DNA of 64,000 bases, from contig PCVY01000065.1 of assembly GCA_002787155.1 (NCBI GenBank), forward strand, positions 1,286 through 65,285. Direction: 5' to 3'. This document shows, one piece after another, positions 1 to 64,000 of the stretch. The notes below the pieces were generated by a model. The model saw nothing but the letters and a program-made list of their open reading frames with translations. It made no database searches and had not been told where the DNA came from. The translations under genes and the position numbers were made by a program. This DNA is from Candidatus Abzuiibacterium crystallinum. GTDB taxonomy: Bacteria; Omnitrophota; Omnitrophia; Omnitrophales; Abzuiibacteriaceae. Within the stretch, counting starts at the first letter, position 1. Each line of letters starts with the position of its first letter.

Positions 1-230
1 CAGCGCGGAATGGCGAAAAGCGATAAATACCACGGAAGCGCTGCTGTACCGCTTAAACTGGCCACGGCAAAAACAATGTCTTCGGGAAGACGGGAGCTGT
101 CCGAGAACATATGAAAAATACAAAAGATAAAGGTAATAGACGCTAAAACAAAAACAATAAAGAATACCCAATCCCAAAAGGTCCAGTCCCGTTTACTAAA
201 AATGTTGGGGGAAAATTTGGGTGCCGTCAT
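1..230 (-). CDS. Partial CDS for a hypothetical integral membrane protein. The N-terminus lies in the window; the body runs off the 5' edge.
   Basis: On the minus strand an ATG (plus-strand CAT at 228-230) opens a frame that stays open to position 1. The translation MTAPKFSPNIFSKRDWTFWDWVFFIVFVLASITFIFCIFHMF... is strongly hydrophobic. The six-frame track omits it because it has no stop inside the window. Confidence 0.3.
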   Translation of the reverse strand, partial: MTAPKFSPNIFSKRDWTFWDWVFFIVFVLASITFIFCIFHMFSDSSRLPEDIVFAVASLSGTAALPWYLSLFAIPR

Positions 231-432
231 TTGCCGGCCGCGAAGTCCTACAAATTGAGATGCCAAACGGCTCGTGTGCGGTTTGAAAATTTGATACGCT
301 GCACGTTCAGAAGTACCTGCTGCGTAAGCTTGAGTGGCGTGGAGAAAAATTGGCAGATTAAAAAGTGTGAAAAGGAAAACAAGAAAATATTTTTTCTTCA
401 AGTGTGAGGAGTTTTTCAATGAAACACCATCA

Positions 433-777
433 CTAAACGGGCATTCGGCTGATCAAATTTTGAGCACGCGGAGTTGAAGAGCGCGGTACCGCAATCCCAA
501 ATCCTTTTAAAGGATTGCCGTGCACATCTTTACGGCCTTGTTCATAAAGGCAGCATTCGATCTCTTCTTCCTGAAGCCTGGCCAAAACCCCTTGGGCATC
601 TTCAAAGGCATCCGTGTCATACACTTGAACCCACGGTCCCTTTTCAGCTTTAGAGCGAAATCGCCCGCGTGAAGGCTGTGCCTCATCCGCTGGTTTTTCT
701 ATCTTGCGGCGCGTTAAGATACTAACCGCCGCATAAACCGCGATAAAAATAGCTAAATAAATAAATATCATTCTCAT
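433..777 (-). CDS. Small membrane-anchored hypothetical protein, possibly DUF2007-like
   Basis: 114 aa with an N-terminal transmembrane helix (IFIYLAIFIAVYAAVSIL) and a short soluble tail. A possible TTGCCG-17-TACAAT promoter sits upstream on the minus strand. Confidence 0.4.
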   Translation of the reverse strand: MRMIFIYLAIFIAVYAAVSILTRRKIEKPADEAQPSRGRFRSKAEKGPWVQVYDTDAFEDAQGVLARLQEEEIECCLYEQGRKDVHGNPLKGFGIAVPRSSTPRAQNLISRMPV

Positions 778-872
778 GATTTAACCCGTTCGGTCCGGCT
801 TATTGTATGCCATTATACCAATTGTAGCTTATCAGTACTTAATCGGCAAATCTCCTCCTTTTCAAGAGGGGT

Positions 873-1952
873 TTAACCGCCCAATTTTTGAAGTGCCCAT
901 TCGGCATGTTCGCGCACCAATTTAGAGCCATGCTTGAGCGCTTTTTTTAAAACAGGAATAGCGGATCGATCATTGGAATTACCTAAAACCACACAAGCAT
1001 TTCTCAGTAACTGTTTGTGGCGCGCGCGCAAAATAGCCGTTCCTTTAAATTGCTTTTCATAAACGCCTTGACTGGCTAAATCAAAAATGTTTTCCAAATT
1101 TAAATGGGGACCAAATCCTTCGGCAGCCGTCAGTTCGCGGCAATCGGTTTCCTGCTGTCCATTCGTGAAAGGACAAATATTTAAACAGTCATCGCAGCCA
1201 AAAACCCAATGTCCTATTTTGTCCCGAAATTCGCTTGGAATGGCTTCTTTATTTTCGATTGTCAAATACGCAATACATTTGCGCGCATCAAGCGCTTTAT
1301 CTTCTTCGATTGCCTCTGTGGGGCATACATCAATACATAACTGACAAGTACCGCAGCTGCCTTCAAAAGCCATGTCCGGCTCAAGATCTAAATCGGTTAC
1401 CAGTTCTGATAAAAAGAGCCATGGCCCGTATTGAAGTGAGAGCAATTGGGTTTGCTTGCCAATGAATCCAAGGCCGGCTTTTTCTGCCAAATCACGTTCG
1501 GCAAGGGGTTTGGTGTCAATAGCGCTGTGAAAGCGTACGGGTTTTCCGGCATGTGCCGTTAGCTGCTTTTTCAGTATCTCTAATTTTTCTTTGATGACCC
1601 AATGATAATCTTTTCCCCAAGCATAACGCGCGACTCGACCCTTGAGTGCCGCGGAACCGAGATCTGTGGGTGAGGTCAGACCTCCGTTGTTAACAGAACC
1701 TGTGCTTGAATTAGAATAATAATTAAGCCCTAACACAATAACTGATTTAGCTTCAGGAAATTCCGACCAAAATTGCTCGGAACGGCGGGCAAAGTCTTCT
1801 AAGTAACTCATGTTACCGTGTTTGCCCTGTGCCGCCCATTCATCGATCCGTGCGCCGGCTTGAGCAGCCGTGGCAGGCAGTGTAATACCGCACACATGAA
1901 ATCCGACTTCTAAAGCGAGACGTTTGATTGTTTCGGCATTTAAGCGGTCCAC
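873..1952 (-). CDS. queG: tRNA epoxyqueuosine reductase
   Basis: Two 4Fe-4S motifs (CGTCQLCIDVCPT and GCDDCLNICPF) and C-terminal HEAT-like repeats (LRNACVVLGNSNDRSAIPVLKKALKHGSKLVREHAEWAL) are typical of QueG. Confidence 0.88.
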   Translation of the reverse strand: MDRLNAETIKRLALEVGFHVCGITLPATAAQAGARIDEWAAQGKHGNMSYLEDFARRSEQFWSEFPEAKSVIVLGLNYYSNSSTGSVNNGGLTSPTDLGSAALKGRVARYAWGKDYHWVIKEKLEILKKQLTAHAGKPVRFHSAIDTKPLAERDLAEKAGLGFIGKQTQLLSLQYGPWLFLSELVTDLDLEPDMAFEGSCGTCQLCIDVCPTEAIEEDKALDARKCIAYLTIENKEAIPSEFRDKIGHWVFGCDDCLNICPFTNGQQETDCRELTAAEGFGPHLNLENIFDLASQGVYEKQFKGTAILRARHKQLLRNACVVLGNSNDRSAIPVLKKALKHGSKLVREHAEWALQKLGG

Positions 1953-1953
1953 T

Positions 1954-2601
1954 TTATTTCTCCCGCGAAGGGCACCATGTCCGAACAGCGCATTCGCTGC
2001 AACGGGGCCGGCGCGCCCGGCAAGTCAACCGGCCGTGCCAAATGATAAGGTGTGAAAATTGAGTCCATTGGCTTTGGGGAATTATTTGATTAAGATCGTA
2101 TTCAATTTTAACGGGATCCGTGTGGCACGTTAAACCCAATCGGCAGGTCACGCGTTTCACGTGTGTATCAACCGCAATTCCCGGAACGCCAAAGGCATTC
2201 CCTAAAATCACATTTGCCGTTTTGCGGCCAATGCCGGGGAGCGACACCAACTCTTCCATTTTTTGAGGCACGCGGCCGTTGAAACGCTCTAAAAGCGCCC
2301 GGGCACACGCTTGAATGTTTTTGGCTTTGGCTCGGTAAAACCCGGTGGAATAAATGTCACGTTCAAATTGCTTCAAATTTGCTTTGGCATAATGGCTGAC
2401 AGTTTTGTATTTTCTGAACAAAGCGGGCGTCACCTGATTAACGCGCTCATCTGTACATTGAGCGGATAAAATGGTTGCCACCGCCAGCTGCCATGGATTG
2501 TTAAAATGAAGGGCTATTTTTCGCGCAGGAATCGCCCGAGAGAGACTTTCGATAATTTGAAGAGCACGCGCTTTTTGAGCCGATAAACTTTTGGTTTTCA
2601 T
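1954..2601 (-). CDS. nth: Endonuclease III (DNA-(apurinic or apyrimidinic site) lyase)
   Basis: HhH-GPD motif (LPGIGRKTANVIL...VDTHVKRV) and a C-terminal 4Fe-4S cluster loop (C-x6-C-x2-C-x5-C). It lies one nucleotide downstream of queG. Confidence 0.9.
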   Translation of the reverse strand: MKTKSLSAQKARALQIIESLSRAIPARKIALHFNNPWQLAVATILSAQCTDERVNQVTPALFRKYKTVSHYAKANLKQFERDIYSTGFYRAKAKNIQACARALLERFNGRVPQKMEELVSLPGIGRKTANVILGNAFGVPGIAVDTHVKRVTCRLGLTCHTDPVKIEYDLNQIIPQSQWTQFSHLIIWHGRLTCRARRPRCSECAVRTWCPSREK

Positions 2602-2813
2602 CTTTAGCGATTCTTTAACTTAGGGTGAATGATGCCGATAAGCATAACAATTGCCATACCGGTTTTGCCTGCGTAAAAGCTGTAGACAAAGCGTAGGTTA
2701 TTTTAATAAGATATCACAAATTGACAATGCATGACTACGGAATCATGCTATTCAATCAAGCGGCCAAAAAAACGGGTGATCGAGCTTTTTTCATGTTAAT
2801 AAAGCGTTTAGGC

Positions 2814-4157
2814 ATGAAACAAATTGTTTTACTGCTTGTTTGCACTACTTTTCTCTTTTCAATACCCGCCTCAGCCGATCCGAATGACGATTTATATACC
2901 CAAAAATTAAGACACCCTGAAGAAACTTCCGCGAATGCCATCCGTAGCCGCGCCCTCACCCGCTGGATTTTCGGATTACCGGGCCTCCCGATTGATTTAT
3001 TAAAAGCAGGCGCTGATCCGACGATGAGCTACCTCGAAAACAAGCGCATCGTTAAAAAAATTGATTGGGCATGGACTGAAATAAAAAAATATGGTTTCAA
3101 ACCTGAAACTCGTTTTGCGCCGGGCGGTTTCCGCTCCGGTTTGGGATTAAAAATCGAAGGGCATCGGTTATTCAAAACAGATCTTTCTTTACCTCATTTG
3201 CAATATAATGTCTTTGGCGGATTTGTGAACAAAGGAAAGAACGCGCATTATTATGATGTCGGAGCCGACTACAAAATATCATTTGCCAATAACCCCAGCC
3301 TTTATCACGCGAGCACCGCTGCCTTTGAGCATAGACCTCGGGAAGATTTTTTTGGTATCGGACCTGATACCAGTTTGGGAGATGAATCCGATTACAATAA
3401 AGACATGCTTCGCCTGGATACCCGGCTCGGTTATCAATGGACGTTTTCCCTCAAGACGGAGGGGTTCTTTCGCTACAGGCACATCCAGATTGGCAATGGC
3501 CACGAAGAGGACAGTTTTAGAATTAAAGAACATTTCACCGAGGATCAGGTGCCGGGCATTCATGGCAGCAATGTGATCGATTTGGGATTTCTTTTTGAGC
3601 ATGATACCCGTGACATGATTGAAGACCCGATGCAGGGCGGTTACGAAAAGTTTGAAATTTCATTCTCTGACGATGCAAGCGGTGATAATTTTCATTACAT
3701 GAACATTGAATTCCGTGCGGCCCGCTATTTCCAATTGCTCTCAGACCGCCGGATTTTAGCGCTTCGCTTTTATGCCGGGCGTTCGCAGCCTTTGGGCGGC
3801 GGCCAAGTACCTTTTTTTGATTTGCAGCGTTTGGGCGGCTACGGCAATCAAACCTCCGAAAGCGACATGTTACGGGGCTATGAATACAACCGTTTCTTTG
3901 ACCAAACCGCCATTGCCTTTACACCTGAGTATCGTTACAAAATTTGGAACTATAATAATTTTGATGCGGATTCGGTTATTTTTGCGGACATCGGCGGTGT
4001 GTCAAAAGAAATTCATTCGATGGGGTTTGACAAATTGCGCGTTGATTACGGTGTCGGGCTTCGTGTGAAACATCTTCGCGATACTTTTCTTTCGATTGAA
4101 GCAGCGCACGGGAACGAAGGAATCCAATTTTACATTAGGTCCAAAGCGCCTTTTTAA
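2814..4157 (+). CDS. Omp85-family (Bac_surface_Ag) outer-membrane beta-barrel protein
   Basis: Signal peptide MKQIVLLLVCTTFLFSIPASA at the refined ATG start (2814). Barrel-type motifs RGYEYNRFF...EYRY and DYGVGLRV, and a C-terminal aromatic residue (…KAPF). The track ORF starts at 2721 but has no signal peptide there. Confidence 0.65.
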   Translation: MKQIVLLLVCTTFLFSIPASADPNDDLYTQKLRHPEETSANAIRSRALTRWIFGLPGLPIDLLKAGADPTMSYLENKRIVKKIDWAWTEIKKYGFKPETRFAPGGFRSGLGLKIEGHRLFKTDLSLPHLQYNVFGGFVNKGKNAHYYDVGADYKISFANNPSLYHASTAAFEHRPREDFFGIGPDTSLGDESDYNKDMLRLDTRLGYQWTFSLKTEGFFRYRHIQIGNGHEEDSFRIKEHFTEDQVPGIHGSNVIDLGFLFEHDTRDMIEDPMQGGYEKFEISFSDDASGDNFHYMNIEFRAARYFQLLSDRRILALRFYAGRSQPLGGGQVPFFDLQRLGGYGNQTSESDMLRGYEYNRFFDQTAIAFTPEYRYKIWNYNNFDADSVIFADIGGVSKEIHSMGFDKLRVDYGVGLRVKHLRDTFLSIEAAHGNEGIQFYIRSKAPF

Positions 4158-4170
4158 AGCGGGATAAACC

Positions 4171-5814
4171 ATGAAATTTTCAAGCACATTGTTAGGCATT
4201 TTAATCGGTTGCTCCGTCCTCTTGCCGACGGGACAAGCGGATTCTGCCAGTCTTTCCCGGCTTGATCAAAAAATTTCCGGTCGGGAAACAACTTTTTACC
4301 GTGAGTTTTTTGATCAAGTGGTCTATTACCCGCTTGCCAGACTTTTGCGGTGGGATCAATACATCACACGCCATGTCGGCATGGAAGCATTGGATGTGAA
4401 TGTATTTGACGAAGTACCCGATTCGGCCTTCTTTGAAAACCGACTGGGCAAACAATCAATGTCTATTTCCGAAATCGCAAAAGGGCCCGGCGGCACCCCG
4501 CCCGAAACAAAAGGGCCTTGGGTAGTTACCAAGGGTAAGGATGACGGTTACACCGTCGGGTTTTTTATCAAAGATGCCAAGGGTGATAAATATCTTTTGA
4601 AGTTTGACCCGGCTGATCATCCGGAAATGGCCACATCTGCTGAAATCATTGCCCACAAGTTTTTTTATGCTTTTGGCTACCATGTCCCGAGTTACGCCAT
4701 CGTTTATTTCAAACCCGATATTTTGGAGGCAGGACCAAACGCAACCTACTACAACGGAAACGGTTTTAAAAAGAAACTCGATAACAGCGCTATTCAAGAA
4801 TTGCTGCAAAAAGCACCGGTGACAAAAAACGGCCGTTATCGTGCCGTGGCGAGCCGTATTTTAGACGGTATTCCCAAAGGATACATGAGTTTAGAGGGCA
4901 GACGCTCAAGCGATCCGGACGATTTGATTCCGCACGAAGACCGCCGCGAGATTCGCGCGCTCGAAGTGATCGGGGCCTGGACAAATCAATATGATCTGCG
5001 TTCCGGCAACACGCTTGATATGTTAATCGATGAGAATGGGAAAGCTTACTTGAAACATTATATCATTGATTTTGGGTCCTCTTTCGGCAGCGCCGGCTAC
5101 CGGGCCAAGCACCCTTCCGCTGCTCATGAAACCGTGATCGACTTCGGGGCCATTGCGCGCGCCTTTGTTGAATTGAAAGTAGAAGATAAAGTATGGGAAG
5201 ACCGCTGGGATCAAAACGGAAGAACCATTGCTTATCAATCGTTGGGTTATTTCGATAATATCCATTTTAATCCTGCCGCCTGGCGCTCGCAGTTGGATCA
5301 AGAAGCCTTTCTCAGACTAACCGAAGCTGACGGGTATTGGGCTTCTAAAATCATTGCACGATTCAGCGATGAGATGATCCGCGCTGTTGTGAAAACGGGC
5401 GAAATCACCAACCAAGAAGCAGAATCATTTTTAATTGATACGCTGATCGAACGCCGGGATATGATTGTCCGTTACTGGTTCTCAAAAGCAGTCCCTCTTG
5501 AGTCCATCCAAGTAAAGCCGGTGAATACCACAACTTATTCGCTGAATTTTGAAGACCTGGCGGTGGCTCACGGTATAGACTCACCCATGAGCGTCAAATA
5601 CAGATGGCGCACTAAACGCGGGTCATGGCAGGAATACCAGGCCTCTCCAGCTTCTCTTCAGCTAGATACCGACCGCCTGAAAGAAACAGTTTTCATAGAA
5701 CGGTGGTCATCGGCGTCTCAGAAATGGTCATCACTCCCCCTTCGCCTCAAATTAAGCCGCTCAGCCTCTCAAGAACCGTTTCACTTAAGCGGCATTAATC
5801 GCGGGCACGATTAA
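4171..5814 (+). CDS. Sec-exported (probable lipoprotein) protein with PI3/PI4-kinase-like catalytic motifs
   Basis: N-terminus MKFSSTLLGILIGCSV with a lipobox-like LIGC. Residues 144-160 read K-FDPADHPEMATSAEII (compare PI3K FKNGDDLRQDMLTLQII). Residues 275-305 read DLRSGNTLDMLIDENGKAYLKHYIIDFGSSFG (compare DRHxxNIMV...HIDFGHFLG). The gene starts 13 nt after the Omp85 gene. Confidence 0.45.
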   Translation: MKFSSTLLGILIGCSVLLPTGQADSASLSRLDQKISGRETTFYREFFDQVVYYPLARLLRWDQYITRHVGMEALDVNVFDEVPDSAFFENRLGKQSMSISEIAKGPGGTPPETKGPWVVTKGKDDGYTVGFFIKDAKGDKYLLKFDPADHPEMATSAEIIAHKFFYAFGYHVPSYAIVYFKPDILEAGPNATYYNGNGFKKKLDNSAIQELLQKAPVTKNGRYRAVASRILDGIPKGYMSLEGRRSSDPDDLIPHEDRREIRALEVIGAWTNQYDLRSGNTLDMLIDENGKAYLKHYIIDFGSSFGSAGYRAKHPSAAHETVIDFGAIARAFVELKVEDKVWEDRWDQNGRTIAYQSLGYFDNIHFNPAAWRSQLDQEAFLRLTEADGYWASKIIARFSDEMIRAVVKTGEITNQEAESFLIDTLIERRDMIVRYWFSKAVPLESIQVKPVNTTTYSLNFEDLAVAHGIDSPMSVKYRWRTKRGSWQEYQASPASLQLDTDRLKETVFIERWSSASQKWSSLPLRLKLSRSASQEPFHLSGINRGHD

Positions 5815-5821
5815 AACGCTC

Positions 5822-8266
5822 ATGTTTGCAGACTTCATTACAAAACTGATACAACCCATTGTTAAAATCCGCCGCAGCGAATGGCTGAAAGCGGGCATGA
5901 TGTTTATTTATGCCTTTACCATTTTTGCCACTCTCTACGTTTTTAAACCGGTCCGTTCTTCCCTTTATCTAGACGCCCGCGGCGCAGAAAACTTGTGGTT
6001 AGCTTACTTTTTTGAAGGTGTCGTTCTTTTTGTCATCACCTACCTTTATGTCAAACTAGCAGACAGATTTAAAAACAAGAATCACTTCTTTACCTTCACG
6101 ACTCTTTTTTTAATTTTCAATATCTTAATTTTCTACTTCTGCTTTCAAATGAACGTGAAAGAAAGCTGGCTGGTGCTCTTCTTTTACGGCTGGGTGGCCA
6201 CGTATTCGGTGACCGTTGCCACGCAATTTTGGACCATGGCTAATGATATTTTTAACATGGACGAAGCCAAACGGTTATTCGGATTTATCATCAGCGGCGG
6301 CAGTTTGGGCGGTGTGGTGGGCGGTGGTTTAACCAAATTGTTTGCCGAGCGGTTTGGAACGGAAAATTTGCTTCTCATGCCGGTCCTTTTTCTGACAATT
6401 TCGATTATTGTGACTGAAATTGTCTGGCGAAGCGAACGGACAAAGGCAGGCCCGCTTAAGGAAGTTAAGAAATCGGGTAAGCATGAAAGCCTCACTCGTG
6501 TTTTGCGGCTTTTATTTAAATCCAGGTACTTGCTCTTAATTGCCGGCATTGTGTTGTTTGCAAAAGCCGTCTCAACCATTGTGGATAATCAATTCAGCGG
6601 GGTCGTTGAACTGGCCATCCGTGAAAAAGATGTCCGCACTGCTTTCTTCGGCGGTTTCTTTTCGGCCCTCAACATGGTTTCTTTTATTTTGCAGCTTTAT
6701 GTCACCAGCAAAGTCCTGCGTTATTTAGGAATTAGTATCGCCCTTTTGATGCTTCCCGGCGGACTATTGATCGGTGCTTCTTTGACGATCTTATTCCCCA
6801 TCCTTCCCTTTGCCATGGCAGCCCGTATGTACGACGGCGGACTCAACTATTCGATTAATTTATTAAGCAAAGAAATTCTTTACCTGCCGGTCGCAAGTGA
6901 AACCCGTTACCGCGTAAAACCAGTGATTGACATGTTGGTTTTTCGTCTCGCCAAAGTATTTGCAGCCGCTTTGATTTTCATAGCCCTGAAGTTTGTCGGA
7001 TTGCGCGTTGATCAGCTGGGCATTGTTGTCCTGGTGATTCTGCCGTTTTGGTTGTGGACAGCTTGGCGGGTGAAACACGAGTATGTTCAATCAATTCGCC
7101 AGCTTTTAACTAATGAAAAACGCGTCAAACGTTTTAAAGAAACTTCCCAGAAGCGCGTGACGGACGTTTTGATGAATCTTTTTGAAGAAAAATCCTGCCA
7201 AGAATTAAGGGATTTATTTTATGACATTCCCTCGCATATGAGAAAAATGTCGGCGGCCGCTTGTCTGGCTTTTTATGGCGGCGGCAGAGACGTGGGTAAG
7301 GTAGGTAAATTAGTTCAAGAAATGGTGCGTTATGAAGCGCTGGAGTATCAAAAAAACAGGCCCTTGTTAAATCCGCGAACGGAGAGTACCGGTCATTACC
7401 AATGGGTGGATGAGTACCTGGTAAAATATCTCAAACTCGAACACCCCAGCGCTAAAAGCAAACTCAGTGAAAAAGAAAATGAAATTCTTGAAAGAATTTC
7501 GGGCATGCTGCAAGACACGAAATGCGATGGGTTGAGTAAACGCAAAGCCATCTCCATTTTAAGAACACTGGGAACGCAAAATGCTTTCGATTTGCTTCTG
7601 GGGGCCTTGCCGGTGACCCGTGATAATTCTATTCGTTTTGACATGATCAAGGGCATGAATCATATTCACACAAAATTATCCAATTATTCTATCCCGCAAA
7701 ATGCCGTTGAAGCCGAGGTCCGTTATGAAATTGAAAATCATAAAGCCATTTTAACTGTGATTCACTTCTATAAATCGCAGGAGAAAAAAACTTCTTCCGT
7801 TGATGAGGATTTTCTTTTAGCGACCCTCAAGATTATCCGGGAAGAAAGTCTTGAACGCATCTTTCGGTTATTGGGATTGATCTATCCAACCGAAGCGATT
7901 CAGACCATCTTCGAGCGTTTAACGGATGAAGAGGCTAGTGAAGACCTTCATGGCAAATCCATCGCCATCGAACTGTTAGGGCATATCGTCAAACCGGAAC
8001 TGTACCACCGCCTGCATCTCTTAGTCGATCATGACCGGTGGCATAAACACCGTCAAACAAACCCCAAAGAAGTCATTAAACATTTCTTGATGGGGGAAGA
8101 CTGCTGGTTTTCCGTGTGTGCTGCTTTTGTGATTGCAGAACTGAGAATGACAGAGCTATACTCGCTTTTTGAACATTTGAGCGGCCGAGAAGCGCCCATT
8201 GTCAAAGAAGCCGTTGCGATTGCTAAATCAAAAGCGGAATCTTTCGATACAGGTACAAACAAATAA
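5822..8266 (+). CDS. TLC/NTT-family (ATP:ADP antiporter-like) transporter fused to a C-terminal HEAT/armadillo-repeat domain
   Basis: The N-terminal 430 aa are polytopic. The segment RRSEWLKAGMMFIYAFTIFATLYVFKPVRSSLYLDARGAENLWL..YVKLADRF aligns with the conserved start of nucleotide transporters (PF03219), including the GAE motif. The C-terminal ~380 aa are alpha-helical repeats (…AAACLAFYGGGRDVG…LRTLGTQNAFDLLLGAL…). Confidence 0.7.
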   Translation: MFADFITKLIQPIVKIRRSEWLKAGMMFIYAFTIFATLYVFKPVRSSLYLDARGAENLWLAYFFEGVVLFVITYLYVKLADRFKNKNHFFTFTTLFLIFNILIFYFCFQMNVKESWLVLFFYGWVATYSVTVATQFWTMANDIFNMDEAKRLFGFIISGGSLGGVVGGGLTKLFAERFGTENLLLMPVLFLTISIIVTEIVWRSERTKAGPLKEVKKSGKHESLTRVLRLLFKSRYLLLIAGIVLFAKAVSTIVDNQFSGVVELAIREKDVRTAFFGGFFSALNMVSFILQLYVTSKVLRYLGISIALLMLPGGLLIGASLTILFPILPFAMAARMYDGGLNYSINLLSKEILYLPVASETRYRVKPVIDMLVFRLAKVFAAALIFIALKFVGLRVDQLGIVVLVILPFWLWTAWRVKHEYVQSIRQLLTNEKRVKRFKETSQKRVTDVLMNLFEEKSCQELRDLFYDIPSHMRKMSAAACLAFYGGGRDVGKVGKLVQEMVRYEALEYQKNRPLLNPRTESTGHYQWVDEYLVKYLKLEHPSAKSKLSEKENEILERISGMLQDTKCDGLSKRKAISILRTLGTQNAFDLLLGALPVTRDNSIRFDMIKGMNHIHTKLSNYSIPQNAVEAEVRYEIENHKAILTVIHFYKSQEKKTSSVDEDFLLATLKIIREESLERIFRLLGLIYPTEAIQTIFERLTDEEASEDLHGKSIAIELLGHIVKPELYHRLHLLVDHDRWHKHRQTNPKEVIKHFLMGEDCWFSVCAAFVIAELRMTELYSLFEHLSGREAPIVKEAVAIAKSKAESFDTGTNK

Positions 8267-8273
8267 GTTTCCG

Positions 8274-9011
8274 ATGGTATTCATTCATTTCTCGAAACAA
8301 CTGAAGCAGGACATCTGGTTATGGGTCAGTACCGGCTTACTGGGTGTTTTTCTGCTGGGAATGAGCGGCTGCCAGTCGGTACCGCTCATGGGGGGTGTGG
8401 GTGCGCAGGGCGAGTTGATTTATTTAACGCCGATCCGTGACATCCCCAAACACATCCAAGAATGCGCCGAATTACAAGACCTCTCAAATGAAGAATCAAA
8501 AATTAACTATCTGATCTATCGCGTGCAAAAATCCGCTCTTCCCTTTACCCGAAACGGTTCCACTTATAGCAGTGAAAACGCGGCACAATTTCTCAGGTGG
8601 AAACTAAACCGGCCGAATTGGCGGCCGTTGGTCCGCAGCGCCCGTGAATTCGTTATCATTATTACCCGTGGTTCATCTAAATCCGGCTTACCTTATGAAG
8701 TAAAATTACCGGACAGAACACACCATGAACTTAAAGCCATTATGATCAATGAGCTTGATTTTCTGGAAGAATATTTAAAAACACGGGAAGCAGGATCTGC
8801 GGCTCATTTGCCCGTCAGCTCCAAAAAAACAGAGGAGGAATCCGCTCAGAATTTACAGCCGGTTCCAGAATCAGACATTCACCGCCGGCATAGTGAACCT
8901 CAACCATTCAGACGCCCGTTTGTTGCCTCACCGCGTTTTGACGATGACGACTATGGACAAACCTCATCCGTATCACCCGCCCAGCAAAACCGTCAGCAGC
9001 CCCGCACATGA
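8274..9011 (+). CDS. Hypothetical lipoprotein with a low-complexity acidic/Q-rich C-terminus
   Basis: Start refined to the ATG at 8274, just after the stop of the preceding gene. Signal peptide with LLGMSGC lipobox. The C-terminal tail is …RFDDDDYGQTSSVSPAQQNRQQPRT. Confidence 0.5.
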   Translation: MVFIHFSKQLKQDIWLWVSTGLLGVFLLGMSGCQSVPLMGGVGAQGELIYLTPIRDIPKHIQECAELQDLSNEESKINYLIYRVQKSALPFTRNGSTYSSENAAQFLRWKLNRPNWRPLVRSAREFVIIITRGSSKSGLPYEVKLPDRTHHELKAIMINELDFLEEYLKTREAGSAAHLPVSSKKTEEESAQNLQPVPESDIHRRHSEPQPFRRPFVASPRFDDDDYGQTSSVSPAQQNRQQPRT

Positions 9012-9781
9012 ATTTCACCGTTATTTGTCTCAATACTTGGGGACAAAACGAACCTTTTGAAAAACGAATGCGTCTCATCACTGCCGAAATCAGAAAATAC
9101 AAACCGCAAGTGGTTTGCCTGCAGGAAGTCTTTGAACCCGTCTTAACGCAAAAGCTCATCAAAGAAATCGGCTTCGGGCATGCGTTTGCCAATCTGGCCG
9201 CAGGGCTTTTGATTTTGTCGCATGACAGGATGGAAGATAAAAAGGAAGTCAAATATCAACATCAATCGACGCTCGAAAATAATGACCGCCGTTTTATCTT
9301 AACGGAGATTCATGCCAACGGAAAAAAATGCTGGATAGGCAACACGCATTTATCCTGGAAGGCGGCTGATGAGACAGCGCGCACCATGCAAACACGCGAA
9401 CTCGCTGCCACGCTGGACGCATTAAAAGCACCCGTGCTGGTGATGGGCGATTTTAACTGCACGCCGGAAAGCGAAGCAATGGCTGTGTTAAGTAAAAGCG
9501 GTTTTACCAATGTATATGACCGCCTTTACCCGGGGAAAAATGTTTTTACGTGGGACAATCAGCGAAACCCCTATCTTAAAACACATGCCGCCATCCTGCC
9601 CAATCGGCGCATTGACCATCTTTATATGAATCAAGCCTTTCAGGAAGTGTTTAAACCCCAAAGCTGCCGGCTCATTTTCACCACGCCTGATGAAGCGGGC
9701 GATTTCCCGTCCGATCACTTTGGTTGGCTAGCTACCTTCCGCACCTGGGGTCAGGTCCCGGACCTGACCCCAAGTCTTTGA
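9008..9781 (+). CDS. Endonuclease/exonuclease/phosphatase (EEP) family phosphoesterase
   Basis: Motifs CLQEV, GDFNCTPES and SDHFG. The last nine codons are encoded by the REP palindrome. Confidence 0.8.
   Translation: MNFTVICLNTWGQNEPFEKRMRLITAEIRKYKPQVVCLQEVFEPVLTQKLIKEIGFGHAFANLAAGLLILSHDRMEDKKEVKYQHQSTLENNDRRFILTEIHANGKKCWIGNTHLSWKAADETARTMQTRELAATLDALKAPVLVMGDFNCTPESEAMAVLSKSGFTNVYDRLYPGKNVFTWDNQRNPYLKTHAAILPNRRIDHLYMNQAFQEVFKPQSCRLIFTTPDEAGDFPSDHFGWLATFRTWGQVPDLTPSL
9747..9771. repeat. REP palindrome GGGGTCAGGTCC-C-GGACCTGACCCC
   Basis: 25-nt sequence with 12-bp perfectly complementary arms. It lies at the convergent junction of the EEP gene and the RAYT gene. Confidence 0.85.
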
Positions 9782-10374
9782 ACAAATTCTTGGCTACCAA
9801 GAATTCCGTTTCCAACAGCATTTTGCAATGGGTTTATATTGGTTATTAACCCTTTGTGGACAAAAGTCTGATAATCAACCGGCGATTGAAACTGATTCAT
9901 AATTTCCAATGAACCTAGAAAAGAGGGTGGTTCGTCACGCACAAAATAACGCATGCTTGACCAAACATAATCGACAGGATTGTCTACTAATTTGGCTTTG
10001 CATGGGTTTAGGTGAATATAGCGCGATAATTCTAAAAGATAGGTATCTTTATCAATAACAATCGATTTATATCTTCCTTGAAATAAATGACCAACTCGTT
10101 CGTGTCTATAATTAAATCGCATCGTATAAGTCCCAATTAATCTTTTCATAAAAACAGCGAGATTGGCCTGTTTGGTCTGAATGAGTAAATGAAAATGGTT
10201 GGGCATGATACAATAAGCATAAATAACAACTTCATCTTTCTCCGCACACTCAACCAATATGCTCAAAAACATACGATAGTCGTACTCTTCCCTTACAATT
10301 TCTCTCTTTTCGTTACCTCGAGAGAAAACGTGATAATAAGCACCTGGAAATTGTAGACGTAATGATCTTGCCAT
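9751..10374 (-). mobile_element. REP-associated tyrosine transposase (RAYT, IS200/IS605 TnpA-like Y1 HuH enzyme)
   Basis: HuH motif MPNHFHLLIQ and a downstream catalytic Tyr region (…NYRHERVGHLFQGRYKS…). Flanked by two inverted copies of the same REP palindrome. Confidence 0.85.
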
Positions 10375-10466
10375 CAGAAATATGTGTGGGGAAACTTAAA
10401 AAAAACAGCTGTGGGAGATAACTAATATTACTCATCCGTCTATAAAAGTCAATCAAAAAAAATCTT

Positions 10467-10491
10467 GGGGTCAGGTCCGGGACCTGACCCC
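10467..10491. repeat. REP palindrome, inverted copy (GGGGTCAGGTCC-G-GGACCTGACCCC)
   Basis: Exact reverse complement of the 9747 copy. It encodes the last codons of PolX. Confidence 0.85.
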
Positions 10492-12195
10492 ACGGAAAAA
10501 AGATTCGATTTCGGAGGCGGAGCGGGTATTTAAAACGTGTTTTTTATCCAGCCATCCTTTTCGGGCAATGCCGACACCAAAACAAATGTCCCCTAACCCT
10601 TCGGGATCGTGGGCATCCGGATTAATGCTGGTCAAAAGCTTGCGTTCACCGAGGCTTTTGAGCAAACGCCAGTCAAGATCCAAGCGATGCGGATTGGCAT
10701 TGAGTTCAATCACGCAGCGATTCTTTTCGCATTCGTCAAAAATCTCCTCATAATCGAGATCATACCCGGCTCTGCCGAGCAGCAAGCGGCCGGAAATATG
10801 CCCAATCATGGTGGTATAAGGATTCTGAGCAGCGCGGATGAGCCGTTTGGTCATTTGGCCGCGGTTCATGCCGAAACGGCTGTGAACGGAGGCAATGATA
10901 AAATCAAACGTTTTAAGAATTTTGTCGGGGTAATCGAGCGAGCCGTCTTCTAGAATGTCTGATTCGATCCCCTTAAAAATCTTTATCTTCTTAAATTTTT
11001 TCTGCAGCCGATCTATTTCTTGGTGCTGCGATTCAATCCGTTTTGCCGAAAGTCCGTTGGCATAATGAGCCGATTGGGAATGATCGCTGATGCCGATATA
11101 CGCATGCCCCAGATCTTGTGCGGTTTGAACCATCGTCTCAAGACTGGCACTGCCGTCCGAATACGTTGAATGGGCGTGAAAAATGCCTTTGATGTCTTTT
11201 ATCTTGAGAAGAATGGGCATTTTCTCCTTTTTGGCTGCTTCTATTTCACCCATATTTTCACGTAATTCCGGCTCAATGTAAGCCATCCCGAGTTTTTCAT
11301 AAATAGCAGCTTCTGAACGGCAAGGAACTAATTTGCTGCCTTTAAACAATCCGTATTCGTTCATTTTAAGGCCGCGCTGTTTGGCAAGCGTCCTGAGGGC
11401 CACGTTGTGTTCTTTTGATCCCGTAAAGTGCTGGAGCGCATAAGGATATTCAACGGAAGAAACAGTCCTTAAATCAACCGGAAGACCGGATTTCAGAATC
11501 ACACTTGATTTGGTCTCACCTTGCGCCACTATGCGCTCCACGTTCGGAAACGATGCAAACTGCTTGTGAACGGCAGCGTGTTTAGCAGCAGCGGCTAAGA
11601 TGTCAATATCATGCACAATTTCTTTGTGCCGCCGCAAACTTCCGGCGATGGCAATGGCTTTCACTTCTTTGTGCTTTTTTAAAAATGCAACCAATTCAAG
11701 CGCTTCATGGCTTGCCTGTGAGACCAAGAAGAAACCTTTGGTCTTTTGATAATGTTCGATTCCTTGTAAAATTTTTTGCTGCGACTTTTCGCCAAAACCT
11801 TCCAACGCGAGCAATCGGTTTTCTTTGCAGGCATATTGAAGTTCGGCGATGTTTTTAACGTCTAACTTTTCATAAAGCGTTTTAGCACGTTTAGGACCAA
11901 CACCCGGAATATGAAGAATCTCCAAAAAACCTTCCGGAAAGGATTTTCTAAGTTCATCGTGATCTTTGGAATAGCCTTTTTTGTAAAGTTCTTTGATGAG
12001 TTCCGAAATACCCTTACCGACACCGGGAATTTTGGTGAGTGTGTCGCTTTCGGCTAAAACTTCGAGATTTTCGTTAACGGATTCAATCGACCTGGCAGCG
12101 TTTTGGAACGCCCGCACACGGAAAGGATTAGCGCTCTTGAGTTCCAAGAGCACTGCCATTTCTTCTAAGATCTCTATAACTTTGTTGCGGTCCAT
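10471..12195 (-). CDS. polX: DNA polymerase X family protein with C-terminal PHP phosphoesterase domain
   Basis: N-terminal HhH/Pol-beta nucleotidyltransferase region (GVGKGISELIKE…, DIDILAAAA). C-terminal PHP motifs (HAHSTYSDGSASLETMV, ISDHSQ, IELNANPHRLD). Confidence 0.9.
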   Translation of the reverse strand: MDRNKVIEILEEMAVLLELKSANPFRVRAFQNAARSIESVNENLEVLAESDTLTKIPGVGKGISELIKELYKKGYSKDHDELRKSFPEGFLEILHIPGVGPKRAKTLYEKLDVKNIAELQYACKENRLLALEGFGEKSQQKILQGIEHYQKTKGFFLVSQASHEALELVAFLKKHKEVKAIAIAGSLRRHKEIVHDIDILAAAAKHAAVHKQFASFPNVERIVAQGETKSSVILKSGLPVDLRTVSSVEYPYALQHFTGSKEHNVALRTLAKQRGLKMNEYGLFKGSKLVPCRSEAAIYEKLGMAYIEPELRENMGEIEAAKKEKMPILLKIKDIKGIFHAHSTYSDGSASLETMVQTAQDLGHAYIGISDHSQSAHYANGLSAKRIESQHQEIDRLQKKFKKIKIFKGIESDILEDGSLDYPDKILKTFDFIIASVHSRFGMNRGQMTKRLIRAAQNPYTTMIGHISGRLLLGRAGYDLDYEEIFDECEKNRCVIELNANPHRLDLDWRLLKSLGERKLLTSINPDAHDPEGLGDICFGVGIARKGWLDKKHVLNTRSASEIESFFRGVRSRT

Positions 12196-12481
12196 GTGTC
12201 ATCCGGAACTCGTGATCCGCGGCCTGTGACCTGTTATTTGTTAAAGCGTTTTGAGAAGGTTAACAAGCATTCTCATTTCATGGTTCAAAGATTCCAAAAG
12301 AATTTGTTTTTGATCAAATGAAAGATATTCTCTCTTACTGGCAATCACTGCTTGTGTTTCTAATTCGGCACAGATGAACTCCCACCGGGACACGGGGAAC
12401 TGGCCGCTGGTTAAATAACATCCTCTTTACTTGTATTATTATATCACTACAATGTTGGCACAAACTACCAGGGAGTAAAAC

Positions 12482-13510
12482 ATGCAGGCAGTCATTATTC
12501 AAGAGCATGGCGGGCCGGAAAAATTGACCTACACGGAAGTGCCCATGCCTAAAATTGATCCCGACGAAGTGCTCATCAAAGTACATGCATGTGCTTTAAA
12601 CCATTTGGATATTTGGACACGCCAAGGTTTGCCCGGTGTCCAAATCCCCATGCCGCATATTTTGGGATGCGACATCATGGGCGAAATTGCAGCCAAAAGC
12701 GAAGACACGCAAGAATTTCAGATCGGCGAGCGCGTGATTGTTTCTCCCGGGTTGATTTCGGATGAAGATCCGTTGGCCGAAACCAAATGGGAATCACTCT
12801 CTTCCGGTTATCAAATTATTGGTTTTCAAATTGACGGCGGGTATGCGGAATATGTCAAAGTGCCCGTCCGAAACGTGATTCCGGTTTCCAATCGCTTAAA
12901 AGACGACGAGTGGGCGGCGCTGCCTCTTGTTTTTCTGACAGCTTGGCACATGCTGGTAACGCGTGCGGCGGTTCAAAAAGGAGAAACCGTTTTAATTCAC
13001 GCTGCCGGAAGCGGTGTCGGGACTGCCGGTATTCAAGTGGCCAAGCATTTAGGGGCGTGTGTGATTACGACAGCGGGAACCGATGAAAAATTAGAACGGG
13101 CGAAAGAAATCGGGGCCGATTTTACGATTAATTACAAAAAGAAAGATTTCGCCGATGAAGTGCGCAGACTCACAAATCAGGAAGGTGTGGATGTGGTGCT
13201 TGAACACATCGGCCCGGAAACATTTGTGAAGAGTTTAGCTTCTTTAAAGAAGAAAGGCCGCCTTGTGACTTGCGGTGCTACCAGCGGGCCCAATGTTCAA
13301 TTAGACCTTCGATTCATTTTTATGCGCCAGCTGGCCGTCATGGGCTGTTACATGGGCGGTATTGAAGAATTGCGTGAAGTGGTCAAACTGGCTGAATCAG
13401 GGGTTTTTAAACCGGTTGTTGATAAGGTGTTCCCGCTTAAAGAGGCACGGGCTGCTCATGAGCGTATGCAGAAACGTGAAAATTGTGGGAAAATAGTGCT
13501 GAAAATATAG
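12482..13510 (+). CDS. Medium-chain (zinc-binding) alcohol dehydrogenase / quinone oxidoreductase family protein
   Basis: GroES-like N-terminal domain with Cys/His zinc ligands and a Rossmann AAGSGVGTAGIQVAK nucleotide loop. 342 aa. Confidence 0.85.
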   Translation: MQAVIIQEHGGPEKLTYTEVPMPKIDPDEVLIKVHACALNHLDIWTRQGLPGVQIPMPHILGCDIMGEIAAKSEDTQEFQIGERVIVSPGLISDEDPLAETKWESLSSGYQIIGFQIDGGYAEYVKVPVRNVIPVSNRLKDDEWAALPLVFLTAWHMLVTRAAVQKGETVLIHAAGSGVGTAGIQVAKHLGACVITTAGTDEKLERAKEIGADFTINYKKKDFADEVRRLTNQEGVDVVLEHIGPETFVKSLASLKKKGRLVTCGATSGPNVQLDLRFIFMRQLAVMGCYMGGIEELREVVKLAESGVFKPVVDKVFPLKEARAAHERMQKRENCGKIVLKI

Positions 13511-13618
13511 GGTTTAGCGTATACGGAATAAAATCTGAAAGCATTTATGTGTCATGCCCGTCAGCCAAAAGACTGCTTCGTCCTATGGCGGAAAAACGTG
13601 CGGGAATCACATTGAATC

Positions 13619-13644
13619 CTAAACGCTATACACTAAACGCTATA
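13619..13644 (+). promoter_or_regulatory. Tandem direct repeat CTAAACGCTATA-ca-CTAAACGCTATA (candidate regulator binding site)
   Basis: Two identical 12-mers separated by 2 nt, 8 nt upstream of a TTGATT-17-TATAAT promoter. Confidence 0.4.
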
Positions 13645-13651
13645 AAAACCC

Positions 13652-13680
13652 TTGATTTCTAAAAACGGAAAACTATAATA
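13652..13680 (+). promoter_or_regulatory. Sigma-70-like promoter TTGATT-N17-TATAAT for the 13748 gene
   Basis: -35 at 13652-13657 and -10 at 13675-13680. The AAGGAG ribosome-binding site and ATG at 13748 lie about 60 nt downstream. Confidence 0.4.
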
Positions 13681-13747
13681 ACTACTCAGGCATTTTCAAT
13701 AGTTCTTTTGTTTGTCTATCCACCTATTAACCAGCAAGGAGAATTCG

Positions 13748-14248
13748 ATGAGGAAATGGTTGTCACTCGCCTTAATTACTTTTCTTTTAACAACGCCGAT
13801 GGCACACGCAGAGGATGTGTGGTCGATGGCACAATCCCCGCATTATGGCCGCAAAGCAGGCGGTATGTTTTTACGTGGTTTATTAAATGTGGTGACTTCT
13901 CCGGTTGATCTGGTAGTAGGAACTGTTACCGGCACGAAAGAAGGCCCTCCTCTGGTTGGGTTTATGACGGGTCTAGGCAAAGGCGTGGGCTGCACGGTTG
14001 TGCGTGCACTCTCCGGTGCTTTGGATGTGGTCACCTTCTGGGTGCCTTATTTCAATGGTTATCCGCCATGCAAATCTTATGCGGACTGTTTGAACTGCGC
14101 GCCGCAAATTCCGGCCGAACGCGCTTATGCGCCGCAACAAGTTTATCAACCACAGCAGCCGGCTTATGAGCCGCCGCCCGCTGTGGTAAAACAGGCAGCA
14201 CCGGCACCGCAAAAAGACGAAAGCCCGATGCGTTACATTAAGAAGTAG
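13748..14248 (+). CDS. Secreted hypothetical protein with P/Q-rich C-terminal tail
   Basis: Start refined to the ATG preceded by AAGGAG. Signal peptide MRKWLSLALITFLLTTPMAHA. Tail PQQVYQPQQPAYEPPPAVVKQAAPAPQ. Confidence 0.5.
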   Translation: MRKWLSLALITFLLTTPMAHAEDVWSMAQSPHYGRKAGGMFLRGLLNVVTSPVDLVVGTVTGTKEGPPLVGFMTGLGKGVGCTVVRALSGALDVVTFWVPYFNGYPPCKSYADCLNCAPQIPAERAYAPQQVYQPQQPAYEPPPAVVKQAAPAPQKDESPMRYIKK

Positions 14249-14259
14249 TTTTCACTCCT

Positions 14260-14284
14260 GGGGTCAGGTCGGGGTCTGACCCCA
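14260..14284. repeat. Degenerate REP-like palindrome (GGGGTCAG-gtcggggt-CTGACCCC)
   Basis: Shares the GGGGTCAG/CTGACCCC arms of the REP copies around the RAYT gene. Confidence 0.6.
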
Positions 14285-14290
14285 CGCATA

Positions 14291-14322
14291 AAAAAAGACG
14301 GTTCATATGAACCGTCTTTTTT
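14291..14322. terminator. Bidirectional rho-independent terminator
   Basis: AAAAAA-GACGGTTCA-TA-TGAACCGTC-TTTTTT: a perfect 9-bp stem flanked by A and T runs, between convergent genes. Confidence 0.8.
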
Positions 14323-14344
14323 ATTTGACACATTAGCCCTCTAC

Positions 14345-15901
14345 TTACTTTTTTTTACGTTTCAAAATCGCATAATTATTCCATTTCTGAACCGGCTCGT
14401 AATTCTGTACAACCCAATCGCGCAATCTCAAATACTGAATGATAAACGTCACCTGGAATCTTTTGAAACGATGAGTGATAATCCAATCTGGTGGATTATC
14501 TATGATATGTTGACGAACTGTTTCCAATTGTTCTCCTGGTGCTGGGATATCTTTTTCGCTAAACATAAATGGAACACCTTTGTAACTATCTCGCCCCGAC
14601 AAAGCATAAATAATTTGAAGATCCGATAATACCAACACTTGTTCTTCTTTAGGTACCTGCTTCAAAAATTGTACGATGATATCAATGTCTTCGCCGTCCT
14701 CTTTTTGAAACATCCAGCCTTGAAGCGCTTTTGTTTTAAGTGGATAATCCCCAAAAGGACTTCCAGAATAACTCCACACTTTCAATTCAAGTCCATATAC
14801 AATTGATTTTAGAATAAATAAGCTGGTTAGAACACTTAACCAAATAACCCCACGTTTAAAATCATGCTTCTCTTTCGATTTGATTTTCGGAGCAACTTTT
14901 GAAATTAAAATAAACCCTAATGCACAAGCCAGCCCCCATAGAGGCACATTAGCATCACGCAACATAGAACCAGTCAAGATTGAAAATACGCCAACGAATA
15001 AGATGCCTACAAATATAAATAATTCTCTTTTAAACTGTAAAACGTGTTTTTTGCATGCCCATATGACAATCAGACCGATCAACCAATAATAATTTCTAAA
15101 CCAGCTAATGGGCGTTAATATATAAAGCAACCGTCTTTTCTGAAAAAACGTGCTTTGCACAAAAGCGTAGTTGAGAAAAGCTTGATTGAAGTATTTGTCT
15201 GGCACGCCTAATAGTAAAAGAATAATCAACACGGTTGATATAGTTCCTACTAAATACATTAAACATATTTTCTTATTGCACGTGAAAAAGAAAGTAATGG
15301 TGAAAATGAATATATAAGCTAAACCAATATTTGATTTTGACAAAAACGAAAGCCCTGTGAGAATTCCGATAAAAAAGGATGTACCATTATTTCGCCCACT
15401 GTCACCTTCTTTTAGACTCAACACCAATAGAACGGTTGCTAAAATACCCCATAAATGTGCTGTTTGATCATACCAGGGGTGAGAGATGGGCCAGTAAAAA
15501 CATGTGGCGGTCAATAAAGTGACAAGTAGTGTTTGGAGGGTACTCACAAAGTGGCGGCTCAAGAGAAAAGTGGCGAAGGTAACGAGAGAACTTATCGCTA
15601 TCAAATGTGCAAGAATAGCTTCTTTGCTAAAATTGAATATCTGAAAGAAGAATGCTTGTAAATAAAGATGAATTGGCCCCGTAAAATACATGAAATCAAT
15701 ATAAGGAATTTGCCCCTTATAAACACGCCAGCCTCCATCCAAAAATGCCCCCATATCAAAGATATTAAACCCACGAAAAGCGTTACAGCTAAGAAACCAT
15801 CCATTCACAGCAAGTGTGGCTACCAAGCCAATAAACCCAATCTGTTCGTTCTGGTTTTTTTTCTGTGATTTCATAGGTTGTAGCTTTATTTTACTTATCA
15901 T
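14345..15901 (-). CDS. Polytopic membrane protein, probable GT-C-fold glycosyltransferase (ArnT/PMT-like)
   Basis: 518 aa with at least 10 predicted TM helices and a C-terminal soluble domain. Last gene of the pilus supercluster. The family assignment is tentative. Confidence 0.45.
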   Translation of the reverse strand: MISKIKLQPMKSQKKNQNEQIGFIGLVATLAVNGWFLSCNAFRGFNIFDMGAFLDGGWRVYKGQIPYIDFMYFTGPIHLYLQAFFFQIFNFSKEAILAHLIAISSLVTFATFLLSRHFVSTLQTLLVTLLTATCFYWPISHPWYDQTAHLWGILATVLLVLSLKEGDSGRNNGTSFFIGILTGLSFLSKSNIGLAYIFIFTITFFFTCNKKICLMYLVGTISTVLIILLLLGVPDKYFNQAFLNYAFVQSTFFQKRRLLYILTPISWFRNYYWLIGLIVIWACKKHVLQFKRELFIFVGILFVGVFSILTGSMLRDANVPLWGLACALGFILISKVAPKIKSKEKHDFKRGVIWLSVLTSLFILKSIVYGLELKVWSYSGSPFGDYPLKTKALQGWMFQKEDGEDIDIIVQFLKQVPKEEQVLVLSDLQIIYALSGRDSYKGVPFMFSEKDIPAPGEQLETVRQHIIDNPPDWIITHRFKRFQVTFIIQYLRLRDWVVQNYEPVQKWNNYAILKRKKK

Positions 15902-15919
15902 GCTTAGAAAACTGGTTGG

Positions 15920-17701
15920 TTACCTTGCCTCACTTGCGTCATAGTACAGCCCATCATCAAATAGAAGCGTTTCAGGATACTTTTCTATCGACCGGTTGTA
16001 AGCTCTTTGTTTCTTAATTGTTAACTTGAGATAAGACAACGCTTGAAAGTCATTTTGATAACTAAGTCTAAATGCACGATAAAATTGTTCCGTTGCTTTC
16101 ATCTTTAAATCTAATTCCAGAAACGCTAACCCAAGATTCAGCGCGGCAGATTTCGCTCCCTCAAAATTCTGGCTTGCTTTTTCGTAGTACGAAACAGCCT
16201 TTTGAGGGTTATTTCTAATAAATAATTCCAAATTTCCTAAGTTCACATAACTAATGTAGTCCTGAGGAAATATTTCAATGCTTTTGAGTAATTGCCTCTC
16301 TGCGCGATGATAATTTGCGGTTCTTGCTAACAAGCTGCCAAGATGGGAGTGTGCTAGAAAAGAATTTGGATTTTTCTTTAAAGTGTCTGTCCATAAACTA
16401 TCTATATTTTTAAAACTCAATGAACGCTTTACAGTTAATAAACCAATAACTGATACAAAAACACAAATAATAAAGAAATAGAGAAGTCTATAGTATTTGC
16501 TACTTAGAAATCTTAACCCATTGCTTACGGAAGCTGAAAATAACACAATTGGCCCAATGCTAGCTAAGTATTGAAAATGATCAGCAACAAAAGAAAATAA
16601 CATGGGATACACATTAAAAAATCCTAACGCCGGAACTAAAGTAATAAAGAAGAAAGTAAACGCCACAAATAACCCTTTCCCCAATCGATTTCGCAATATC
16701 CAACTAGTCATCATCAATACAATTGCAAACACTGGGAATAGCCATTGGAACGGATCATTGACGTTAATACTCCATTTAGGGTAAACAAAACTCAGATTTA
16801 TTGGATAGATTAATTTTCCCAAATAAAACCAAAATGCTCTGCCAGCAATGATTACTTTTTCTGGTAGGGAAAATGCCCAAGCTTCCCCGACTGCTCCTAC
16901 TTTGTATTTTTCGAGGAAAATAGTCAACAGACCCATCATAAAACCAAAAAGGAAAAAAGGTAATAACCGAAAGACTTCTTTACGCCAATCAACATCTTCC
17001 TTTCTCCACCAAATTAAGAGCGCAACAATAACAGGTAACGTACAAGTAATTGTTTTACAATGTAAAGCGCAAATATAATAAAGAAGGCAAAGAAAATAGT
17101 ATTTCTTCTGACTTCTGGTTGCATTTGTTTGATTATCTAAATGCCAAAAACGTATTGCCATGAGAATAGAAAGAAGGTAGAAGAAGGTGGACAACACATT
17201 CTTTAATTCACTAATCCAGATTACTGATTCTGCATGAACAGGATGCAAAACAAACAGTGACGCACCTAACCATGCACCTGGTATTCGAAATGATCTTAAT
17301 ATTCTCCATAACAAAACGCCGTTACAAGCATGAATCAAAATATTGAACAAGTGAAAAGAATGTGGATCTGGCCCAAAAAGTTGAAACTCAAGCCATAACG
17401 TTGTGTGAACTAACGGATAATATTGAAGCATTGCTCCAGGCTCAAACCATATGAGCTGGATACCTCCTAATGTCTGGATAATAGGATTATGAAAAATAAT
17501 CTGATCATCATCCCATATAAAATCAAAATAAGTGGCAGGTATATAAACAACTAGCACGATGAAGAAAAGCAGGAGTGCAAGAAGTAAGTTTTTCTGTCGT
17601 TGATCGTTGAGAGGCTTATATTTGAGAAAATCCGATATGTGGGTTTTAAACATAAAAACAAATGCCTGGGGTAAAAGTTTTTTCTCTTTCCCCCCAGGCA
17701 C
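15920..17701 (-). CDS. TMTC/PMT_2-like GT-C glycosyltransferase with C-terminal TPR repeats
   Basis: N-terminal polytopic domain with the acidic loop-1 motif FIWDDDQIIFHNP (DUF1736/PMT-type). C-terminal TPR region (…AHSHLGSLLARTANYHRAERQLLKSIEIFPQDYISYVNLGNLEL…). Confidence 0.6.
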   Translation of the reverse strand: MPGGKEKKLLPQAFVFMFKTHISDFLKYKPLNDQRQKNLLLALLLFFIVLVVYIPATYFDFIWDDDQIIFHNPIIQTLGGIQLIWFEPGAMLQYYPLVHTTLWLEFQLFGPDPHSFHLFNILIHACNGVLLWRILRSFRIPGAWLGASLFVLHPVHAESVIWISELKNVLSTFFYLLSILMAIRFWHLDNQTNATRSQKKYYFLCLLYYICALHCKTITCTLPVIVALLIWWRKEDVDWRKEVFRLLPFFLFGFMMGLLTIFLEKYKVGAVGEAWAFSLPEKVIIAGRAFWFYLGKLIYPINLSFVYPKWSINVNDPFQWLFPVFAIVLMMTSWILRNRLGKGLFVAFTFFFITLVPALGFFNVYPMLFSFVADHFQYLASIGPIVLFSASVSNGLRFLSSKYYRLLYFFIICVFVSVIGLLTVKRSLSFKNIDSLWTDTLKKNPNSFLAHSHLGSLLARTANYHRAERQLLKSIEIFPQDYISYVNLGNLELFIRNNPQKAVSYYEKASQNFEGAKSAALNLGLAFLELDLKMKATEQFYRAFRLSYQNDFQALSYLKLTIKKQRAYNRSIEKYPETLLFDDGLYYDASEAR

Positions 17702-17723
17702 TTTTGGTAAACTGCTTTGATTA

Positions 17724-18191
17724 TTATTGACCTTTTAAAATCACATTTGCATCATAAGGTCCATCTTTACCATAACAATTGGCCGAACCACCGACATAAT
17801 TACCATTCCCAGGAAATAATGTAATGGTATCACCCACACAAGGCGTTGGTGCATTAGAAGCATTTAATCTTGTAGCAACCACGCTATTGGTAGGAGAGGC
17901 AAACGACCAATTTACCGTATTCGGACTACCGTTAAGACCTAATGCGTTCTGCTGAGCTGCATTGGTCACATCTAGCCAGCCAGCTGCACTACCCCCCCGC
18001 ATTTGTTGCGCGGCGGATAAACTGCGACCTAAAATACCCAAGGCATTGCCTGCCTCTGCAACACGTGCTTTTTCAGGCTGCGCAATCAATTTTGGAAGGA
18101 CTAAAGCTGCGATAATACCTAGAATCACGATGACGATTAAAAGTTCGACCAGCGTGAATCCCTTTCTTTTAGTTAAGTTAGATAGCTTCAT
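17724..18191 (-). CDS. pilA: Type IV major pilin (prepilin with class III signal)
   Basis: Start refined to MKLSNLTKRKG|FTLVELLIVIVILGIIAALVLP, preceded by GGAGG. C-terminal Cys pair (C…C) for the disulfide loop. Confidence 0.85.
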   Translation of the reverse strand: MKLSNLTKRKGFTLVELLIVIVILGIIAALVLPKLIAQPEKARVAEAGNALGILGRSLSAAQQMRGGSAAGWLDVTNAAQQNALGLNGSPNTVNWSFASPTNSVVATRLNASNAPTPCVGDTITLFPGNGNYVGGSANCYGKDGPYDANVILKGQ

Positions 18192-18272
18192 TTGATTCCT
18201 CCATTTTCCCCATTGGTACGGGGTCATTTATCCTGCAAAATTGCAGGTGCTTATTATTAAGCCTGTTTTTTC

Positions 18273-18291
18273 CTTGGGGTCTGACCCCAAG
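18273..18291. repeat. Short REP-like palindrome CTTGGGGTC-T-GACCCCAAG
   Basis: Arms related to the GGGGTCAG REP family, located in the pilC-pilA intergenic region. Confidence 0.5.
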
Positions 18292-18432
18292 ATCATACTT
18301 AATTATGCATTTAAAGAAAGACGATGTCAAATAACCAAAAACACATGGATAAACTTCCTAAAGTGATTGAGTAAGTCCTGATAGTTTTTAACGGCGTTGC
18401 ACCATAAAACTAAAGAAAGAATTATATAAGCC

Positions 18433-19710
18433 TCACAGGCCGCCAGTAGAGATTTCAATAAGCGGTAGAAACATAGAGATAACCAGTGTCCCGACAATCA
18501 CACCCATAAAGAGAATAACCATAGGCTCAATAATGACAGAAAGCCGTTGAATGGTGGCGTTCACGCGCTCTTCAAAGAAATTGGCGATCACTTCTAAGAA
18601 ACGGTCTAATTGGCCGCTTTCTTCCCCCACTGAAATCAGCTGTGTCACGAAAACGGGAAAGGCACCTTCTTTTTCAAGCGCCATGGCAACCCCGCTTCCT
18701 TTTTTAACACTTTCTTTCGCACGCTCCACCCTGTCTTCAATCGGCACTGTTCCGACCAGGGTTGATGCAATTTCCAACGCTTGAATAATCGGTGTACCGG
18801 CACGCACCATGGTGCCAAGCCCTCTCGCAAACCTCACAATGGCCACTTCTGTGATAAAAGTGCTCACCACAGGTATTTGAAGCTTAAATGAATCAATCCA
18901 TCTTTTTGACTCTCTTCTGCGATTGAAATATGCATAAGCCATAATAAAAAAAACAATGACTAATACAATCAATATAAAGTGAGATTGCATAAAACGACTC
19001 GAATCTAGGACTAATTGGGTAACTTCCGGAAGTTTTCTGTTCCGTCCAAAACTCTGAAAAACTTTCTCGAAAGTGGGAATCACCTTAACCATGAAAATAC
19101 TCAATGCTCCAATACAAAAACAGATCAAAATAACCGGATAAACCATGGCAGAAGTCAGTTTGCTTTTAAACCGTTCGCTCGACTCTTGATAGTTCTTAAT
19201 TTCGGTTAAAACCTCGGGCAAGGAACCGCTGGCTTCGCCGGCTTGAATTAAGCCAAACCAAAAAGGCGGGAAAACTTTTGGGTATTGAGCCAGGGCCCGG
19301 CTCAAGCTAAACCCTTGGCTGATTTTCTCAATCGCACCTTGTAATACTTTTTTTAAAAGCCCTTTCTTAATTCCTTTTTCAATAATCCCAAGCGACCTGA
19401 GAATCGGAACACCTGCTTTGAGAAGTGCGATCAATTGAATAAAAAAGGAAAGGAGATCACTTCCTTTCACAGTTTCAAAAAGCGTGATTTCACTGAATTT
19501 GGTTACTTTTTTCTTAGATTGATCAGCGGCGTTTTCCCGCTCTTGCTGCGTGAAGGTTTGTTTTTTACTTCCCGACTCTTGAACGGATAAAACAAAATAA
19601 CCCTCCGTTTGCAGCTGACCAACAAGGTCTTCTACATTCATGGCTTCGCGCACAAACTGCTCGATCTTAGCGCCTTCTTCCCGTTTTTTAACTTTGACGT
19701 TGAATTTCAT
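18433..19710 (-). CDS. pilC: Type IV pilus assembly platform protein PilC (GspF family)
   Basis: Two T2SS-F repeats and a three-TM architecture. 425 aa. Confidence 0.9.
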   Translation of the reverse strand: MKFNVKVKKREEGAKIEQFVREAMNVEDLVGQLQTEGYFVLSVQESGSKKQTFTQQERENAADQSKKKVTKFSEITLFETVKGSDLLSFFIQLIALLKAGVPILRSLGIIEKGIKKGLLKKVLQGAIEKISQGFSLSRALAQYPKVFPPFWFGLIQAGEASGSLPEVLTEIKNYQESSERFKSKLTSAMVYPVILICFCIGALSIFMVKVIPTFEKVFQSFGRNRKLPEVTQLVLDSSRFMQSHFILIVLVIVFFIMAYAYFNRRRESKRWIDSFKLQIPVVSTFITEVAIVRFARGLGTMVRAGTPIIQALEIASTLVGTVPIEDRVERAKESVKKGSGVAMALEKEGAFPVFVTQLISVGEESGQLDRFLEVIANFFEERVNATIQRLSVIIEPMVILFMGVIVGTLVISMFLPLIEISTGGL

Positions 19711-19726
19711 GTTTATCCTTAAAGCA

Positions 19727-19755
19727 GTTACCAGAAACCAGCAACCAGATACCAG
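19727..19755. repeat. Left inverted repeat flanking the four-helix-bundle cassette (GTTACCAGAAACCAGCAACCAGATACCAG)
   Basis: Its reverse-complement partner at 20155-20183 is GTAACCAGAAACCAGCTGCCAGTAACCAG, about 25 of 29 identical. Confidence 0.7.
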
Positions 19756-19761
19756 AAATGA

Positions 19762-20136
19762 TTATCTGGATACGAAAGACGAACTTTTTATTAAGCCTTT
19801 AACCATGCTGGTAATTTCTCGCGCTTGAGATTTAAGCTCCCAATATAACTCTTTCTCAATTAAACCTTGCTGCTCCAAAACAATTAACACCGAAACACAT
19901 TCTCTAGCTGAATCAGAAGAGGTCCTAAAATAGCGAAAACGTTCTTTGCCGGAAATCTTGTCATTTCCTTCCGCTAGGTTATTAGCAATTGAAAGAGCCG
20001 CTCTAATGAGATTTTCGCCTATGGAATAGCGATATTCTTTTGGTATTTCTTTAACAACTTTGAAAATCTGATCAATAAACACCAACGCTTTCTGATAAAC
20101 TTTCAAATCTTCAAAATCAAACTTGAATTCTTGCAT
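19762..20136 (-). CDS. Four-helix-bundle protein (TIGR02436, 23S rRNA intervening-sequence protein family)
   Basis: 124 aa: MQEFKFDFEDLKVYQKALVFIDQIFKVVKEIPKEYRYSIGENLIRAALSIANNLAEG… matches the typical family sequence. Confidence 0.85.
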   Translation of the reverse strand: MQEFKFDFEDLKVYQKALVFIDQIFKVVKEIPKEYRYSIGENLIRAALSIANNLAEGNDKISGKERFRYFRTSSDSARECVSVLIVLEQQGLIEKELYWELKSQAREITSMVKGLIKSSSFVSR

Positions 20137-20154
20137 TCAATAAACCAACTCACT

Positions 20155-20183
20155 CTGGTTACTGGCAGCTGGTTTCTGGTTAC
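20155..20183. repeat. Right inverted repeat flanking the four-helix-bundle cassette
   Basis: Reverse complement matches the 19727-19755 repeat. Confidence 0.7.
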
Positions 20184-20203
20184 TTCTTTTTACATGCTAT
20201 ACG

Positions 20204-22396
20204 CTAAGATTCATATGCAATACTCAACACTTCCTCAAATGTGCTCACACCTTGTTCCACTTTTTTAATACCGCTTTCAAGCAAAGTCTGCATCCCTGCT
20301 TCACGCGCCGCTTTGCGGATAGTGCCCAAGTCTTCGTTGCGGGCAATTAAATGCCTAATGTTTTCATTGATCGGCATGATTTCATAGATAGCTTCACGGC
20401 CCCAATAACCGATGTCACGGCATTTCTTGCAACCCTTGGTTCGATAAATCTTGCGAGTTTTGAGTTTAAATTCTGCTGCTTCTTTTTCACTGGCTTCATA
20501 GGCTGACTTACAATGCGGGCAAAGCTTACGGATTAATCGCTGAGCGCCTACCATGAGTAAACTGCTAGATACCAAGTAAGGCTTCACACCAATATCAATT
20601 AAGCGGGTTACCGCGGTTGGTGCATCATTTGTATGTAGGGTGCTCAACACTAAGTGACCCGTGAGTGAGGCGCGTACGCAAACCTCTGCCGTTTCTTCGT
20701 CGCGCACTTCTCCCACCAAAATCACATCCGGATCTTGACGCAGAAAAGCCCGAAGACCCGAGGCAAAAGTAAGGCCGATGTCAGAGCGTACCTGTACCTG
20801 CCCAACACCTTCCATTTGATATTCGACAGGGTCTTCAATGGTCAGAATATTCGTATCGACTGCTTTAATATAATTCAGTGCGGCATAAAGCGTGGTGGAT
20901 TTACCGCTTCCCGTCGGACCCGTAATAAAAATAAGCCCATGCGGGCGTTTCACCGCTTCTTTGAAAATCTTTACTTGGTCTTCTTCGAAGCCGAGTTGAT
21001 TCAGCGTTTTAATGCCGGATCCTTTGTCTAAAAGCCGCATCACCACACGCTCGCCGTGCACCACGGGGACGGTCGAGACACGGACATCAATGTTACGATC
21101 TGTGTATTGAATGCTGAAAGAACCGTCTTGCGGAATGCGTTTTTCGGCAATGTCCATGCGCGATAAAATTTTAATGCGCGAGACAACAGCCAAATGAAGT
21201 TGTTTGGGAGGCGGCGGCAGCTCGTAAAGATTGCCGTCTAAGCGGTAACGAACGATTAAGCGGTCTTCAAAAGGTTCAATGTGAATGTCGCTTGCTTTAT
21301 CTTCAATGGCTTTCTTGAGCAGTAAGTCCACAAAACGAATGACCGGCGGTTGATTGGCGTTGGATTCTTTGTCGTTTAATTTAATTTTGACATCAACGCG
21401 TTCCTGCGCGGCTGATTTGGTTTCTTCTTCCATTTGCCGGCCGGATGTCACTTCTTCCAGCTGGACACTGCCGTAAAACATTTGAATTTTCTTCTCAAGT
21501 TCAGTCGGCCCTGCTAAAACAGGAATAATTTCAAGACCCGTGAGTTTCCGGAGGTCATCTAACATCAAAAAATCAAAAGGTTTCGCGAAAGCAACCGTTA
21601 AATTACGTCCTGAGCGAAAAAGAGGTAATGCTAATTTATCGCGGGCAAATGACTCGGGAAAAATTTCCTTCAGCCGCTGATCAGCTCTGGGATTTAACTG
21701 TTCGCCAATCATCATAGGGATATTAAGCTGCTGTGATAAAGCCACGATGATATCCGTTTCGCGGCGGACAAATTGAAGGTCAACTAAGATCTCGCCAAGC
21801 GGCCGGTTCTCTTTCTTTTGAATTTCCAAAGCCTCCTGCAATTGGTTGTCTGTGATGAGGCCCTGCTGAACCAATATCTCGCCTAATTTAAGCTTCCGCA
21901 CGGATGCTTTGATGTCAACCGTCATGGGGGCTTCTTCTTCCGGCCTGGTTTTAGCGCATAAAGCATAAAACTCTTCCAGCTTGGGTTCTAAATCTTTTTT
22001 CTTTGTTAAAACGGGATCGATTTCAAGATGGGTTCGCTTGGTCAATTCTTCCACGACCGATGGATCAAAGGTGTAAGCAAAAGCAACGGTCAATTGTTTT
22101 TCGGTTTTTTGAAGCGGTAAAACAGAATACTGCCGGGCCAGGGCTTCGGGAATCAAGAGGTGGAGATTTTGATCGAGCTGCGGTTTCAGCTGCTCGCCGA
22201 TCAGGATGGAGATATTGAGCTGCTGAGAAAGGGCGACTAAGATATCGGTTTCGCGTTTGATATATTGAAGCTTAAGAAGAACTTCGCCGAGAGGTTCTTT
22301 GAGCTTTTTTTGCTCTTCAAGCGCTTGATCAAGCTGGTCTTCTGAAATCAATCCCTGACTCAGAAGAATTTCTCCCAATCTTCGAGTCTTTCCCAT
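20204..22396 (-). CDS. pilB: Type IV pilus extension ATPase PilB (GspE family) with duplicated N-terminal GspE_N domains
   Basis: Walker A GPTGSGKSTT, Asp/His boxes and the tetracysteine motif CPHC…CKKC. Two GspE_N-like repeats (LGEILLSQGLISEDQL… and LGEILVQQGLITDNQL…). Confidence 0.9.
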   Translation of the reverse strand: MGKTRRLGEILLSQGLISEDQLDQALEEQKKLKEPLGEVLLKLQYIKRETDILVALSQQLNISILIGEQLKPQLDQNLHLLIPEALARQYSVLPLQKTEKQLTVAFAYTFDPSVVEELTKRTHLEIDPVLTKKKDLEPKLEEFYALCAKTRPEEEAPMTVDIKASVRKLKLGEILVQQGLITDNQLQEALEIQKKENRPLGEILVDLQFVRRETDIIVALSQQLNIPMMIGEQLNPRADQRLKEIFPESFARDKLALPLFRSGRNLTVAFAKPFDFLMLDDLRKLTGLEIIPVLAGPTELEKKIQMFYGSVQLEEVTSGRQMEEETKSAAQERVDVKIKLNDKESNANQPPVIRFVDLLLKKAIEDKASDIHIEPFEDRLIVRYRLDGNLYELPPPPKQLHLAVVSRIKILSRMDIAEKRIPQDGSFSIQYTDRNIDVRVSTVPVVHGERVVMRLLDKGSGIKTLNQLGFEEDQVKIFKEAVKRPHGLIFITGPTGSGKSTTLYAALNYIKAVDTNILTIEDPVEYQMEGVGQVQVRSDIGLTFASGLRAFLRQDPDVILVGEVRDEETAEVCVRASLTGHLVLSTLHTNDAPTAVTRLIDIGVKPYLVSSSLLMVGAQRLIRKLCPHCKSAYEASEKEAAEFKLKTRKIYRTKGCKKCRDIGYWGREAIYEIMPINENIRHLIARNEDLGTIRKAAREAGMQTLLESGIKKVEQGVSTFEEVLSIAYES

Positions 22397-22409
22397 TCAA
22401 TCACTCGGG

Positions 22410-24368
22410 TTATGCCGGTTTAACAGGCAATGAATCGGACGGTTGTTGTTCGGATTCAGGAACGACTGATTCTTCATCGGACTTGTCGTTATTCGCCCGA
22501 GGCGGCACAATTTTCCTGATCTTGATGGGCATGTTTCCTGGTGACTGACTGTCAAGCTTGGTAATTTTGACTGCCGGTTGCTGTTGGGTGTCATGTAAAA
22601 CCTTTTTCTCGGTCACGGCTAATATTGGTTTATCTTCCGCCTCAGTACCATTTGACTCGACAGGCTCAGAAGGCATCTCCAAAGGTAAGTCTACCTCAAT
22701 TTCGACGGTATTCAAATGGAGGGCTTCTTCAATGGCTTTGTCGCGCGCTTCTACATAAGCCACACCTTCAGTATGATCACCATTAAAGAACGATTTTTTG
22801 GTTAATTCCTTAAACCATGGCTTATCCCACACCTGCCAAAAGTCGGCCGCTTCTTCATCAATAGAAGTCATGTAATCCGGGATATTTTGCGCCGCTACCA
22901 TGCGCGTATCAGAAATGATGCGGGGCCGCAAGAAAATAATGAGTTCCCGGTCCAATTTTTGCGTGGTCCACTTTGAAAAGAAAAACTTAAAAATAGGAAT
23001 ATCGCCCAATAAGGGGATTTTTCTCAAAACTTTTTTGTCATCGCGCTGCGTTAATCCGCTAATCACAATCACTTGGCCGTCTTTGACGGCAAGTGTGGTG
23101 CGCGAAGCGCGAATACGCGGATCAAGAAAACTGCTCGAAAATTGAGCAGATTCCAGCGTTGAAAAGCGCGGTTCTAAAGTCATCGTGATGGTTTCGTTGT
23201 CATTAATGAGGGGTGTTGCTTTTAACGTCACGCCGATTTCCGTCCGTTCCGCAGAAGTCGCTGTGACAGGCGTAGAGGAGCCGGTAGCCACTTGGGTATT
23301 CTCGGCGATCACGGCGTTCACCGTGATCTTGATAAAGGCCGGCTCGTTATCCAAAACCAACATTCTGGGTTTGGCTATGATTTTGGTTCGATCATCCGTT
23401 TGAAGCGCTTTCAGCGTTCCTTCAACTTGTGAAACATCGAAACTGCCGAATGTAATACCCTTATCTTTTTCAATTAAATCGCCTTTATTAAACAAATCAC
23501 CAAATTGGTTAGGCGTCGGAATATTAAATGAGCCTTGTGCGCCCGAAATACTTCCCAACGAGCCTTCGGTCCCCGTCCCCCACTCTGTTCCGATAAAACG
23601 ATCAAAATCAAGCGCAGTTTCTAGCATGATGGCTTCGATTAAAACTTGCTTCAATGGTTTATCAAGCGCTTCAACCACTTTCTCAATTTGATCCAAACGA
23701 TCCGATGTATCCGTAATCACCAAACAATTCATACGGTCATTGATCGTCACGCGGCCTCTGGGGCTCAGAAGATCTTCGATAGTGCTTTTGATTTCGGTTT
23801 CTTCACCGCCTGTGATATTGACATTGCCCACCACGGATGAAGAGCCGCCGATATTGCTCGAACTGGTATTGCTTCCGGTTGACGACCCTGTGGTGCTGGA
23901 TTCTTGCAGTGTGACTTCTTTGGGCTTTGCAACGCGTACATATTTCAACTTGAAAACACGCGTTTCAAGCGGAATCAATGCATCTTCTCCCGTGGCAACT
24001 CGGATAATATAAATATTTTCTTCCCCGACTTTTTGCGCCACAAGCGCATTGCCTTTGACAATCGCTTCTAACGCATCTTCGAAAGTCACGTTTTCCAAAG
24101 ACAAATTAATTTTACGGGTAGCCGCATCTTCTGCCGTAACAAAATTAGCGCCTGAAATCGTCGATAATACCTTCAAGACCTCCGAAAGATCAGCGTTGCT
24201 AAAATCCATCGAAATCTTATTATCGCCCAGATTTTTAACATCCAACCGAGGCGCTTCAGCAGCAGGATCGGGTGCGGCAAACAGCTGTGAAGGAAAAAGG
24301 GAGAGAGATAAAACGATGACTAAAGCGGTTAATCGGGTCAAATAATTGTGAGAAACGGATAAGTTCAT
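22410..24368 (-). CDS. pilQ: Type IV pilus secretin PilQ
   Basis: Signal peptide, secretin-N/STN-like region, a low-complexity S/T/G linker and the C-terminal secretin domain (…VISGLTQRDDKKVLRKIPLLGDIPIFKFFF…). Confidence 0.9.
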   Translation of the reverse strand: MNLSVSHNYLTRLTALVIVLSLSLFPSQLFAAPDPAAEAPRLDVKNLGDNKISMDFSNADLSEVLKVLSTISGANFVTAEDAATRKINLSLENVTFEDALEAIVKGNALVAQKVGEENIYIIRVATGEDALIPLETRVFKLKYVRVAKPKEVTLQESSTTGSSTGSNTSSSNIGGSSSVVGNVNITGGEETEIKSTIEDLLSPRGRVTINDRMNCLVITDTSDRLDQIEKVVEALDKPLKQVLIEAIMLETALDFDRFIGTEWGTGTEGSLGSISGAQGSFNIPTPNQFGDLFNKGDLIEKDKGITFGSFDVSQVEGTLKALQTDDRTKIIAKPRMLVLDNEPAFIKITVNAVIAENTQVATGSSTPVTATSAERTEIGVTLKATPLINDNETITMTLEPRFSTLESAQFSSSFLDPRIRASRTTLAVKDGQVIVISGLTQRDDKKVLRKIPLLGDIPIFKFFFSKWTTQKLDRELIIFLRPRIISDTRMVAAQNIPDYMTSIDEEAADFWQVWDKPWFKELTKKSFFNGDHTEGVAYVEARDKAIEEALHLNTVEIEVDLPLEMPSEPVESNGTEAEDKPILAVTEKKVLHDTQQQPAVKITKLDSQSPGNMPIKIRKIVPPRANNDKSDEESVVPESEQQPSDSLPVKPA

Positions 24369-24384
24369 ATGTCGTTCAAGTGCT

Positions 24385-24762
24385 CTATTCTACGCGCAAC
24401 GTTTCTGGTATACCATTAATTAAAATATCGACTGTGGTATTACCTATCTTTACGACTGTAATCTCACCTTTGGTTTCCCCTTCGCGATATACCTTTCCGT
24501 CTAACATGACATAAGATTCGCTACCGGTTCTCCCAATACCTGAGATTCTATAAGGATTTCTTCTTTTTTGCACCTGTTTATTTACACCGCTTTCAAAAAG
24601 CGCCGCATTGGTGGGGACCATCGGGTTTCTTTCAATGGCAACTGATTCGGCGTAGGCCTCTTTGGCTTCATCTGCCTGTAAAATAAGGTGCCGGGAGAGA
24701 CATAAACACATCGTCACGATGACCACGCCGGTAAAATATAAAAAAGTTTTTTGGTTTGCCAT
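24385..24762 (-). CDS. pilP: Pilus assembly protein PilP-like
   Basis: Start refined to MANQKTF…, abutting the pilO stop. N-terminal anchor plus a C-terminal beta domain (…YRISGIGRTGSESYVMLDGKVYREGE…). Sits between pilO and pilQ as in canonical pilMNOPQ clusters. Confidence 0.55.
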   Translation of the reverse strand: MANQKTFLYFTGVVIVTMCLCLSRHLILQADEAKEAYAESVAIERNPMVPTNAALFESGVNKQVQKRRNPYRISGIGRTGSESYVMLDGKVYREGETKGEITVVKIGNTTVDILINGIPETLRVE

Positions 24763-24763
24763 G

Positions 24764-25330
24764 TCAAGGTTTGACCAGAAATACATTAATAATGATATCA
24801 AAATCCCGATGATCATCAAGAAGCGAGTCGGAAGATTTGCTGCGCCGGCTGCCTGTTCTTGATTTTAAATCAAAACCATTTAAGTTTAAACTCGAAATCA
24901 AAATAAAATTGTCACCTGCTTCCAAACGTTTAATAAAACGTGCCATCGATAAGTAATTGCCGGCTCCTCGAATGCCTAACGCCAAGTTAATAAAATTAGT
25001 CCCCGGCAATTCGCTTTCTTTTGGATCGATTTCATCTACCTGCAAGCCTTCTAACCTGGCCATATTGGCAATATCTTTGATGACATCGTTTCTCTTCTCA
25101 GCCGGGGGAAATGACTTTAAAACGTCCTTTTCTTCTTTTTGTTTGACTTGCAAAGTTTGAACCAATTTAATTTTTTGCCGAACGAGCGACACATCCCGCT
25201 TAACGCTTATCAATTCTGCTTGAGTTTGATAAACGATAAACCCAAGCGCCCCCAAAAGAACGGCCCCGGCAAGAACCGGCACCACTACCTTTTTTTGCTG
25301 TTCCGTTAGGAACTCTTTTTGATTAGCCAT
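24764..25330 (-). CDS. pilO: Pilus assembly protein PilO-like (bitopic, coiled coil)
   Basis: Single TM helix (VVPVLAGAVLLGALGFIVY) followed by a coiled-coil and ferredoxin-like periplasmic region. Position in the cluster matches pilO. Confidence 0.6.
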   Translation of the reverse strand: MANQKEFLTEQQKKVVVPVLAGAVLLGALGFIVYQTQAELISVKRDVSLVRQKIKLVQTLQVKQKEEKDVLKSFPPAEKRNDVIKDIANMARLEGLQVDEIDPKESELPGTNFINLALGIRGAGNYLSMARFIKRLEAGDNFILISSLNLNGFDLKSRTGSRRSKSSDSLLDDHRDFDIIINVFLVKP

Positions 25331-25332
25331 GG

Positions 25333-26931
25333 TTATTTGTTTACCCTGCCGCTTGTGTTAAAGTGTGCAATGATACGGAATTTTGTAAAATTACGCCCCA
25401 AATAGCTTGTCCTCTCCACGCCTTCTAATTTGAGAACAGCAAACCCTTTCATAAAAGAATCATTTTTTCTTAGCTCATCCGCATAATCATTTATTTGTCT
25501 CAATTCTTCTTCGGGAATCTCACGGTAGTAAATGTACCCGTTCATCGACAACTGACGGTCTGTAATGGCAAGCGCATTGCCGGAACTAAATGTTTGCTGG
25601 TATTGTAAATCAGAAAACCAAATGGGCACCGGAATGGTTTGAGAAAGCGTAATCAGTTTGTCCCCGATTAAAGACCGGCTTTCCTGAAAAGCTTGAACAA
25701 TTTTATTCTTGGTTTCCAGGTCACTCAAACGTTTCTGAAGCGCCGAAACAGACTCCAGCGCAAATTGAGGTGAGGCTATGTTCAAATTTTCTTCATCAAA
25801 TTTTAGTTTTCCAAGCGTTTGTTTTAATTGATGCATACGAGGCATGTAATAGCCGAAATAGTAACCAACCCCCAGTAAAAGAAGGGTTAAGATAACAGCG
25901 CCCGTCCACTTTCGGGGCGCTCGCCTTTCTTCAGCAACAACGCCGCTGCCCAAAAAAGAAACATCATAGGGCGTTAAATGTTCTCCGATGGCTCGCAGCG
26001 CCAATCCAATCGGAACTAAAAAAGTGTTGGCGGATTCAACGGCGAGACCTGTCTTCATGGGAAATTCGGGTATTTCAACCGGTACTTTGCCGTTGAAAAA
26101 CTTATCCAAAATTTGTGCCCACATCTTTAAATTCCAATCACCCGCCACATAGACATGTTCCGGCAATCCTGTCTCCCCCAATTGACGGTTAAAATAATCA
26201 AGTGAAGACTGGAATTCCGAGAAAAACCGTTCAGGGTGTTTAGGATCATCCGGTGATAAGTAAAAATCACGGCACACATAAAAAATATCACCGCGGTACA
26301 TTGAAACACTGACGGCACCGTCAACAGCAAAATGCAAAATACAATTTTTACTTTCTGCTCGCTTTTTTTGGTTATGAATTGCCCGCGCCAAAGAATAAAA
26401 AGGCGGCTCAGAATCAAAAACCTTGATTTTACCTGCTTCAACGGCATTGACGTGGCTGCGCAGGACATCAATTCGGATCGCATTAAAAACGACATCCAGA
26501 TTTTCTTTGTCTCGGGCTGGTTTGATTGAATACCCAACCACTGTTTCATCAAGGCGGTAAGGGACGTATCGCGACCCTTCGAAACGAATGGCGTCTTCTT
26601 GTTCTTTTTCACTGACGGCAGGCACTTGAAAATAGCGTGTCACGACTTGAGACGCCGCAGGACTTGTATAGACTTCTCCGCCCTTAATACCTGCCTTTGC
26701 GCAGCATTTTTGAATGGCCGCAGCCACATATTTTTGTCTGGCCGGGCCTTCTTCGGTGCTGTGTATCGTGTCGGGGAACGGTTCAAAATGAGCTTTGCTT
26801 AATTCAACACCGGTTAGCGTGCGGCGTACCTCGGCCACGTAAATACCGTTTTCCGCCACATGGATACCAATGCCTCTTCTGATGAGCTTTAATTTGAGGG
26901 AAATAATTCTCTGAAGTTCAATATCTTTCAT
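25333..26931 (-). CDS. pilMN: Fused PilM-PilN protein
   Basis: The N-terminal ~330 aa form an actin-like ATPase fold (PilM/FtsA-like). They are followed by a TM helix (VILTLLLLGVGYYFGYYM) and a ~170-aa PilN-like periplasmic coiled-coil domain in one 532-aa frame. Confidence 0.75.
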   Translation of the reverse strand: MKDIELQRIISLKLKLIRRGIGIHVAENGIYVAEVRRTLTGVELSKAHFEPFPDTIHSTEEGPARQKYVAAAIQKCCAKAGIKGGEVYTSPAASQVVTRYFQVPAVSEKEQEDAIRFEGSRYVPYRLDETVVGYSIKPARDKENLDVVFNAIRIDVLRSHVNAVEAGKIKVFDSEPPFYSLARAIHNQKKRAESKNCILHFAVDGAVSVSMYRGDIFYVCRDFYLSPDDPKHPERFFSEFQSSLDYFNRQLGETGLPEHVYVAGDWNLKMWAQILDKFFNGKVPVEIPEFPMKTGLAVESANTFLVPIGLALRAIGEHLTPYDVSFLGSGVVAEERRAPRKWTGAVILTLLLLGVGYYFGYYMPRMHQLKQTLGKLKFDEENLNIASPQFALESVSALQKRLSDLETKNKIVQAFQESRSLIGDKLITLSQTIPVPIWFSDLQYQQTFSSGNALAITDRQLSMNGYIYYREIPEEELRQINDYADELRKNDSFMKGFAVLKLEGVERTSYLGRNFTKFRIIAHFNTSGRVNK

Positions 26932-26976
26932 GAAGTTTTACAGGATAAGTTGATAATGCAAGACATGAGAAACAAC

Positions 26977-27744
26977 TTAAATCAAAACGACTTTGTCGCC
27001 GGGATTAATGCGCCGAAGCACATCTTCGCTCACGACCGCTGCCACGGAACTTTGATCGGTGGTACGTTCAATTAAGCCCACTCCCAATACTTCATCTTTA
27101 CGATAAAGTTCAATGGTTCTCCCGGATGCGGCCCCTTGAACCGAACCAATGTTGGTCACAATAAAACCATACTTTTTGTTGATGGAAGTAATTTTTCCTG
27201 AAACAATGTCGATGGTTGTTTGTTCGTCCTCGGAACCAATCGTTTTAAAAGTGACTTTGCTAAAAGGGCGTTTTTGATCCGGCTCTTGCAGATAGGAACC
27301 CGCGGCCGCTTTTTCGCCTAAGAGCGCCAATTTAATCGGTCTTAATTCAGCCGCTAAAATTCTACTGAAATTTGCATACATTTTTAGGTCTGACTCAAGT
27401 TCGGCTATGCGGTCTTCGGCCACTGCTTGCAGCTGTGTCATCTCGCCTGTTTTTTGCTGCAACTCTTGCTCGGCTTCTTTTTGCCGGGTGAGCGCCGCAT
27501 TCAGCTGGTCGGTTAATTTATCAAGTTGAGATTCAACATCTGTTAAATCCGATTTGGTTTTATTTAATTCGACCGACAGTTGTGCTTTTTCCGTTTGCAG
27601 CTGATTGACATGAGAGCCGAGCGCTTGGCGTGCTTTGGATTCTTCGGTGTATAACCAGTAACAAACACCAGCGCCCGCAACAGCCAATATCAAGGCAGGA
27701 AGAAGAAGTGAACTTAGTAAACTTTTTTTCTCAGAAATTGCCAT
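26977..27744 (-). CDS. Membrane-anchored coiled-coil protein with C-terminal beta domain (pilus-cluster associated, function unknown)
   Basis: N-terminal TM helix, ~130-aa heptad-rich segment and a C-terminal ~90-aa domain (…KITSINKKYGFIVTNIGSVQGAASGRTIELYRKDEVLGVGLI…). Lies directly upstream of pilMN on the same strand. Confidence 0.4.
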   Translation of the reverse strand: MAISEKKSLLSSLLLPALILAVAGAGVCYWLYTEESKARQALGSHVNQLQTEKAQLSVELNKTKSDLTDVESQLDKLTDQLNAALTRQKEAEQELQQKTGEMTQLQAVAEDRIAELESDLKMYANFSRILAAELRPIKLALLGEKAAAGSYLQEPDQKRPFSKVTFKTIGSEDEQTTIDIVSGKITSINKKYGFIVTNIGSVQGAASGRTIELYRKDEVLGVGLIERTTDQSSVAAVVSEDVLRRINPGDKVVLI

Positions 27745-27812
27745 AGAATGCCTGTCTTTTATTTATTAGCTTATCGACCACCAGGCCAACTTCTTGATTG
27801 ACTTGAGAAATT

Positions 27813-29648
27813 CTATTCCACGGTAACCGATTTAGCCAAATTGCGCGGCTGATCAACATCCCGCTGATTGCGCACCGCAATCTTATAAGCAAATAACTGC
27901 AGCGGCACCACTGACAAAATGGTCGAAAAAATTTCCAGTACTCTAGGAATGTAAAAGATCCAATTAGATAACTTTTTTACCTGCTCATCACCTTTTGAGG
28001 CAATGGTTAACACAATCGCGTCACGCGCTTTGATTTCTTGAATGTTGCTTAGCATTTTACCATAAGTTTTGGATTCTGAGGCAATGCAAATTACGGGCTG
28101 GGTGTGGTCAATGAGTGCGATGGGACCGTGCTTCATCTCGCCGCCGGCATAGCCATGGGCGTGGGCATAAGAGATTTCCTTAAGTTTAAGGGCCCCTTCA
28201 AGCGCGGTAGGGAAATTATATCCTCTTCCGATAAACAGGAAATTCTTCTTTTGATACAGCGCTTTGACAGCAACATCAAGCTGTTTTTCATTTTTTAAGA
28301 TCTCGGTAATGGCCGAGGGTATTTTTTGCAATTCTTTGAGTAAATCGCTAAGCGTCGTTTGAGAAATTCTTTTCTTGATCACGCCCAAATGAAAAGCAAA
28401 TAACATGAGCGTTAACAATTGTGCGATGTACGCTTTGGTGGATGCGACACCGATTTCAGGACCCGCGTGCGTATACAAGACAAAATCGGCTTCACGGGCA
28501 ATCGTACTGCCGACAACGTTGACAATCGCAAGCGTCATTGCGCCATTTTCTTTGGCTTCACGAAACGCCGCGATGGTGTCCGCTGTTTCGCCTGACTGAG
28601 AAATGAGAACCACCAAGTCATCCCGAGTGACAATGGGATCGGTATAACGAAATTCGCTGGACACTTGGACTTCGGTAGGAATGCGCGTATATTCTTCCAG
28701 CATGTAGCGTCCGATCAACCCGGCATGATGCGCCGTACCGCAGCTGACAATAAAAACTTTCTTAACTTTTGCAAGACGTTTGTTTACAGCTTGATGAAAG
28801 GTATCAAAGTAAATCTTACCCTGTTTAATCCGTTTTTCCAGCGTTTGACGAGCCACGTGCGGTTGTTCAAAGATTTCTTTCAGCATGTAATGAGGAAACC
28901 CGCCTTTCTTTGCTTCATCTAATGTCCATTTAATTTCGGTCGGTTGACGCCGAATAGACTTCTGATGAAGCAAAGTGCTAATGTGAATATGATCTTTCGT
29001 CAAAACTGCCAATTCATTGTCTTGTAAGTAAATAACCCGGCGGGTATACGGCAATAATGCCGTCACGTCACTGGCGGCAAAATTTTCTCCTTTGCCGACC
29101 CCCAACACCAAAGGATTGGATCGTTTAAAAGCGAAAAGCTTTTCCGGTTCATCTACCGAAATCATCACAATCGCAAAGTAACCGTTTAATCTTTGAATGG
29201 CTTTACGGAAAGCTTCTTCCAAATCACCATGATTCAGTTCCTCAACCAAATGCGGAATCACTTCCGTATCGGTTTCCGATTTAAAACGATGCCCGCGGGT
29301 TTTTAGGAATTCTTTGACCTCGGCAAAATTTTCAATGATCCCGTTATGAACGACAGCGATTCGGTTTTTGGTATCCGTATGAGGGTGTGCGTTTGCACGC
29401 GAGGGGGCTCCGTGTGTTGCCCAGCGTGTGTGTGCAATGCCAATGGTTGAAGAAACGGTTTTGCCGTTTAGCGCCGAAGTGAGTTGAGCAAGTTTACCCT
29501 TCTCTTTTGCTACAAAAAGAGATTTCTTGCCGTTTTCGAGACAAGCCACGCCGGCGGAATCGTAGCCTCGGTATTCCAGCCGTTCCAAGCCCTGCAGTAA
29601 GACCGGGAGTGTATTGCGATAGCCAATATAACCAACGATACCGCACAT
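27813..29648 (-). CDS. glmS: Glutamine--fructose-6-phosphate aminotransferase
   Basis: N-terminal MCGIVGYIG nucleophile Cys, two SIS domains and a C-terminal …VE. 611 aa. Confidence 0.95.
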   Translation of the reverse strand: MCGIVGYIGYRNTLPVLLQGLERLEYRGYDSAGVACLENGKKSLFVAKEKGKLAQLTSALNGKTVSSTIGIAHTRWATHGAPSRANAHPHTDTKNRIAVVHNGIIENFAEVKEFLKTRGHRFKSETDTEVIPHLVEELNHGDLEEAFRKAIQRLNGYFAIVMISVDEPEKLFAFKRSNPLVLGVGKGENFAASDVTALLPYTRRVIYLQDNELAVLTKDHIHISTLLHQKSIRRQPTEIKWTLDEAKKGGFPHYMLKEIFEQPHVARQTLEKRIKQGKIYFDTFHQAVNKRLAKVKKVFIVSCGTAHHAGLIGRYMLEEYTRIPTEVQVSSEFRYTDPIVTRDDLVVLISQSGETADTIAAFREAKENGAMTLAIVNVVGSTIAREADFVLYTHAGPEIGVASTKAYIAQLLTLMLFAFHLGVIKKRISQTTLSDLLKELQKIPSAITEILKNEKQLDVAVKALYQKKNFLFIGRGYNFPTALEGALKLKEISYAHAHGYAGGEMKHGPIALIDHTQPVICIASESKTYGKMLSNIQEIKARDAIVLTIASKGDEQVKKLSNWIFYIPRVLEIFSTILSVVPLQLFAYKIAVRNQRDVDQPRNLAKSVTVE

Positions 29649-29908
29649 AAAATTAAGTTAAAACCTTTCCAGATCGATTATAATAGGTAGACTTCTTTTC
29701 TGTGTCATTACGGGTCCTGCCAAAGGCTGGATGTGGCAATCTCAAGCGAAAAAGATTGCTTCGTCCCCGCCAGGAATCGTGGCGGATCCTCGCAATGGCT
29801 CATAAAACACTTGCGAAGCATTTTAACAAGTCTGAATCTTTGAAGAAACATCTTTTTGTGCTAATATCAAGTGAATAGCCAAAGGATGAAACCCATTGGA
29901 GGCATCAC

Positions 29909-30550
29909 ATGAAAAACAAACGGCGCCATTTTTTCGTCGATAAGCCTTTACAGACGCGTTTTGCCGTGTACGTCGCACTGATTTTAATTGTGGTTTGCGG
30001 CATTTCGGGTGTCGGATTGTATTACGGCATTTGGGGCTCTGTCATCAGATCTTTTTCGGATGAACAAATTTATAATGAAATTCGAATGGCCGCCCGTATT
30101 CAAGATTATGAACATTCCCGCCAAGTTCAGCAGCCGGAACCCGAACTCGGTTCCCTGCGTTTGTTCCGCGAGGTTGATTTATTGAGTGCCCGTCAGCGTG
30201 AAATGCTGGCTGAGATTCTGGAAAGCACCAACAAGAAATTATTATGGCAAGCCTTATTTCTCATCTTTTTGGTGGCTTGCAGCAGTATTTACTTGACGCA
30301 TAAAGTAGCGGGCCCTTTTGTGCACTTTCGAAAAGCCTTTCAGGCCGCTAAAGAAGGAGAATTGCACACACGCATTCATTTAAGGAAACACGATGAAGGC
30401 GGTGCGGTTGCCGCTGCTTTTAACGAAATGATCGGCACTTTCGACGAATCGGTTTCTCAGCTAAAGAAGATCGCGCGTGAAACTCCGCAAGGTGACCTTA
30501 AGAAAAAGATAGAGACGGAATTGACTCGATTTAAAACCTCCACCGATTGA
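29909..30550 (+). CDS. Two-TM membrane protein with a HAMP-like linker and no output domain
   Basis: TM1 (FAVYVALILIVVCGISGVGLYY) and TM2 (LLWQALFLIFLVACSSIYLT), followed by a HAMP-like AGPFVHFRKAFQAAKEGELHTRIHL…AAAFNEMIGTF. Confidence 0.5.
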   Translation: MKNKRRHFFVDKPLQTRFAVYVALILIVVCGISGVGLYYGIWGSVIRSFSDEQIYNEIRMAARIQDYEHSRQVQQPEPELGSLRLFREVDLLSARQREMLAEILESTNKKLLWQALFLIFLVACSSIYLTHKVAGPFVHFRKAFQAAKEGELHTRIHLRKHDEGGAVAAAFNEMIGTFDESVSQLKKIARETPQGDLKKKIETELTRFKTSTD

Positions 30551-30566
30551 TTCGTCTCCGAATAAC

Positions 30567-31844
30567 GTGAAGCGTTTTGTTTGCGGTATTTTAAGTTTGG
30601 TATTCATTCTTCATGCTTCGGCGATCCCGCTTTCGGCCGGTCAAGCTGATTCTCTTGCTGAATCGGACCGCCATTTTCTAAATCAAGTTCAACGGGATAG
30701 TTTCTATTATTTTCTCAAGTTTAGAAATCCCCATACCGGGCTCACCCTTGACTCCTCTTCGCCGGGCTCACCGGCTTCCATCGCTGCTACCGGATTTGCA
30801 TTGGCCAGTTTCGCGATAGCCAAAGGGAATGGTTGGATGGGTTATCGCGACGCCTATGAAGCCGTTGAACAAGTGTTAACAACTCTCGAAAGCAAGGCGG
30901 CTGGACACCGCGGGTTTTATTATCACTTCCTAGAGCCCAATTCCGGCAAACGTGCTTGGTCATCTGAATTATCATCCATCGATACCGCTTTGCTGATGGC
31001 AGGCGTTTTGTTGGCAGGTGAATATTTTAAAGGGACCGACTTATATACGCGTGCGCAAGCCTTGTATGAGAAAGTCGACTGGGATTGGATGTTGAATCAG
31101 TCGCTTTTGATGTCACATGGCTGGAAACCCAGTTCGGGATTTCTGCCTCATTATTGGGATATGTACTCTGAACATCTCGTTTTACAGGCTTTGGCCTTGG
31201 GCTCACCTACCCATGGCATTCCAAAGAAAGCATGGGGTGAGTGGGTGCGTTACGAAGATGAATTTGAAGGTCATCATGTGGTTTATTCATTCTCAGGCAG
31301 TCTATTTACCTATCAATACTCACACATGTTTCTTGATTTCAGCCGCTTGAATGACCAAGGGATTAATTATTTTGAAAATTCACGAAATGCTACATTGGCC
31401 AATCAAGCTTTTTGCGCCATGTATCCGGATCTTTATGGTGACGGCAACTACACTTGGTGGGGCCTTTCGGCATCTTTGGGGCCAAATGGCTACAAAGCCT
31501 ACGGCGCTAAACCGGGCACGGCTCTTCACGACGGTACCATTGCGCCTTACGCGATTGCCGGTTCTATTATTTTTACGCCGGAAGCTTCTTTGGAAGCACT
31601 TAAACGTTTATATGAAACATATGGTAATCAAATTTACGGAGAATTCGGTTTCAAAGATGCTTTTAATGTAACCCGAGATTGGTGGGCGGATGAATACATC
31701 GGGATCGACCAAGGCAGCATTGTCTTGATGTTGGAAAACTATCTGCACGACGGCATCATTTGGGAAAAAATGATGCGCCATCCGGCCATTCAGCGATGGA
31801 TGACATTGTGTGATCTTCAAGCCAAAGAAAATCGTCTTTCTTAA
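30567..31844 (+). CDS. Secreted six-hairpin glycoside-hydrolase-like protein (DUF3131/GH144-like, tentative)
   Basis: Signal peptide. Alpha/alpha-barrel-type repeats with aromatic and acidic residues (…GFYYHFLEPNSGKRAWSSELSSIDTALLMAGVLLAGEYF…). The family call is from memory only. Confidence 0.45.
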   Translation: MKRFVCGILSLVFILHASAIPLSAGQADSLAESDRHFLNQVQRDSFYYFLKFRNPHTGLTLDSSSPGSPASIAATGFALASFAIAKGNGWMGYRDAYEAVEQVLTTLESKAAGHRGFYYHFLEPNSGKRAWSSELSSIDTALLMAGVLLAGEYFKGTDLYTRAQALYEKVDWDWMLNQSLLMSHGWKPSSGFLPHYWDMYSEHLVLQALALGSPTHGIPKKAWGEWVRYEDEFEGHHVVYSFSGSLFTYQYSHMFLDFSRLNDQGINYFENSRNATLANQAFCAMYPDLYGDGNYTWWGLSASLGPNGYKAYGAKPGTALHDGTIAPYAIAGSIIFTPEASLEALKRLYETYGNQIYGEFGFKDAFNVTRDWWADEYIGIDQGSIVLMLENYLHDGIIWEKMMRHPAIQRWMTLCDLQAKENRLS

Positions 31845-31893
31845 GCGTTACCGGGATCGGGACAAACTCTGGACTTGGAGCTACTGTTTGAAA

Positions 31894-32202
31894 TTACTCT
31901 TTCCCCAGAAATCTGGCAGCAATGCGTTCTGCCGTTTCCATAATAATTTCTTTGGTCAGGTAATCCCCTTTTCGGATCGCTTCTTTTAATTCACGAATCC
32001 GACCACAGTTTGGCTCCGGCACATCGCGGAGAAGACGTTGATACTTTTCAACCTCTTCTTTTAGATTTCGCTCCCCTGCTTCGTTCATGGTAGTTGCCAA
32101 TTCCTCTGTTGCATCCATTTCGTCCGGGGGCGCGCAATAAACTTTTGCCACTGGATTCATTCCTTTCGTGTCATCATAATCTTCTATGCTAATGATCGAC
32201 AA
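31894..32202 (-). CDS. flgM: Anti-sigma-28 factor FlgM-like
   Basis: The C-terminal RIRELKEAIRKGDYLTKEIIMETAERIAARFL matches the FlgM C-terminal helix motif. Located immediately downstream of fliA. The start codon is uncertain: the track uses TTG, and the first in-frame ATG is at codon 14. Confidence 0.6.
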   Translation of the reverse strand: MSIISIEDYDDTKGMNPVAKVYCAPPDEMDATEELATTMNEAGERNLKEEVEKYQRLLRDVPEPNCGRIRELKEAIRKGDYLTKEIIMETAERIAARFLGKE

Positions 32203-32329
32203 GATTTGGAATTACTTTAAAAAGCTTGAAAAATAAGGAGGGAATAGGGCGTTCTTTTTTGGAACGCTCTTCGGCAGGTAAATCATTTGCTCAAGTTTGT
32301 TTCATTAAAATGCTTGAGCGGGTGAGTTT

Positions 32330-33118
32330 TTAGGCTTCTAAGGCAATCTCACCAAACCGTTTCATCAAATGTCCTTTTAAACGTGTAATGACTTTTGTGT
32401 GAATCTGACAAATGCGGGATTCGGACACATTCAAAACTTGTCCAATTTCGCGCAAAGTCAAGTTCTCAAAATAATACAACACGACAACCAGTTTTTCTTT
32501 TTCCGGCAAAATGTCAATGGCTTTGGAGAGCAAGTCTCTCACTTCAGCTTGTTGAACATTTTTCAATTGGTTCGTCATCACCGCATCTTCAACGGTTTGC
32601 AGCCGTGAGATCGGTTTGTTCCCGTCATCATTTTGCCACACTTCATCGAGCGATAAGAACGTCGTCGAATTAAGCTCGCTGTAAATGCCGCTTAAGTCTT
32701 CCACGCTCATTTTGAGGGAATCCGCCAACTCGTGATCAGTGGCTACGCGGCCGAGACGTTCTTCCAATTCTTTGCATTTCCGGTCAATCTCGCGTGCGCG
32801 CTTACGCAACAGGCGCGGCGCCCAATCCAGTTTCCGCAATTCATCCATCATGGAACCGCGAATACGCGTCACCGCATAGGTCTCAAATTTATTACCTTGG
32901 TTGACATCGTATTTTTCGATCGCATCAAAAAGTCCCAGAATGCCGTAACTCACCAAATCATTAAATTCCACATTGGGCGGCAGCCCGATGGAAACACGGC
33001 CGGCAACATATTTGACGAGATATAAATACTTTTTGACGATTTCTTCGCGGATCGCCCGGCTTTTGGTTCTTTTGTATTTACGCCATAGTTTGACATCGCT
33101 TTCTTTCATGATCATCAT
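32330..33118 (-). CDS. fliA: RNA polymerase sigma factor, FliA/WhiG (sigma-28) family
   Basis: Sigma-70 regions 2, 3 and 4 (…YVAGRV…NDLVSYGILGLFDAIEKYD…LTLREIGQVLNVSESRICQIH…), ~260 aa, with an adjacent FlgM gene. Confidence 0.8.
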   Translation of the reverse strand: MMIMKESDVKLWRKYKRTKSRAIREEIVKKYLYLVKYVAGRVSIGLPPNVEFNDLVSYGILGLFDAIEKYDVNQGNKFETYAVTRIRGSMMDELRKLDWAPRLLRKRAREIDRKCKELEERLGRVATDHELADSLKMSVEDLSGIYSELNSTTFLSLDEVWQNDDGNKPISRLQTVEDAVMTNQLKNVQQAEVRDLLSKAIDILPEKEKLVVVLYYFENLTLREIGQVLNVSESRICQIHTKVITRLKGHLMKRFGEIALEA

Positions 33119-33194
33119 CCCCTTTCTAGTTCGAATTTTTCAAATTTTAAGTTCATGAGTTCAGTTAAACTTTTATAGATAAGGCCGGTATGAC

Positions 33195-33431
33195 TCATGG
33201 CGCTTCACTTTCCAATAATTTTTTAATCTGCATCAGGGTGTAATGTTTGGACTGCAAAACTTTTATCTTTTCGAGCCGATCAAAAACATTTTCATCATAA
33301 AGACGATGGCCGGAAATCGTCCGCCTGGCTTCTGAAATCAAGCCTGCAAGCGTATAGTTGTGAATGGTTTGTCTTGAAAGACCAGAATATTCCATAACTT
33401 CTCCGATCTTAAAGAGCTTCTCCCGCTTCAT
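33195..33431 (-). CDS. MerR-family transcriptional regulator (short)
   Basis: HTH KLFKIGEVMEYSGLSRQTIHNYTLAGLISEARRTISGHRLYDENV. Start refined to MKREKLF; the longer track ORF begins inside the upstream gene. Confidence 0.65.
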   Translation of the reverse strand: MKREKLFKIGEVMEYSGLSRQTIHNYTLAGLISEARRTISGHRLYDENVFDRLEKIKVLQSKHYTLMQIKKLLESEAP

Positions 33432-33996
33432 CGTTCTCTCTGAACCGTTTGCTAAGCGTCTCGTGTAGTTGAATGGCTTCCTGGTTAAAAGGGTCAAGGA
33501 GCAGCAATTTTTCCAATGTAAAACGAGCTTGCCCGTACTTTTCTTCCTTGAGGTAATCTCTAATTTCTGTCCAATAAGAAATGACTTTGTTCTTGGCCTC
33601 TTCTTCATAAACGCCTTTTACAATACCCGTCTCGTCTTTCCCTTCCCGCTGCATGACTTGACGGACGACATCGATTTTGGCGGAAGCCCGTACATTGCCG
33701 GGGTCGATGGTAAACACTTCTTCATAAGCTTCTAGCGCTTGCTTATATTTTTTTTCATCTCTCAATTCATCACCCAGCTGAAGCAGTTGGTCAATGGTGG
33801 TTTCTGCGCGTTCTGCCGAATATTCTTTTTCCAATTTTTTCACTTGTTCAAAAGCATTGTCGCGGGCAAGCGCACTGACAGAGAGGGAATGACATAAAAG
33901 TAAAATCATCGCGATAAGAGTAAAATGATGTTTTGGGTTAATGTGACGATTGCGGGAATGGAGCTGACTATCTTGGTTGACGTCATTGACCATCAT
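33409..33996 (-). CDS. Secreted TPR-like repeat protein
   Basis: An internal signal-peptide-like segment (MILLLCHSLSVSALA) followed by helical repeats (…YKQALEAYEEVFTIDPGNVRA…). The true start is uncertain. Confidence 0.4.
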   Translation of the reverse strand: MMVNDVNQDSQLHSRNRHINPKHHFTLIAMILLLCHSLSVSALARDNAFEQVKKLEKEYSAERAETTIDQLLQLGDELRDEKKYKQALEAYEEVFTIDPGNVRASAKIDVVRQVMQREGKDETGIVKGVYEEEAKNKVISYWTEIRDYLKEEKYGQARFTLEKLLLLDPFNQEAIQLHETLSKRFRENDEAGEAL

Positions 33997-34262
33997 CTCG
34001 TCTTTGATTTTTTATTTCCATTTTTATTTAATGTAATTTACAAAATGTAAAGTACATATCATAAACAGAAATCTATATTCATCATCGGTTTAAGTCAAGG
34101 ATTTTTTAGGGGTTGGGAGGCAGATTTTAAGGAGACTACCAAATCATGTGCCCTTTTATCTGTAAACCCCTATATATGGTGTGCTAAAGAATCATCAGTT
34201 AAGTTATTTTTCCTCTTTGACGATTGAGAACATAGTCGCTCTTTTAAGCCTGCGAGGATAAA

Positions 34263-34475
34263 ATGACTTATCAAAAAATATTTGATCTCAAATTTAAGAA
34301 GAAAGTATCAACGGTTGAATTGCAAAAATATTTTCCAAACGAGAACGGAAAAATTTGCAAAATTGCTTTGATGGAACTGCCGGAAAAAACTCTGAAGAAG
34401 CTTGTGCCCAACAAGCGGACGGTGAAGGAAGTAATCCAGTTGAAGAAGTCTCTCGAGAAAAAATCTTATTCTTGA
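34263..34475 (+). CDS. Small basic hypothetical protein (70 aa)
   Basis: Lys-rich ORF with a GAGGA-like ribosome-binding site. Overlaps the accA 3' end by 10 nt on the opposite strand. Confidence 0.3.
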   Translation: MTYQKIFDLKFKKKVSTVELQKYFPNENGKICKIALMELPEKTLKKLVPNKRTVKEVIQLKKSLEKKSYS

Positions 34476-35488
34476 AAAACGCCCATCTCTCTGAATTTTT
34501 CGTAACGTGTTTCTACCAATTCTTTCTCGCTTAAATCTTCCAGCGACTTCAATGATGCCTCAAGTGCTTTGGCAAGTTCTTTTGCTGTCGTTTCAAAATC
34601 ACGATGGGCACCGCCTAAAGGTTCTTTGATAATTTTATCAATCACTTTAAATTCTAACAAATCTTCGGCAGTCATTTTCAAAGCTTCAGAAGCATCGGCA
34701 GCCCGAGCGCTGTCTTTCCATAAAATAGCCGCACAACCTTCCGGTGAAATCACCGAGTAATAAGCATTTTCTAGCATTAAAACGTCATTCGCAACGCCTA
34801 TCCCGAGCGCCCCGCCGCTGCCCCCTTCCCCAATCACAATGGTCACAATGGGAACCGTCAGTTCCATCATTTCCCGTAAATTATAAGCAATGGCTTCTGC
34901 TTGACCTCTTTCTTCTGCACCGATACCCGGATAAGCACCCGGTGTATCGATGAAGGTGACGATGGGGATGTGAAATTTTTCCGCGAGCCGCATGATGCGG
35001 ATCGCTTTGCGGTAGCCTTCCGGATGAGCGCTGCCGAAACTGCGCATTAAATTTTCTTTGGTATCGCGGCCTTTTTGATGACCGATCACGCACACTTTCC
35101 GCCCGTTAAACTTGCCGAATCCGCAAACCATGGCTTTGTCATCGCTGAAATGTCTGTCACCGTGAATTTCTAGAAAATCTTCTATTAAATAACGAACGTA
35201 ATCCAGCATGAACGGTCTTAACGGATGGCGCGCTACCTGCACACGCTGCCACGGTGTTAAATGTTCGTAAGTTTTCCGTATCATGACTTCCAATTTTTTT
35301 TCAGCACTTTTAATTTCTTCGGAGAGGTCGATTTCTTTCTTGGAGCGCATTTCCTTTAACATGTTCTCCAGTTCGACAATGGGTTTTTCGAAAGGCAGGT
35401 AAACTTCGGTGGTATCTTTTTCGGTAATTTTGATTTTCTCTCTTTTTTGACTAACGGATTTGCTGCGTTTTTTCTTTTTAGCCGCCAT
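34466..35488 (-). CDS. accA: Acetyl-CoA carboxylase carboxyltransferase alpha subunit
   Basis: FIDTPGAYPGIGAEERGQAEAIA motif. 340 aa. Confidence 0.95.
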   Translation of the reverse strand: MAAKKKKRSKSVSQKREKIKITEKDTTEVYLPFEKPIVELENMLKEMRSKKEIDLSEEIKSAEKKLEVMIRKTYEHLTPWQRVQVARHPLRPFMLDYVRYLIEDFLEIHGDRHFSDDKAMVCGFGKFNGRKVCVIGHQKGRDTKENLMRSFGSAHPEGYRKAIRIMRLAEKFHIPIVTFIDTPGAYPGIGAEERGQAEAIAYNLREMMELTVPIVTIVIGEGGSGGALGIGVANDVLMLENAYYSVISPEGCAAILWKDSARAADASEALKMTAEDLLEFKVIDKIIKEPLGGAHRDFETTAKELAKALEASLKSLEDLSEKELVETRYEKFREMGVFQE

Positions 35489-35502
35489 GCTGATACCGAC
35501 TC

Positions 35503-36342
35503 CTATTCTTTAATGACAACCGGCGTTCCCGCCGGCACAATCAAATATAACTCTTCAACATCCTGGTTAAGCATTCGAATGCAGCCTTGAGATTCATGTT
35601 TACCGATGGTCTCGGGAGCTGTCGTACCATGAATGCCATATCCCTGAAGAGAAAAACCCATCCAACGGGTGCCCAATTCATTCTTAGGACTATCCGGCGG
35701 AATGACGGCTCCCGAATTATACCAAGTAGGATTTTCTAATTTATTTACGATCTCCGTCCGGCCGATAGGGGTTGAATCGTCCTTGCCCGTACCTACACGG
35801 TAGGTTTTAAGCAGCATCCCATCGGCAAAAAGACCCAAGAGATTAGCCGAACGGTCAACGGCAAGGCTCAATTCTGCCTTCAATACTTTCAGTTTTTGAC
35901 CCGGATAAATGGTGTCTTTGGTAAGAAGATTGCTTTTCCTAATTAAATCAACCGTGGTATGGTACTTTTTGGCAATATCATAAAGATTGTCTCCCTTTTC
36001 TACGACATGGACGGCGCTTTCTTCGGTTTGGACGGGGGAGAAAAGAATTTTCATATTAAGAGCTTCGTACTCCTTTTGTGCGGTTTCGCGCAAATCATTA
36101 GGAAGCCCTTCTAAGGTCAACAACGCGCGGTAACGATCACGTGCCCCGACCCATTCGCTGGCCTCTGCCATAAAACGTGCTTCGGACAGCAATGACTGAA
36201 AATCAGGGGTTGCGGTGACCGGAACGGACACCTCTTGAGCGGCTGCAGTTTCTCCTTCACCAAGCGCAAGAGAAGGATGCTGAAAGAAGACTGACAAACA
36301 TAAACATGGAATAAGTGCGTAAAGTTTTTTCATGATGAACAA
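35503..36342 (-). CDS. L,D-transpeptidase (YkuD) with LysM domain
   Basis: LysM (VEKGDNLYDIAKKYHTTVDLIRKSNLL…GQKLKV) and the YkuD catalytic region (…HGT…SQGCIRM). Confidence 0.85.
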   Translation of the reverse strand: MFIMKKLYALIPCLCLSVFFQHPSLALGEGETAAAQEVSVPVTATPDFQSLLSEARFMAEASEWVGARDRYRALLTLEGLPNDLRETAQKEYEALNMKILFSPVQTEESAVHVVEKGDNLYDIAKKYHTTVDLIRKSNLLTKDTIYPGQKLKVLKAELSLAVDRSANLLGLFADGMLLKTYRVGTGKDDSTPIGRTEIVNKLENPTWYNSGAVIPPDSPKNELGTRWMGFSLQGYGIHGTTAPETIGKHESQGCIRMLNQDVEELYLIVPAGTPVVIKE

Positions 36343-36782
36343 ATTAGAATCGTAATCAGAATTCCCAAAAAAGCACCTGCAAAAACTTCAATAGGTGTGT
36401 GTCCTAACAATTCTTTTAAACGCTCCTCTTTAATGAGACCTTTTTCAAATAATTCTTCGGTCATTTTATTTAAAATGCGCGCTTGTTTGCCGGCTGCGCG
36501 CCTGACACCGGCTGCGTCAAACATTGTCACGATTGCAAACACGAGTGCGATCAGAAAAATAATGGACGAAAAACCATAATAAAGCCCGACCGCCGTTGCA
36601 ACCGATACCACACCCGCCGAATGCGAACTCGGCATCCCGCCCGTATCAAATAACCAACGAAGGTTAAAACGTTTGCGTTGAATGGAATTGCGGAGTACTT
36701 TGATGGATTGGGCGAGAAACCATGAACTGGCGCACGCCACAAAAGCTTTCCACTCCGGAAATGGACCTTCAAAGAAGAACAT
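36330..36782 (-). CDS. Divergent PAP2 family membrane protein (DUF212)
   Basis: GGMPSSHSA motif and hydrophobic helices. Confidence 0.7.
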   Translation of the reverse strand: MFFFEGPFPEWKAFVACASSWFLAQSIKVLRNSIQRKRFNLRWLFDTGGMPSSHSAGVVSVATAVGLYYGFSSIIFLIALVFAIVTMFDAAGVRRAAGKQARILNKMTEELFEKGLIKEERLKELLGHTPIEVFAGAFLGILITILICSS

Positions 36783-36972
36783 AGGCTGTTAGATGGATTT
36801 AGTTGACGGTTGACTTATCAATCGAGTTATGATAATTTAACATGATTTTATTTAATTAAAAATCATAATGGCCAATCGCCAAAATTGGCTGTGATTATAG
36901 GGTAGGCGTGCCAAAAAGGCAAGATTCCCTTTTTCAAATTATCTCCCCCTTCTATATATAAGGTTAAACCAT

Positions 36973-38511
36973 ATGGACCAGAAAATCTCGAAAGTTTACG
37001 GCGCATCGCCCTACGGCATCCATGCTTTTTTGGTGGAGGTGGAGGTCGATTTGTCTTCCGGCTTGCCGCAAACATCGATTGTAGGCCTGCCCGATCAAGC
37101 CATTAAAGAAAGCAAGGAGCGCCTACGCTCAGCCATCAAAAACAGCGGCTTTATGATGCCGCCTCACCGGTTAACGATTAACCTAGCGCCCGCAGATTTA
37201 AAAAAAGAAGGCCCCGCTTTTGATTTACCAATGGCACTCGGCATCTTAGCCACACACGGCCATTTACGCACCGATGCGCTTCATGAATATATTTTCTACG
37301 GCGAATTGGCATTGGATGGCTCCCTCCGGGAAACCAAGGGCGCTCTTTTGGCTGCGGCGCTTGCCAAAGAACTGGGGAAACCTCTCATTGTTCCAAAACA
37401 GAACGCGCGCGAAACCTCACTCGAAAAAGGTGTGGTGATATTTTACGCCGGCCATTTAAAAGAAGTGATTGCTTTCTTAAACGATGCCGATCCTTTGCCT
37501 CAAACAATCCCGGAAAATCGTGCCGCTGAATCTTCGAAAAAAAATCCGGAAATCGATTTTGCTGAAGTCAAAGGACAGCGTTACGCCAAACGGGCCATTG
37601 AAATTGCCGCAGCCGGTCATCACAACGTCCTTTTTATCGGTCCGCCGGGTGCGGGCAAAACCATGCTTTCACGGCGGATACCGACCATTTTACCGCCCCT
37701 AGATCATCATCACATGATCGAGGTGGCAAAAATTTACAGCATAGCAGGACTTCCTCAACACAATTTCTTTTCAATGACACGCCCTTTTCGCTCACCGCAT
37801 CATACCGTCTCTCAAGTTGGCCTCGTGGGCGGCGGTTCCTTTCCGAGACCCGGTGAAGTATCACTTGCGCACGGCGGCATTCTTTTTTTGGATGAATTTC
37901 CGGAATTTCACCGGCAAGCCATTGAAGCTCTAAGAAGCCCTTTGGAAGACGGCAAAATTCTCATTTCACGGGCCAAAACCAACCTAGAATTTCCGGCTCG
38001 TTTTATGTTGGTGGCAGCCATGAATCCATGCCCCTGCGGCTATTTAACAAGCCGCCGGCATCATTGTCGGTGTAGTCTCGGGCAAATTCAGAAATACCTG
38101 AGCAAAATCTCAGGACCGATCATGGACCGGATTGATTTACATATCGAACTGGCCAGCGTTGAATATCAAGATCTGATTAGCAACCGAACAGAAGAAACGT
38201 CCGAACAAATCAAAGCGCGCGTCATCACTGCCCGAGAACGGCAGGATCATCGATTTCGGCAAAGCCATGTACGTACCAATTCTGAAATGACGCCGCGGCA
38301 CATCAAAATTTATTGTCCGCTCGGCCAAAACTCCAAGCAATTGCTGGAGCGCGCGTTAAAAGAATTGGGTTTTAGTGCCCGGGGTTATTTTAAAATGATC
38401 AAAATTGCACGCACCATTGCGGATTTGGAAGGGGTAGAGAACATTGAAACATCCCATTTAGCGGAAGCGTTGCAATTTCGTTCTCTGGACCGTCAATATT
38501 TAGGAAGCTAA
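36973..38511 (+). CDS. yifB: YifB/ComM family Mg-chelatase-like AAA+ ATPase
   Basis: N-terminal Lon-protease-like domain, Walker A GPPGAGKT, and Walker B plus arginine finger in …ILFLDEFPEF…. Confidence 0.9.
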   Translation: MDQKISKVYGASPYGIHAFLVEVEVDLSSGLPQTSIVGLPDQAIKESKERLRSAIKNSGFMMPPHRLTINLAPADLKKEGPAFDLPMALGILATHGHLRTDALHEYIFYGELALDGSLRETKGALLAAALAKELGKPLIVPKQNARETSLEKGVVIFYAGHLKEVIAFLNDADPLPQTIPENRAAESSKKNPEIDFAEVKGQRYAKRAIEIAAAGHHNVLFIGPPGAGKTMLSRRIPTILPPLDHHHMIEVAKIYSIAGLPQHNFFSMTRPFRSPHHTVSQVGLVGGGSFPRPGEVSLAHGGILFLDEFPEFHRQAIEALRSPLEDGKILISRAKTNLEFPARFMLVAAMNPCPCGYLTSRRHHCRCSLGQIQKYLSKISGPIMDRIDLHIELASVEYQDLISNRTEETSEQIKARVITARERQDHRFRQSHVRTNSEMTPRHIKIYCPLGQNSKQLLERALKELGFSARGYFKMIKIARTIADLEGVENIETSHLAEALQFRSLDRQYLGS

Positions 38512-38574
38512 AAAGAAAAGAGGCTCGTGATTTGTTTCACGAGCCTCTTTTGAGTTTTGATCGGAAGTAAAAGT

Positions 38575-39102
38575 TTACGCTTTGCCTAAAGTCTTCTCGC
38601 CCGGCTTCCAATTGGCTTGGCATAGTTCGCCGGTTTGAAGTGCTTTTAACACACGGACCACTTCGTCAATGTTACGGCCAATGCCGAGGTCATTGACCAA
38701 ATACCATCTCAAAATACCGTTTGGATCGATAATAAACGTACCGCGAAGCGCGATGCCCTTGTCTTCCAATAAAATACCGTAACGGCGGGAGACCTCTTTA
38801 GAAATATCGCTGGCTAAAGGAAAGCCAAGTTCGCCTAGCTGCTGTTTAATCCACGCTTGGTGTGAATAAACGCTGTCGATGCTGGCGCCAATGACCACTG
38901 CATTTAACCCGTTGAAATCTTTTAACTTATCGCGGAAACTTGTGATTTCTGTTGGACAAACAAATGTAAAATCAAGAGGGTAAAAGAAAAGAACCACCCA
39001 TTTTCCTTTGTAATCGCTTAACTTAATTGGCTGAAATTTACCACCGTCCACTACTGCCTGCATGGTGAAATCCGGTGCCGGTGTTCCTACTTGCGTTGAC
39101 AT
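38575..39102 (-). CDS. Peroxiredoxin (AhpC/TSA family)
   Basis: …KGKWVVLFFYPLDFTFVCPTEI… peroxidatic Cys motif. 175 aa. Confidence 0.9.
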   Translation of the reverse strand: MSTQVGTPAPDFTMQAVVDGGKFQPIKLSDYKGKWVVLFFYPLDFTFVCPTEITSFRDKLKDFNGLNAVVIGASIDSVYSHQAWIKQQLGELGFPLASDISKEVSRRYGILLEDKGIALRGTFIIDPNGILRWYLVNDLGIGRNIDEVVRVLKALQTGELCQANWKPGEKTLGKA

Positions 39103-39283
39103 GACGAAACCTCCTCTGTTACGGTTTTCGGTTCATTGATGCCTTCGATCACTTACTCTTGAACAGTCAATCAGTCCGCTTGAAAAGGGGCTCAGCTTAT
39201 CATGGACCATTTTGAGTGTCAAATTGAACGGAAACGTTTTATCGACTACGTTCAAACGCCATGGCGAGGATCCGAAGTAGCGC

Positions 39284-39312
39284 TTGAACAAAAATTTAAC
39301 CGACAGTATAAT
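39284..39312 (+). promoter_or_regulatory. Sigma-70-like promoter TTGAAC-N17-TATAAT upstream of the nuo operon
   Basis: -35 at 39284-39289 and -10 at 39307-39312. Confidence 0.45.
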
Positions 39313-39322
39313 GAGATCTTTC

Positions 39323-39349
39323 AGCCATCATGTGATGGCTTCTTTTTTA
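39323..39349 (+). terminator. Intrinsic-terminator-like hairpin in the nuoA leader (possible attenuator)
   Basis: AGCCATCA-tg-TGATGGCT is a perfect 8-bp stem, followed by TCTTTTTTAT. It lies between the putative -10 and the nuoA ATG (39369). Confidence 0.5.
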
Positions 39350-39368
39350 TCTGAGGGCCTCTGCATTC

Positions 39369-39737
39369 ATGAATGATTCTTATTTTGCTCAGTACTTATT
39401 TTTAGGTCTCTTTCTGCTTGTTGCGATCGCCTTTCCGATTCTTCCCCTGGTTTTAGCTAAAATCGTTGCACCCAAGAAAAATAATCCGATTAAAAATTCA
39501 ACTTATGAATGCGGTATCGAAGCCTCCGGAGATGCCTGGATTCAATTTAAAGCGCAATATTATGTTTATGCGCTCATTTTTATCGTGTTTGACATCGAAA
39601 CCATCTTTATTTACCCATGGGCTGTCGCCTACAACCAATTAGGCTTGTTTGCTTTACTGGCCATGGCTCTTTTCTTATTTCTTCTGACCTTCGGCCTGAT
39701 TTACGCCTGGAAAAAGAACATCTTGGAGTGGAAATAA
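39369..39737 (+). CDS. nuoA: NADH-quinone oxidoreductase subunit A
   Basis: 122 aa, three TM helices, …YECGIE… motif. Confidence 0.9.
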
Positions 39738-39739
39738 CG

Positions 39740-40381
39740 ATGACCCATGCGCCCAATGTCTCCCAAGTTGACCCCGCGCTCAAAAGCGAACTCGCCAAAA
39801 AAGGCATCGCAGTGATGAAGCTGCAGGAACTCTACAATTGGGGCCGCCGCTCTTCCATCTGGCCGATGCAGTTTGGTTTGGCTTGTTGTGCCATCGAAAT
39901 GATTGCCACCGCTTGCGCACGTTATGATATTGACCGCTTTGGCGCTGGACTTTTTCGTGCTTCTCCCCGTCAATCCGACCTGATGATTGTTGCAGGAACC
40001 GTCACCAAAAAAATGGCGCCGCAAGTTGTCAGACTCTATAATCAAATGCCCGAACCCAAATATGTCATTACGATGGGAGCCTGTTCTATTTCCGGCGGAC
40101 CTTTTAAAGAAGGTTACAATGTTTTAAAAGGCATCGACCGCTACATTCCCGTTGACGTTCATTTGCCGGGCTGCCCACCGCGTCCGGAAGCCTTGCTTCA
40201 CGGTCTTATGAAACTCCAGGCTAAAATCGACCATCAAGACATTGAAAAAACCGAATGGTATCAAAAAGGATTGAAACGTGAATTTCCGATCCCGGAATTT
40301 GGGCCCAATGGTCTTTTGCCTCCCTATAATCCGGAAGTTTGGCAGCCGCAGAAACGCAAAGAAATAACCGTGCCGGCATGA
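39740..40381 (+). CDS. nuoB: NADH-quinone oxidoreductase subunit B
   Basis: Start refined to the ATG at 39740. [14 protein letters not shown] and GxCxxxGG cluster-N2 motifs. Confidence 0.9.
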
Positions 40382-40839
40382 AAACCACTGAAGAAATCAA
40401 AACTGATCTTGAATCAAAAACAGGGACTTCTATTACAGTTCAAGGTGAGGCCTTGATGGTGCCTAAAGAGAAATTATTTGATGTGGCAAAATATTTAAAA
40501 GATACTCCCGATTACCAAATGGATTATTTATCTTCGGTAACCGGCACCGATTACAAAGACGGTTTGGAAGTTACCTATCACCTTTACTCCATCGCTAAAA
40601 AAGAAGGCCCTGTTGTTTTAAAAACCAAAACTGACCGTGAAAAAGGCGTGGTGCCGTCTTTGACACCTCTTTGGCGCGGTGCGGAGTTTCAAGAACGCGA
40701 AGCATACGATTTGGTGGGCATCCATTTTGAAGGTCACCCCGATTTAAGAAGGATTTTAATGTGGGATGGGTTTGAACACTACCCTCTGCGTAAAGATTAC
40801 ACACAGGAAGATCAGGACCGGAACCCAGAACAATTTTAA
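40378..40839 (+). CDS. nuoC: NADH-quinone oxidoreductase subunit C
   Basis: Start refined to the ATG overlapping the nuoB stop. 30-kDa subunit fold. Short version of ~153 aa. Confidence 0.8.
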
Positions 40840-40840
40840 A

Positions 40841-41992
40841 ATGATGGAACACACGCTTATTTCCAAACCAGATTTTGATACCCAAACGCTTGAAGTCAGT
40901 TTGGGGCCGCAACACCCTTCAACGCACGGTGTATTTCGCATGAATGTGGTGTTGGATGGTGAGACGATCGTCAAATTAAAACCCGTCATGGGTTATCTGC
41001 ACCGCAATCACGAAAAGTTAGCCGAGAACATGTCTTATCTGGGCTCCATGCCTTATACCGATCGGCTAGATTACATTTGTTCGATGACGAACAACTTTGC
41101 CTATGCCCTAGCCGTTGAAAAATTGGCGGGTATCGAAGTGCCGGAACGCGCTCAATATATCCGCATCATCATGGCAGAACTCACACGTCTTGTGAATCAC
41201 ACGCTTTTAATTGGATTTTTGCTCAATGATTTGGGTGCTTTTTTTACTCCGGTCCTTTATGCTTTTCGCGAACGCGAAAAAATTTTAGACCTGTTTGAAG
41301 AAGTGGCAGGTTCGCGCATGATGTGTAACTATTTCCGCTTCGGCGGCGTCAAAGCGGATTTAACGCCTGATTTTCTGCCGCGCGTGAAAGAACTCATTCA
41401 AAACTATCCGCGTTTCTTAGACGAATTTGAAGCTTTGCTTTCTGAAAATGAGATTTTAATGGCGCGCACCCAAAAAGTAGGTGTGCTCCCGAAAGAATTG
41501 GCCGTGAGCGCCAGCATCACAGGCCCGATGCTGCGAGCCTCAGGGGTTCCTTATGATATTCGCAAAGTAGATCATTACAGTCTTTATGACCGATTTAAAT
41601 TTCGTGTCCCGATCGGAGAGCACGGCGATGTGTACGACCGTTATTACATTCGCGTTCTTGAAATGAGAGAAAGTATTAAGATTTTAGATCAAGCCGTCAA
41701 AGAAATCCCGTCAGGTGATGTAATTTCAAAAGTTGGAGCCGGTTTTGCCAAAGCGCCGCGCAATTTTAAACCCAAAGCCGGCGAAGCTTACGGCCGGATT
41801 GAAGCACCCAAAGGCGAGCTGGGATTTTTCGTCGTCTCAGACGGAACCAACAAGCCTTACCGTTATCACGTTCGCGCACCAAGCTTTATCAATTTGACCA
41901 TCTTAGAAGACATGTGTTTAGGACACAAAGTGCCCGATGCCATTATTATTTTAGGCAGTATTGACATCGTTTTAGGCGAAGTAGACCGATAA
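40841..41992 (+). CDS. nuoD: NADH-quinone oxidoreductase subunit D
   Basis: Start refined (MMEHTLIS…). [13 protein letters not shown] motif. Confidence 0.9.
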
Positions 41993-42107
41993 AAAAATAA
42001 AAATGAAGAATGGAGAATGAAGAATTTAGGTGACCTCCGGTCATTTAAATGTGCAAAACGCTCCAAAATTCTTAACTTTTCATTCTTAATTCCTAATTGA
42101 GGATTTT

Positions 42108-42761
42108 ATGTTTGGAATTGGTGTTTTAAAAGGTATGGCAGTCACGTTCAAAAATTTTGTAGAAAGTTACTACAAAAAAGAGCGTCTGACTACCATCGAA
42201 TACCCGGAAAAAAGGCTGGCGGAAAAGGAACGCTTCCGCAACTTTCCTTTTCTGATCTTTGACGAAAAACCGGAAGATCCGCGGTGTGTGGCTTGTGACA
42301 TCTGCGCCAAAGAATGTCCCCCACAATGTATTACCATTGTGCGCGCCCAGGATGCTCAAGGCAAACCACTTAAAAAACCGGCTACGTTCGACATTGATTA
42401 TTCAATTTGCATGAATTGCGGTGTTTGTGAAGAAGTTTGCCCGTTTGACGCTATTTTCATGGATCATGAATTCGAATTGGCCGAATACGGCCGCTTTGAA
42501 GACTTAAATTACACGATTGATCGGTTGCTCAAACCCAAAGAACATTTCATGAAGATACGCCCGACCGATGCCACACGTATTGAAGCCGAATTAAAGAAAA
42601 AAGAAAACGCTAAAAAAGCAGCGGCTGAGAAAGCGGCAGCGGCAGCCAAAGCCAAAGCGGAAGCTGCCAAAACACAAGCCTCTCAAGTACCGGATACGAA
42701 ACCAGAAACTAAACCTAACGAACCCGCTCAACCGGCAGATCCGCCGGCTGAGGCAAAATAA
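42108..42761 (+). CDS. nuoI: NADH-quinone oxidoreductase subunit I with K/A-rich C-terminal extension
   Basis: Two CxxCxxCxxxCP ferredoxin motifs. ~70-aa low-complexity tail (KKKENAKKAAAEKAAAAAKAKAEAAK…PADPPAEAK). Confidence 0.9.
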   Translation: MFGIGVLKGMAVTFKNFVESYYKKERLTTIEYPEKRLAEKERFRNFPFLIFDEKPEDPRCVACDICAKECPPQCITIVRAQDAQGKPLKKPATFDIDYSICMNCGVCEEVCPFDAIFMDHEFELAEYGRFEDLNYTIDRLLKPKEHFMKIRPTDATRIEAELKKKENAKKAAAEKAAAAAKAKAEAAKTQASQVPDTKPETKPNEPAQPADPPAEAK

Positions 42762-42762
42762 C

Positions 42763-43908
42763 ATGGACCAATTATTCGTTCACATTGATCAAGCGATTAT
42801 CCATTGGGCACAAGCCGTGCTTCCCGATTGGATGGCTGTCATCGTCGCGATGAAAATTCCGATTGTTGCGATCGCCATTTTTGGTCCCGTGACCATGATG
42901 TATTTAACTTTAATTGAACGGAAACTTTTGGCACGCATCCAAAACCGTTTTGGCCCGAACCGCGTAGGAAAATTTGGTTTATTGCAACCGCTTGCCGATG
43001 GCGTCAAAATGCTTACCAAGGAAGATATTGTGCCGGAGAAAGCCGATAAAATCGCCCATTTGCTGGCCCCGATTTTAATTGTGATTCCCGCACTTTTGGT
43101 TTTTGCGGTTCTGCCTTTTGGCCGCAATATGATTGCAGTCGATTTAAATATCGGCGTGTTATTCTTTTTGGCCATGTCAGGCACCACGACCTTATTTATT
43201 TTTACGGCAGCTTGGGCATCACACAACAAATTTTCACTTTTGGGCGGAATGCGCTCGGTCGCGCAAATGATTTCGTATGAAATTCCGTTTGTGCTTTCCG
43301 TCGTTCCTGTTTTGGTGGTCGTTGGTTCATTCTCAACCGTTGCGATCGTGGAAGCACAGCCGGGTCTCCATTGGTTTGTCTTTACCCCGTGGGGTGCCGT
43401 GGGCTTTTTTATCTTTTTTATTTGCGCCGTTGCCGAAGTCAACCGCACACCTTTTGATTTGCCCGAAGCTGAATCCGAACTTGTTGCCGGTTTTCATACG
43501 GAATACAGCGGCATGAAATTTGCTTTGTTTTACATGGCAGAATTTATGAATGTTTTTACGGTGTCTGCTTTGGTTGCAACCGTTTTTCTAGGTGGCTGGC
43601 AGGGACCCATCTTGCCCAGTTGGGTTTGGTTTCTATTGAAAACTTATACACTTATTTTAATTATGATGTGGTTTCGCGGCACTTTTCCCCGGCTGCGGGC
43701 GGACCAATTAATGGGTTTTGCTTGGAAATTCTTGCTGGAATTAACTTTTGTGAATATCATCGTGGCCGCTATTTGGTATGAGATGAGATCTCCGCTGAAC
43801 CATTTGACGGCAGCTGCTATTTTAATTGTAACGATTATTGTCTTATTTCAATTTAATAAAACCGAAATACCAAAAAAGCGTATTTACAAATACGCTTACG
43901 CAGATTAA
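42763..43908 (+). CDS. nuoH: NADH-quinone oxidoreductase subunit H
   Basis: Polytopic protein with the conserved …LLQPLADGVK… and …EAESELVAGFHTEYSG… motifs. Confidence 0.9.
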   Translation: MDQLFVHIDQAIIHWAQAVLPDWMAVIVAMKIPIVAIAIFGPVTMMYLTLIERKLLARIQNRFGPNRVGKFGLLQPLADGVKMLTKEDIVPEKADKIAHLLAPILIVIPALLVFAVLPFGRNMIAVDLNIGVLFFLAMSGTTTLFIFTAAWASHNKFSLLGGMRSVAQMISYEIPFVLSVVPVLVVVGSFSTVAIVEAQPGLHWFVFTPWGAVGFFIFFICAVAEVNRTPFDLPEAESELVAGFHTEYSGMKFALFYMAEFMNVFTVSALVATVFLGGWQGPILPSWVWFLLKTYTLILIMMWFRGTFPRLRADQLMGFAWKFLLELTFVNIIVAAIWYEMRSPLNHLTAAAILIVTIIVLFQFNKTEIPKKRIYKYAYAD

Positions 43909-43960
43909 TTAAGGAAGAATTTTCTCACTTGGGGGCTAACCCCTCTGGCATTCAAAATAT

Positions 43961-44479
43961 ATGGAAGTTCTGACTGCAATTTCAAAAGTCGGCATTTATG
44001 TTATCTTTGGCGTAACCCTTTTGGGCGCCATGATGGCCGTCACGCTTCGAAACATATTTCATGCGGCGCTTAGTTTGGCTCTGACGTTGATTGGCGTAGC
44101 GGCGGTCTTCTTTGTTTTAAGAGCGGAATTTCTGGGCGCGGTTCAAATTTTGCTGTATGTTGGCGGTATTATGATTCTGGTCATTTTTACTGTGATGTTA
44201 ACGACTCGAATCGGAGACCGCACCATCCCGACTTCTAACCACCAGCAATGGCCTGTTTTGATCGGCGCGCTGCTTCTTCTTTTATACTTTGTCAGGATGA
44301 TCGGAAAAACCCCCTGGTCTATCAAAAGCGAACTGGCCGTTGTCAGTGCCGTTCAAATTGGAAAATCTTTGGTAAGCACTTTTATCTTTCCATTCGAATT
44401 AACGGCAGTTATTTTAGTAGCCATCTTAATTGGAACGGTGATTTTAGCCAAAAGCGACGAAGGAGAAGAAAAATCATGA
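43961..44479 (+). CDS. nuoJ: NADH-quinone oxidoreductase subunit J
   Basis: 172 aa, five TM helices, standard position in the operon. Confidence 0.85.
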   Translation: MEVLTAISKVGIYVIFGVTLLGAMMAVTLRNIFHAALSLALTLIGVAAVFFVLRAEFLGAVQILLYVGGIMILVIFTVMLTTRIGDRTIPTSNHQQWPVLIGALLLLLYFVRMIGKTPWSIKSELAVVSAVQIGKSLVSTFIFPFELTAVILVAILIGTVILAKSDEGEEKS

Positions 44480-44784
44480 TTCCATTGCATCATATTTTGT
44501 TTTTCTCATCGACTCTCTTTTGCATCGGTTTGTTTGGCGCACTTTCCAGGCGGCACGTGGTTGGCATTTTGATTTCGGTTGAGATTATGCTGAATGCTGC
44601 CAATGTAAACTTGGTCGCTTTTTCGCGCTGGACGGGTTTGATACCTGTCAACGCACAAGTTTTTGCTATTTTTATCATTACATTAGCAGCGGCAGCGGCA
44701 GCGGTGGCGCTTGCCATTGTTTTAACCATTTATCGAAACCGTAAAACTATTTATACAAACGAAATTGACCTGCTTAAATGGTAA
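44476..44784 (+). CDS. nuoK: NADH-quinone oxidoreductase subunit K
   Basis: Start refined to the ATG overlapping the nuoJ stop. ~100 aa, three TM helices. Confidence 0.85.
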   Translation: MIPLHHILFFSSTLFCIGLFGALSRRHVVGILISVEIMLNAANVNLVAFSRWTGLIPVNAQVFAIFIITLAAAAAAVALAIVLTIYRNRKTIYTNEIDLLKW

Positions 44785-46694
44785 ATAACGCATCTACTCT
44801 CATTTGCTTCATTCCTTTTCTGCCGTTGATTGCTTTTGCCATTAATATTTTCTTCGGCAAACAGTTAGGCGAAAAAAGTGCATGGGTTACACTGGCCTGC
44901 AGTACGTGTTCGTTTGTGCTCGCCATGCTGGTCATTCGTCCCGTCTTAAGCGGCGCTGTCATTCAAGTAAATTTTGATTGGATTGTATTTGGCAGCGGTG
45001 CACTTCAATTTGGATTTTTGGCGGATCCTTTGGCGGCCATCATGCTGTTTGTCGTCACATGCATCGGTTCTTTGATCGTGCTGTATTCAATCGGTTACAT
45101 GCATGGTGATCCGCGTTTTTCGCGCTTTTTTGCTTACCTGGGTTTATTCTTGTTTTCAATGCTGGGCTTGGTGTTGTCTACCAACTTAGTTCAAATCTAT
45201 ATTTTTTGGGAATTGGTGGGCGTTTGCTCTTACTTTTTAATCGGTTTTTGGTTTGAAAAAGATTCTGCCGCCAATGCAGGCAAAAAAGCCTTTATCACAA
45301 ACCGCATTGGCGACGTGGGTTTTTTTATCGGGATTGCGCTTTTGTTTTATGGGGCGGGCACTGTCAACTTTACCGATCTCACGCATGAGTATTTTCATCA
45401 CCACCACCAAGCTATCTTAGGTATTGCGGGGCTTTTTCTCTTTTGCGGCGCCATCGGAAAATCAGCTCAATTTCCATTGCATGTTTGGCTGCCGGACGCG
45501 ATGGAAGGCCCGACTCCTGTCAGTGCCTTGATTCACGCTGCTACCATGGTCGCCGCGGGCGTTTATTTGGTGGCACGTTTGTTTCCGCTTTATGAAGCGT
45601 TTCCTCATTCCGCCAGTGTCGTAGCCGTCATCGGCACGACGACGGCTTGTATGGGGGCTTTTATTGCGCTCTCGGCCAACGACATTAAGAAAGTGCTGGC
45701 TTACTCAACCATTAGTCAGCTGGGTTACATGATTGCCGCCATCGGGATAGGCGCCATGAGCGCCGGCATGTTTCACTTGATGACACATGCCTTCTTCAAA
45801 GCCCTGCTTTTCTTAGGTGCGGGTAGTGTGATTCACGGAACCGGAACGCAAGATATGCGTGAAATGGGAGGTTTGTTTAAAGCCATGCCCAAAACAGCCT
45901 GGACATTTTTAATGGCGACGCTGGCCATTTCAGGCATTCCGCCGTTTGCCGGTTTTTGGAGCAAAGATGAAATTTTAACCCACGCTTTTCTGCATCATCA
46001 TCCCGTGGTGTTTGGTTTGCTGTTAGCCGCTGCTTTTTTGACGGCTTTTTACATGTTTCGCTTGGTCTTCATGACTTTTTTTGGAAAAACGCGCGGCCAC
46101 TTCCACGCACACGAGTCTCCTGCCGTCATGACAGTCCCTCTCATGATTCTGGCTTTCTTTGCGATTGCGGCGGGTTTTCCCGGTTCACCTTTCATGCATC
46201 ACTGGTTTCAAGCTTTTGTACTCCCCGGGGAAGCAGTCAAAGCAAATTTTGGTCTCATGATGCTTTCTTCCGTTGTGGCTTTGTCTGCCATTGGATGTGC
46301 TTACTATTGTTACATTGTCAAACCGGAAATGCCAGCCCGCATCACACAAGCCATTAAACCGCTCTATCAAGCATCATTAAACAAATTATGGTTTGATGAA
46401 ATCTACGGCGCGACGGTTGTGCGTTTATTTCAGTGGCTTGCCGGCACGCTATTTTTATTTGATCAAAAAATTGTCGACGGCGCGGTCAACGGTTCTGCGC
46501 GTGTCGGGTTATGGATAAGCAAAATTAAGAATTGGATAGATCAATATATCGTGGACGGCGCCGTCAATTTGGTTGGCGCCATCACGCGTATCACTTCTTC
46601 CATTTTAAGACTATTTCAAACAGGTGTTATTCACCATTATTTATTGGTCATGTTTATTGGCATACTCATGATTCTTTACGGAATCACGAAATAA
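44778..46694 (+). CDS. nuoL: NADH-quinone oxidoreductase subunit L
   Basis: 638 aa antiporter-like subunit with a long C-terminal amphipathic helix region. Confidence 0.9.
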   Translation: MVNNASTLICFIPFLPLIAFAINIFFGKQLGEKSAWVTLACSTCSFVLAMLVIRPVLSGAVIQVNFDWIVFGSGALQFGFLADPLAAIMLFVVTCIGSLIVLYSIGYMHGDPRFSRFFAYLGLFLFSMLGLVLSTNLVQIYIFWELVGVCSYFLIGFWFEKDSAANAGKKAFITNRIGDVGFFIGIALLFYGAGTVNFTDLTHEYFHHHHQAILGIAGLFLFCGAIGKSAQFPLHVWLPDAMEGPTPVSALIHAATMVAAGVYLVARLFPLYEAFPHSASVVAVIGTTTACMGAFIALSANDIKKVLAYSTISQLGYMIAAIGIGAMSAGMFHLMTHAFFKALLFLGAGSVIHGTGTQDMREMGGLFKAMPKTAWTFLMATLAISGIPPFAGFWSKDEILTHAFLHHHPVVFGLLLAAAFLTAFYMFRLVFMTFFGKTRGHFHAHESPAVMTVPLMILAFFAIAAGFPGSPFMHHWFQAFVLPGEAVKANFGLMMLSSVVALSAIGCAYYCYIVKPEMPARITQAIKPLYQASLNKLWFDEIYGATVVRLFQWLAGTLFLFDQKIVDGAVNGSARVGLWISKIKNWIDQYIVDGAVNLVGAITRITSSILRLFQTGVIHHYLLVMFIGILMILYGITK

Positions 46695-46705
46695 GGGAGC
46701 TTATT

Positions 46706-48166
46706 ATGAATTTTCCGATTTTGACTTGGTTGGTTTTTCTGCCTTTGCTTGGCATGTTGGCTGTTATGCTCACGCCTAAACAAAATGAAAAGCTGATCAA
46801 ACAAATTGCGACTGTTGTGAGCGCTTTGCTGTTTCTTTTGTCACTCAAGGTCTTGATGGCTTTCAACCTTCATGACGGCGGTATCCAACTGGCTGAGAAA
46901 GTCATGTGGATTCCTCAGTTAAACGTTCATTATTACTTGGGGATTGACGGCATCAGCTTGCCGATGGTGGTTTTAACGGCTCTTTTGTCACTTTTGGCTT
47001 GCGTGGCTAGTTATGGTATTAAAGACCGTGTGAAGGAATATTTTGCGCTTTATCTTTTGCTTGAAACAGGCATGCTGGGCACTTTTTTAGCGTTGGATTT
47101 ATTCCTTTTTTATGTTTTTTGGGAAGTGGTTTTGGTCCCGATGTATTTTTTAATCGGCATTTGGGGCGGTCCCCGGAAAGAATACGCCGCCATTAAGTTT
47201 TTTCTCTACACGTTGGCAGGTAGTTTATTCATGTTGTTGGGAATCTTGGCCATTTACTTTACCAGCACCCCGCAAACTTTCGACATGATTGCACTTCGCC
47301 AAAATAACTTCGCGGCTGGTTTTCAGCATATTGTTTTCTTGGCCCTTTTCTTAGGTTTTGCGATCAAAGTTCCGATTTGGCCGTTTCACACCTGGCTGCC
47401 TGATGCGCACGTCGAGGCTCCGACACCCATTAGCGTGATTCTGGCCGGTGTACTCTTGAAAATGGGTACTTATGGATTTTTCAGGATCAGTTATCCCATT
47501 TTACCCGAAGGCGCTCATTGGTTTGCCCCGTGGATGGGTATTTTAGCGGCCATCGGTATTATTTACGGCGGATTTGTGGCACTTGCTCAAACGGATTTCA
47601 AAAAACTCGTGGCTTATTCCAGCGTGAGTCATATGGGTTTTGTTTTGTTAGGTTTGGCTTCGTGCAGCGCCATGGGAATGAACGGTGCGCTTCTTCAAAT
47701 GTTCAGTCACGGCGTTTTGACGGGTGCCCTCTTTTTGCTGGTCGGCGCACTTTATGACCGGGCTCATACGCGTGATTTAAGCGCCTTCGGCGGTTTGGGT
47801 GCTGTTATGAAAGTTTACGCCGGTATTTTAATTTTTGTTTCGATGGGTTCGCTTGGCTTGCCCGGTTTAAGCGGTTTTGTGGCCGAATTTATGATTTTAC
47901 TCGGCACATTTAAGATTTATCCGGTCATCACCGGACTTTCCTGTATTGGTATTTTATTGGCGGCTTGCTATATGCTCTACACCGTTCAGCGTGTTTTGCT
48001 AGGCAAAGTGAACCCCAAGTGGGAAAAGCTGACAGACATGACCGGCCGGGAAATTTTTACGCTTGCACCGCTCATGATTGTGACGCTGGCAATCGGTGTT
48101 TACCCCATCTTGATTTTGAAATTCATGACACCCGCTATCACAGCCTTGGTAGGACTTTTGTCATAA
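46706..48166 (+). CDS. nuoM: NADH-quinone oxidoreductase subunit M
   Basis: Start refined to MNFPILTWL…. Antiporter-like subunit. Confidence 0.9.
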   Translation: MNFPILTWLVFLPLLGMLAVMLTPKQNEKLIKQIATVVSALLFLLSLKVLMAFNLHDGGIQLAEKVMWIPQLNVHYYLGIDGISLPMVVLTALLSLLACVASYGIKDRVKEYFALYLLLETGMLGTFLALDLFLFYVFWEVVLVPMYFLIGIWGGPRKEYAAIKFFLYTLAGSLFMLLGILAIYFTSTPQTFDMIALRQNNFAAGFQHIVFLALFLGFAIKVPIWPFHTWLPDAHVEAPTPISVILAGVLLKMGTYGFFRISYPILPEGAHWFAPWMGILAAIGIIYGGFVALAQTDFKKLVAYSSVSHMGFVLLGLASCSAMGMNGALLQMFSHGVLTGALFLLVGALYDRAHTRDLSAFGGLGAVMKVYAGILIFVSMGSLGLPGLSGFVAEFMILLGTFKIYPVITGLSCIGILLAACYMLYTVQRVLLGKVNPKWEKLTDMTGREIFTLAPLMIVTLAIGVYPILILKFMTPAITALVGLLS

Positions 48167-48167
48167 C

Positions 48168-49607
48168 ATGGACCCAATTGCAAGTTTAGCCTACTTTAAA
48201 CCGGAACTGATTCTCATTGCCGCAGTTTTTGTCATTCTAACCCTGGACCTCGCCGGATTGTCGAAACCGTGGCTGGGCTATTTGTCGATTGCCGCTTTAA
48301 TCGGCTCGGTCGCTTCTCTTTCCGGTAATTTATTTGATACGCACTGGCTCTTTTTTAACTTGATGATTTATGACGGCTTTAGCGTTTTAATACAAATCTT
48401 GGTTTTATTCATGGTAGGACTACCCATCCTAGCAACCATTGGGTCAACGCTGATTCACGAGAGACAAAAGGGTGAGTTTTACGTCATGATGTTAGCGCTT
48501 GCCCTTTTATTGATCATTATGGGCTCCACTACGCATCTTTTGATGATTTTCTTGGCGACGGAGGCTGTTTCCCTTTCCTCTTATTTATTGGTAGGCTCGC
48601 AAAAATTTAATAAAAAAGCGAGTGAAGCCTCTCTCAAATATTTGCTTTACGGCGCTGTGGCGACAGCCGTACTCGTTTTCGGCATGTCGCTGCTTTACGG
48701 CCTTTCAGGCACACTGGCACTGACCGAAATGCCGATTCGCTTAGCCAAATTAGGTCCTCAAGCGCAAGGGGCCGTTTTAACCGCCATGGTTTTAATGTTG
48801 GTGGGATTTGGTTTTAAAATCTCAATGGCACCTTTTCACATGTGGGCGCCGGATGTTTATGAGGGCGCACCAACACCGGTGGCAGGGTTTTTAACGGTGG
48901 CACCCAAAGCATTAGGGTTTTTGGTTTTATTCCGTGTCCTCACGATTGCTTTCCCCGTTCAATACCATGAATGGAGTGCTCTGCTCGTGATTTTATCAAT
49001 GCTGACCATGACCATCGGTAATGTTTTCGCCGTTTCACAAAACAACGTGAAGCGGATTTTGGCTTATTCAAGTGTGGCACAAGCCGGATATATTTTAATG
49101 GGTTTAGCCGCTTCCAGTGAAGTGGGTGTGTACGCTGTGTTTATTTATTTAATTACTTATCTATTTACGAATTTAGGCGCCTTCTTAGTAGTCGGTATTG
49201 TAGAGCAAAGCGAAGGAAGTAACTTGCTGGAAGCTTACCAAGGTTTGTCAAAACGAAATCCTTTCCTAGCCATGACATTAACGATTTTTTTATTGTCTCT
49301 TGCCGGCATTCCGCCGCTTGCCGGATTTATCGCTAAATGGTTTGTCTTCGCCAGCGCCATTCACATTGGCTTTATCTCATTAGCAGTCGTAGCTGCTGTG
49401 AATAGCGCCATTGCCGGTTTTTACTACTTTAAAATTGTGAAAGCGATGTACTTGAGCCCCGGAGACAAAGAAAGTCCTATCCGGAAAAATCACTTGGCAT
49501 TTACAGCTGTTTTGATTGCGCTTGCTGGCACCATATTAATTGGTATCCTGCCGTCTCCTGTGATTGTATTCGTTCAGCATGCTTTTATGAGTTTTCGAAC
49601 ACTTTAA
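48168..49607 (+). CDS. nuoN: NADH-quinone oxidoreductase subunit N
   Basis: 479 aa antiporter-like subunit, last gene of the operon. Confidence 0.9.
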   Translation: MDPIASLAYFKPELILIAAVFVILTLDLAGLSKPWLGYLSIAALIGSVASLSGNLFDTHWLFFNLMIYDGFSVLIQILVLFMVGLPILATIGSTLIHERQKGEFYVMMLALALLLIIMGSTTHLLMIFLATEAVSLSSYLLVGSQKFNKKASEASLKYLLYGAVATAVLVFGMSLLYGLSGTLALTEMPIRLAKLGPQAQGAVLTAMVLMLVGFGFKISMAPFHMWAPDVYEGAPTPVAGFLTVAPKALGFLVLFRVLTIAFPVQYHEWSALLVILSMLTMTIGNVFAVSQNNVKRILAYSSVAQAGYILMGLAASSEVGVYAVFIYLITYLFTNLGAFLVVGIVEQSEGSNLLEAYQGLSKRNPFLAMTLTIFLLSLAGIPPLAGFIAKWFVFASAIHIGFISLAVVAAVNSAIAGFYYFKIVKAMYLSPGDKESPIRKNHLAFTAVLIALAGTILIGILPSPVIVFVQHAFMSFRTL

Positions 49608-49862
49608 GTACAGTGTTCAGTGACCGGTGGCCAGTGATCAGAAATACTTTCAGATAATAATAAACGGTAAATCGGCTCTGATTTAAAAACAATATTAAAA
49701 TTAAGCGTTGGCGCGGCTGATCATTAACCACTGAGTACTGACCGCTGATTTGCTTTGACTTTCTTTATGTGTTAATTTACTAATAGTGCACAAGAGCACC
49801 GGACGCAAAAATTCTGGGCTCAGACCCCGCGTCAATTGCGGCTTCTGCGCTACACCAATACC

Positions 49863-50360
49863 ATGAATACAAAAAAAGGTTTTACACTTGTTGAACTTCT
49901 AATGGTGATTGCCATCATTGGTATCCTTGGTGCCATGATTTTACCGCGTCTTTTTGGCCCCACAGAACAAGGCCGCTCAACCGAAGCGCGCAATATGTTA
50001 GGGGCTATCCGTGAATTGGAAGAAGCCTATTTTCACGGGCCGGATGGCAGTTATTTAGCGTTGGATGCTGATGGTAATACTAATAATTTTTGTGATCAAG
50101 GTGAGGGTAACAGTTGGGATGTGCTCGGAATGGTTGACCCTAACGGCAATAGTGTTTATTTTGGTTATTGTGTAAGCGTCCCGAGTGCCGGTGAATTTTT
50201 AATCATCGCAACTCGAACTGGAACTGCCGACACACAAAATCAAGCGGGGACTATTATGTGTTTAAACCAAGCCGGTGAGTGGAGCGGCGATTATGTTCAT
50301 ATTCCGTTCAATCCGGACAATAATGCATGCTCGATAGGGCCGTGTTGCGGAGGTGGCTGA
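49863..50360 (+). CDS. Prepilin-type (type IV pilin-like) protein ending in CCGGG
   Basis: Start refined to MNTKKG|FTLVELLMVIAIIGILGAMILP. The C-terminus is Cys-containing (…CSIGPCCGGG). Confidence 0.75.
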   Translation: MNTKKGFTLVELLMVIAIIGILGAMILPRLFGPTEQGRSTEARNMLGAIRELEEAYFHGPDGSYLALDADGNTNNFCDQGEGNSWDVLGMVDPNGNSVYFGYCVSVPSAGEFLIIATRTGTADTQNQAGTIMCLNQAGEWSGDYVHIPFNPDNNACSIGPCCGGG

Positions 50361-50839
50361 TGAAAAACCTAATAAGCGCCAATCAAAAAGGTTTTACATT
50401 AGTAGAGCTTTTAATCACCATTGCCATTGTCGGCATTTTGGCTGCAATTATCGTTCCGAGATTTTTGCAGGGTGAAGCAGCGCGCGCTTCTGAGGCGCTT
50501 TCACAATTAGCGGCTATCCGTTTGGGTGAAGAAGATTACCGCACCAACAACGGCATTTATTGCGGAACGGATGACGCTTGTTGGACAGATTGGTCAACCA
50601 TTACCATGGATAATCCCGGCTCGTCTCCTGAACGTTTCTTTGATTACGATGTGACAACAAATGATGTCGATTCTTTTTGTATTGTTGCCACGAGGGGTGA
50701 CTTCAACCCTTCAGGCAATGCCTTTGCCGGAACAACCATCTGTATGGATAATTTTGGCTCTTATTTTGGTGATCATCCCAAAGGCCCGGGTTTTGGCCAT
50801 AGCCCTGGCTCAGGCACCGGATGCGAAGGGGTTTGTTGA
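50360..50839 (+). CDS. Prepilin-type (type IV pilin-like) protein
   Basis: Start refined to MKNLISANQKG|FTLVELLITIAIVGILAAIIVP, overlapping the previous stop. C-terminal Cys residues. Confidence 0.75.
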   Translation: MKNLISANQKGFTLVELLITIAIVGILAAIIVPRFLQGEAARASEALSQLAAIRLGEEDYRTNNGIYCGTDDACWTDWSTITMDNPGSSPERFFDYDVTTNDVDSFCIVATRGDFNPSGNAFAGTTICMDNFGSYFGDHPKGPGFGHSPGSGTGCEGVC

Positions 50840-51057
50840 TCCAAATTATCACATCTCACCTTTCATTTCCTTTTTAATCCCTCTTATTTCAATTTGACTT
50901 TCTTTAGCGTTAAATTAAGTCTTTTGCGTTTAACTCCCCCAATTGCTTTTACCCCCTCACATCGCTAAACTTTAAATGAGCCGAAAATAAGATTCAAATT
51001 AAGACTTGTGAGAACAGTTTAAAAAATGGAAAATACACAAGGAGCGTGTCACAGTAA

Positions 51058-51597
51058 ATGGTGAAACATTTGAAATGCTTTTCAAATCACAAAAGTGGTT
51101 TTTCATTGATTGAGGTCCTAGCCGCCAGCGTTATTTTGCTTTTAGTGGCCGGCGCGGTTTCTCAACTCAGTGCATACCCAAAAAGCAAAGTGATTGATCT
51201 TGAAAAACGCCTAGCTGTCATCGGAAAACTGGATGACGCTTTGGCCGCTTTCTCACAAAATCCTCCTTTTGCACTGGGGACGCAAACTTCTTGCAGCGCC
51301 AGTGGTGCTTGCGATGCAACGGTTTGCACGCATGATAATACAAACGCTTGCGAGGCGTTTACTCAAGGCGGTATTTGCGCCAATGCCATCGAGAATTCTG
51401 ATTTAACCGCGATTGTTCAGGCTTACCCAACGGCTTGCTATGTGGCAATTATTTTAGATCCGACCATTGATGACAATGTCAATAGTCCTGATCAACCTAG
51501 TTTTAGAAATACGCAAGTGGGCGCCCTGGCGGAATGGATGAGCTCACAAAATCAAAAAACGCACGAGGCTTTGACAACCTATGTTTTCGCGACATAA
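51058..51597 (+). CDS. Minor pseudopilin (GspH/FimT/PilV-like prepilin)
   Basis: …HKSG|FSLIEVLAASVILLLVAGAV… prepilin leader, then a Cys-containing soluble domain. Confidence 0.7.
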   Translation: MVKHLKCFSNHKSGFSLIEVLAASVILLLVAGAVSQLSAYPKSKVIDLEKRLAVIGKLDDALAAFSQNPPFALGTQTSCSASGACDATVCTHDNTNACEAFTQGGICANAIENSDLTAIVQAYPTACYVAIILDPTIDDNVNSPDQPSFRNTQVGALAEWMSSQNQKTHEALTTYVFAT

Positions 51598-52183
51598 ACA
51601 AAATCAAAAAGCTGTTCGGGGGCTGACGCTGGTGGAACTGATTGTTGCCATCACACTGGTGCCTATTTTGATTTATGCTGCCTCTATCATGTATTTAAAT
51701 GTCTCAAAAACCATGGAGACAACCGCTGTCCGCGGAGACGCACTCACGGAACACACGCTAGTCAAAAGCACGTTGGAACGCATGATCCCTAACGCGCAAA
51801 CGGCGGATGTGGATACAAGCGCTTATTGCACCGAGCAGTGCGGTGATGGCGGCGGCAATTGTGAATGGTGTTACGGTTTAACACTCAATTTACCTGACAA
51901 CAGCACCCAAATTCTGGGAATCCGTACAGACATCGGTGCATCATCCGCTGTTTTAGAGTTTAAAAACGAAGGCGACGTCCATTACACGCAAGTCTCTTAC
52001 ATGGGCACCATTACTTGCGGCACACCCGGTAGTTGCGATGCATTAGAAGGCAGCGCGCGTCCTTTTGATTGGGATGAAAACAATGAGGAAGTTTCATATA
52101 ATCTTGCATTTGATACGGGCGATGGAACTCGTTTTATGCATTCAGCCGGACACATTCGGTTGGAAGGCGGTACGGGCGTATGA
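51581..52183 (+). CDS. Minor pseudopilin (PilW-like prepilin)
   Basis: …AVRG|LTLVELIVAITLVPILIYAA… prepilin leader. The coding region overlaps both neighbours. Confidence 0.65.
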   Translation: MFSRHKQNQKAVRGLTLVELIVAITLVPILIYAASIMYLNVSKTMETTAVRGDALTEHTLVKSTLERMIPNAQTADVDTSAYCTEQCGDGGGNCEWCYGLTLNLPDNSTQILGIRTDIGASSAVLEFKNEGDVHYTQVSYMGTITCGTPGSCDALEGSARPFDWDENNEEVSYNLAFDTGDGTRFMHSAGHIRLEGGTGV

Positions 52184-55100
52184 GTACTCTAAAACGTCAA
52201 AAAAATAACAGCGGTTATGTGACCTTGGCACTCACCTTCCTGATTGCCATAGCGGTGCCTCTTTTCTATATCGGCGTTTACTATGACATTTCCAACCAAA
52301 ACAAAGTGGTGTCACGCGACAAACAGGATAAAATTTTGAAATGGTCTACGCGCGCCATGTTAGCCAGAACGCAATACGAATTTCAGAAACAAGTCGCGGA
52401 ATTTAGTCTGGAAGACTCGCGTTTCAATCTAGGCTTGGTAGAAGAAATTAACACTCCCGTCTTTAATTGGTTTGATCAAGGAGCGCCTTTTAAAGCAAAC
52501 TATGCTGCTTTCATTCAAGGAACGGAATTAAGCGACTTTGCGGTAAAAAATGTGACGCCTGTTCCGGGCTGCCTCGATTGCGGCGTGACGGTTAATGATA
52601 TCGACCGTTTATTAGGAACAGCGGAAATCAATATTACAATTCAAACACAGTTAGAAGACGTCAATCTAATCGACGCCACAAGGCGGATGACGCAGCATTT
52701 GAGTTTAGCCGTTTCTAACTTAGCGGATTTTGCTATCTTCACGAATAAAGACTTCGTCACCAACCCCGGACCTGACACAGTATACGATGGTCCCATTTAC
52801 GTCGGTGAAAATGCTTATTTAACGCCCAGTAAAGACCACAAAATTACCTTGCGTTTTGACGGCACAGATGCCTACGATGACGGAAAAGTTTACAACCTTA
52901 AAGCCAGCGGACACCTTTCTTGGTTTGGTCCGCGAGGTCTTGGCTGCGACCCTAAGGACAACAATTGCGTGAGCGATGAGAATCAGTTATTTGAAAGCGG
53001 TCTTTATGAAGTTGATGTTTTTGGCAAACCGGTCATGTACCACTTTATCAGCAACATTGACTATGGCGATGTGGGTGAATCTACTTTGGAAGCGATGGAT
53101 AACTCGCCTGAAAATTTTGACAGTGATCTCAATAATGATCAATATATCAAATTACTTGGAAGCAGTCCGCTGAGGCCGCCTGTTAGTTTCTTTACAGGGC
53201 GGGATCAGTCAGATGGCATGTGGCCCAGCACAACCGTTCATACGCTGACAGCAGATCTTAATTCCGGTGGTGCCGTATTTAACAGCTCAACAGCATATGA
53301 TGGGACCAATCCCGTGAATTACTATGAGAACCCTGATTGGGACGGATTTCGTGCGACACACTTTGACCGTCTGAATGGATTTTCATTAATAAAAGACGGC
53401 GCACCGGCACAACAATTGCTTTTGGGCGGCGTGGATGATCCTCATGTCTTAATTGAGTCGGCAGGCTCTGGTGACAATGGTTTTGTTAAAAGTGTTAAAT
53501 TGCAATGGCTGGGGCGGGAACCGCAACCCAATATTTCGGGTTTATCCATTGACTTCAAACAACTATTTTGTCAACAACCTGATCTGATTGGGTCTTCTTT
53601 TCCCCATAATTGTACCGTCGGTGAAAACTATGAAGATCCTCTATTGTGGGAAGGCCGTTATTTTTATTATGACAGCGGTACTTTTGGATCCGCCAATAAC
53701 GAAAACGGTTTCATTAGAATTTTAAAACCGCCATTCAGTCTTTACTGGAGTTTTTTGATGCCCTCCGAAGACTCCGCCACTTATATTGATAACAGACGAA
53801 AACCAAGCACCGGCACTACCGCATTGGCTATTATTGAAATAGACGTGGCAAAACTAAAAAATTTAATTGAAAACGGACTTGTCACGGAAGGCGCGTTAGG
53901 TCCTAACGGTGACACCTACGAGAAATATAACGATTTGGGGCTGGCAAACCGGTTTGGAGATCCTGATAAGCCATTCATTCTATACATTGGCCTAACCCCG
54001 CCTCTGAACACAACAAACCGGGATCCTTGGTGGACACCTCTTAATGGTCATGGTGCCACCCATACATTTGATCCTTTCCGCGCAGTCGTAAGATTGGTTC
54101 ATGCAGACCAACTGCCTGATGCAGGTTTGACGATTGCGACAAACGGACCGGTTCAAATTGTCGGTGACTATAACACAGAAGCACCTCAGGAGGGCACCCC
54201 GCCTGAAGCATGTACCATGAAACCTGCAGCGGTCATGGCGGACCAGATTATGGTGCTCTCTAACAGTTGGCAGGATTACACAGGAACGCCCGACGATCCT
54301 TATATTGACCCGAGTGACGGCATTCAATATCCGGCACCCAGAGATGATTTGAACAACCTGTTCTCCAAAGACGATTACAGAGCCCATCCCGTCCGTTCTC
54401 AATGTACCGAACAAGAAGAAGAAAACGGCAGCTGCTTTGATGACACAGCGGAGATAAATGCCATGTTAATCGGCGGCGATATCCCCAACCAATTGGTAGC
54501 CGTTACTGCTTCTGAGATTGAAGGCGGGAACCTGGACCGGTATGGTTTGTTTTATGATGGTAATTTAACGGGTGTGAATGGTGACGAAAAATTAAGACCG
54601 CATAACAACCCGAGCGCATCTGATGACCAGCATACCTACGTCAAAGGCACCCAAGTCAGAGATCAAAATCAAATTGATGACACCGCTTATCTGAATATAC
54701 CGGTCATACTTATCACAGGTTATGATGCTAACGATAACCCTATTTATAGCAACGCCGGAACGGTCGGGCAAGTGTTTGGAACAGCCAATAATGACGGAAA
54801 GTGTGCGGATTGCTGGCGAGATGGCGTGACGATTCCTGATATTCCGATGTACCTTACAATGGATCGTGACGGTACTTACACTTATTTGAATACGGGCAAT
54901 ATGAACACTTCGCATTTGAAACCATCCGACATGATTCAGACTGATCCAACCAGCAATACGGCTAAATGGGCAGTGAAACCGGGTTCCCGTTTTGCTGCTA
55001 TTGTGAATGACGGAAAAAATTCGAACGAACGCTTTTTATTTCCGAACACAGCCGCCAAATGCTGCAAATTAAACAGCCCTGAAGGTTGCTGTGATGTCGC

Positions 55101-55866
55101 TCAACAAGGCTGCAACGGCCCGCCCTGCGATGCTTGCCCGGGTCAAAACTATGTGGTTTGTAACGACTGCTCAGGTTTTAACAATGGTCAAAATATTTGC
55201 AATACGGATCCTAACGGCCAAGGTAAATGTTCCAACAACATGGAATGCTGGGATTGTCCATATTATCAGTGCGGCGGTGAAGGCGGCTGTTCTACTGAAA
55301 CTTATTGCGGGCCTGAGGCTGATACCGTTTGTTGGTCGGACACATGTCCGGCAGAATTAGGATGCGGGCGAGATGCGTATCAATGCGGCACTGCCGGCGA
55401 ATTTCCGCCTGAAATCAAAGTGGTTTATTCACCGGGCGGTAAACCAAGGTTTACTTACCGCCAAAACGGCCAAAATCCGCAAAATGGAACCATTAAACGA
55501 AAGGGGCTCTATGTTCCTCATTGGGAACCAAAATACAGCGGTGGAATTGAAAACTATGTCCGCTTAGGAGAAGATTGGCGGCATTGGGATTGCAACTGCA
55601 CCGGCAATAGCTGTTCATCTTGTACGCCGACGACTACCAATAATGAAATGAAAATTACCGGAACATTAGATATTTTATGGCCGTCTCAAAGTTTAGTGAA
55701 AGGGAACGGACCGGATGCCCCGAAAGCTTTTTGGGTCAGCACCACTTATACAGCGCCGGACAGAACCGTCAGATATGCCCGGGATTTGCGCGAGAATGAA
55801 GTCTGTCCGCCGGCCGGTCTTCCCATGTCTGTTCAGTTGACACTGAAAGGGTTTAAGCAGGAATAA
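52180..55866 (+). CDS. Giant (1228 aa) PilX_N-anchored putative pilus-tip adhesin with Cys-rich C-terminal module
   Basis: The N-terminus KRQKNNSGYVTLALTFLIAIAVPLFYIGV is PilX-N-terminal-like (single TM, no prepilin cleavage motif). A large extracellular body follows. The last ~200 aa contain over 40 Cys (CCKLNSPEGCCDVAQQGCNGPPCDACPGQNYVVCNDCSG…). Translationally coupled to the pseudopilin genes. Confidence 0.6.
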   Translation: MSTLKRQKNNSGYVTLALTFLIAIAVPLFYIGVYYDISNQNKVVSRDKQDKILKWSTRAMLARTQYEFQKQVAEFSLEDSRFNLGLVEEINTPVFNWFDQGAPFKANYAAFIQGTELSDFAVKNVTPVPGCLDCGVTVNDIDRLLGTAEINITIQTQLEDVNLIDATRRMTQHLSLAVSNLADFAIFTNKDFVTNPGPDTVYDGPIYVGENAYLTPSKDHKITLRFDGTDAYDDGKVYNLKASGHLSWFGPRGLGCDPKDNNCVSDENQLFESGLYEVDVFGKPVMYHFISNIDYGDVGESTLEAMDNSPENFDSDLNNDQYIKLLGSSPLRPPVSFFTGRDQSDGMWPSTTVHTLTADLNSGGAVFNSSTAYDGTNPVNYYENPDWDGFRATHFDRLNGFSLIKDGAPAQQLLLGGVDDPHVLIESAGSGDNGFVKSVKLQWLGREPQPNISGLSIDFKQLFCQQPDLIGSSFPHNCTVGENYEDPLLWEGRYFYYDSGTFGSANNENGFIRILKPPFSLYWSFLMPSEDSATYIDNRRKPSTGTTALAIIEIDVAKLKNLIENGLVTEGALGPNGDTYEKYNDLGLANRFGDPDKPFILYIGLTPPLNTTNRDPWWTPLNGHGATHTFDPFRAVVRLVHADQLPDAGLTIATNGPVQIVGDYNTEAPQEGTPPEACTMKPAAVMADQIMVLSNSWQDYTGTPDDPYIDPSDGIQYPAPRDDLNNLFSKDDYRAHPVRSQCTEQEEENGSCFDDTAEINAMLIGGDIPNQLVAVTASEIEGGNLDRYGLFYDGNLTGVNGDEKLRPHNNPSASDDQHTYVKGTQVRDQNQIDDTAYLNIPVILITGYDANDNPIYSNAGTVGQVFGTANNDGKCADCWRDGVTIPDIPMYLTMDRDGTYTYLNTGNMNTSHLKPSDMIQTDPTSNTAKWAVKPGSRFAAIVNDGKNSNERFLFPNTAAKCCKLNSPEGCCDVAQQGCNGPPCDACPGQNYVVCNDCSGFNNGQNICNTDPNGQGKCSNNMECWDCPYYQCGGEGGCSTETYCGPEADTVCWSDTCPAELGCGRDAYQCGTAGEFPPEIKVVYSPGGKPRFTYRQNGQNPQNGTIKRKGLYVPHWEPKYSGGIENYVRLGEDWRHWDCNCTGNSCSSCTPTTTNNEMKITGTLDILWPSQSLVKGNGPDAPKAFWVSTTYTAPDRTVRYARDLRENEVCPPAGLPMSVQLTLKGFKQE

Positions 55867-55868
55867 AC

Positions 55869-56843
55869 ATGAAATCATGGCTGAACCTAAAAAAAAACAA
55901 TTGGGGCGTTACCCTTTATGAACTGCTTGCAGTCATTGTCATTGTGGGCATCATGGCAAGCGTCACTTATGCCACCTATACACGCCAAGCCCAGAAAAAT
56001 CAAAGGAAAGAAGCTGTTAAATTTATTCATTCTCTTTTAGACGGGGCACGTCTTTATGATATGCAGCACCCGCCCTCACTCACCGGAGACCGCACGCATC
56101 AAGATTGGATAGAAAATTGGAAAACGTATTTGGTTCAGTATGCCACAAGAGAGTTTGATTACTCGCCCCCCAATTCACCTATTTTATTAACCGGTCCTGA
56201 AAGCAAACGAAATAGTTATTTTTTTGATGAGGTGGACGGTAAATTACATATTTATGCCAACTATTCCAACATTCCCGTTTATGATTACGTGACTTGGGAC
56301 GGTCAAATTGGTGAAGAATCCGGCGGCGGTGTCGAATGTACGGCTAATGCGGAATGTTTTTCTGATTTTTGCACCACAGCAACTTGCGTTGACGGCACTT
56401 GTCAGTATGCTCCGCTCACCTGTGACGATGGCAATGAATGTACGGCAGACAGCTGCGATGACGCAATTGGATGTGTTTTTGATCCTGGTCCAAGAAACGG
56501 CGAAACTTGCGACGACGGCAACCAGTGTACCAATAACGGCACTTGTAATAATGGTGTTTGCGAACCCGGAAACAACCTGCCTGATAATACGCCTTGCGAC
56601 GACGGCAATCTCTGTACCTTGAACGACAAATGTTTAAGCGGCGCTTGTCTTGGCTCGGTAAAATCTTGCGTGCTGACCATTGGCACCCCTATTTGCCAAA
56701 GAACATCCTGCAATCCTGACACGGGTAATTGCGACCTGTATCCCGGCAATAACACCTCCTGCGATGACGGTGATCCTTGCAGCGATCCTGACTATTGCGA
56801 CGGTGCCGGGAATTGTATCGGCTCATCCCCTCCTTGCAACTAA
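55869..56843 (+). CDS. Prepilin-like protein fused to tandem cysteine-rich CDDGNxCTxxxC repeats
   Basis: The N-terminus NNWG|VTLYELLAVIVIVGIMASVTYA is a prepilin-like leader plus hydrophobic helix. The C-terminus carries about five ~30-aa repeats (CDDGNECTADSCDDAIGC, CDDGNQCTNNGTCNNGVC, CDDGNLCTLNDKCLSGAC…). They are visible in the DNA as tgcgacgacggcaa direct repeats at 56430-56650. Confidence 0.6.
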   Translation: MKSWLNLKKNNWGVTLYELLAVIVIVGIMASVTYATYTRQAQKNQRKEAVKFIHSLLDGARLYDMQHPPSLTGDRTHQDWIENWKTYLVQYATREFDYSPPNSPILLTGPESKRNSYFFDEVDGKLHIYANYSNIPVYDYVTWDGQIGEESGGGVECTANAECFSDFCTTATCVDGTCQYAPLTCDDGNECTADSCDDAIGCVFDPGPRNGETCDDGNQCTNNGTCNNGVCEPGNNLPDNTPCDDGNLCTLNDKCLSGACLGSVKSCVLTIGTPICQRTSCNPDTGNCDLYPGNNTSCDDGDPCSDPDYCDGAGNCIGSSPPCN

Positions 56844-56937
56844 GATTGAGTTACAATTTTAATCGAAAAAAATAATCGCAATTATCCCCGCATTTCAGTA
56901 TAATCTCAACTCGTTGGTTTTTTAACTCCTAGAAAAT

Positions 56938-58350
56938 ATGAAAACACCTTTTAAGACACCTTTTATCATTGTTTGCATTTTAGCGGCTGTGGCTGCGTGG
57001 TGCGCTCATCTCCAATTTGACACCAAACAAATCATCAGCACCTCTATTTTTCTTCTTATCATTTGCGGTACTCTTTTCTATTGGCGCTTCCGTTTGGCAT
57101 TTGCATTCAGCGGCATTGCTGTTTTATTGGGTGCCGGTCTTCTGGATATTCCGCACGTCATTGAATTTGCAGGACTTGATATTATTCTTTTCTTGGTCGG
57201 CATGATGACAATCGTCGGTTTTCTGGAAGAAAGTCATTTCTTTGAGTATTTGGTTGCCAAAGTCGTGGATAACGTGGGTGAACGGCCCTATTTATTGATG
57301 ACCGTCTTAATGGTTATGTCGTCCATCTTTGCCGCTTTGGTGGATGAAGTCACTTCTATTTTGTTTATGATGTCTACTATTTTCCACATCACAAAGCGTT
57401 ACAAAGTAAACCCCATTCCTTTTATTTTAATGGTTGTTTTTGCGACTAACATCGGCAGCAGCGCCACGGCAGTCGGCAACCCGATTGGCGTCATGATCGC
57501 GCTTCGCGCCCAATTGTCTTTTTTGGACTTTTTACGCTGGGCATCTCCCGTCTCCCTTGTTTGTTTAATGATTACCATTCCTGTTTGCTTTTTCTTATTT
57601 AATAAGGAAATGGGTGAATTAAAAGAAAAAATGAGGAAGAGAGGCAATGAGCCTCATGAACTTCGTCACGTTGCATATACCAAATCAGGCATTCAAGTCT
57701 GCTGGGCGCTTTTTGGTGCCACGGTGGTTTGTTTGGTCATGCATCACCCAATAGAACATTTGCTTCATTTGGAGAAAAATACCCTTTTGATTGGTACGGC
57801 TCTTTTCTTCGCATCCATTGCCATTGTGATGAAAGCCGGTGAAGCGCGCGACTTTTTCATGCGGCGCGTCGATTGGTGGACACTCACCTTCTTTATGGCC
57901 CTTTTTGCATCCGTCGGCACTTTAAAATATGTGGGTGTGACAGAACGAATTGCCGAGATGATGATTGCAACTTCTCAATCCGGCGGACACACCATGCTGT
58001 TGAATATCTTTACAGCTGCCATTTGTTTATTAACAGGCTTTATGGATAACGTGCTCGCAGTAGCTACCTTTATCCCTATTCTTTCGGACATTGAGAAAGC
58101 TGGCGTCTACATTTTTCCCTTTTGGTGGGCCATGTTATTCGGCGGCACCATGTATGGCAACTTAACTGTCATTGGCTCAACAGCTAATATTGTCGCCATG
58201 GGTATGCTTGAAAAAGAATCAAACGAACACATCACTTTTATGCGTTGGTTAAAACCAGGATTTGTGGTTGCCACATTGACGATTGTGGTGGCCATGGCGA
58301 TTCTCTATATGCAATTTCCGCTGATGCCCGGTCATCCGGAGCATTTTTAA
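56938..58350 (+). CDS. ArsB/NhaD-superfamily ion transporter (Na+/H+ antiporter NhaD-like or anion permease)
   Basis: 470 aa, about 12 TM helices with two re-entrant-type repeats (…GSSATAVGNPIGVMIA… and …NLTVIGSTANIVAMGM…). Confidence 0.55.
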   Translation: MKTPFKTPFIIVCILAAVAAWCAHLQFDTKQIISTSIFLLIICGTLFYWRFRLAFAFSGIAVLLGAGLLDIPHVIEFAGLDIILFLVGMMTIVGFLEESHFFEYLVAKVVDNVGERPYLLMTVLMVMSSIFAALVDEVTSILFMMSTIFHITKRYKVNPIPFILMVVFATNIGSSATAVGNPIGVMIALRAQLSFLDFLRWASPVSLVCLMITIPVCFFLFNKEMGELKEKMRKRGNEPHELRHVAYTKSGIQVCWALFGATVVCLVMHHPIEHLLHLEKNTLLIGTALFFASIAIVMKAGEARDFFMRRVDWWTLTFFMALFASVGTLKYVGVTERIAEMMIATSQSGGHTMLLNIFTAAICLLTGFMDNVLAVATFIPILSDIEKAGVYIFPFWWAMLFGGTMYGNLTVIGSTANIVAMGMLEKESNEHITFMRWLKPGFVVATLTIVVAMAILYMQFPLMPGHPEHF

Positions 58351-58483
58351 GCACTGTTCAGCATTTTTCTACTTTCTTTTTTACCCCTTTTTCATTATAA
58401 TAAATAATCTTTTTAAGGGTAACGAAACAAGCATGGTTCCCTTGATGCTCATACCCGGACTGATTCGAAACTAACCCTGTTCC

Positions 58484-58741
58484 ATGACAATGAAAAATAA
58501 CCAAAGTCGGGATGAGAATCCGCTGCATGGACTTCGCCATATTGGCATATTAACATCCATTCCTATGGTTATGGTGGCAGGTTTAGCAGTCGGTTATTAT
58601 GCTGGGGCTTGGTTGGATCGTTTGCTTGGTTCGGATCCTTGGGGGAAAATGACAGTTAGTATTTTAGGGGTAGCAGCAGGCATCAAACAAAGTATCCGCC
58701 TCATTCGTGAGTCGGCAAAAGATAACGACGCAACCGATTAA
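58484..58741 (+). CDS. atpZ: AtpZ/AtpI-family small membrane protein of the ATP synthase operon
   Basis: 85 aa, two TM helices (…LTSIPMVMVAGLAVGYYAGAWLDRLLG…), directly upstream of atpB. Confidence 0.6.
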   Translation: MTMKNNQSRDENPLHGLRHIGILTSIPMVMVAGLAVGYYAGAWLDRLLGSDPWGKMTVSILGVAAGIKQSIRLIRESAKDNDATD

Positions 58742-58747
58742 GTCCCT

Positions 58748-59614
58748 ATGATAAAATTTGCTTACGCAGCCTCAGAACATGCTGCAGAAACTGTTCACGA
58801 AACTGCCCATTTGGCAAGTGAGCACGCTGCTCAAACCGAACATGCCGTTAAACACTTAGCCAATTTTCTCACACCTATTATTGAAAAACTGCACGGAACC
58901 CCTTTGGGAGATTTTCTTCACCGCTGGGAAACAGTCATTTTTTCATGGCTTGCTGCAATTGTCATTTCGATTATATTTACCCTTGGTTCGCGAAAACAGA
59001 CTTTAATTCCTGAAGGTTTTCAAAATTTCATCGAGACCATTGTAGAGGCGATGGAAAATATGGTGACCGGCATTATCGGCTCCAAAGGACGTGCTTACGT
59101 ACCTTTCATTGGCACCTTGTTTATTTATATTTTTGTTCAGAATTGGCTGGGTTTGGTACCGGGCATGATGTCACCCACGACAAACATTAATACCACCGCA
59201 GGATTGGCTATCTGCGTCTTCTTTTACGTCCAGTTTATTGGGTTGCGGGAAAACGGGCTCAAAGGTTATCTGCTCCATTTGATGGGCAGCCCCAATGATG
59301 CCATTGGCTGGTGCATGGTCCCTCTAAACTTACCGCTCCATATTTTAGAAGAATTTATACGCCCCCTGAGTTTGGCGCTTCGTTTATTCGGCAATATTTT
59401 TGGGGAAGAAACACTCATTGCCGTTTTTGCCGGTTTCGGTATTTTAGCGCTTTCATTTTTCCATAGCCCGGTGGGCTTGCCCTTACAGGTGCCTTTTATG
59501 ATGCTTTCTATGTTGTTAGGCACCATTCAAGCGCTGGTATTTGCCCTTTTAAGCACGATTTACATTGCTTTGATGTTGCCGCATGATCACGAAGAAACTC
59601 ATGCGCATACGTGA
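58748..59614 (+). CDS. atpB: F0F1 ATP synthase subunit a with His/Ala-rich N-terminal extension
   Basis: Conserved …LSLALRLFGNIFGEE… Arg helix. The N-terminal ~35 aa carry repeated EHAAxTxHE motifs. Confidence 0.9.
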   Translation: MIKFAYAASEHAAETVHETAHLASEHAAQTEHAVKHLANFLTPIIEKLHGTPLGDFLHRWETVIFSWLAAIVISIIFTLGSRKQTLIPEGFQNFIETIVEAMENMVTGIIGSKGRAYVPFIGTLFIYIFVQNWLGLVPGMMSPTTNINTTAGLAICVFFYVQFIGLRENGLKGYLLHLMGSPNDAIGWCMVPLNLPLHILEEFIRPLSLALRLFGNIFGEETLIAVFAGFGILALSFFHSPVGLPLQVPFMMLSMLLGTIQALVFALLSTIYIALMLPHDHEETHAHT

Positions 59615-59724
59615 GAAATAAAAAAATAAGAGGAGAGAGTAGAAAGTAGAGAGATAATCGCTGCGGTGTTTTTCTCCCTACCCTCTTCTCTCTACTTGCT
59701 ACTATAACTAAAACGGAGGTTAAA

Positions 59725-59952
59725 ATGAGCTTAGGTTTATCTTGGACATTACCAATCGCAGTATCCATTGCTGCATTTGGTTGCGCACTTGGTTTAGCAA
59801 AAGCAGTCTCGGCTGCGATGGAAGCCATGGGCAGACAACCGGAAGCAGCCAACAAAATTCAAACCGGCATGATCATCGGCTGTGCTTTTATCGAAGCGTT
59901 AACGATTTATGCCCTTTTGGTTGTCTTTATTTTGCAAGGCAAGCTTGCTTAA
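59725..59952 (+). CDS. atpE: F0F1 ATP synthase subunit c
   Basis: 75 aa hairpin with a conserved carboxylate in …GCAFIEALTIYALL…. GGAGGT ribosome-binding site. Confidence 0.9.
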   Translation: MSLGLSWTLPIAVSIAAFGCALGLAKAVSAAMEAMGRQPEAANKIQTGMIIGCAFIEALTIYALLVVFILQGKLA

Positions 59953-59969
59953 TTAGCTAGCAGATTCCT

Positions 59970-60473
59970 ATGGATGTCTCGATTCAGGAAATCTTAACAC
60001 AAGCATTCGGATTTGCGGTTCTCTTCTGGATTATGAAGAAATACGCCTGGAAACCCATTTTAGATCTTTTGGAATCCCGGCGGACGAAGATTTCATCTAG
60101 TTTCGAAGAGATTGACAAAACCAAAAAAGAGCTTGAAACACTTCAAAATAATTATACGGCCCGCCTGGCGCATATCGAAGAAGAGTCTCGCGTCAAAATT
60201 CAAGCAGCGATTCAAGACGGCAAGCAAATGGCTCGTGAAATTCAAGAGCAAGCCCGCACCCAGGCCAAAGACATTTTGGACAAGGCCAAGCAAGATATTG
60301 AATTAGAGGCCGATAAAGCGCGTGTGACGCTCCGAAAAGAAATTGTTGACCTTGTGTTTGCCGCCACGGAGAAAGTCGTGCATGAAAAACTTTCCGGCCA
60401 GAAAGATGAAGAAACCATTATTAAATTTGTCAAAGAACTTGAAGCCTCTCAAGAACCGCTGATGGACTCATGA
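59970..60473 (+). CDS. atpF: F0F1 ATP synthase subunit b
   Basis: N-terminal TM helix plus a long charged helix. 167 aa. Confidence 0.85.
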   Translation: MDVSIQEILTQAFGFAVLFWIMKKYAWKPILDLLESRRTKISSSFEEIDKTKKELETLQNNYTARLAHIEEESRVKIQAAIQDGKQMAREIQEQARTQAKDILDKAKQDIELEADKARVTLRKEIVDLVFAATEKVVHEKLSGQKDEETIIKFVKELEASQEPLMDS

Positions 60474-61015
60474 AAAATCGTGCCCTATCGATGCGCTATG
60501 CCAAAGCGCTCTTCGAGTTAGCGGAAAAACAAAAACTCGAAATCAATGTTGAGAATGATTTGCGTACTTTTTTGACAGCAGTCAAAAAAGATAAGGCTGA
60601 CGTCTTTTTTGAAAGCCCCCTCTTGACGCAGGACGAGAAAAAGGTCATTCTTCAGAAACTTCTGAAAGGCCGGACGTCTACTTTGATCATGAATTTTTTG
60701 TTCTTGCTGACCGCTAGTAAAAGATTTAATTTGCTTGGTTCCATTGCAGATGCTTATCACGAACTTTTAAATCAAAGCCGTCATTTTGAGGAAATTGTCA
60801 TCACAACGGCAAGGCCGCTGAAACCGGCTTTGCGAGAGTCATTAGAAAAAATGATTGCTAAAAAATTAGGGGAAAAGGTAATCTCACAATCGAAAGTCAA
60901 CCCTTCCCTTTTAGGGGGTATTTCCATACAAATCCGTAATCGATTGTTCGACGGTTCTTTGCGGACCCAGTTAAATTTATTAAAAAAACAAATGATAGGA
61001 TTAGCAACCGATTGA
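60470..61015 (+). CDS. atpH: F0F1 ATP synthase subunit delta (OSCP)
   Basis: 181 aa. Position and composition are typical, and it overlaps the atpF stop. Confidence 0.85.
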   Translation: MKNRALSMRYAKALFELAEKQKLEINVENDLRTFLTAVKKDKADVFFESPLLTQDEKKVILQKLLKGRTSTLIMNFLFLLTASKRFNLLGSIADAYHELLNQSRHFEEIVITTARPLKPALRESLEKMIAKKLGEKVISQSKVNPSLLGGISIQIRNRLFDGSLRTQLNLLKKQMIGLATD

Positions 61016-61030
61016 AGAGGTTATGACATT

Positions 61031-62541
61031 ATGCTGAAACCGGAAGAAGTCACATTTGCCATTAAAAAAGAAATTGAGAAATATGAATCCAAACTCAAAA
61101 TGGATTCGGTGGGTTATGTGCTGCAAGTCGGCGACGGGATTGCGCGCGTGTACGGTTTGGATGATGTGATGGCAAGTGAATTGGTTGAATTTGCGGATGG
61201 AACCACCGGTTTGGCGCTTAATCTTGAAACTAATAATGTCGGTGTCGTGATTTTAGGATCTGACCGCCAAATTAAGGAAGGCGGCCAGGTAAAACGCACG
61301 GGTAAAATTGCACAAGTACCGGCGGGAAAAGCTTTGGTGGGCCGTGTGGTAAACCCCATCGGAGAACCGCTTGACGGCAAAGGCCCGATTGTTTCTGACA
61401 TCATCCGCCCAATTGAATTTGCGCCGCCCAATGTCATTGAACGCCAGCCCGTTAAAGAACCGCTCGAGACGGGCATTAAAGCCATTGATGCCATGATTCC
61501 CATCGGCCGCGGGCAACGAGAGTTGATTATTGGCGACCGGCAAACCGGTAAAACGGCTATTGCAATTGACACCATCATCAACCAAAAAGGTAAAGGCGTT
61601 TATTGTTTTTACGTGGCCATCGGTCAAAAAATGTCCAGTGTTGTGAGCATGGTAGATGTCTTGGAAAAACATGGTGCTATGGAATATACCACGGTTGTGG
61701 TCGCTGCCTCAGAAGACCCGGCTCCTTTGCAATACTTGGCACCTTATGCCGGTTGCGCTATGGGTGAAGCTTGGCTTTATAACGGCGGTCATGCGCTTTG
61801 TATTTATGACGATTTGTCTAAACATGCGCAAGCTTACAGGCAATTGTCTCTTTTGCTGCAACGCCCGCCAGGACGTGAAGCGTATCCGGGAGATGTCTTT
61901 TATTTACATTCCAGATTATTAGAACGTGCTTCTAAATTGCACGAATCCAAAGGCGGGGGTTCGTTAACAGCGCTTCCTATCATCGAAACGCAAGCCGGTG
62001 ACGTTTCTGCTTACATTCCCACCAATGTCATCTCGATTACAGACGGTCAAATTTATTTAGAACCAGATCTTTTCTTTGCCGGTGTCAGACCCGCCATCAA
62101 CGTCGGATTGTCTGTTTCGCGTGTCGGCGGCAACGCTCAAACCAAAGCCATGAAACAAGTGGCCGGCATGCTGCGGCTTGGATTAGCTCAATACCGTGAA
62201 TTAGCTGCTTTTTCTCAATTATCGGCTGATTTGGATAAGTCTACCCAACAACAATTGAAACACGGCGAGAAAATGGTGGAACTCCTGAAACAAGACATCC
62301 TCTCCCCTGTCTCACTTGCCCACCAGGTGGCGTCCATTTTTTCCGGTACGCAACATTACTTAGATGATCTGAAAAATGATCAGGTAGGATCATTTATAGC
62401 AGGTTTGCTTGAATTCATCGATCAAAAATATTCAAACATCCTGCACAAGATCTTGAGTGAGAAGAAAATAAGCGACGAAATAGAGCAAAACCTTCATCAA
62501 GCCATCAAAGCTTACAAAGCAGAATTTACAAAGAATAAAGT

Positions 62542-62545
<4 letters not shown>
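61031..62545 (+). CDS. atpA: F0F1 ATP synthase subunit alpha
   Basis: Walker A GDRQTGKT and …DDLSKHA… motifs. 504 aa. Confidence 0.95.

Positions 62546-64000
<1,455 letters not shown>

Follow-up and report, generated by a model that had tools for sequence, protein, structure and literature searches.

A POTRA-less Omp85 barrel and an exported kinase-fold protein as the core of a candidate cell-envelope module with an NTT-HEAT carrier in Candidatus Omnitrophota

Does a tight cluster of five genes in a metagenome-assembled genome of Candidatus Omnitrophota represent an island for interaction with a host or prey cell, as a sequence-only reading had proposed, or a resident part of the cell's own envelope? 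The cluster lies in a 64-kb window (the whole stretch of DNA that was analyzed), and its ORFs are separated, in order, by 13, 7, 7, and -4 nt (Table 1). Identical boundaries were given for all five ORFs by an independent gene caller in public copies of the contig, reproducing the co-directional, tightly spaced arrangement noted earlier; the earlier domain calls for the Omp85 barrel, the transporter, and the EEP phosphoesterase also held, each with a Pfam match. No described system of this gene composition was found, in agreement with the view that the combination is an undescribed one. The module promoter probably lies in the divergent intergenic region shared with nth, which has one sigma-70-like site (positions 2683-2712, plus strand), promoter-like sites in this region being no commoner than in shuffled sequences; neither promoter nor terminator scans gave a signal above chance.

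Table 1. Coordinates of the gene cluster and of adjoining features in the window
Feature	Position	Strand	Size	Basis or remark
Divergent intergenic region, nth (minus strand) versus module	2602..2813	.		Sequence inspection; promoter-like sites weakly supported
POTRA-less ('noNterm') Omp85-family outer-membrane barrel	2814..4157	+	447 aa	PF01103, motifs
Sec-exported atypical kinase-fold protein	4171..5814	+	547 aa	Fold, catalytic motifs
NTT-HEAT protein	5822..8266	+	814 aa	TLC/NTT MFS domain, residues ~1-430; HEAT-like repeats, ~450-814
DUF5329 lipoprotein	8274..9011	+	245 aa	PF17263, 62.7 bits (cutoff 27); lipobox
EEP-superfamily phosphoesterase	9008..9781	+	257 aa	PF03372 (Exo_endo_phos), 70.7 bits
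Left REP palindrome, TGGGGTCAGGTCCCGGACCTGACCCCA	9746..9772	.	27 nt	Overlaps 3' end of EEP gene
RAYT, REP-associated tyrosine transposase (Y1 transposase)	9751..10374	-		PF01797, 57.3 bits
Right REP palindrome	10466..10492	.	27 nt	Encodes last codons of PolX (RGVRSRT*)

The first product matched PF01103 with 66.6 bits, begins with the signal peptide MKQIVLLLVCTTFLFSIPASA, followed by D after the cleavage site, and has a 16-stranded C-terminal beta-barrel of the BamA/TamA type. The lid-lock motifs, defined as (L/M)RG(Y/F) in L6 and FxDxG in beta-13 (PMC11358297), are present as LRGY at residues 353-356 and FADIG at residues 390-394, with R354 and G394 kept in 70/70 orthologues and D392 in 67/70. 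Ahead of the barrel are just ~70 residues, modeled as low-confidence helices; Pfam matched neither a POTRA domain nor DUF5982 in this protein, and the BamA equivalog NF058613 scored 16.7 against a cutoff of 1050. A POTRA-bearing Omp85 protein (BamA, TamA, or TpsB) was rejected on this evidence, and the protein was therefore placed in the noNterm class, a recognized subfamily of unknown function whose members often have lipoprotein genes alongside (PMC11358297). It resembles described noNterm proteins (Heinz and Lithgow 2014, PMC4104836; Leptospira LIC12252/12254/12258, PMC11358297) in its 16 strands, L6 RG[YF], FxDxG, absence of POTRA domains, and frequent neighboring lipoprotein gene. It differs in that neither a fixed kinase-fold neighbor nor NTT linkage is reported for the Leptospira and Cytophagales proteins, whereas the window family has both, the NTT often.

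The second product begins with a signal peptide, followed by an N-terminal helical segment bearing the motif EVPDSxFFxNR, a kinase domain (residues ~110-440), and a C-terminal FN3-like beta-sandwich (residues 443-544). Its kinase domain has the bilobal atypical fold of CtkA, Fam20, PI4K-II, CotH, and HipA, with K144 as the putative beta-3 Lys, E158 as the putative helix-C Glu, D275-x-R-x-x-N280, and D300-F-G, the role of each residue being assigned from the motif pattern, without superposition. H. pylori CtkA, animal Fam20C, and Bacillus CotH, the top structural matches, act outside the cytoplasm. The window kinase is only 9-15% identical to these three in sequence and, unlike any of them, is paired with an Omp85 barrel and an NTT carrier; it also has an FN3-like domain and a kind of signal peptide that CtkA and HipA lack. 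No Pfam family matched above threshold (HipA_2, 11.6 bits versus a cutoff of 27), 31 homologues gave weak HipA-type matches only (best member, E 3.8e-6), and a PDB sequence search with the kinase found nothing. Membership in the curated families HipA_2, HipA_C, and CotH was rejected for these sub-threshold scores, and we regard the family as a separate, unnamed one. The TPS (haemagglutination activity) domain is absent from the protein; with a barrel that has no POTRA domain, two-partner secretion (TpsB/TpsA, e.g., FhaC/FHA or CdiB/CdiA) was likewise rejected.

Export of this protein, earlier called a kinase-like lipoprotein, is upheld, and its lipoprotein nature in the window is doubtful. Because its three closest orthologues have Cys-free signal peptides of the SPase I type, the window kinase is probably cleaved between GQA and DS to give a soluble product. 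Lipoboxes are present in orthologues from other phyla, and nearly all orthologues with a readable N terminus have either a signal peptide or a lipobox. The canonical signature K123/K144/D275/[RK]277/N280/D300 is found in 62/80 orthologues; the other 18 loci have substituted signatures (EEDRDD, EKDSND, EKGSNN, IKDRTG, VRDRTS, QEDRND, and KKDVND) and belong to about five separate lineages of a neighbor-joining tree, with 12 of the 18 in a single lineage.

The third product matched PF03219 (TLC) with 58.2 bits (cutoff, 21) and MFS_1 with 48 bits, shows 10 strong transmembrane segments and a K/R-rich central loop by hydropathy, and keeps the NTT family motifs FWxxANxI..EAKR, KExxYxP, and K..ID. 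Against TIGR00769, the curated NTP/NDP exchanger, it reached 48 bits versus a cutoff of 387.2, and its substrate may therefore differ from ATP; it represents a divergent subfamily. The family profile matched structures of ADP,ATP carrier protein 1 (9j3n, E 2.8e-26; 9j3j, 1.4e-18) and, at the C terminus, alphaRep/HEAT repeats (1e-10 to 1e-16); the window protein gives a weak HEAT_2 match (E 0.0038), and homologues reach 3e-25. A cytoplasmic location is predicted for the HEAT domain. In architecture, by which the two were compared, the protein resembles the NTT-HEAT fusions, i.e., NTT/TLC with C-terminal HEAT repeats, described by Major, Embley and Williams (2017, PMC5381601), who reported linkage to cyclic-nucleotide-binding domains, whereas the linkage here is to the Omp85-kinase pair. 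NTT-HEAT carriers are widespread in free-living bacteria and uncharacterized (PMC5381601).

Among loci anchored on the kinase, 45 of 80 are accompanied by an NTT gene within reach, which lies downstream in 25 and upstream in 20. Conversely, where the NTT served as anchor and at least 5 kb was available on either side, Omp85 and the kinase were present in 14/14 close relatives and 4/12 distant ones. This linkage follows the state of the kinase: a linked NTT was found with canonical kinases in 47/62 loci (27/32 when fully flanked) and with variant kinases in 0/18 (0/12 when fully flanked), where Omp85 is still adjacent. Fisher tests of catalytic residues against NTT linkage gave p = 2.9e-9 with all loci and 2.9e-7 with the fully flanked ones, values that are overstated since the variants amount to about five lineages. 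Five fully flanked loci with canonical kinases have no NTT nearby, the NTT being scored in the locus flanks. Since the Omp85-kinase pair persists without catalytic residues, its function must be at least partly non-enzymatic.

The fourth gene was rightly called a lipoprotein gene, as its product combines the DUF5329 match with the lipobox LLGMSGC, followed by Q, and ends in a low-complexity C-terminal tail. The lipobox Cys is kept in the corresponding proteins of two related species (L090 and L177) and in many further orthologues; DUF5329 proteins are mostly lipoproteins, their gene lies downstream of the NTT in Omnitrophota loci, and no mention of the family was found in the literature searched. 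The claim that every product of the cluster is envelope-targeted fails for the fifth, the EEP protein, which has neither a signal peptide nor a hydrophobic segment, opens directly with its catalytic core, and leaves no room for an upstream extension of its ORF; it is probably cytoplasmic. Among solved structures, it comes closest to TDP2 (1.2e-9) and nocturnin, with beta-hemolysin at just 7.6e-4, and together with the missing export signal these matches speak against the proposed host-lipid enzyme of the sphingomyelinase or inositol 5-phosphatase type. An EEP gene follows the DUF5329 gene in L090 and L177 only and is absent, even at E<1, from the 80 kinase-anchored loci; it is a clade-specific addition to the cluster. 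Elsewhere in Omnitrophota, an EEP homologue sits apart from the module in an acyltransferase-EEP-peptidase M48 cluster. Modules of other phyla include an exported purple-acid-phosphatase-like enzyme; these proteins have purple acid phosphatase/ACP5 as their closest match (E 1e-16 and 2.5e-6), and all have a signal peptide or lipobox. Fam20C needs ATP imported into the secretory pathway, and the phosphates it adds are removed by ACP5.

The invariant core of the cluster is the POTRA-less Omp85 barrel followed by the Sec-exported atypical kinase-fold protein: wherever the upstream DNA sufficed (68/68 loci), the kinase gene is immediately preceded by an Omp85 gene in the same orientation. The kinase family comprises 2,518 cluster representatives (E<=1e-10) and occurs in 511 species-level genomes of several phyla; hosts of the pair include Acidobacteriota/Blastocatellia, Calditrichia, Ignavibacteria, Gemmatimonadetes, and Krumholzibacteriia, with two complete chromosomes of 4.1 Mb among them. 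NTT-HEAT and DUF5329 are frequent partners in Omnitrophota. The earlier idea of a co-conserved set of five stands in part: the five-gene order is intact in L090 and L177 and four of the genes recur widely, the exception being the EEP gene. In most Omnitrophota, the pair lies behind rpsP-trmD-rplS-rnhB, and in ~40 Omnitrophota loci the module follows prfA-prmC-murA-rpsP-trmD-rplS-rnhB-yraN on the same strand. None of the five genes departs from the window background in GC, GC3, or codon usage, the RAYT alone being deviant, so the compositional comparison with flanking genes gave no island signal; nor does the 64-kb window contain a tRNA gene. A genomic (pathogenicity or symbiosis) island was rejected on the grounds of background composition, lack of a tRNA gene, a core common to several phyla, and its location among housekeeping genes.

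Our preferred explanation, held tentatively and at somewhat less than even confidence, is that positions 2814-9011 form a vertically inherited cell-envelope module rather than a mobile host-interaction island, and that its kinase is fed with ATP in the periplasm. The NTT carrier, from a family with characterized ATP-for-ADP exchangers, would run outward in an ATP-making cell and bring ATP into the periplasm. The exported kinase would be docked at its cognate Omp85 barrel, or handled by it, and would phosphorylate an envelope substrate in that compartment, whether protein, lipid, or glycan; ADP would return to the cytoplasm through the carrier, and the phosphatase, where present, would reverse the phosphate mark. 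Regulatory or adaptor roles are a guess for the cytoplasmic HEAT domain and for the DUF5329 lipoprotein, and in carrier-less lineages the kinase fold would persist as a non-catalytic partner of the barrel. We infer activity, localization, transport direction, and contact at every step from fold, motifs, and gene linkage. No bacterial kinase that uses ATP in the periplasm is known to us, nor did the literature searched yield one.

The host/prey island would have the barrel secrete the kinase onto a partner cell to manipulate its membrane phosphoinositides, the NTT import its ATP or nucleotides, and the EEP enzyme attack its lipids, the whole being acquired with or bounded by the mobile RAYT. 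It draws on the suspected host dependence of Omnitrophota, in which ATP/ADP translocases are taken as a symbiosis factor (PMC10066038), on the energy parasites and plastids from which characterized NTTs come (PMC5381601), on CtkA, the best structural match of the kinase and itself a secreted Helicobacter kinase, and on the five-gene order kept in two related species. We nevertheless consider it improbable: the core pair and its NTT linkage are also present in phyla usually considered free-living and on 4.1-Mb chromosomes, contrary to the expected absence from free-living relatives; the composition is native and the neighborhood in most Omnitrophota is a housekeeping one; the EEP enzyme is neither exported nor co-conserved; barrel and kinase lack POTRA and TPS domains, respectively; the RAYT was inserted later; and the exported phosphatases of the same module point to a cycle in the cell's own envelope. 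An unlikely but weightier alternative is nucleotide scavenging, with external nucleotides taken up at the barrel, binding or re-phosphorylation by the kinase fold in the periplasm, import by the NTT, and trimming of the surplus by the phosphatase. It would explain equally well why nucleotide-binding kinase residues are kept only beside a linked NTT, it fits the tight linkage from both anchors, and import is the characterized direction of many NTTs (PMC5381601). Against it, the conserved lid-lock motifs make the barrel a poor nutrient pore, catalytic Asp275 and metal-binding Asp300 kept beside phosphate-binding lysines argue for catalysis, periplasmic catalysis would still require a phosphate donor, and an acid phosphatase would destroy what the carrier is supposed to bring in. 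The L6 lid shuts the lumen of solved Omp85 barrels.

A modest chance belongs to an outer-membrane biogenesis pair, in which the noNterm Omp85 would act as insertase or translocase, with the kinase fold serving it as a structural partner or as cargo (a pseudokinase plug, likened to LptD-LptE or to Slam with its lipoprotein); linkage of the NTT, DUF5329, and phosphatase would then reflect a shared envelope regulon with no hand-off of nucleotides. The Omp85-kinase pair is indeed the only invariant part and outlasts the loss of catalytic residues in 18 loci, the Omp85 hallmark motifs are conserved, kinase orthologues of other phyla are lipoproteins, the module is often near murA and further housekeeping genes, and noNterm Omp85 genes often lie beside lipoprotein genes (PMC11358297). 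What such a pair leaves unexplained is that catalytic residues are kept in 62/80 loci, that they are lost exactly where the NTT is missing, and that exported phosphatases join the module. That the five genes are unrelated and packed together by chance has next to no probability overall; small genomes do place unrelated genes in shared operons, and the promoter and terminator scans stayed at chance level, but adjacency across phyla, in two gene orders and from kinase and NTT anchors alike, and the co-variation of catalytic residues with the carrier contradict it for the four-gene core, and it is possible for the EEP gene alone.

The periplasm is held in the textbook view to be without ATP, and envelope chemistry is explained accordingly. 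If the ATP-fed module is real, an ATP/ADP-carrier homologue together with a catalytically intact exported kinase, and in some phyla a phosphatase, would challenge this view and provide a prokaryotic counterpart to the animal secretory-pathway kinase system; 'ATP/ADP translocases' scored as markers of symbiosis or parasitism, in Omnitrophota and elsewhere, would in part be ATP exporters serving the cell's own envelope. The broader proposition, possible but doubtful, is that diderms of several phyla carry out ATP-dependent extracytoplasmic phosphorylation in which an NTT feeds the periplasm, a Fam20/CotH/CtkA-like kinase acts at a POTRA-less Omp85 barrel, and in some phyla a phosphatase erases the mark. 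It offers a first functional hypothesis for the noNterm Omp85 and NTT-HEAT proteins, both of them widespread orphans, as well as for DUF5329. Because Acidobacteriota and further lineages considered free-living have the same module, caution is due in reading NTT/Tlc homologues as markers of energy parasitism, as has been done for Omnitrophota (PMC10066038). Should the mechanism be wrong, the gene association would stand (68/68 adjacency and linkage from both anchors), and the co-variation of kinase and NTT would still call for an explanation.

At the downstream edge, the transposase with flanking REP palindromes was confirmed, but its role as an island boundary was not, the EEP/PolX junction of L090 and L177 being without a RAYT. 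The RAYT scored 75.8 against NF047646, just under the cutoff of 80, and has a GC of 0.373 and GC3 of 0.322 versus a background of 0.452 +/- 0.028 and 0.458 +/- 0.043. The two REP copies flanking it are the only ones within the 64-kb window, and no comparable palindrome matches occurred in 100 shuffles. REP-RAYT-REP (positions 9746-10492) was inserted later, at the junction where EEP and PolX converge, and changed the ends of both genes, the last 12 EEP codons being REP sequence; it is unrelated to the module. The element is like known REP/RAYT elements in having a Y1 transposase between inverted REP palindromes and is set apart by having only two REP copies in the 64-kb window and by its sub-cutoff NF047646 score. 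The right REP palindrome is terminator-like on the minus strand.

ORF calling returned five co-directional genes with spacings of 13, 7, 7, and -4 nt, in agreement with the gaps listed in the sequence-only reading. The 547-aa gene 2 product has an identical counterpart in Candidatus Omnitrophica bacterium CG11_big_fil_rev_8_21 (GCA_002781965.1, contig PFGO01000092), and several groundwater samples independently yielded assemblies of the same locus. A promoter and terminator scan returned nothing above shuffles except the REP hairpin, and no operon claim is based on it; the whole window was also scanned for tRNA genes and Rfam families with no match, and neither a second copy of any module gene nor a phosphatase-like gene was found within it.

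Positions of the five genes and their neighbors
Feature	Position (nt)	Strand	Remark
Gene 1, Omp85 barrel	2814-4157	+	ORF call
Gene 2, kinase-fold protein	4171-5814	+	ORF call
Gene 3, NTT-HEAT	5822-8266	+	ORF call
Gene 4, DUF5329	8274-9011	+	ORF call
Gene 5, EEP phosphoesterase	9008-9781	+	ORF call
nth		opposite to module	Upstream of module; annotation
queG		opposite to module	Upstream of module; annotation
RAYT gene	9751-10374	minus	Downstream of module
polX	10471-12195	minus	Downstream of module

Gene linkage was determined by translating homologous loci in six frames and searching them with the window proteins. In all 68 loci with at least 1.5 kb of upstream DNA, the Omp85 gene immediately preceded the kinase gene, and an NTT gene was in reach in 45 of the 80 kinase loci. 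Two module orders were found, Omp85-kinase-NTT-DUF5329, as in the window, and NTT-DUF5329-Omp85-kinase; in Omnitrophota, DUF5329 comes after the NTT gene. Conversely, the NTT protein served as the anchor for 80 metagenomic loci, and where both flanks reached at least 5 kb, Omp85 and kinase genes accompanied all close relatives (14/14) and 4 of 12 distant NTT-HEAT genes. These counts thus define a robust module of two genes, commonly four. Outside Omnitrophota, the module often includes a calcineurin-like metallophosphoesterase, placed between the kinase and NTT genes or behind the NTT gene, always with a signal peptide or lipobox, and closest among solved structures to purple acid phosphatases/ACP5 (E values of 1e-16 and 2.5e-6); it was present in nine kinase-linked loci, the phylum-labelled ones belonging to Calditrichia, Ignavibacteria, and Acidobacteriota. 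With this phosphatase counted, the genes that recur together encode a barrel, an exported kinase, a homologue of nucleotide carriers, and either DUF5329 or an exported phosphatase. Some non-Omnitrophota loci contained two tandem Omp85-kinase pairs and some two adjacent NTT paralogues (L136/L138 [2-5659 and 7365-12823], L137, L073, L081, L088, and L158-L160), the side-by-side paralogues being a short protein of ~450 aa that lacks HEAT repeats and a long form, NTT-HEAT, of ~930 aa.

In a scan of one genome per species, the kinase family was detected in 511 genomes, and 2,518 representatives were recovered at E<=1e-10 among 1.84 billion cluster representatives. The 80 best kinase loci, which include two complete 4.1-Mb chromosomes, were mostly from Omnitrophota, with others from Calditrichia, Krumholzibacteriia, Acidobacteriota/Blastocatellia, Ignavibacteria, and Gemmatimonadetes. 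In some 40 Omnitrophota loci (within L010-L079), the module comes next on the same strand after prfA-prmC-murA-rpsP-trmD-rplS-rnhB-yraN, a housekeeping neighborhood that argues for vertical inheritance as part of the core genome. In GC, GC3, and codon usage, all five genes fell inside the spread of 33 long window ORFs, with RAYT alone deviating. The cluster had been read as an island; its native composition, the lack of a tRNA gene in the window, the wide phylum spread, and the core-gene neighborhood speak against this, and a genomic island was rejected on composition and gene context. The genes very probably form a conserved envelope module and not an island. In the window lineage, the module has been relocated between queG/nth and polX. 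On one of the 4.1-Mb chromosomes (L080, 3461-8251), a 1597-aa hybrid histidine kinase with receiver, GAF, multiple PAS, HisKA, and HATPase domains is encoded directly upstream of an Omp85-kinase-phosphatase-NTT-HEAT module on the same strand and could be its regulator.

The fifth gene, encoding an EEP phosphoesterase, was absent from 80/80 kinase-anchored loci even at E<1. In L090 and L177, two related species that share the queG/polX flanks of the window, it comes after DUF5329, and the 4-nt DUF5329/EEP overlap recurs in L177; this gene is a clade-specific addition to the module. Neither a signal peptide nor a hydrophobic segment was found in the protein, and a secreted lipid-attacking enzyme was rejected for want of an export signal. 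Because both phosphoesterases sit at the same module end, the EEP enzyme was considered as a functional stand-in for the phosphatase that other phyla export; this idea is unsupported, as the compartments differ. The nearest solved relatives are TDP2 and nocturnin, and it is possible that the enzyme is a DNA-repair partner of the neighboring PolX, given that it is TDP2-like and convergent with PolX in three species; against this, EEP homologues elsewhere lie beside an acyltransferase gene. These distant homologues (30-33% identity) belong to another conserved cluster, with a PlsC-type acyltransferase, EEP, peptidase M48, peptidase MA_2, and, further on, BatD, a context that gives a hint of lipid- or envelope-related function and not of nuclease activity. 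In other Omnitrophota (L170, L171, L172, and L173), the EEP homologue overlaps the end of the acyltransferase gene by 4 nt and is followed by peptidase M48, peptidase MA_2, an unknown gene, BatD, and a TPR protein. Candidatus Taenariivivens baikalensis has the EEP cluster (L172) and an Omp85-kinase pair (L047) on separate contigs.

The RAYT gene is flanked by two 27-nt palindromes. In the window, the final 12 codons of the EEP gene (TWGQVPDLTPSL; 9746-9781) and the final codons of polX (RGVRSRT; 10471-10492) are REP sequence, such that REP-RAYT-REP (9746-10492) has replaced the original stops of the two converging genes. EEP and polX adjoin directly in L090 and L177, with no RAYT between them. 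The missing RAYT in these relatives and the REP-encoded gene ends mark the element as a recent insertion at the convergent EEP/polX junction; its GC of 0.373 and GC3 of 0.322, ~3 standard deviations below the window genes, are consistent with this. RAYT/REP, which the sequence-only reading took as the downstream boundary, was thus inserted later and is no boundary of the module. Two unrelated Omnitrophota loci also have RAYT-like genes a few kilobases downstream of the kinase (L056, 12870-13358; L048, 15852-16367), suggesting that REP/RAYT elements are common in Omnitrophota and not tied to the module.

Gene 1 belongs to the Omp85 superfamily (PF01103, 66.6 bits), with no sequence relatives found in the PDB. 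Its model (pLDDT of 80) comprises a 16-stranded barrel at residues 95-447, preceded by ~70 low-confidence helical residues and no POTRA domain, and the lid-lock motifs LRGY and FxDxG are conserved across 70 orthologues. Since POTRA is lacking and the lid-lock motifs are kept, the protein falls in the POTRA-less "noNterm" Omp85 class, a recognized class whose function is uncharacterized (PMC4104836; PMC11358297). A generic BamA paralogue was rejected by the negligible BamA model score and the lack of POTRA; likewise, membership in two-partner secretion was rejected, as POTRA and TPS domains were sought and neither was found.

Sequence searches of gene 2 against Pfam, NCBIfam, and the PDB gave nothing above threshold, and the fold was resolved by structure prediction only. 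The model, built on 31 homologues (pLDDT of 88, pTM of 0.88), showed an atypical kinase fold with a C-terminal FN3-like sandwich, in agreement with weak HipA_2/HipA_C matches in 9 of the 31, and the expected kinase motifs were present (K144 within YLLKFD, E158, D275-L-R-S-G-N280, and D300-F-G). The signal peptide is most likely cut by signal peptidase I at GQA|DS; cysteine is absent at this site in the three closest orthologues, and lipoboxes are present in kinase orthologues of other phyla. Two long family members, P0300 (1158 aa) and P0268 (742 aa), were examined for fusion with a module partner; no Pfam domain was found in their C-terminal extensions, which are similar in sequence to each other.

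Gene 3 encodes an NTT/TLC-family transporter (TLC, 58.2 bits) with a C-terminal HEAT-like domain; its profile matched solved ADP/ATP carriers (E value of 2.8e-26) and alphaRep/HEAT repeats (1e-10 to 1e-16). Hydropathy and a K/R-rich central loop suggest that both termini and the HEAT domain may be cytoplasmic. NTT-HEAT fusions are widespread in free-living bacteria and uncharacterized (PMC5381601), and no functional work after 2017 was found in the literature searched. Gene 4 encodes a DUF5329 lipoprotein with no PDB sequence relative found and no mention of the domain in the literature searched.

The kinase active site covaries with the carrier. Loci with the canonical signature (K123, K144, D275, [RK]277, N280, and D300) had a linked NTT in 47 of 62 cases, or 27/32 with full flanks; those with substitutions had none (0/18; 0/12 with full flanks), with Omp85 still adjacent. 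The association is significant by Fisher's test (P = 2.9e-9 for all loci and 2.9e-7 with full flanks), figures that ignore shared ancestry in the largest clade and score NTT at the locus only. At least five kinds of substitution occur, placed apart on a neighbor-joining tree, and counting the five variant lineages as five events gives a P of roughly 1e-4. Because degeneration of the active site leaves the pair in place, the kinase fold would also have a structural role with the barrel. In one Omnitrophota clade (L048, L052-L055, L058, L060, L065, L067, L076, and L079; kinase positions 123, 144, and 280), both phosphate-binding lysines are replaced by glutamate and, in most members, N280 by aspartate, with D275 and D300 kept; this charge reversal looks like a ligand change, not simple decay.

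All products save the carrier HEAT domain and the EEP enzyme are predicted to face the periplasm or outer membrane, where a kinase with intact catalytic residues would need a phosphate donor, and characterized members of the linked carrier's family swap ATP for ADP. From these points, we propose an extracytoplasmic phosphorylation cycle that would operate at the dedicated Omp85 barrel, its mark erased by the phosphatase where present; we advance this mechanism tentatively, as a reading with somewhat less than an even chance. Where cells produce their own ATP, the exchanger would send ATP out and retrieve ADP, a step we regard as rather doubtful. Functionally, the nearest parallel is Fam20C, the secretory-pathway kinase of animals, which works with a lumenal supply of ATP and the phosphatase ACP5.

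A structural outer-membrane biogenesis pair with incidental neighbors would account for the invariant Omp85-kinase pair but leaves the covariation and the phosphatases unexplained, and we consider it unlikely. Nucleotide scavenging and import, which would also account for the covariation of the active site with NTT, fits poorly with a lid-locked Omp85 barrel and a co-encoded acid phosphatase, and the conserved residues are catalytic, not merely binding; we judge it quite unlikely. For the host/prey-interaction island of the sequence-only reading, the observation of the cluster was largely right, but the interpretation is unsupported and now improbable, since distribution, gene context, and composition all contradict it, as do the lack of EEP export and the late arrival of RAYT. 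Chance adjacency is scarcely credible.

Compared with known systems, all parts of the cluster are new or divergent members of known superfamilies: noNterm Omp85, NTT-HEAT, the HipA/PI3-4K/CtkA/Fam20/CotH atypical kinases, DUF5329, and EEP. The module Omp85 is not a paralogue of BamA in the curated sense, and gene 3 scores far below the curated NTP/NDP-exchanger threshold (TIGR00769) and is not a bona fide member by score. A survey of Omnitrophota in which ATP/ADP translocases were counted among symbiosis factors makes no mention of Omp85 and refers to kinases only as metabolic enzymes (PMC10066038). A literature search, not exhaustive, found no description of the module's gene combination or of a periplasmic ATP-dependent atypical kinase. 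The window thus holds an undescribed, widely conserved envelope module, and the mechanistic hypothesis is unusual and testable.

Elsewhere in the window, positions 14500-17700 have a low GC of 0.35-0.38 versus the window mean of 0.44, a deviation in composition far greater than that of the reported cluster. This region contains two long minus-strand ORFs (14345-15901 and 15920-17701), the former with a weak PMT_2 glycosyltransferase match on a public contig copy.

Follow-up and report, generated by a model that had tools for sequence, protein, structure and literature searches.

A very large, unannotated family of predicted exported atypical kinases and its novel gene module

Closest described systems and the window locus

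The fold group of the atypical kinases spans lipid, sugar and protein kinases. CtkA (JHP0940; PDB 3akj and 3akk) is a kinase that Helicobacter pylori delivers into host cells, and HipA kinases are cytoplasmic toxins paired with a HipB-type antitoxin. Fam20C, a Golgi casein kinase, and CotH act outside the cytosol, and Fam20C works in the secretory lumen on transported ATP. PI4K-II-alpha and Legionella MavQ act on lipids; they are grouped here under the PI3K/PI4K family with VPS34 and Legionella LepB. Fam20B acts on xylose. Several atypical kinase-fold families catalyse non-kinase reactions.

At the outer membrane, Omp85-superfamily barrels are encoded beside a Sec-exported partner in two-partner secretion (TpsB/TpsA) and in PlpD systems. 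TpsB combines two POTRA domains with a ShlB-type barrel, and TpsA carries an N-terminal TPS domain. A POTRA-less 'noNterm' class of Omp85 proteins has been described (Heinz & Lithgow 2014, PMC4104836) and was the subject of a Leptospira study, the text of which mentions a kinase nowhere (PMC11358297). Among nucleotide carriers, many free-living bacteria encode NTT-HEAT fusions, a widespread family without functional characterisation (Major, Embley & Williams 2017, PMC5381601). The passages of that paper considered here describe a tie to cyclic-nucleotide-binding domains and none to a secreted kinase, an Omp85 barrel or a DUF5329 protein.

The window, that is, the whole stretch of 64,000 nucleotides analysed here, comes from contig PCVY01000065.1 of Candidatus Abzuiibacterium crystallinum (Omnitrophota). 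The features of the locus are as follows.

2814..4157, + strand: Omp85-family outer-membrane barrel of the POTRA-less ('noNterm') type, PF01103; constant partner of the kinase
4171..5814, + strand: atypical kinase-fold protein, predicted to be Sec-exported, 547 aa; new unnamed family
4171..4239, + strand: signal peptide of the kinase-fold protein (aa 1-23) with a probable signal-peptidase-I site GQA/DS, read from the sequence and from homologue N-termini
4384..4455, + strand: family-specific N-terminal motif (aa 72-95), consensus A.nvN..dEVpdSsWftNR, from conservation; model pLDDT 80-96
4507..4770, + strand: kinase N-lobe (aa 113-200), from secondary structure and conservation; the sub-threshold HipA_2 and HipA_C matches fall here
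4933..5100, + strand: catalytic core (aa 255-310), from conservation and the secondary structure of the model
5491..5811, + strand: C-terminal FN3/Ig-like beta-sandwich (aa about 441-547), where the mature protein is least conserved
5822..8266, + strand: carrier of putative NTT-HEAT type, 814 aa, PF03219 (TLC) at 58.2 bits (cut-off 21)
8274..9011, + strand: DUF5329 protein, probable lipoprotein (…LLGMSGC…), PF17263 at E 4.1e-17
9008..9781, + strand: endonuclease/exonuclease/phosphatase (EEP) gene, PF03372 at E 1.9e-19; no signal peptide

Family, active site and fold of the kinase

The kinase gene was read from the window sequence as an ATG-initiated ORF, and its product is identical (100%) to COV74_08195, a hypothetical protein of the Candidatus Omnitrophica MAG CG11_big_fil_rev. 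At 90% clustering the search yielded over 1,380 homologues, and not one of them carries an informative name. An exhaustive HMM search returned 3,626 clusters (50% identity) at E<=1e-3 and 1,146 at E<=1e-30. NCBIfam assigned no family to the window kinase, PADLOC matched none of the five proteins encoded by the operon, and no relative was found in the plasmid collection. One member checked for an informative fusion (P0286; 1,158 aa, from a short contig) carried an extra 600 aa without a Pfam match. Within the literature that could be searched, no description of the kinase family or of its gene module was found. The window protein belongs to a very large, unannotated family, predicted to be one of exported atypical kinases, and the gene module around it is of a new kind.

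Conservation was assessed in an alignment of 52 homologues (37-55% identity) and in a wider set of 131 representatives of 50%-identity clusters. K144, E158, D275 and N280 were invariant among the 52 homologues, and D300 was present in at least 90% of them. Among the 131 representatives, K144 and N280 were each kept in 92%, D275 in 93% and D300 in 95%, while position 158 was Glu or Asp in 90%. About 5-9% of these representatives miss one catalytic residue or another in the alignment. Outside the active site, E81, F87, F88, N90 and R91 were invariant across the 52 homologues (R91 in 99% of the 131 representatives), and the invariant or near-invariant residues of the family also include R224, R245, H255, R258, R259, R262, D387, W390 and R428. 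A chance origin of the motifs is ruled out by their conservation in both sets. The motif residues picked out in the first-pass annotation of this DNA are indeed kept in position in the homologues.

The AlphaFold model of the window kinase, based on the 52-sequence alignment, had a pLDDT of 90.3 and a pTM of 0.90. In the model, K144 closes the strand 140-144, E158 lies within the helix 153-168, D275 to N280 come just before the strand 281-288, and D300-F-G comes just after the strand 291-298. The N-lobe contains a Gly-rich beta1-beta2 hairpin (K123, G126), the beta3 Lys (K144) and the alphaC Glu (E158). In the catalytic core lie the catalytic loop D275-x4-N280 and the DFG-equivalent segment H296-x3-D300-F-G. 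An Arg-rich family signature, pHehRReLRG (H255, R258, R259, R262), stands just N-terminal to the catalytic loop. The layout of beta3 Lys, alphaC Glu, catalytic loop and DFG is canonical in the model, so the three kinase catalytic motif blocks proposed from the sequence were correctly assigned; conservation and canonical secondary-structure positions agree on them. The bilobal fold with Lys, Glu, Asp, Asn and DFG Asp places the protein in the protein-kinase-like/atypical kinase fold superfamily. From the complete conserved set of these residues, the window protein is tentatively predicted to be a catalytically competent kinase.

In the fold comparison, the model scored 14.4 against CtkA (211 residues aligned), 12.8 and 12.4 against PI4K-II-alpha, 12.6-12.8 against Fam20 and Golgi casein kinases, 12.4 against CotH, 11.5 against actin-fragmin kinase, 9.7-11.2 against HipA-family kinases, 10.3 against Legionella MavQ, and about 7-8 against class III PI4K and SMG1. 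Foldseek, too, put CtkA first (probability 1.00, TM 0.55 normalised to the target); Rio2, VPS34 and Fam20 came next, and the E-values were weak, none <=1e-3. Searching the PDB by sequence, whether with the protein alone or with the 52-sequence profile, returned noise only (E>0.4).

PF00454 (PI3_PI4_kinase) gave no match to the window protein at E<=0.1 or to the 52 homologues at E<=1. The segments D275-L-R-S-G-N280 and I-D300-F-G are conserved, but D-x4-N plus DFG is a superfamily-wide pattern, and position 277 is Arg or Lys, not His. Of the PI3K/PI4K likeness first proposed for this protein, the kinase-type core stands, through conservation and the model, whereas assignment to the PI3K/PI4K family by sequence falls with PF00454.

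The sole sequence-level signal was to HipA-type profiles. HipA_2 (PF20613) matched 12 of the 52 members and HipA_C (PF07804) 15, all below or at the gathering threshold; the best score was 26.8 bits against a cut-off of 27 (member P0092), and the window protein reached 11.6 bits. Where mapped, these matches span profile positions of about 6-90, which corresponds to the N-lobe only, and hhalign against E. coli HipA found no match. Identity as a HipA-like kinase was rejected because the profile threshold is not reached, an N-terminal hydrophobic, signal-peptide-like segment occurs in 162 of the 166 full-length members, and no HTH antitoxin gene is among the recurring neighbours of the kinase. 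HipA and HipT, by contrast, are cytoplasmic and come with an antitoxin.

The other fold relatives also differ from the window family. The identity of the window protein to CtkA is 11-15%, with no sequence-level match. Compared with CtkA, the window protein adds a Sec signal peptide, some 90 aa of conserved N-terminal sequence, a helical region and the C-terminal FN3-like domain, and it has an obligate Omp85 partner, none being known for CtkA. Fam20C and CotH are likewise kinases acting outside the cytosol, but the window family has no sequence relation to them (the Fam20 and CotH Pfam profiles gave no match) and belongs to a bacterial periplasm/outer-membrane setting with an Omp85 partner. The sub-threshold HipA signal, the absence of PF00454 and the fold ranking together indicate a new atypical-kinase-fold family and not a member of PI3K/PI4K. 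On the structural model, the family may tentatively be placed in the CtkA/HipA/PI4K-II/Fam20/CotH fold group.

The hydrophobic N-terminal segment agrees with the Sec signal recognised at first reading, and the kinase family is predicted from its sequences to be Sec-exported. The same reading had made the protein a lipoprotein with a lipobox, which had to be given up. LIGC (aa 11-14) is present in the window protein, but the string is not conserved and Cys14 is early for a lipobox, while a canonical signal-peptidase-I site, PTGQA/DS (residues 19-25), follows the hydrophobic core. A strict lipobox ([LVI][ASTVI][GAS]C) was found in only 2 of 115 full-length homologues, and AxA-type sites in most. 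On these observations, assignment to the bacterial lipoproteins of the Sec/SPII type is not supported.

The Omp85 partner and the gene neighbourhood

The mechanical ORF of the barrel gene begins at TTG 2721, but translation probably starts at ATG 2814, which gives the signal peptide MKQIVLLLVCTTFLFSIPASA followed by DP at the cleavage site. Its stop codon TAA (4155-4157) and the kinase ATG (4171) leave the gap of 13 nt that had been noted before. Loci were collected from one genome per species and from metagenome contigs. Of the 74 loci that have 1.5 kb or more of upstream DNA, ORF clustering shows 73 with an Omp85 gene adjacent to the kinase gene and in the same orientation; in the 74th it was located by tblastn. 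It is a neighbour in all the 44 well-flanked loci (at least 6 kb on both sides). The gaps between the two genes are short or overlapping across loci, and the Omp85 gene is usually 5' of the kinase gene, the reverse order being seen in two loci, one of them acidobacterial (L086). This adjacency supports the functional tie to the barrel that had been suggested from the window alone. Within the literature that could be searched, nothing was found linking Omp85 to a kinase in Omnitrophota.

The barrel has a 16-strand Omp85 fold that keeps the loop-6 (L/V)RG(Y/F) motif. No POTRA domains were found in its structural model; a conserved N-terminal helical extension stands where they would be, its helices (aa about 40-92) being modelled at low confidence (pLDDT <50). 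These properties are those of the 'noNterm' class, to which the barrel is assigned (PMC4104836, PMC11358297). PF01103 was the sole Pfam match, with no ShlB-type domain, and the barrel is structurally closer to BamA/TamA/Sam50 than to FhaC/CdiB. Unlike TpsB, it thus has neither the two POTRA domains nor the ShlB-type barrel. No Pfam profile matched the kinase above threshold, and a TPS domain of the kind found in TpsA was therefore not detected in it. Membership in two-partner secretion was rejected on these grounds.

The gene of the NTT-type carrier starts 7 nt past the kinase stop, and its PF03219 match vindicates the nucleotide transporter that the first-pass annotation had placed next door. 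The protein consists of an N-terminal ATP/ADP-carrier-like membrane domain and a C-terminal domain, about 370 aa long, that HEAT_2 matches weakly (17.9 bits, below the cut-off of 27.7). This resembles the architecture of the NTT-HEAT fusions (PMC5381601). Against the plastid ADP/ATP carrier NTT1 in the PDB (9j3j), the window carrier gave an E-value of 3.8e-9, and the alignment matches up the signatures FW..AN.I...EAK and KE..Y.P. Judged by its sequence, the carrier is a true homologue of the ADP/ATP carriers of plastids and bacteria whose structures are solved.

The DUF5329 gene follows the carrier gene after 7 nt. A lipobox-like xGC was seen by eye in roughly 20 of the 30 members of the DUF5329 cluster, and DUF5329 is predicted from these sequences to be probably a lipoprotein in most cases. 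A homologue search with DUF5329 returned close relatives only, and a literature search on it found nothing. The start of the EEP gene overlaps the DUF5329 stop by 4 nt. An EEP gene occurs near the kinase in only two other loci (L060 and L069), and as an occasional neighbour it is probably not a core part of the module. Terminator-like sites were no more frequent than in shuffled sequence, and a promoter-like site lies 5' of the Omp85 gene. Together with the gaps of 13, 7 and 7 nt and the 4-nt overlap, these results make a five-gene operon plausible.

Among the well-flanked loci, an NTT-type carrier gene neighbours the kinase in 25 of 44 (57%) and a DUF5329 gene in 14 of 44 (32%). With O for Omp85, K for kinase, N for NTT carrier and D for DUF5329, the orders over all loci were O-K alone (28 loci), N-D-O-K (13 loci), O-K-N (10 loci), N-O-K (10 loci) and O-K-N-D, the window's own (9 loci); the remaining loci had rarer orders including D-O-K-N. 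The DUF5329 gene is nearly always immediately 3' of the NTT gene. This, with the variable orders, gives the appearance of two sub-modules, O-K and N-D, that can be joined either way. The tie to the nucleotide-transporter gene is therefore a frequent one, found in several orders and in more than one phylum: the O-K-N trio also occurs in Acidobacteriota MAGs and on an unclassified 4-Mb chromosome. The NTT gene is absent within 6-8 kb in 43% of the well-flanked loci, and the carrier is thus not obligatory in cis. Most loci come from one phylum, and many sit after rpsP-trmD-rplS-rnhB, so that part of the synteny is inherited. Synteny by itself was not taken as proof; what counted more were the rearranged orders, the distinct setting of the window cassette (nth and queG upstream) and the loci outside Omnitrophota. 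The recurring neighbours of the kinase include no lipid- or LPS-biosynthesis genes and no HTH antitoxin.

Possible function of the module

Our best explanation, to which we give somewhat less than an even chance, is that the window protein is a catalytically competent, Sec-exported atypical kinase and the envelope partner of the POTRA-less Omp85 barrel from the same operon. The kinase would be exported through its predicted Sec signal peptide, and it would dock on the barrel, perhaps at the N-terminal helical extension, or be handled by it. It would then phosphorylate an envelope substrate at the barrel. The inner-membrane NTT-HEAT carrier would swap cytoplasmic ATP for periplasmic ADP and so feed the kinase. 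A protein is slightly favoured as the substrate, since proteins are what CtkA, Fam20C, CotH, actin-fragmin kinase and HipA phosphorylate; because of the Arg-rich conserved surface, an anionic lipid, LPS or a glycan is kept as a possible substrate.

Fam20C offers a parallel for a carrier-fed kinase outside the cytoplasm. The periplasm is generally considered to be without ATP, and the phosphorylations known from the envelope draw on different phosphate donors. Against the ATP-supply step, characterised NTTs import ATP in parasites, and the translocases of Omnitrophota have been read in the same way (PMC10066038). The more ambitious proposal, that Omp85-kinase and NTT-HEAT-DUF5329 form a self-contained extracytoplasmic phosphorylation module with ATP from a dedicated inner-membrane exchanger, is in our judgment rather unlikely.

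An enzyme that acts as an envelope lipid, lipopolysaccharide or glycan kinase at the outer membrane, with the barrel as its membrane platform, seems to us unlikely. PI4K-II-alpha and MavQ, which act on lipids, and Fam20B, which acts on xylose, would be the models for such an enzyme. PF00454, however, matches none of the 52 members, the best structural match and most of the top matches are protein kinases, and lipid- or LPS-biosynthesis genes do not recur in the neighbourhood.

The first-pass annotation had the barrel export the kinase to the surface or medium, as in two-partner secretion, to act on a host or prey cell. The pairing of Omp85 and kinase is as constant and tight as that in TpsB/TpsA operons, and CtkA, the best structural neighbour, is itself delivered to host cells by H. 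pylori. Many Omnitrophota are also ultra-small and thought to be host-dependent (PMC10066038). Nevertheless, the barrel is POTRA-less, matches PF01103 only and is nearer to BamA/TamA than to FhaC/CdiB, and the kinase showed no TPS secretion domain. Acidobacteriota MAGs and a 4-Mb genome, unlikely sources of obligate parasites, carry the module as well. Outside the cell, moreover, the enzyme would be without an ATP supply, while the linked carrier lies in the inner membrane. We therefore regard this delivery model as distinctly unlikely.

It is quite improbable, in our estimate, that the NTT imports ATP from a host or the environment while the Omp85 and kinase-fold proteins serve nucleotide capture or processing at the outer membrane or in the periplasm. 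Such a role would be in line with the homology of the window carrier to ADP/ATP carriers, with the reading of Omnitrophota translocases as energy parasitism (PMC10066038), and with the characterised NTTs all being importers or exchangers for energy parasitism (PMC5381601, PMC10066038). NTT-HEAT fusions, however, are widespread in free-living bacteria (PMC5381601). In the kinase, the catalytic Asp, Asn and DFG Asp are as conserved as the ATP-binding Lys, which points to catalysis over mere binding. To our knowledge, no Omp85 barrel is a nucleotide channel. Least probable of all is a kinase fold used for other chemistry, such as AMPylation (SelO) or glutamylation (SidJ), or a regulatory pseudokinase, for which there are precedents among atypical kinase-fold families and the share of representatives missing a catalytic residue, but against which the full canonical residue set is conserved in order and spacing in more than 90% of members.

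The favoured explanation, an exported kinase working with its Omp85 partner, has consequences beyond this locus. The large family, the export signal, the intact active site and the tie to an ATP/ADP-carrier homologue make periplasmic ATP-dependent chemistry directly testable. They also provide a functional handle on POTRA-less Omp85 barrels, on the NTT-HEAT carriers of free-living bacteria and on DUF5329 lipoproteins. If the proposed module is real, no earlier case has been described in which a bacterium supplies its periplasm with ATP in a programmed way, and noNterm Omp85, NTT-HEAT and DUF5329, three orphan families, would each gain a first function. For Omnitrophota, the finding calls for caution when 'ATP/ADP translocase' genes are taken to mark energy parasitism (PMC10066038).

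Genomic setting of the cassette and the element at its 3′ end

In most of the related loci the kinase cassette lies in an rpsP-trmD-rplS-rnhB setting, whereas that of the window sits elsewhere and is bordered by housekeeping genes:

873-1952, minus strand, epoxyqueuosine reductase (queG)
1954-2601, minus strand, endonuclease III (nth)
10471-12195, minus strand, PHP-domain DNA polymerase of the PolX type

At the 3′ end of the operon lies a further gene:

9751-10374, minus strand, IS200-like Y1 transposase (PF01797, E 2.1e-15)

An identical perfect palindrome, GGGTCAGGTCC-n-GGACCTGACCC, is found on either side of the transposase gene (9748-9770 and 10468-10490), and the first copy overlaps the 3′ end of the operon's last gene. 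The palindrome half-site has six matches within the window, against 0.44 expected. The transposase with its paired palindromes (9748-10490) looks like a REP/RAYT-type element.

Duplication of the Omp85-kinase module

In some genomes there is a second, separate Omp85-kinase pair, as in the loci L057 and L070 on one contig (JBMONI010000012.1) and L020 and L038 within one MAG (nzgw333). Kinase genes stand in tandem at a few loci, in the orders O-K-K and N-D-O-K-K (O, Omp85; K, kinase; N, NTT carrier; D, DUF5329). Duplication of the module inside genomes has thus taken place. One kinase-family protein, P0286 (1158 aa; locus L087, 428-3904), bears an additional C-terminal region of about 600 aa, for which no Pfam match was found; downstream of its gene, on the other strand, there is a gene for an MFS transporter.

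Phosphatase-type and NTT neighbours

The cassette is sometimes flanked by phosphatase-type genes:

L001, 2950-3609, PTP/dual-specificity phosphatase, upstream of the Omp85 gene
Window, 9008-9781, endonuclease/exonuclease/phosphatase family, downstream of the cassette
L060, 10086-10805, same family, downstream
L069, 3533-4255, same family, downstream

These could be opposing phosphatases; their occurrence is too sporadic for them to be counted as core parts of the cassette.

Near the kinase gene, loci from outside Omnitrophota encode two NTT paralogues (L073, 9602-14031; L074, 4130-9019). One consists of the transporter domain alone (426-524 aa) and the other is a long NTT form (878-947 aa), which hints at two carriers with a division of labour.

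Follow-up and report, generated by a model that had tools for sequence, protein, structure and literature searches.

The canonical nucleotide transporters (NTTs; TC 2.A.12), represented by AtNTT1 (9J3J/L/M), Chlamydia pneumoniae NTT1 (9J3N/O) and Rickettsia Tlc1, share a 12-helix MFS-type fold, and ATP transport by AtNTT1 requires the charged residues K155, E245, E385 and K527 (Trentmann 2000, as relayed in passages of PMC10654386 and PMC4776705). A second group, the monophyletic NTT-HEAT clade described by Major, Embley and Williams (2017, Genome Biol Evol; PMC5381601), is widespread, including in free-living bacteria, and has no known function. For Omnitrophota, the available sections of Seymour et al. 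(2023, Nat Microbiol; PMC10066038) report proteins annotated as 'ATP/ADP translocase (K03301)' in two classes of the phylum only, where they form a monophyletic Omnitrophia/Aquiviventia cluster, and read them as scavengers of host ATP; those sections make no mention of a HEAT fusion, of lost signature residues or of an operon with Omp85 and kinase-like genes.

We analysed a 64,000-nucleotide stretch of DNA (hereafter the window) from Candidatus Abzuiibacterium crystallinum that encodes a fusion of a TLC/NTT-type transporter with a HEAT-like domain (TLC-HEAT). Its homologues very probably constitute the same protein group as the K03301 cluster, judging from what is available of Seymour et al. 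(2023; PMC10066038). The nucleotide scavenging proposed in the preliminary description of this locus had already been published for Omnitrophota translocases.

Identity and architecture of the TLC-HEAT protein

The TLC-HEAT gene is a genuine but divergent member of a group already described. Its ATG is the first start codon past the upstream stop, and the product is identical to COV74_08200, a protein from a MAG of Candidatus Omnitrophica bacterium that is already in public databases. When the protein was compared with Pfam, the TLC profile (PF03219) exceeded its gathering score of 21 at 58.2 bits and MFS_1 scored 48 bits; among the aligned homologues, TLC was above the Pfam threshold in 46 of 46 (best E 3.7e-22). 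A Foldseek search with the transporter model returned the NTT1 structures 9j3n, 9j3l and 9j3m at the top (E 6e-10 to 1e-8; TM-score 0.72–0.75, normalised to the target). NTTs were thus first among all MFS proteins, trailed by SPNS2 and VMAT at E ~1e-5, with the lipid and organophosphate transporters SPNS2, G6PT and PiPT as second-tier matches. The assignment to the TLC/NTT family made in the preliminary description was therefore upheld, the profile being above threshold and solved NTTs outranking generic MFS proteins. TIGR00769, the model of canonical NTP/NDP exchangers, gave 48 bits, far below its cutoff of 387.2, and identity to canonical NTT1 was ~17–19%. The nearest relatives outside Omnitrophota were NTT-HEAT(-cNBD) proteins of 900–1260 aa that combine PF03219 and PF13646 with or without PF00027 (~27–37% identity, E 1e-84 to 1e-45); homologues carry the names 'ATP/ADP translocase' or 'AAA family ATP:ADP antiporter' in IMG.

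Hydropathy and the AlphaFold2 model (mean pLDDT 82.9) placed 12 long helices within aa 18–430, the membrane helices running from 18–52 through 400–430. The N-terminus, the central loop 209–234 and the segment after TM12 are rich in Lys/Arg, which fits the positive-inside rule for the topology given in Table 1. The model of the C-terminal tail contains ~24 shorter helices (aa 443–810) arranged as an alpha-solenoid; HEAT_2 was below threshold in the query itself (17.9 against 27.7 bits, aa 572–613) and was found in 43 of the 46 aligned homologues (best E 1.7e-10). We consider it highly probable that the protein is a 12-helix TLC/NTT-type domain with a HEAT-like C-terminal fusion, and, as far as sequence and model show, the product is predicted to be an exchanger of the inner membrane that has 12 helices, belongs to the NTT-HEAT clade and ends in a cytoplasmic alpha-solenoid tail. 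The fusion reported earlier is therefore real, being encoded by a single ORF, but it is neither new nor lineage-restricted: NTT-HEAT proteins form a clade with a wide bacterial distribution (Major et al. 2017; PMC5381601). Like the NTT-HEAT and NTT-HEAT-cNBD proteins of that study, the protein joins an NTT/TLC domain to C-terminal HEAT repeats (PF13646) and occurs in an organism with its own energy metabolism. In contrast to them, members of the Omnitrophota subclade are shorter (~780–830 aa), have no cNMP-binding domain and are linked to a cassette of Omp85, kinase-like and DUF5329 genes that is absent from the more distant NTT-HEAT loci sampled; this linkage is strict.

The ATP-transport signature of the clade was judged by the four mutagenesis-defined residues of AtNTT1. 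Two have been lost: the position of K155 is G in 38/46 members (F64 in the query) and that of E245 is A in 42/46 (A126 in the query). The equivalent of E385 is retained or conservatively replaced (D255 in the query, 46/46 members) and that of K527 is retained (K378, 46/46). Other lysines common to plant and chlamydial NTT1 are also replaced in the clade (K389N, K393E, K488G and K491N), and 78 of the 93 polar or charged positions common to these two proteins are not kept, K155 and E245 included. The NTT motifs that persist are KEILYLP against KEMAYIP and VKPVIDM against GKAAIDV, together with the basic pair K42/R45 in TM1, kept as in NTTs, and the GAE motif noticed earlier, which indeed aligns with GSGAE of Chlamydia NTT1 and GSSAE of AtNTT1. 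The claim of a highly conserved N-terminal segment held within the clade, where K42 and G54 are invariant, but not beyond it, since the similarity of this segment alone to canonical NTTs was not significant (HMMER -1.9 and 2.7 bits) and the best Pfam stretch begins at aa 112. The protein thus resembles canonical NTTs in its 12-helix fold, shared motifs, K527 and E385 equivalents and best structural match, whereas it differs from them in that its loops are shorter, it carries an additional cytoplasmic domain of 380 aa, the K155 and E245 equivalents are missing and the organism is not obligate intracellular. Because K155 and E245 are lost and further conserved lysines are gone, canonical ATP/ADP exchange cannot be assumed; with two of the four AtNTT1 residues and several lysines replaced, the substrate of the clade may be other than ATP, or less negatively charged.

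A conserved cassette of envelope genes

The transporter gene is part of a strict operon, not recognised in the preliminary description, that comprises an Omp85 barrel, a Sec-exported HipA/CtkA-like protein, TLC-HEAT and an exported DUF5329 protein (Table 1). From Omp85 through the kinase-like, TLC-HEAT and DUF5329 genes to an EEP phosphoesterase gene, the intergenic gaps are 13, 7, 7 and -4 nt.

Table 1. Features of the TLC-HEAT region, with positions in the window
Feature	Position	Strand	Properties
Sigma-70-like promoter match	2683..2712	+	TAGACA-18-TAAGAT, 9/12 matches; upstream of Omp85 gene; weak
Omp85-family outer-membrane barrel	2814..4157	+	Pfam Omp85 66.6 bits
Exported HipA/CtkA-like kinase-fold protein	4171..5814	+	547 aa; C-terminal beta-sandwich; AlphaFold2 pLDDT 90.4
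TLC/NTT-HEAT fusion gene	5822..8266	+	Uninterrupted ORF, 814 aa; ATG 5822 to stop 8266
Transporter domain, aa 1-430	5822..7111	+	12 transmembrane helices, both termini cytoplasmic (predicted)
C-terminal all-alpha HEAT/ARM-like domain, aa 431-814	7112..8263	+	Predicted cytoplasmic
DUF5329 exported protein	8274..9011	+	Probable lipoprotein (LLGMSGC); Pfam DUF5329 62.7 bits
EEP-family phosphoesterase	9008..9781	+	Last operon gene here; Pfam Exo_endo_phos 70.7 bits

In a TLC-seeded sample of 26 metagenome loci (close homologues, at least ~32% identity), Omp85, kinase-like or DUF5329 genes were present in all 26, where the contig allows. The genes are arranged either as Omp85-KIN-TLC-DUF5329 or as TLC-DUF5329-Omp85-KIN, and in both orders the DUF5329 gene lies 3' of the TLC gene. 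These data show that in Omnitrophota the transporter gene and its three closely packed partners are inherited together. The cassette was also seen in some Acidobacteria. In a neighbour-joining tree of TLC domains, built with two canonical outgroups, without support values and with the sequences of Major et al. (2017) left out, 56 of 61 cassette-linked domains formed one clade; the Acidobacterial ones fell outside it, which suggests that the cassette TLC was recruited independently in that phylum. The more distant NTT-HEAT loci sampled are usually tandem gene pairs. HEAT-less TLC variants occur in the same cassette and clade (L033, L034, L038, L041, L048, L055 and L060), which means that the conserved association does not require the tail. 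When kinase-seeded loci with adequate flanks were considered, 21 of 46 had the Omp85/kinase pair and no TLC gene nearby; the kinase module therefore evidently works without the transporter in many species. Beside these TLC-less pairs we found no other conserved transporter, only the housekeeping genes trmD, rnhB and yraN and signalling genes. We judge it probable that TLC-HEAT is functionally linked to the Omp85/kinase module. A scan of the region for promoters and terminators gave no more sites than shuffled expectation, and an Rfam scan of positions 1–13000 gave no riboswitch hinting at a ligand, with one sub-threshold tfoR match at 10456–10547.

The Omp85 gene immediately precedes the kinase-like gene in 76 of the 80 loci chosen as species representatives. 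It likely starts at ATG 2814 (the listed ORF begins at TTG 2721), followed by a signal peptide, with the signal-like N-terminus MKQIVLLLVCTTFLFSIPASA. The kinase-like protein matched no Pfam family, and neither its sequence nor its profile gave anything meaningful against PDB chains. In the fold search, its meaningful matches were kinases only (CtkA, Rio2, Fam20C, VPS34 and HipT), with modest E values of ~2e-3; against CtkA the fold probability was 1.0 and the TM-score 0.5, normalised to CtkA. It keeps the catalytic Lys, Glu, Asp-x4-Asn and Asp-Phe-Gly, and across the family K144, E158, D275 and N280 are invariant and D300 nearly so. Weak HipA_2 or HipA_C profile matches were obtained for 11–12 of 46 members. 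Model and sequence thus give the 547-aa protein, a putative kinase, a bilobal HipA/CtkA-like fold and a complete set of catalytic motifs of that type, including the ATP-binding Lys and the metal-binding Asp. It resembles HipA and H. pylori CtkA in fold, catalytic residues and these weak profile matches, but differs from them in its Sec signal peptide, extra N-terminal helical region, C-terminal beta-sandwich and obligate pairing with an Omp85 gene. An N-terminus of the Sec type was present in 109 of 117 homologues and a lipobox in only 9 of the 117; of the earlier label 'kinase-like lipoprotein', the likeness to kinases and the export are upheld, while the lipobox is rare in the family.

The DUF5329 gene likely starts at ATG 8274 (listed ORF, TTG 8199), and 24 of 50 homologues of its product carry a lipobox; the domain was not mentioned in any paper found in a literature search, and sequence searches for solved relatives yielded none for either the DUF5329 or the Omp85 protein. 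The EEP protein has no signal peptide, and among solved structures TDP2 and nocturnin are closest to it. Its gene was rejected as a core part of the system since it adjoins the cassette only in the window and in the nearest relatives (L001–L004 and L092). The link between neighbouring genes proposed earlier is accordingly very strong and conserved for the kinase-like gene, but for the EEP gene it is limited to those relatives.

The window also carries type IV pilus/T2SS genes. Of the energy-metabolism genes ascribed to the organism, those for an F-ATPase were confirmed (a, b, delta, alpha and gamma), but the 'full complex I' was not: the nuo cluster comprises NuoB, C, D, I, H, J, K, L, M and N, and, since NuoE/F/G are absent between D and H, the locus does not demonstrate a full complex I.

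Possible roles of the transporter

An exported kinase would have to draw its phosphate from a nucleotide, for which the compartment it works in has no known supply. According to reviews, ATP has no known means of reaching the periplasm (PMC7432876), and our literature search on periplasmic kinases and periplasmic ATP returned general reviews only. We propose that the transporter would act as an inner-membrane exchanger that sends out ATP or a related nucleotide and takes back the spent one, and that the exchanged nucleotide would serve the Sec-exported kinase-like protein; the cytoplasmic HEAT domain would then be a regulatory or docking module, like the cNMP-binding domain of longer relatives. 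In the eukaryotic ER, the ATP/ADP exchanger AXER/SLC35B1 supplies lumenal ATP to Fam20C-type kinases of the secretory pathway. By analogy, both exchangers would energise a non-cytosolic compartment that holds a kinase, although AXER/SLC35B1 belongs to an unrelated transporter family and to endomembranes rather than a bacterial periplasm. Since the exported kinase needs a donor and characterised TLC members exchange nucleotides, supplying the kinase would be the most likely role of the transporter. From sequence, we advance only tentatively the view that nucleotide export by TLC-HEAT feeds the kinase, and it is slightly more doubtful still that the protein is a dedicated exporter or exchanger bringing ATP or another NTP to a kinase partnered with the Omp85 barrel and so energising the periplasm. 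Against export, ATP in a periplasm behind a porin-containing outer membrane would leak.

The classical alternative, held in the preliminary description and by Seymour et al. (2023), is that ATP or nucleotides are imported from a host, prey or the environment and that the Omp85 and kinase-like proteins are co-regulated host-interaction factors, the kinase perhaps being surface-displayed or secreted as CtkA is in H. pylori. All characterised members of the TLC family import nucleotides (PMC5381601), and Omnitrophota are ultra-small and predicted to be host-dependent, their translocases having been proposed as symbiosis factors in the available sections of PMC10066038. This role is also in keeping with the type IV pilus/T2SS genes and with CtkA, the solved structure nearest in fold to the neighbouring protein, being a secreted kinase that acts on host cells. 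However, the organism has its own F-ATPase and complex-I-like genes, so energy import is not obviously needed; the clade is widespread in free-living bacteria (PMC5381601) and has lost half of the ATP-transport signature residues. A diderm epibiont, moreover, has no evident route by which host cytoplasmic ATP would reach the inner membrane, and co-regulation alone leaves unexplained a strict adjacency that persists through gene-order rearrangement, and also the apparently independent recruitment in Acidobacteria. We regard this role as unlikely.

A little less improbable is a changed substrate, a non-nucleotide molecule made or used by the kinase-like enzyme (a phosphorylated sugar, lipid head group or envelope precursor), the cassette being a pathway of envelope biogenesis or remodelling across the inner membrane, periplasm and outer membrane. 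The remodelled pocket, with 78 of 93 shared polar or charged positions not retained, the very low TIGR00769 score and the second-tier matches to SPNS2, G6PT and PiPT all point this way, as do partners that are envelope proteins (Omp85 barrel, lipoprotein) and the small-molecule and lipid kinases among HipA/PI3K-like folds. Yet the NTT-specific motifs and the K527 and E385 equivalents are invariant and NTT structures are clearly the best fold match, and the phosphate donor for a kinase outside the cytoplasm would be left unexplained. We give least weight to a sensor or regulator (transceptor) in which ligand binding in the membrane domain is relayed through the cytoplasmic HEAT solenoid, the synteny reflecting signalling of envelope state. 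The large, conserved cytoplasmic protein-interaction domain, the cNMP-binding domain added in relatives and the tandem pairs of distant NTT-HEAT genes, suggestive of oligomeric regulation, are consistent with it; conservation of the transport-cycle motifs of the family and the HEAT-less variants, whose place in the same cassette and clade shows the tail to be dispensable for the association, make it quite improbable.

Implications for Omnitrophota and the NTT-HEAT family

NTT genes are widely taken as genomic markers of energy parasitism, and the host dependence of Omnitrophota has been argued partly from them. Since the gene belongs to the NTT-HEAT branch, has lost half of the signature residues and lies in an envelope operon, its presence should not be taken as evidence for ATP theft. 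The exported kinase-fold family is itself large and unannotated (~3,600 clusters at 50% identity) and is paired with an Omp85 gene. If the logic of the operon is right, it bears on the role of NTT-HEAT proteins in free-living bacteria and on whether and how bacteria supply nucleotides to extracytoplasmic enzymes. Nucleotide supply to the exported kinase, if true, would be the first described bacterial system of regulated ATP supply to an extracytoplasmic kinase, and it would provide a function for the NTT-HEAT proteins that occur so widely, and still unexplained, among free-living bacteria. TLC-HEAT may thus feed nucleotides to the cell envelope rather than steal them from a host.

Architecture and family of the TLC-HEAT protein

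The TLC-HEAT gene is one open reading frame of 814 aa, whose product matched the Pfam family TLC (PF03219) with 58.2 bits against a gathering score of 21, and MFS_1 with 48 bits; a HEAT_2 match at aa 572–613 was below threshold. The AlphaFold2 model (46 homologues as input, mean pLDDT 82.9) placed 12 long helices in aa 18–430 and about 24 shorter ones in a C-terminal tail reaching aa 810, a layout with which the hydropathy plot was consistent, so the fusion of a nucleotide transporter to a HEAT-like domain proposed in the preliminary description is borne out. Since the N-terminus, the central loop 209–234 and the stretch after helix 12 are rich in Lys/Arg, the positive-inside rule and the usual MFS topology would make the tail cytoplasmic. 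A residue-for-residue identical protein is already public (hypothetical protein COV74_08200, Candidatus Omnitrophica MAG).

TLC was matched by all 46 aligned homologues and HEAT_2 by 43 of them. Among solved structures, the model was closest to two ATP/ADP translocators, that of Chlamydia pneumoniae (9j3n, E 6e-10) and that of Arabidopsis (9j3l and 9j3m, TM 0.74–0.75 per target), while the generic MFS proteins SPNS2 and VMAT ranked lower (E ~1e-5); because of this ranking and the 46 TLC matches, a generic MFS identity does not hold. Nevertheless, the protein is far from the canonical NTT family, as the query scored 48 bits with TIGR00769, below the cutoff of 387.2, and its E-value against AtNTT1 was only 3.8e-9. 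According to two papers citing the mutagenesis (PMC10654386, PMC4776705), ATP transport in AtNTT1 needs K155, E245, E385 and K527. We added AtNTT1 and CpNTT1 to the family alignment after rebuilding most of each sequence from HMMER alignments and verifying the four-residue numbering. The position of K155 is Gly in 38/46 members (Phe64 in the query) and that of E245 is Ala in 42/46 (Ala126), while E385 and K527 correspond to the invariant Asp255 and Lys378. The plant and chlamydial NTT1 agree at 93 polar or charged positions, fifteen of which are retained; R133K, K136R, K511R and K513R are conservative swaps, the lysines in K389N, K393E, K488G and K491N are replaced, and the helix 10–11 family motifs KEILYLP and VKPVIDM are kept. 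The canonical ATP signature is thus only half present: a substrate that is anionic, and likely nucleotide-like, is plausible, and canonical ATP4−/ADP3− exchange cannot be assumed.

The fusion had been described before. Major, Embley and Williams (2017; PMC5381601) grouped NTT-HEAT fusions, including those with an added cNBD, in one monophyletic clade, 'very broadly conserved' and without assigned function, with members from cyanobacteria and Chlamydiae, from oomycetes and from many free-living bacteria, so the lineage restriction previously raised as a possibility does not apply. These proteins (900–1260 aa, PF03219 with PF13646, often PF00027) are the nearest relatives of the query outside Omnitrophota. 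Seymour et al. (2023; PMC10066038) found that the proteins labelled 'ATP/ADP translocase (K03301)' of Omnitrophia and of Aquiviventia make up a monophyletic cluster and proposed that they scavenge host ATP, and IMG gives homologues of the query the same label. Both the architecture and the host-nucleotide scavenging reading therefore predate our analysis, as proposals, and the gene is a further member of the known, uncharacterised NTT-HEAT group.

The operon and its surroundings

TLC-HEAT lies in a same-strand run of five genes separated by 13, 7, 7 and −4 nt (see table). The DUF5329 protein is predicted to be exported, and roughly half of its homologues carry a lipobox. The EEP protein lacks a signal peptide, has TDP2 and nocturnin as its nearest solved relatives, and is encoded next to the cassette only in the window and in five other loci (L001–L004, L092), so the EEP gene is peripheral. 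Of the two neighbours on which a locus-level idea had been built, the kinase-like gene is thus retained, being conserved with TLC, but the EEP gene is not.

Features of the window
Feature	Position	Strand	Evidence or remark
QueG (epoxyqueuosine reductase) homologue	873-1952	-	HEAT_2 match at C-terminal end
HhH-GPD base-excision-repair gene	1954-2601		separates QueG homologue from cassette
Omp85-family barrel	2814-4157	+	Pfam
547-aa protein, no Pfam family	4171-5814	+	ORF
TLC-HEAT	5822-8266	+	ORF (ATG to stop) and Pfam
DUF5329	8274-9011	+	Pfam
EEP phosphoesterase	9008-9781	+	Pfam
Y1 transposase, IS200/IS605-type	9751-10374	-	Pfam Y1_Tnp, 57 bits
Predicted strong hairpin terminator, PolX gene 3' end	10456-10547	-	12 bp stem, 8 GC pairs, T-run
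Long ORF, 518 aa	14345-15901	-	no Pfam match at E <= 1e-5
Type IV pilus / type II secretion genes	18433-26931	-	T2SSF, T2SSE ATPase with MshEN domain, secretin, PilM
nuo cluster	39617-49607	+	NuoB, C, D, I, H, J, K, L, M, N
Two prepilin-like genes	49836-50839	+	N-terminal methylation motifs; adjoin nuo cluster
Long ORF, 1228 aa	52180-55866	+	no Pfam match at E <= 1e-5
Long ORF, 324 aa	55869-56843	+	no Pfam match at E <= 1e-5

The transposase gene directly follows the EEP gene on the opposite strand, and the two overlap in the final 30 nt of the EEP gene. In L001 and L003 the QueG homologue lies upstream of the cassette and is oriented divergently. The terminator overlaps an Rfam tfoR match below threshold (22.7 bits against 70), which almost certainly reflects the terminator and nothing more. 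Between NuoD and NuoH of the nuo cluster no NuoE, F or G was present, so the cluster is of the 11-subunit type, lacking the NADH-oxidising module at this locus, and does not show the full complex I originally described.

The conserved cassette and its exported kinase-fold protein

In the first eight loci compared, seven from TLC-HEAT homologues (34–60% identity) and one from a kinase-like homologue, an Omp85 gene and a gene of about 550 codons adjoined TLC-HEAT in two gene orders. We then ran the kinase-like profile against a single genome of each species and annotated the 80 resulting loci, for the most part from Omnitrophota with some from Acidobacteria, with custom HMMs. Omp85 lay immediately upstream of the kinase-like gene in 76/80, and a TLC gene within 4.5 kb of it in 44/80 (25/46 of those with adequate flanks). 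In a TLC-seeded survey of 80 metagenome loci, all 26 at or above ~32% identity to the query carried the cassette wherever the contig reached far enough; more distant NTT-HEAT genes were without it, with the sole exception of L135. Since TLC is followed by DUF5329, and Omp85 by the kinase-like gene, in both orders, the system consists of two two-gene modules inherited jointly. Seven cassettes (L033, L034, L038, L041, L048, L055, L060) have HEAT-less TLCs of ~440 aa, indicating that the HEAT domain is dispensable for the association. When 151 TLC domains were placed in a neighbour-joining tree, without support values, 56/61 cassette-linked domains fell in a single clade and the acidobacterial ones elsewhere, a lead that, if the tree holds, TLC genes joined the Omp85/kinase module more than once. 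A contig may hold two Omp85/kinase pairs (L060/L071, JBMONI010000012.1).

The distant NTT-HEAT genes, at most 33% identical to the query, usually occurred as tandem pairs of full-length TLC-HEAT paralogues (L118, L122, L123, L126, L127, L131–L134, L137–L139, L141–L145; and L148, L155–L160, L162, L167, L168), often near a third, HEAT-less TLC gene on the opposite strand. None of these metagenome loci contained Omp85 or kinase-like genes. The tandem arrangement suggests that the paralogues may form hetero-oligomeric transporters.

The 547-aa protein has a Sec-type signal at its N-terminal end. The only coherent fold matches of its model (pLDDT 90.4) were atypical kinases, namely H. pylori CtkA (probability 1.0, TM 0.5 per target), Rio2, Fam20C, VPS34 and HipT, with modest E-values (~2e-3), and its C-terminal part matched a fibronectin-like sandwich. 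Lys144, Glu158, Asp275 and Asn280 (YDLRSGN) were invariant in 46 kinase-like sequences and Asp300 (IIDFG) nearly so; 11–12 of the 46 gave weak HipA_2 or HipA_C matches. Of 117 homologues available at full length, 109 begin with a hydrophobic, signal-like segment. The signals, fold matches and conserved residues together indicate an exported kinase-fold protein with its catalytic residue set intact. Its earlier naming as a kinase-like lipoprotein is upheld for the kinase, but not in general for the lipoprotein, a lipobox occurring in only 9 of the 117. No Pfam model exists for this large, unannotated family, which comprised 3,622 clusters when grouped at 50% identity (E <= 1e-3).

Possible roles of the TLC-HEAT protein

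The established parts are encoded by genes that show operon organisation and co-inheritance: a predicted exchanger of the TLC type whose solenoid is cytoplasmic, a kinase-fold enzyme and a DUF5329 protein that are both exported, and a barrel of the outer membrane. The TLC-family proteins characterised so far exchange or import nucleotides, and kinases require a nucleotide donor. Because no ATP supply of the periplasm, and no translocase for one, is known (review, PMC7432876), we tentatively propose that TLC-HEAT would exchange nucleotide across the inner membrane, that this nucleotide would serve the exported kinase-fold protein, and that the HEAT tail might be a regulatory or docking part. 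The direction of transport cannot be derived from sequence alone.

Several observations count against supply of the kinase: the NTT signature residues are remodelled, the periplasm is leaky, and in many species the Omp85/kinase pair occurs without TLC, in the same position on the chromosome, behind trmD-rplS-rnhB-yraN. It is rather unlikely that TLC-HEAT has switched to a substrate other than a nucleotide and acts in an envelope pathway, and it is somewhat less probable still that the protein imports host or environmental nucleotides in the classical manner, the kinase then being a host-interaction factor under shared regulation. A mainly sensory TLC-HEAT seems quite improbable.

The main addition of our analysis is a conserved cassette linking TLC-HEAT to an exported kinase-like protein, which gives a hypothesis that is specific, open to testing and potentially important, and the gene calls for caution against its use as a marker of energy parasitism.

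What the first reader, a model, noticed from the sequence alone, without database searches (positions are those of the whole stretch)
49863..56843. Minor-pilin operon ending in two disulfide-rich giant or fusion proteins: a putative new pilus-tip adhesin pair
Sequence evidence: six co-directional genes are translationally coupled (overlaps of 1-17 nt). They comprise two prepilins with canonical G|FTLVELL leaders, two pseudopilins (G|FSLIEVL and G|LTLVELIV), a 1228-aa protein, and a prepilin fused to Cys-rich repeats. The 1228-aa protein has a PilX_N-like N-terminus, and its last ~200 residues contain more than 40 cysteines. The fused prepilin (WG|VTLYELL leader) carries five tandem Cys-rich repeats of the form CDDGN-x-CT-x3-C-x2-G-x-C. 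These resemble the Cys-rich repeats known from myxobacterial and eukaryotic extracellular proteins. From established knowledge: the pilV-pilW-pilX-pilY1 minor pilin sets prime pilus assembly and place an adhesin at the tip. Inference: the giant protein is a PilY1 analogue, and the repeat-bearing pilin is a tip-displayed adhesin. I do not know of this architecture being described.
Basis: partly seen in the sequence, partly recalled or inferred. Interest (0 to 1): 0.8.

Follow-up and report, generated by a model that had tools for sequence, protein, structure and literature searches.

The report
Omnitrophota pilus-tip gene set, giant cap
This is a conserved six-gene pilin operon of an uncultivated Omnitrophota bacterium whose tip-forming subunits include a 1228-residue capping pilin and a pilin carrying a cysteine-rich stalk; it is an unusual version of pilus-tip designs already described in other bacteria, not a new kind of system.

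Summary
There are two translationally coupled blocks (g1-g2 and g3-g6) separated by 218 nt. The 1228-aa protein has 36 cysteines in total, not more than 40 in its tail. The last protein has four canonical and two degenerate Cys units, not five.

The window comes from Ca. Omnitrophica CG11. The same six-gene array, in the same order, occurs in four divergent metagenomic loci; a fifth, truncated locus keeps only g5 and g6.

The giant protein is not a PilY1 homologue. It has a prepilin-like N-terminus that lacks Glu5. It occupies the GspK/PilX slot. It is homologous to widespread roughly 570-aa proteins with PilX_N/GspK-type N-termini (hhalign 99.7%). Its low-confidence model best matches GspK, then ComZ and ice-binding beta-solenoids. 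It is best read as a giant capping minor pilin of the ComZ/HpsA type.

The last gene is a modular pilin: a conserved pilin module plus a Cys-rich stalk of variable length (324-893 aa across orthologues).

A matching assembly machinery (PilM-like, secretin, PilB/GspE, PilC/GspF) lies 25 kb upstream. Adhesion is inferred, not shown.

Verdict: a new variant of a known kind, of moderate interest.

The parts
49754..49767 (+). Exact 14-mer TTTGACTTTCTTTA, 109 nt upstream of g1. Candidate shared promoter or operator element.
   Evidence: The same exact 14-mer recurs at 50893 upstream of g3. Its function was not tested. The sigma-70 scan was not above shuffles.
49863..50360 (+). g1: 165-aa type IV pilin with the look of a major pilin (MNTKKG|FTLVELL, Glu5, 6 Cys).
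   Evidence: Pfam N_methyl 5.3e-8 and TIGR02532 31.3 bits, above cutoff. Orthologues share 41-43% identity in L006 and L008.
50360..50839 (+). g2: 159-aa paralogous pilin (QKG|FTLVELL, Glu5, 6 Cys). Overlaps g1 by 1 nt.
   Evidence: N_methyl 1.3e-9 and TIGR02532 35 bits. Orthologues share 44-46% identity.
50893..50906 (+). Second copy of the 14-mer TTTGACTTTCTTTA, inside the 218-nt g2-g3 gap.
   Evidence: The gap is unstructured as RNA (z = +1.41) and has no Rfam match. A gap of 139-235 nt is conserved in the related loci.
51058..51597 (+). g3: 179-aa minor pilin (SG|FSLIEVL, Glu5, 7 Cys) in the GspI/PilV slot.
   Evidence: N_methyl 2.4e-6 and TIGR02532 23.5 bits. Orthologues in L006 and L008 share 28-30% identity, and a gene occupies the same slot in L011 and L012. 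The subclass is assigned by gene position only.
51581..52183 (+). g4: 200-aa minor pilin (RG|LTLVELIV, Glu5) in the GspJ/PilW slot. Overlaps g3 by 17 nt.
   Evidence: TIGR02532 18.0 bits, above its 16.3 cutoff. Weak GspJ hit, TIGR01711 8.6e-4, below cutoff. Orthologues share 30-31% identity.
52180..55866 (+). g5: 1228-aa giant capping pseudopilin of the GspK/PilX class (NSG|YVTLA, no Glu5). Overlaps g4 by 4 nt.
52180..52719 (+). g5 aa 1-180: class-III-like leader, hydrophobic alpha1 helix and a first beta-sheet, forming the pilin-like core.
54073..54288 (+). g5 aa 632-703: the most widely conserved motif (...VRLVNAxxLPxxGLTIATNGxxQxxGDYN...PAAVxADQIxVLSxxWxD).
   Evidence: Shared with more than 100 proteins of 470-1330 aa that have PilX_N-like N-termini.
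55060..55386 (+). g5 aa 961-1069: Cys-rich patch with 20 Cys in 109 aa.
   Evidence: Six Cys here are invariant among the eight close relatives. AF2 confidence is below 50, so the fold is unknown.
55477..55863 (+). g5 aa 1100-1228: conserved C-terminal block (YSGGxENxxRxxEDW...). It probably returns to the pilin core.
   Evidence: Collinear third conserved block in distant relatives. In relatives this block corresponds to HpsA model positions ~1333-1414. The role of the terminal strand is inferred.
55869..56318 (+). g6 aa 1-150: pilin module (NNWG|VTLYELL, Glu5) in the GspH/FimU slot.
   Evidence: TIGR02532 17.1 bits, above its 16.3 cutoff. Weak GspG and GspH N-terminal hits. The orthologue profile matches solved pilins down to 2.8e-12. 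It aligns to a plain 171-aa pilin in L009.
56337..56840 (+). g6 aa 157-324: Cys-rich stalk of six four-Cys units (26 Cys), Dicty_CTDC-like.
   Evidence: Dicty_CTDC 1.7e-5 at 25 bits, below its cutoff of 27. AF2 pLDDT is 80-97. The module length varies among orthologues, which are 324-893 aa overall.
17724..18227 (-). Additional GspG-like pilin (KG|FTLVELL) inside the machinery cluster.
18433..19710 (-). Platform protein (GspF/PilC family).
   Evidence: Pfam T2SSF 2.1e-52. GspF scores 293 bits and PilC 266 bits, both below the equivalog cutoffs.
20204..22396 (-). Assembly ATPase (PilB/GspE) with two N-terminal MshEN c-di-GMP-binding domains.
   Evidence: T2SSE 9.8e-138 and MshEN in two copies. 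PilB scores 652.5 bits and GspE 616.2 bits, each just below cutoff.
22410..24368 (-). Secretin (PilQ/GspD family).
   Evidence: Pfam Secretin 1.1e-36. It is 37% identical to the secretin adjacent to the giant-pilin block in L009.
25333..26931 (-). PilM-like protein (532 aa).
   Evidence: PilM_2 1.9e-11. Amuc_1101 family 5.2e-17. Homologous to the 514-aa PilM_2 protein of L009, E = 5e-30.

Best explanation
The region encodes the filament subunits of a type IV filament (type IV pilus or T2SS-like) system.

Proposed parts:
- g1 and g2 are paralogous pilins of the major type.
- g3, g4, g5 and g6 are the four core minor pilins that form the priming or tip complex. They stand in the order GspI/PilV-like, GspJ/PilW-like, GspK/PilX-like, GspH/FimU-like.
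- g5 is the cap. It has a prepilin-type leader and a hydrophobic helix but no Glu5, so no subunit can dock above it.
- The small pilin core of g5 carries an insertion of roughly 1000 residues. The insertion is probably a beta-solenoid plus a disulfide-rich patch, and it would sit at the very tip.
- g6 is a modular pilin. Its pilin module links the tip trimer to the fibre, and its C-terminal Cys-rich stalk projects sideways or outwards.

Proposed working:
- The set is assembled by the PilM-like, secretin, PilB/GspE and PilC/GspF machinery encoded 25 kb upstream on the other strand.
- The most likely role of the g5 head and g6 stalk is ligand or cell-surface binding. In this putatively host-associated phylum that would mean attachment to a partner or prey cell.

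Shown versus inferred:
- Shown: gene content, conservation, the Glu5 pattern, remote homology and linkage to machinery genes.
- Inferred: the subclass of g3, g4 and g6 (by gene position only), tip location, disulfide bonding, and adhesion as the function.
For: - Prepilin signatures are present in g1-g4 and g6.
- Glu5 is present in those five subunits and absent from the giant subunit in the window and in every full-length orthologue seen: L006, L008, L011, L012.
- All six genes are conserved in order in L006 and L008, at 27-46% identity in the best BLASTP alignments. L011 and L012 carry the same six-gene array. The truncated locus L007 keeps g5 and g6.
- In an Omnitrophota MAG (L009), a distant 1245-aa homologue lies in the order pilin, pilin, giant, plain 171-aa pilin, 295-aa protein, PilM_2 protein, two small genes, secretin, MshEN-ATPase. 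The window's secretin and PilM-like proteins are homologous to those of L009.
- A 574-aa relative has the same pilin, giant, PilM-like layout.
- The g5 family aligns to the short family with PilX_N/GspK-type N-termini at hhalign probability 99.7%, E = 9.6e-27.
- Of 15 family members, 4 hit the NCBIfam GspK N-terminus and 8 hit HpsA weakly. One relative hits Pfam PilX_N at 9.7e-9.
- The g6 orthologues keep the pilin module and vary the Cys-rich module, giving 324-893 aa and 26-100 Cys. Two of them pass the TIGR02232 and Dicty_CTDC cutoffs.
- The Cys-rich part of g6 is modelled with pLDDT 80-97.
Against: - g5 itself matches no curated family model.
- The subclass of g3, g4 and g6 rests on gene order and very weak hits only.
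- No prepilin peptidase or retraction ATPase lies in the window.
- The machinery scores equally well as T4aP and as T2SS, so a surface pilus is not proven.
- There is no evidence at all on the ligand. The Cys-rich module has no significant solved structural neighbour.
Confidence: 0.7

Rival explanations
1. The genes build the pseudopilus of a type II secretion-like system. g3, g4 and g5 form the piston tip inside the periplasm and secretin, and the large g5 and g6 domains bind secreted cargo or the secretin rather than external targets.
For: The best NCBIfam matches of the pilins are to the N-termini of GspG, GspH, GspJ and GspK. The platform protein scores higher as GspF than as PilC. The I-J-K gene order followed by a PilM-like gene (in T2SS, GspL is the PilM-like component) in L009 and L010 recalls T2SS operons. 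The top fold hit is T2SS GspK.
Against: The ATPase and secretin score higher as PilB and PilQ than as GspE and GspD. A 130-kDa cap plus a stalk of variable length and up to 100 Cys looks like a diversifying surface-exposed structure rather than a periplasmic piston. The published giant relatives (ComZ, HpsA/PilX-EPS) belong to true pili.
Confidence: 0.15
2. The operon builds a competence (DNA-uptake) pilus, and the giant g5 cap is a ComZ-like DNA receptor at the tip.
Against: No competence genes (ComEA, ComEC, DprA) were noted next to the operon in the window or in the related loci. The ComZ match has an rmsd of 8.3 A on a low-confidence model. A Cys-rich acidic stalk (many D, N and G residues) is an unlikely DNA binder.
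Confidence: 0.08
3. g5 is a PilY1/PilC-type non-pilin adhesin.
For: It follows the minor pilins as pilY1 does in Pseudomonas, and it is large. The beta-solenoid PilX proteins have been proposed to take over the PilY1 plug function.
Confidence: 0.04
4. The Cys-rich regions are intracellular metal-binding or redox (electron-transfer) domains rather than disulfide-bonded extracellular modules.
For: The Cys density is high: 18% in g5 aa 961-1069 and 15% in g6 aa 157-324. Conductive pilins have been predicted in some Omnitrophota (PMC10066038).
Against: Both proteins begin with a class III signal and a single N-terminal hydrophobic helix. By established pilin topology this places the rest of the protein outside the cytoplasm. 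The g6 Cys count is even (26), in regular four-Cys units shared with secreted Myxococcota-type repeat proteins. No CxxCH haem motif or ferredoxin-type motif families were hit.
Confidence: 0.03

Closest known systems
GspK / PilX class of capping minor (pseudo)pilins (ETEC GspK-GspI-GspJ complex, PDB 3CI0; Pseudomonas XcpX, PDB 5VTM)
   Different: g5 is about four times larger than GspK (1228 aa against ~300 aa). Its insertion is not the GspK alpha-domain but a mostly beta, probably solenoid, region plus a Cys-rich patch. g5 itself fails every curated model.
Thermus thermophilus ComZ and cyanobacterial PilX / HpsA-like (PilX-EPS) pilins with beta-solenoid inserts (PMC6561018; bioRxiv 10.64898/2026.02.12.705559)
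   Same: Giant PilX-slot pilins whose pilin fold is interrupted by an ice-binding-protein-like beta-solenoid, proposed to replace PilY1 as tip plug or adhesin. Some exceed 1280 aa. The g5 model hits ComZ and ice-binding proteins, and relatives hit the HpsA model weakly.
   Different: The phylum differs (Omnitrophota). HpsA scores are 26-77 bits against a cutoff of 400, and g5 itself does not hit. g5 has an extra conserved Cys-rich patch. No link to polysaccharide secretion or competence genes was seen.
Modular type IV pilins (Streptococcus sanguinis PilB with a vWA module and PilC with a lectin module; PMC8179133)
   Same: An N-terminal pilin module with a functional module grafted on its C-terminus for display by the filament. 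The paper reports more than 1200 such proteins in 264 architectures.
   Different: The g6 module is a Dicty_CTDC/myxo_disulf-type Cys-rich repeat stalk. I found no description of that module on a pilin. None of the 81 other Cys-repeat proteins retrieved has a pilin leader. g6 sits in the core GspH/FimU slot rather than being an accessory pilin.
PilY1 / PilC tip adhesins of type IVa pili
   Same: A large protein encoded with the minor pilins and presumed to sit at the tip and mediate adhesion.
   Different: PilY1 is not a pilin and is defined by a C-terminal beta-propeller. g5 has a pilin N-terminus and no propeller.
Myxococcus-type cysteine-rich acidic repeat (TIGR02232) and Dictyostelium CTDC repeat (PF00526) proteins
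   Same: The same CDDGNxCTxDxC-type four-Cys units. g6 shares 29-55% identity in BLASTP local alignments covering 11-67% of g6 with such secreted proteins. The consensus shows two alternating unit types.
   Different: Those proteins have ordinary signal peptides or lipoprotein-like N-termini, not prepilin leaders. g6 itself is just below the PF00526 cutoff and does not hit TIGR02232.

Membership tests
Type IV pilin / class III signal peptide proteins (PF07963, TIGR02532) | Short basic leader ending in Gly, followed by a roughly 20-residue hydrophobic alpha1N segment | tested here: met
   All six proteins show this pattern. TIGR02532 is above its 16.3-bit cutoff for g1 (31.3), g2 (35.0), g3 (23.5), g4 (18.0) and g6 (17.1). 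g5 fits by inspection only.
Type IV pilin / class III signal peptide proteins (PF07963, TIGR02532) | Glu at position 5 of the mature protein | tested here: met
   Present in g1-g4 and g6, and absent in g5 (Ala5). The same pattern holds in four orthologous loci.
Type IV pilin / class III signal peptide proteins (PF07963, TIGR02532) | Cleavage and N-methylation by a prepilin peptidase (PilD/GspO) | not testable with these tools
   No peptidase gene was noted among the window ORFs scanned.
GspK / PilX capping minor pilins | Pilin-type N-terminus lacking Glu5 | tested here: met
   g5 reads NSG|YVTLA, and every full-length orthologue seen has A or V at +5.
GspK / PilX capping minor pilins | Gene placed after the I-like and J-like minor pilins and next to the assembly genes | tested here: met
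   The order g3-g4-g5-g6 is conserved. In L009 and L010 the giant homologue lies one or two genes upstream of a PilM_2-type gene.
GspK / PilX capping minor pilins | Match to curated models (PF14341 PilX_N; NF037980 T2SS_GspK) | tested here: not met
   g5 has no hit at E <= 1. Four of 15 family members hit the GspK N-terminus (best 2.1e-6, far below the 130-bit cutoff). One distant relative hits PilX_N above cutoff.
GspK / PilX capping minor pilins | Pilin fold with an inserted extra domain | tested here: inconclusive
HpsA (NF038301) / PilX-EPS | Score at or above 400 bits to the HpsA model | tested here: not met
   g5 has no hit. Relatives score 26-77 bits over two short blocks. This supports remote homology, not membership.
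PilY1 / PilC adhesins | C-terminal PilY1/PilC beta-propeller domain | tested here: not met
Modular type IV pilins (sensu Raynaud et al. 2021) | [quoted passage not shown] | tested here: met
   g6 has a pilin module at aa 1-150 and a Cys-rich repeat module at aa 157-324. Orthologues carry TIGR02232, PF00526 and PF13948 above cutoff.
Dictyostelium CTDC repeat (PF00526) | Pfam gathering score of 27 bits | tested here: not met
   g6 scores 25.0 bits (E = 1.7e-5), narrowly below. The orthologues in L006 (27.4) and L008 (34.6) pass.
Myxococcus cysteine-rich acidic repeat (TIGR02232) | NCBIfam cutoff of 20.8 bits | tested here: not met
   g6 has no hit at E <= 0.1. The orthologues in L006 (72.7 bits) and L008 (70.5 bits) pass.

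The most novel reading that the evidence does not exclude
In one Omnitrophota lineage the pilus tip may have become a dedicated, disulfide-stabilised host-recognition organelle. A roughly 130-kDa solenoid cap with a conserved Cys patch would be paired with a core minor pilin whose Cys-rich stalk expands and contracts between species (324-893 aa). Together they would set which partner or prey cell these ultra-small bacteria attach to. This would be the first case of a Dicty_CTDC/myxo_disulf-type repeat used as a pilin-borne adhesin.
Probability: 0.3. Interest if true: 0.65.

Novelty: new variant of a known kind. Interest (0 to 1): 0.45.

Why it matters
Omnitrophota are uncultivated, mostly ultra-small bacteria. 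Genome content suggests they are parasites or predators, and type IV pili are among the few conserved candidates for host contact (PMC10066038).

This operon names the likely contact parts: a giant capping pilin and a variable Cys-rich stalk pilin. Both are conserved in several divergent genomes. That gives concrete targets for antibodies, cryo-ET, metaproteomics and binding assays.

It also extends two recent ideas beyond the organisms where they were defined. One is modular pilins. The other is solenoid-bearing PilX caps that replace PilY1.

Finally, it links a large unannotated protein family (155 HMMER hits, no Pfam domain) to the GspK/PilX slot of type IV filament systems.

Tried and rejected
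- Word-indexed homologue search with g5 alone, and then with a 15-sequence alignment, returned essentially only g5 itself. The second search was wasted. The exhaustive HMMER search was what revealed the family.
- Sequence search of the g5 family profile against PDB chains found nothing below E = 0.16.
- No vWA or beta-propeller domain was found in g5.
- The orthologous g6 sequences from fetched loci could not be used for structure prediction. The g6 pilin module was therefore modelled poorly (pLDDT 37-65 over aa 60-160), and its GspH/FimU subclass remains unproven.
- Profiles of the g3 and g4 orthologues matched only the N-terminal helices of solved pilins. No GspI or GspJ assignment by sequence was possible.
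- The promoter and terminator scan was not above shuffles. There is no Rfam family in the window. The g2-g3 gap has no stable RNA structure.
- The held supplements of Raynaud et al. contain no entry for the Cys-repeat InterPro ids or for Omnitrophica. No paper in the library holds both 'minor pilin' and 'cysteine-rich repeat'.

Full report
**Source and gene map**

The 1228-aa protein is identical to a hypothetical protein of Candidatus Omnitrophica bacterium CG11_big_fil_rev_8_21 (GCA_002781965.1, contig PFGO01000092.1).

Six co-directional genes occupy 49863-56843:

| Gene | Coordinates | Length | Leader and start of mature protein |
|---|---|---|---|
| g1 | 49863-50360 | 165 aa | MNTKKG\|FTLVELL |
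| g2 | 50360-50839 | 159 aa | ...QKG\|FTLVELL |
| g3 | 51058-51597 | 179 aa | SG\|FSLIEVL |
| g4 | 51581-52183 | 200 aa | RG\|LTLVELIV |
| g5 | 52180-55866 | 1228 aa | NSG\|YVTLALTF |
| g6 | 55869-56843 | 324 aa | NNWG\|VTLYELL |

The NADH dehydrogenase (nuo) operon ends just upstream. A CitMHS-family transporter gene and the F-type ATP synthase operon follow downstream.

**Check of the observation**

The prepilin motifs are confirmed by Pfam N_methyl and TIGR02532 for g1-g4 and g6. Three details need correcting.

- The genes form two coupled blocks, g1/g2 and g3/g4/g5/g6. The overlaps or gaps are -1, -17, -4 and +2 nt. The blocks are separated by a 218-nt AT-rich spacer.
- g5 has 36 Cys in total. 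Twenty are concentrated in aa 961-1069 and four in aa 1138-1148. It does not have more than 40 in the last 200 residues.
- g6 has 26 Cys in six four-Cys units. Four units begin with CDDG[ND]xC[TS]. That motif occurs nowhere else in the six-frame translation of the window.

g6 scores 25.0 bits on Dicty_CTDC against a cutoff of 27. It does not hit TIGR02232.

**The operon is conserved**

- An exhaustive HMMER search with g5 aa 1-1200 found 155 proteins at E <= 0.001. Seven are close relatives of 1081-1287 aa at 33-46% identity.
- Five loci carrying such relatives were recovered from genome and metagenome collections and by exact look-up: L006, L007, L008, L011 and L012.
- Four loci hold the whole six-gene array in the same order. 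L007 is cut within the g5 homologue and keeps only g5 and g6.
- For L006 and L008, best BLASTP alignments to the window proteins give 27-46% identity.
- L011 and L012 also keep the position between the nuo and ATP synthase operons.
- In every locus where the N-termini are visible, five subunits have Glu5 and the giant one has Ala or Val at +5.
- The sixth gene always encodes a prepilin leader, a conserved pilin module of about 150 aa, and a Cys-rich region of very different length. The proteins are 324, 354, 415, 633, 813 and 893 aa, with 26-100 Cys.
- The long orthologues pass the curated cutoffs for TIGR02232, Dicty_CTDC and DUF4215.
It is not met.

**What the giant protein is**

g5 hits no Pfam or NCBIfam model and no PDB sequence.

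Its family shares three collinear conserved blocks with about 25 proteins of 900-1330 aa: aa ~5-255, 632-703 and 1100-1215. More than 100 proteins of 470-750 aa share the central block. Most of those inspected begin with a 'G[FY]AL...' hydrophobic segment without Glu5.

A profile-profile comparison of the close family with 20 of the short proteins gives 99.7% probability and E = 9.6e-27 over 427 columns.

Members of this wider family hit curated models only weakly. One hits Pfam PilX_N (9.7e-9). Four of 15 hit the N-terminus of NCBIfam GspK. Eight of 15 hit two short blocks of HpsA. All of the NCBIfam scores are far below cutoff.

Gene context agrees with this reading.
- In an Omnitrophota MAG (L009) a 1245-aa homologue lies in the order pilin, pilin, giant, plain 171-aa pilin, 295-aa protein, PilM_2 protein, two small genes, secretin, MshEN-ATPase.
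- A 574-aa relative (L010) has the same pilin, giant, PilM-like layout.
- This is the GspK/PilX slot.

An AlphaFold2 model of aa 29-1228, built on a 15-sequence alignment, is poor overall (pLDDT 52.6, pTM 0.49). It does show a long N-terminal helix followed by an antiparallel sheet at pLDDT 60-85.

- two-partner-secretion beta-helices.

No vWA domain or meaningful beta-propeller appears.

A 2026 preprint describes the same combination for cyanobacterial PilX proteins: a pilin fold interrupted by an ice-binding-like beta-solenoid. The insert is expanded in HpsA-like members of more than 1280 aa. The authors propose that it replaces the PilY1 plug. The solved structure of ComZ shows the same design.

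I therefore read g5 as a giant capping minor pilin of that kind, not as a PilY1 homologue. The Cys patch is partly conserved: six Cys are invariant among the eight close relatives. It is modelled at pLDDT below 50, so its fold is unknown.

**What the last protein is**

The g6 pilin module is conserved among orthologues and aligns with the plain 171-aa pilin that occupies the same slot in L009.

Its profile matches the alpha1 helices of many solved pilins, down to E = 2.8e-12. Weak NCBIfam hits are to the N-termini of GspG and GspH.

Of the 81 other proteins retrieved through the repeats, none has a prepilin leader.

g6 therefore fits the published definition of a modular pilin (PMC8179133), with a module type I could not find described on a pilin.

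**Assembly machinery**

On the minus strand at 17.7-27 kb the window encodes:
- a PilM-like protein;
- a secretin;
- a PilB/GspE ATPase with two MshEN c-di-GMP-binding domains;
- a GspF/PilC platform protein;
- one more GspG-like pilin.

The secretin and PilM-like proteins are homologous to those encoded next to the giant-pilin block in L009 (37% identity, E = 5e-100; E = 5e-30).

The scores do not separate a type IVa pilus from a T2SS-like system. PilB scores 652 bits against 616 for GspE. PilQ scores 206 against 183 for GspD. GspF scores 294 against 266 for PilC. All are below the equivalog cutoffs.

**Mechanism proposed**

- g3, g4 and g5 form the tip trimer. g5 is uppermost because it lacks Glu5.
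- g6 links the trimer to the g1/g2 fibre and displays its stalk.
- The machinery 25 kb away extrudes the filament through the secretin.

By established pilin topology, everything after the N-terminal helix lies outside the cytoplasm. The Cys-rich parts are therefore expected to be disulfide-bonded, not metal clusters.

Binding to a partner or prey surface is the most likely use. This follows from the variable stalk and from the phylum's inferred lifestyle (PMC10066038). It remains an inference. The rivals are a T2SS-type pseudopilus, a ComZ-like DNA receptor, a true PilY1 analogue and an intracellular metal domain. Each is scored separately.

**Novelty**

The kind is known: a core minor-pilin set, a PilX cap with a solenoid insert, and a modular pilin.

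The new features are:
- the Omnitrophota family itself, which no curated model recognises;
- the conserved Cys patch in the cap;
- the Cys-rich repeat stalk grafted onto the fourth core minor pilin.

I rate this a new variant of a known kind, with interest 0.45.

Noticed in passing
window 5822-8266 (+): An 814-aa membrane protein matches both the TLC ATP/ADP transporter family (8.5e-16) and MFS_1. ATP/ADP translocases are listed as symbiosis-related markers in Omnitrophota (PMC10066038).
   Followed up: no
window 20204-22396 (-): The PilB/GspE-type ATPase is 730 aa and carries two N-terminal MshEN-type c-di-GMP-binding domains. This suggests c-di-GMP control of filament assembly.
   Followed up: partly
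window 22410-24368 (-) and 25333-26931 (-): The secretin and PilM-like proteins give weak hits to the Akkermansia Amuc_1098 and Amuc_1101 pilus-cluster families. This hints at a PVC-type variant of the machinery.
   Followed up: no
window 49754-49767 and 50893-50906 (+): The exact 14-mer TTTGACTTTCTTTA occurs only twice in the window, once upstream of each coupled gene block. Similar, mismatched copies lie in the g2-g3 gaps of L011 and L008. A TGTTAAyTTT-like motif precedes the g1 orthologues in five loci. This may be a shared promoter or operator.
   Followed up: partly
window 39617-49607 (+): The nuo operon reads B, C, D, I, H, J, K, L, M, N, with no NuoE, NuoF or NuoG genes seen between D and I. 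This looks like an 11-subunit complex I-like enzyme lacking the NADH-oxidising module.
   Followed up: no
window 49863-56843; L011 4763-12762; L012 4361-11490: The pilin operon sits between the nuo and F-type ATP synthase operons in the window and in two divergent relatives. In L007 it is likewise followed by ATP synthase genes. Omnitrophota pilus clusters have been reported next to ATPase operons. The operon here has delta and epsilon subunits and looks like the ordinary respiratory type.
   Followed up: partly
window 49863-52183 (+): The four small pilins each carry 6-7 Cys. g1 ends in ...CSIGPCCGGG and g2 in ...GTGCEGVC. This is more than the single disulfide pair typical of type IV pilins.
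   Followed up: no
window about 19750-20150 (-): A roughly 125-aa ORF (MQEFKFDFEDLKVYQKAL...) lies between the ATPase and platform genes. By recall it resembles the four-helix-bundle '23S rRNA intervening-sequence' proteins. It was not scanned against any library.
   Followed up: no
window 4171-5814 (+) and 14345-15901 (-): Two ORFs of 547 and 518 aa have no family hit: no Pfam match for either, and no NCBIfam match for the 518-aa ORF. The 518-aa ORF lies at the end of the pilus machinery cluster, after a TPR protein.
   Followed up: no
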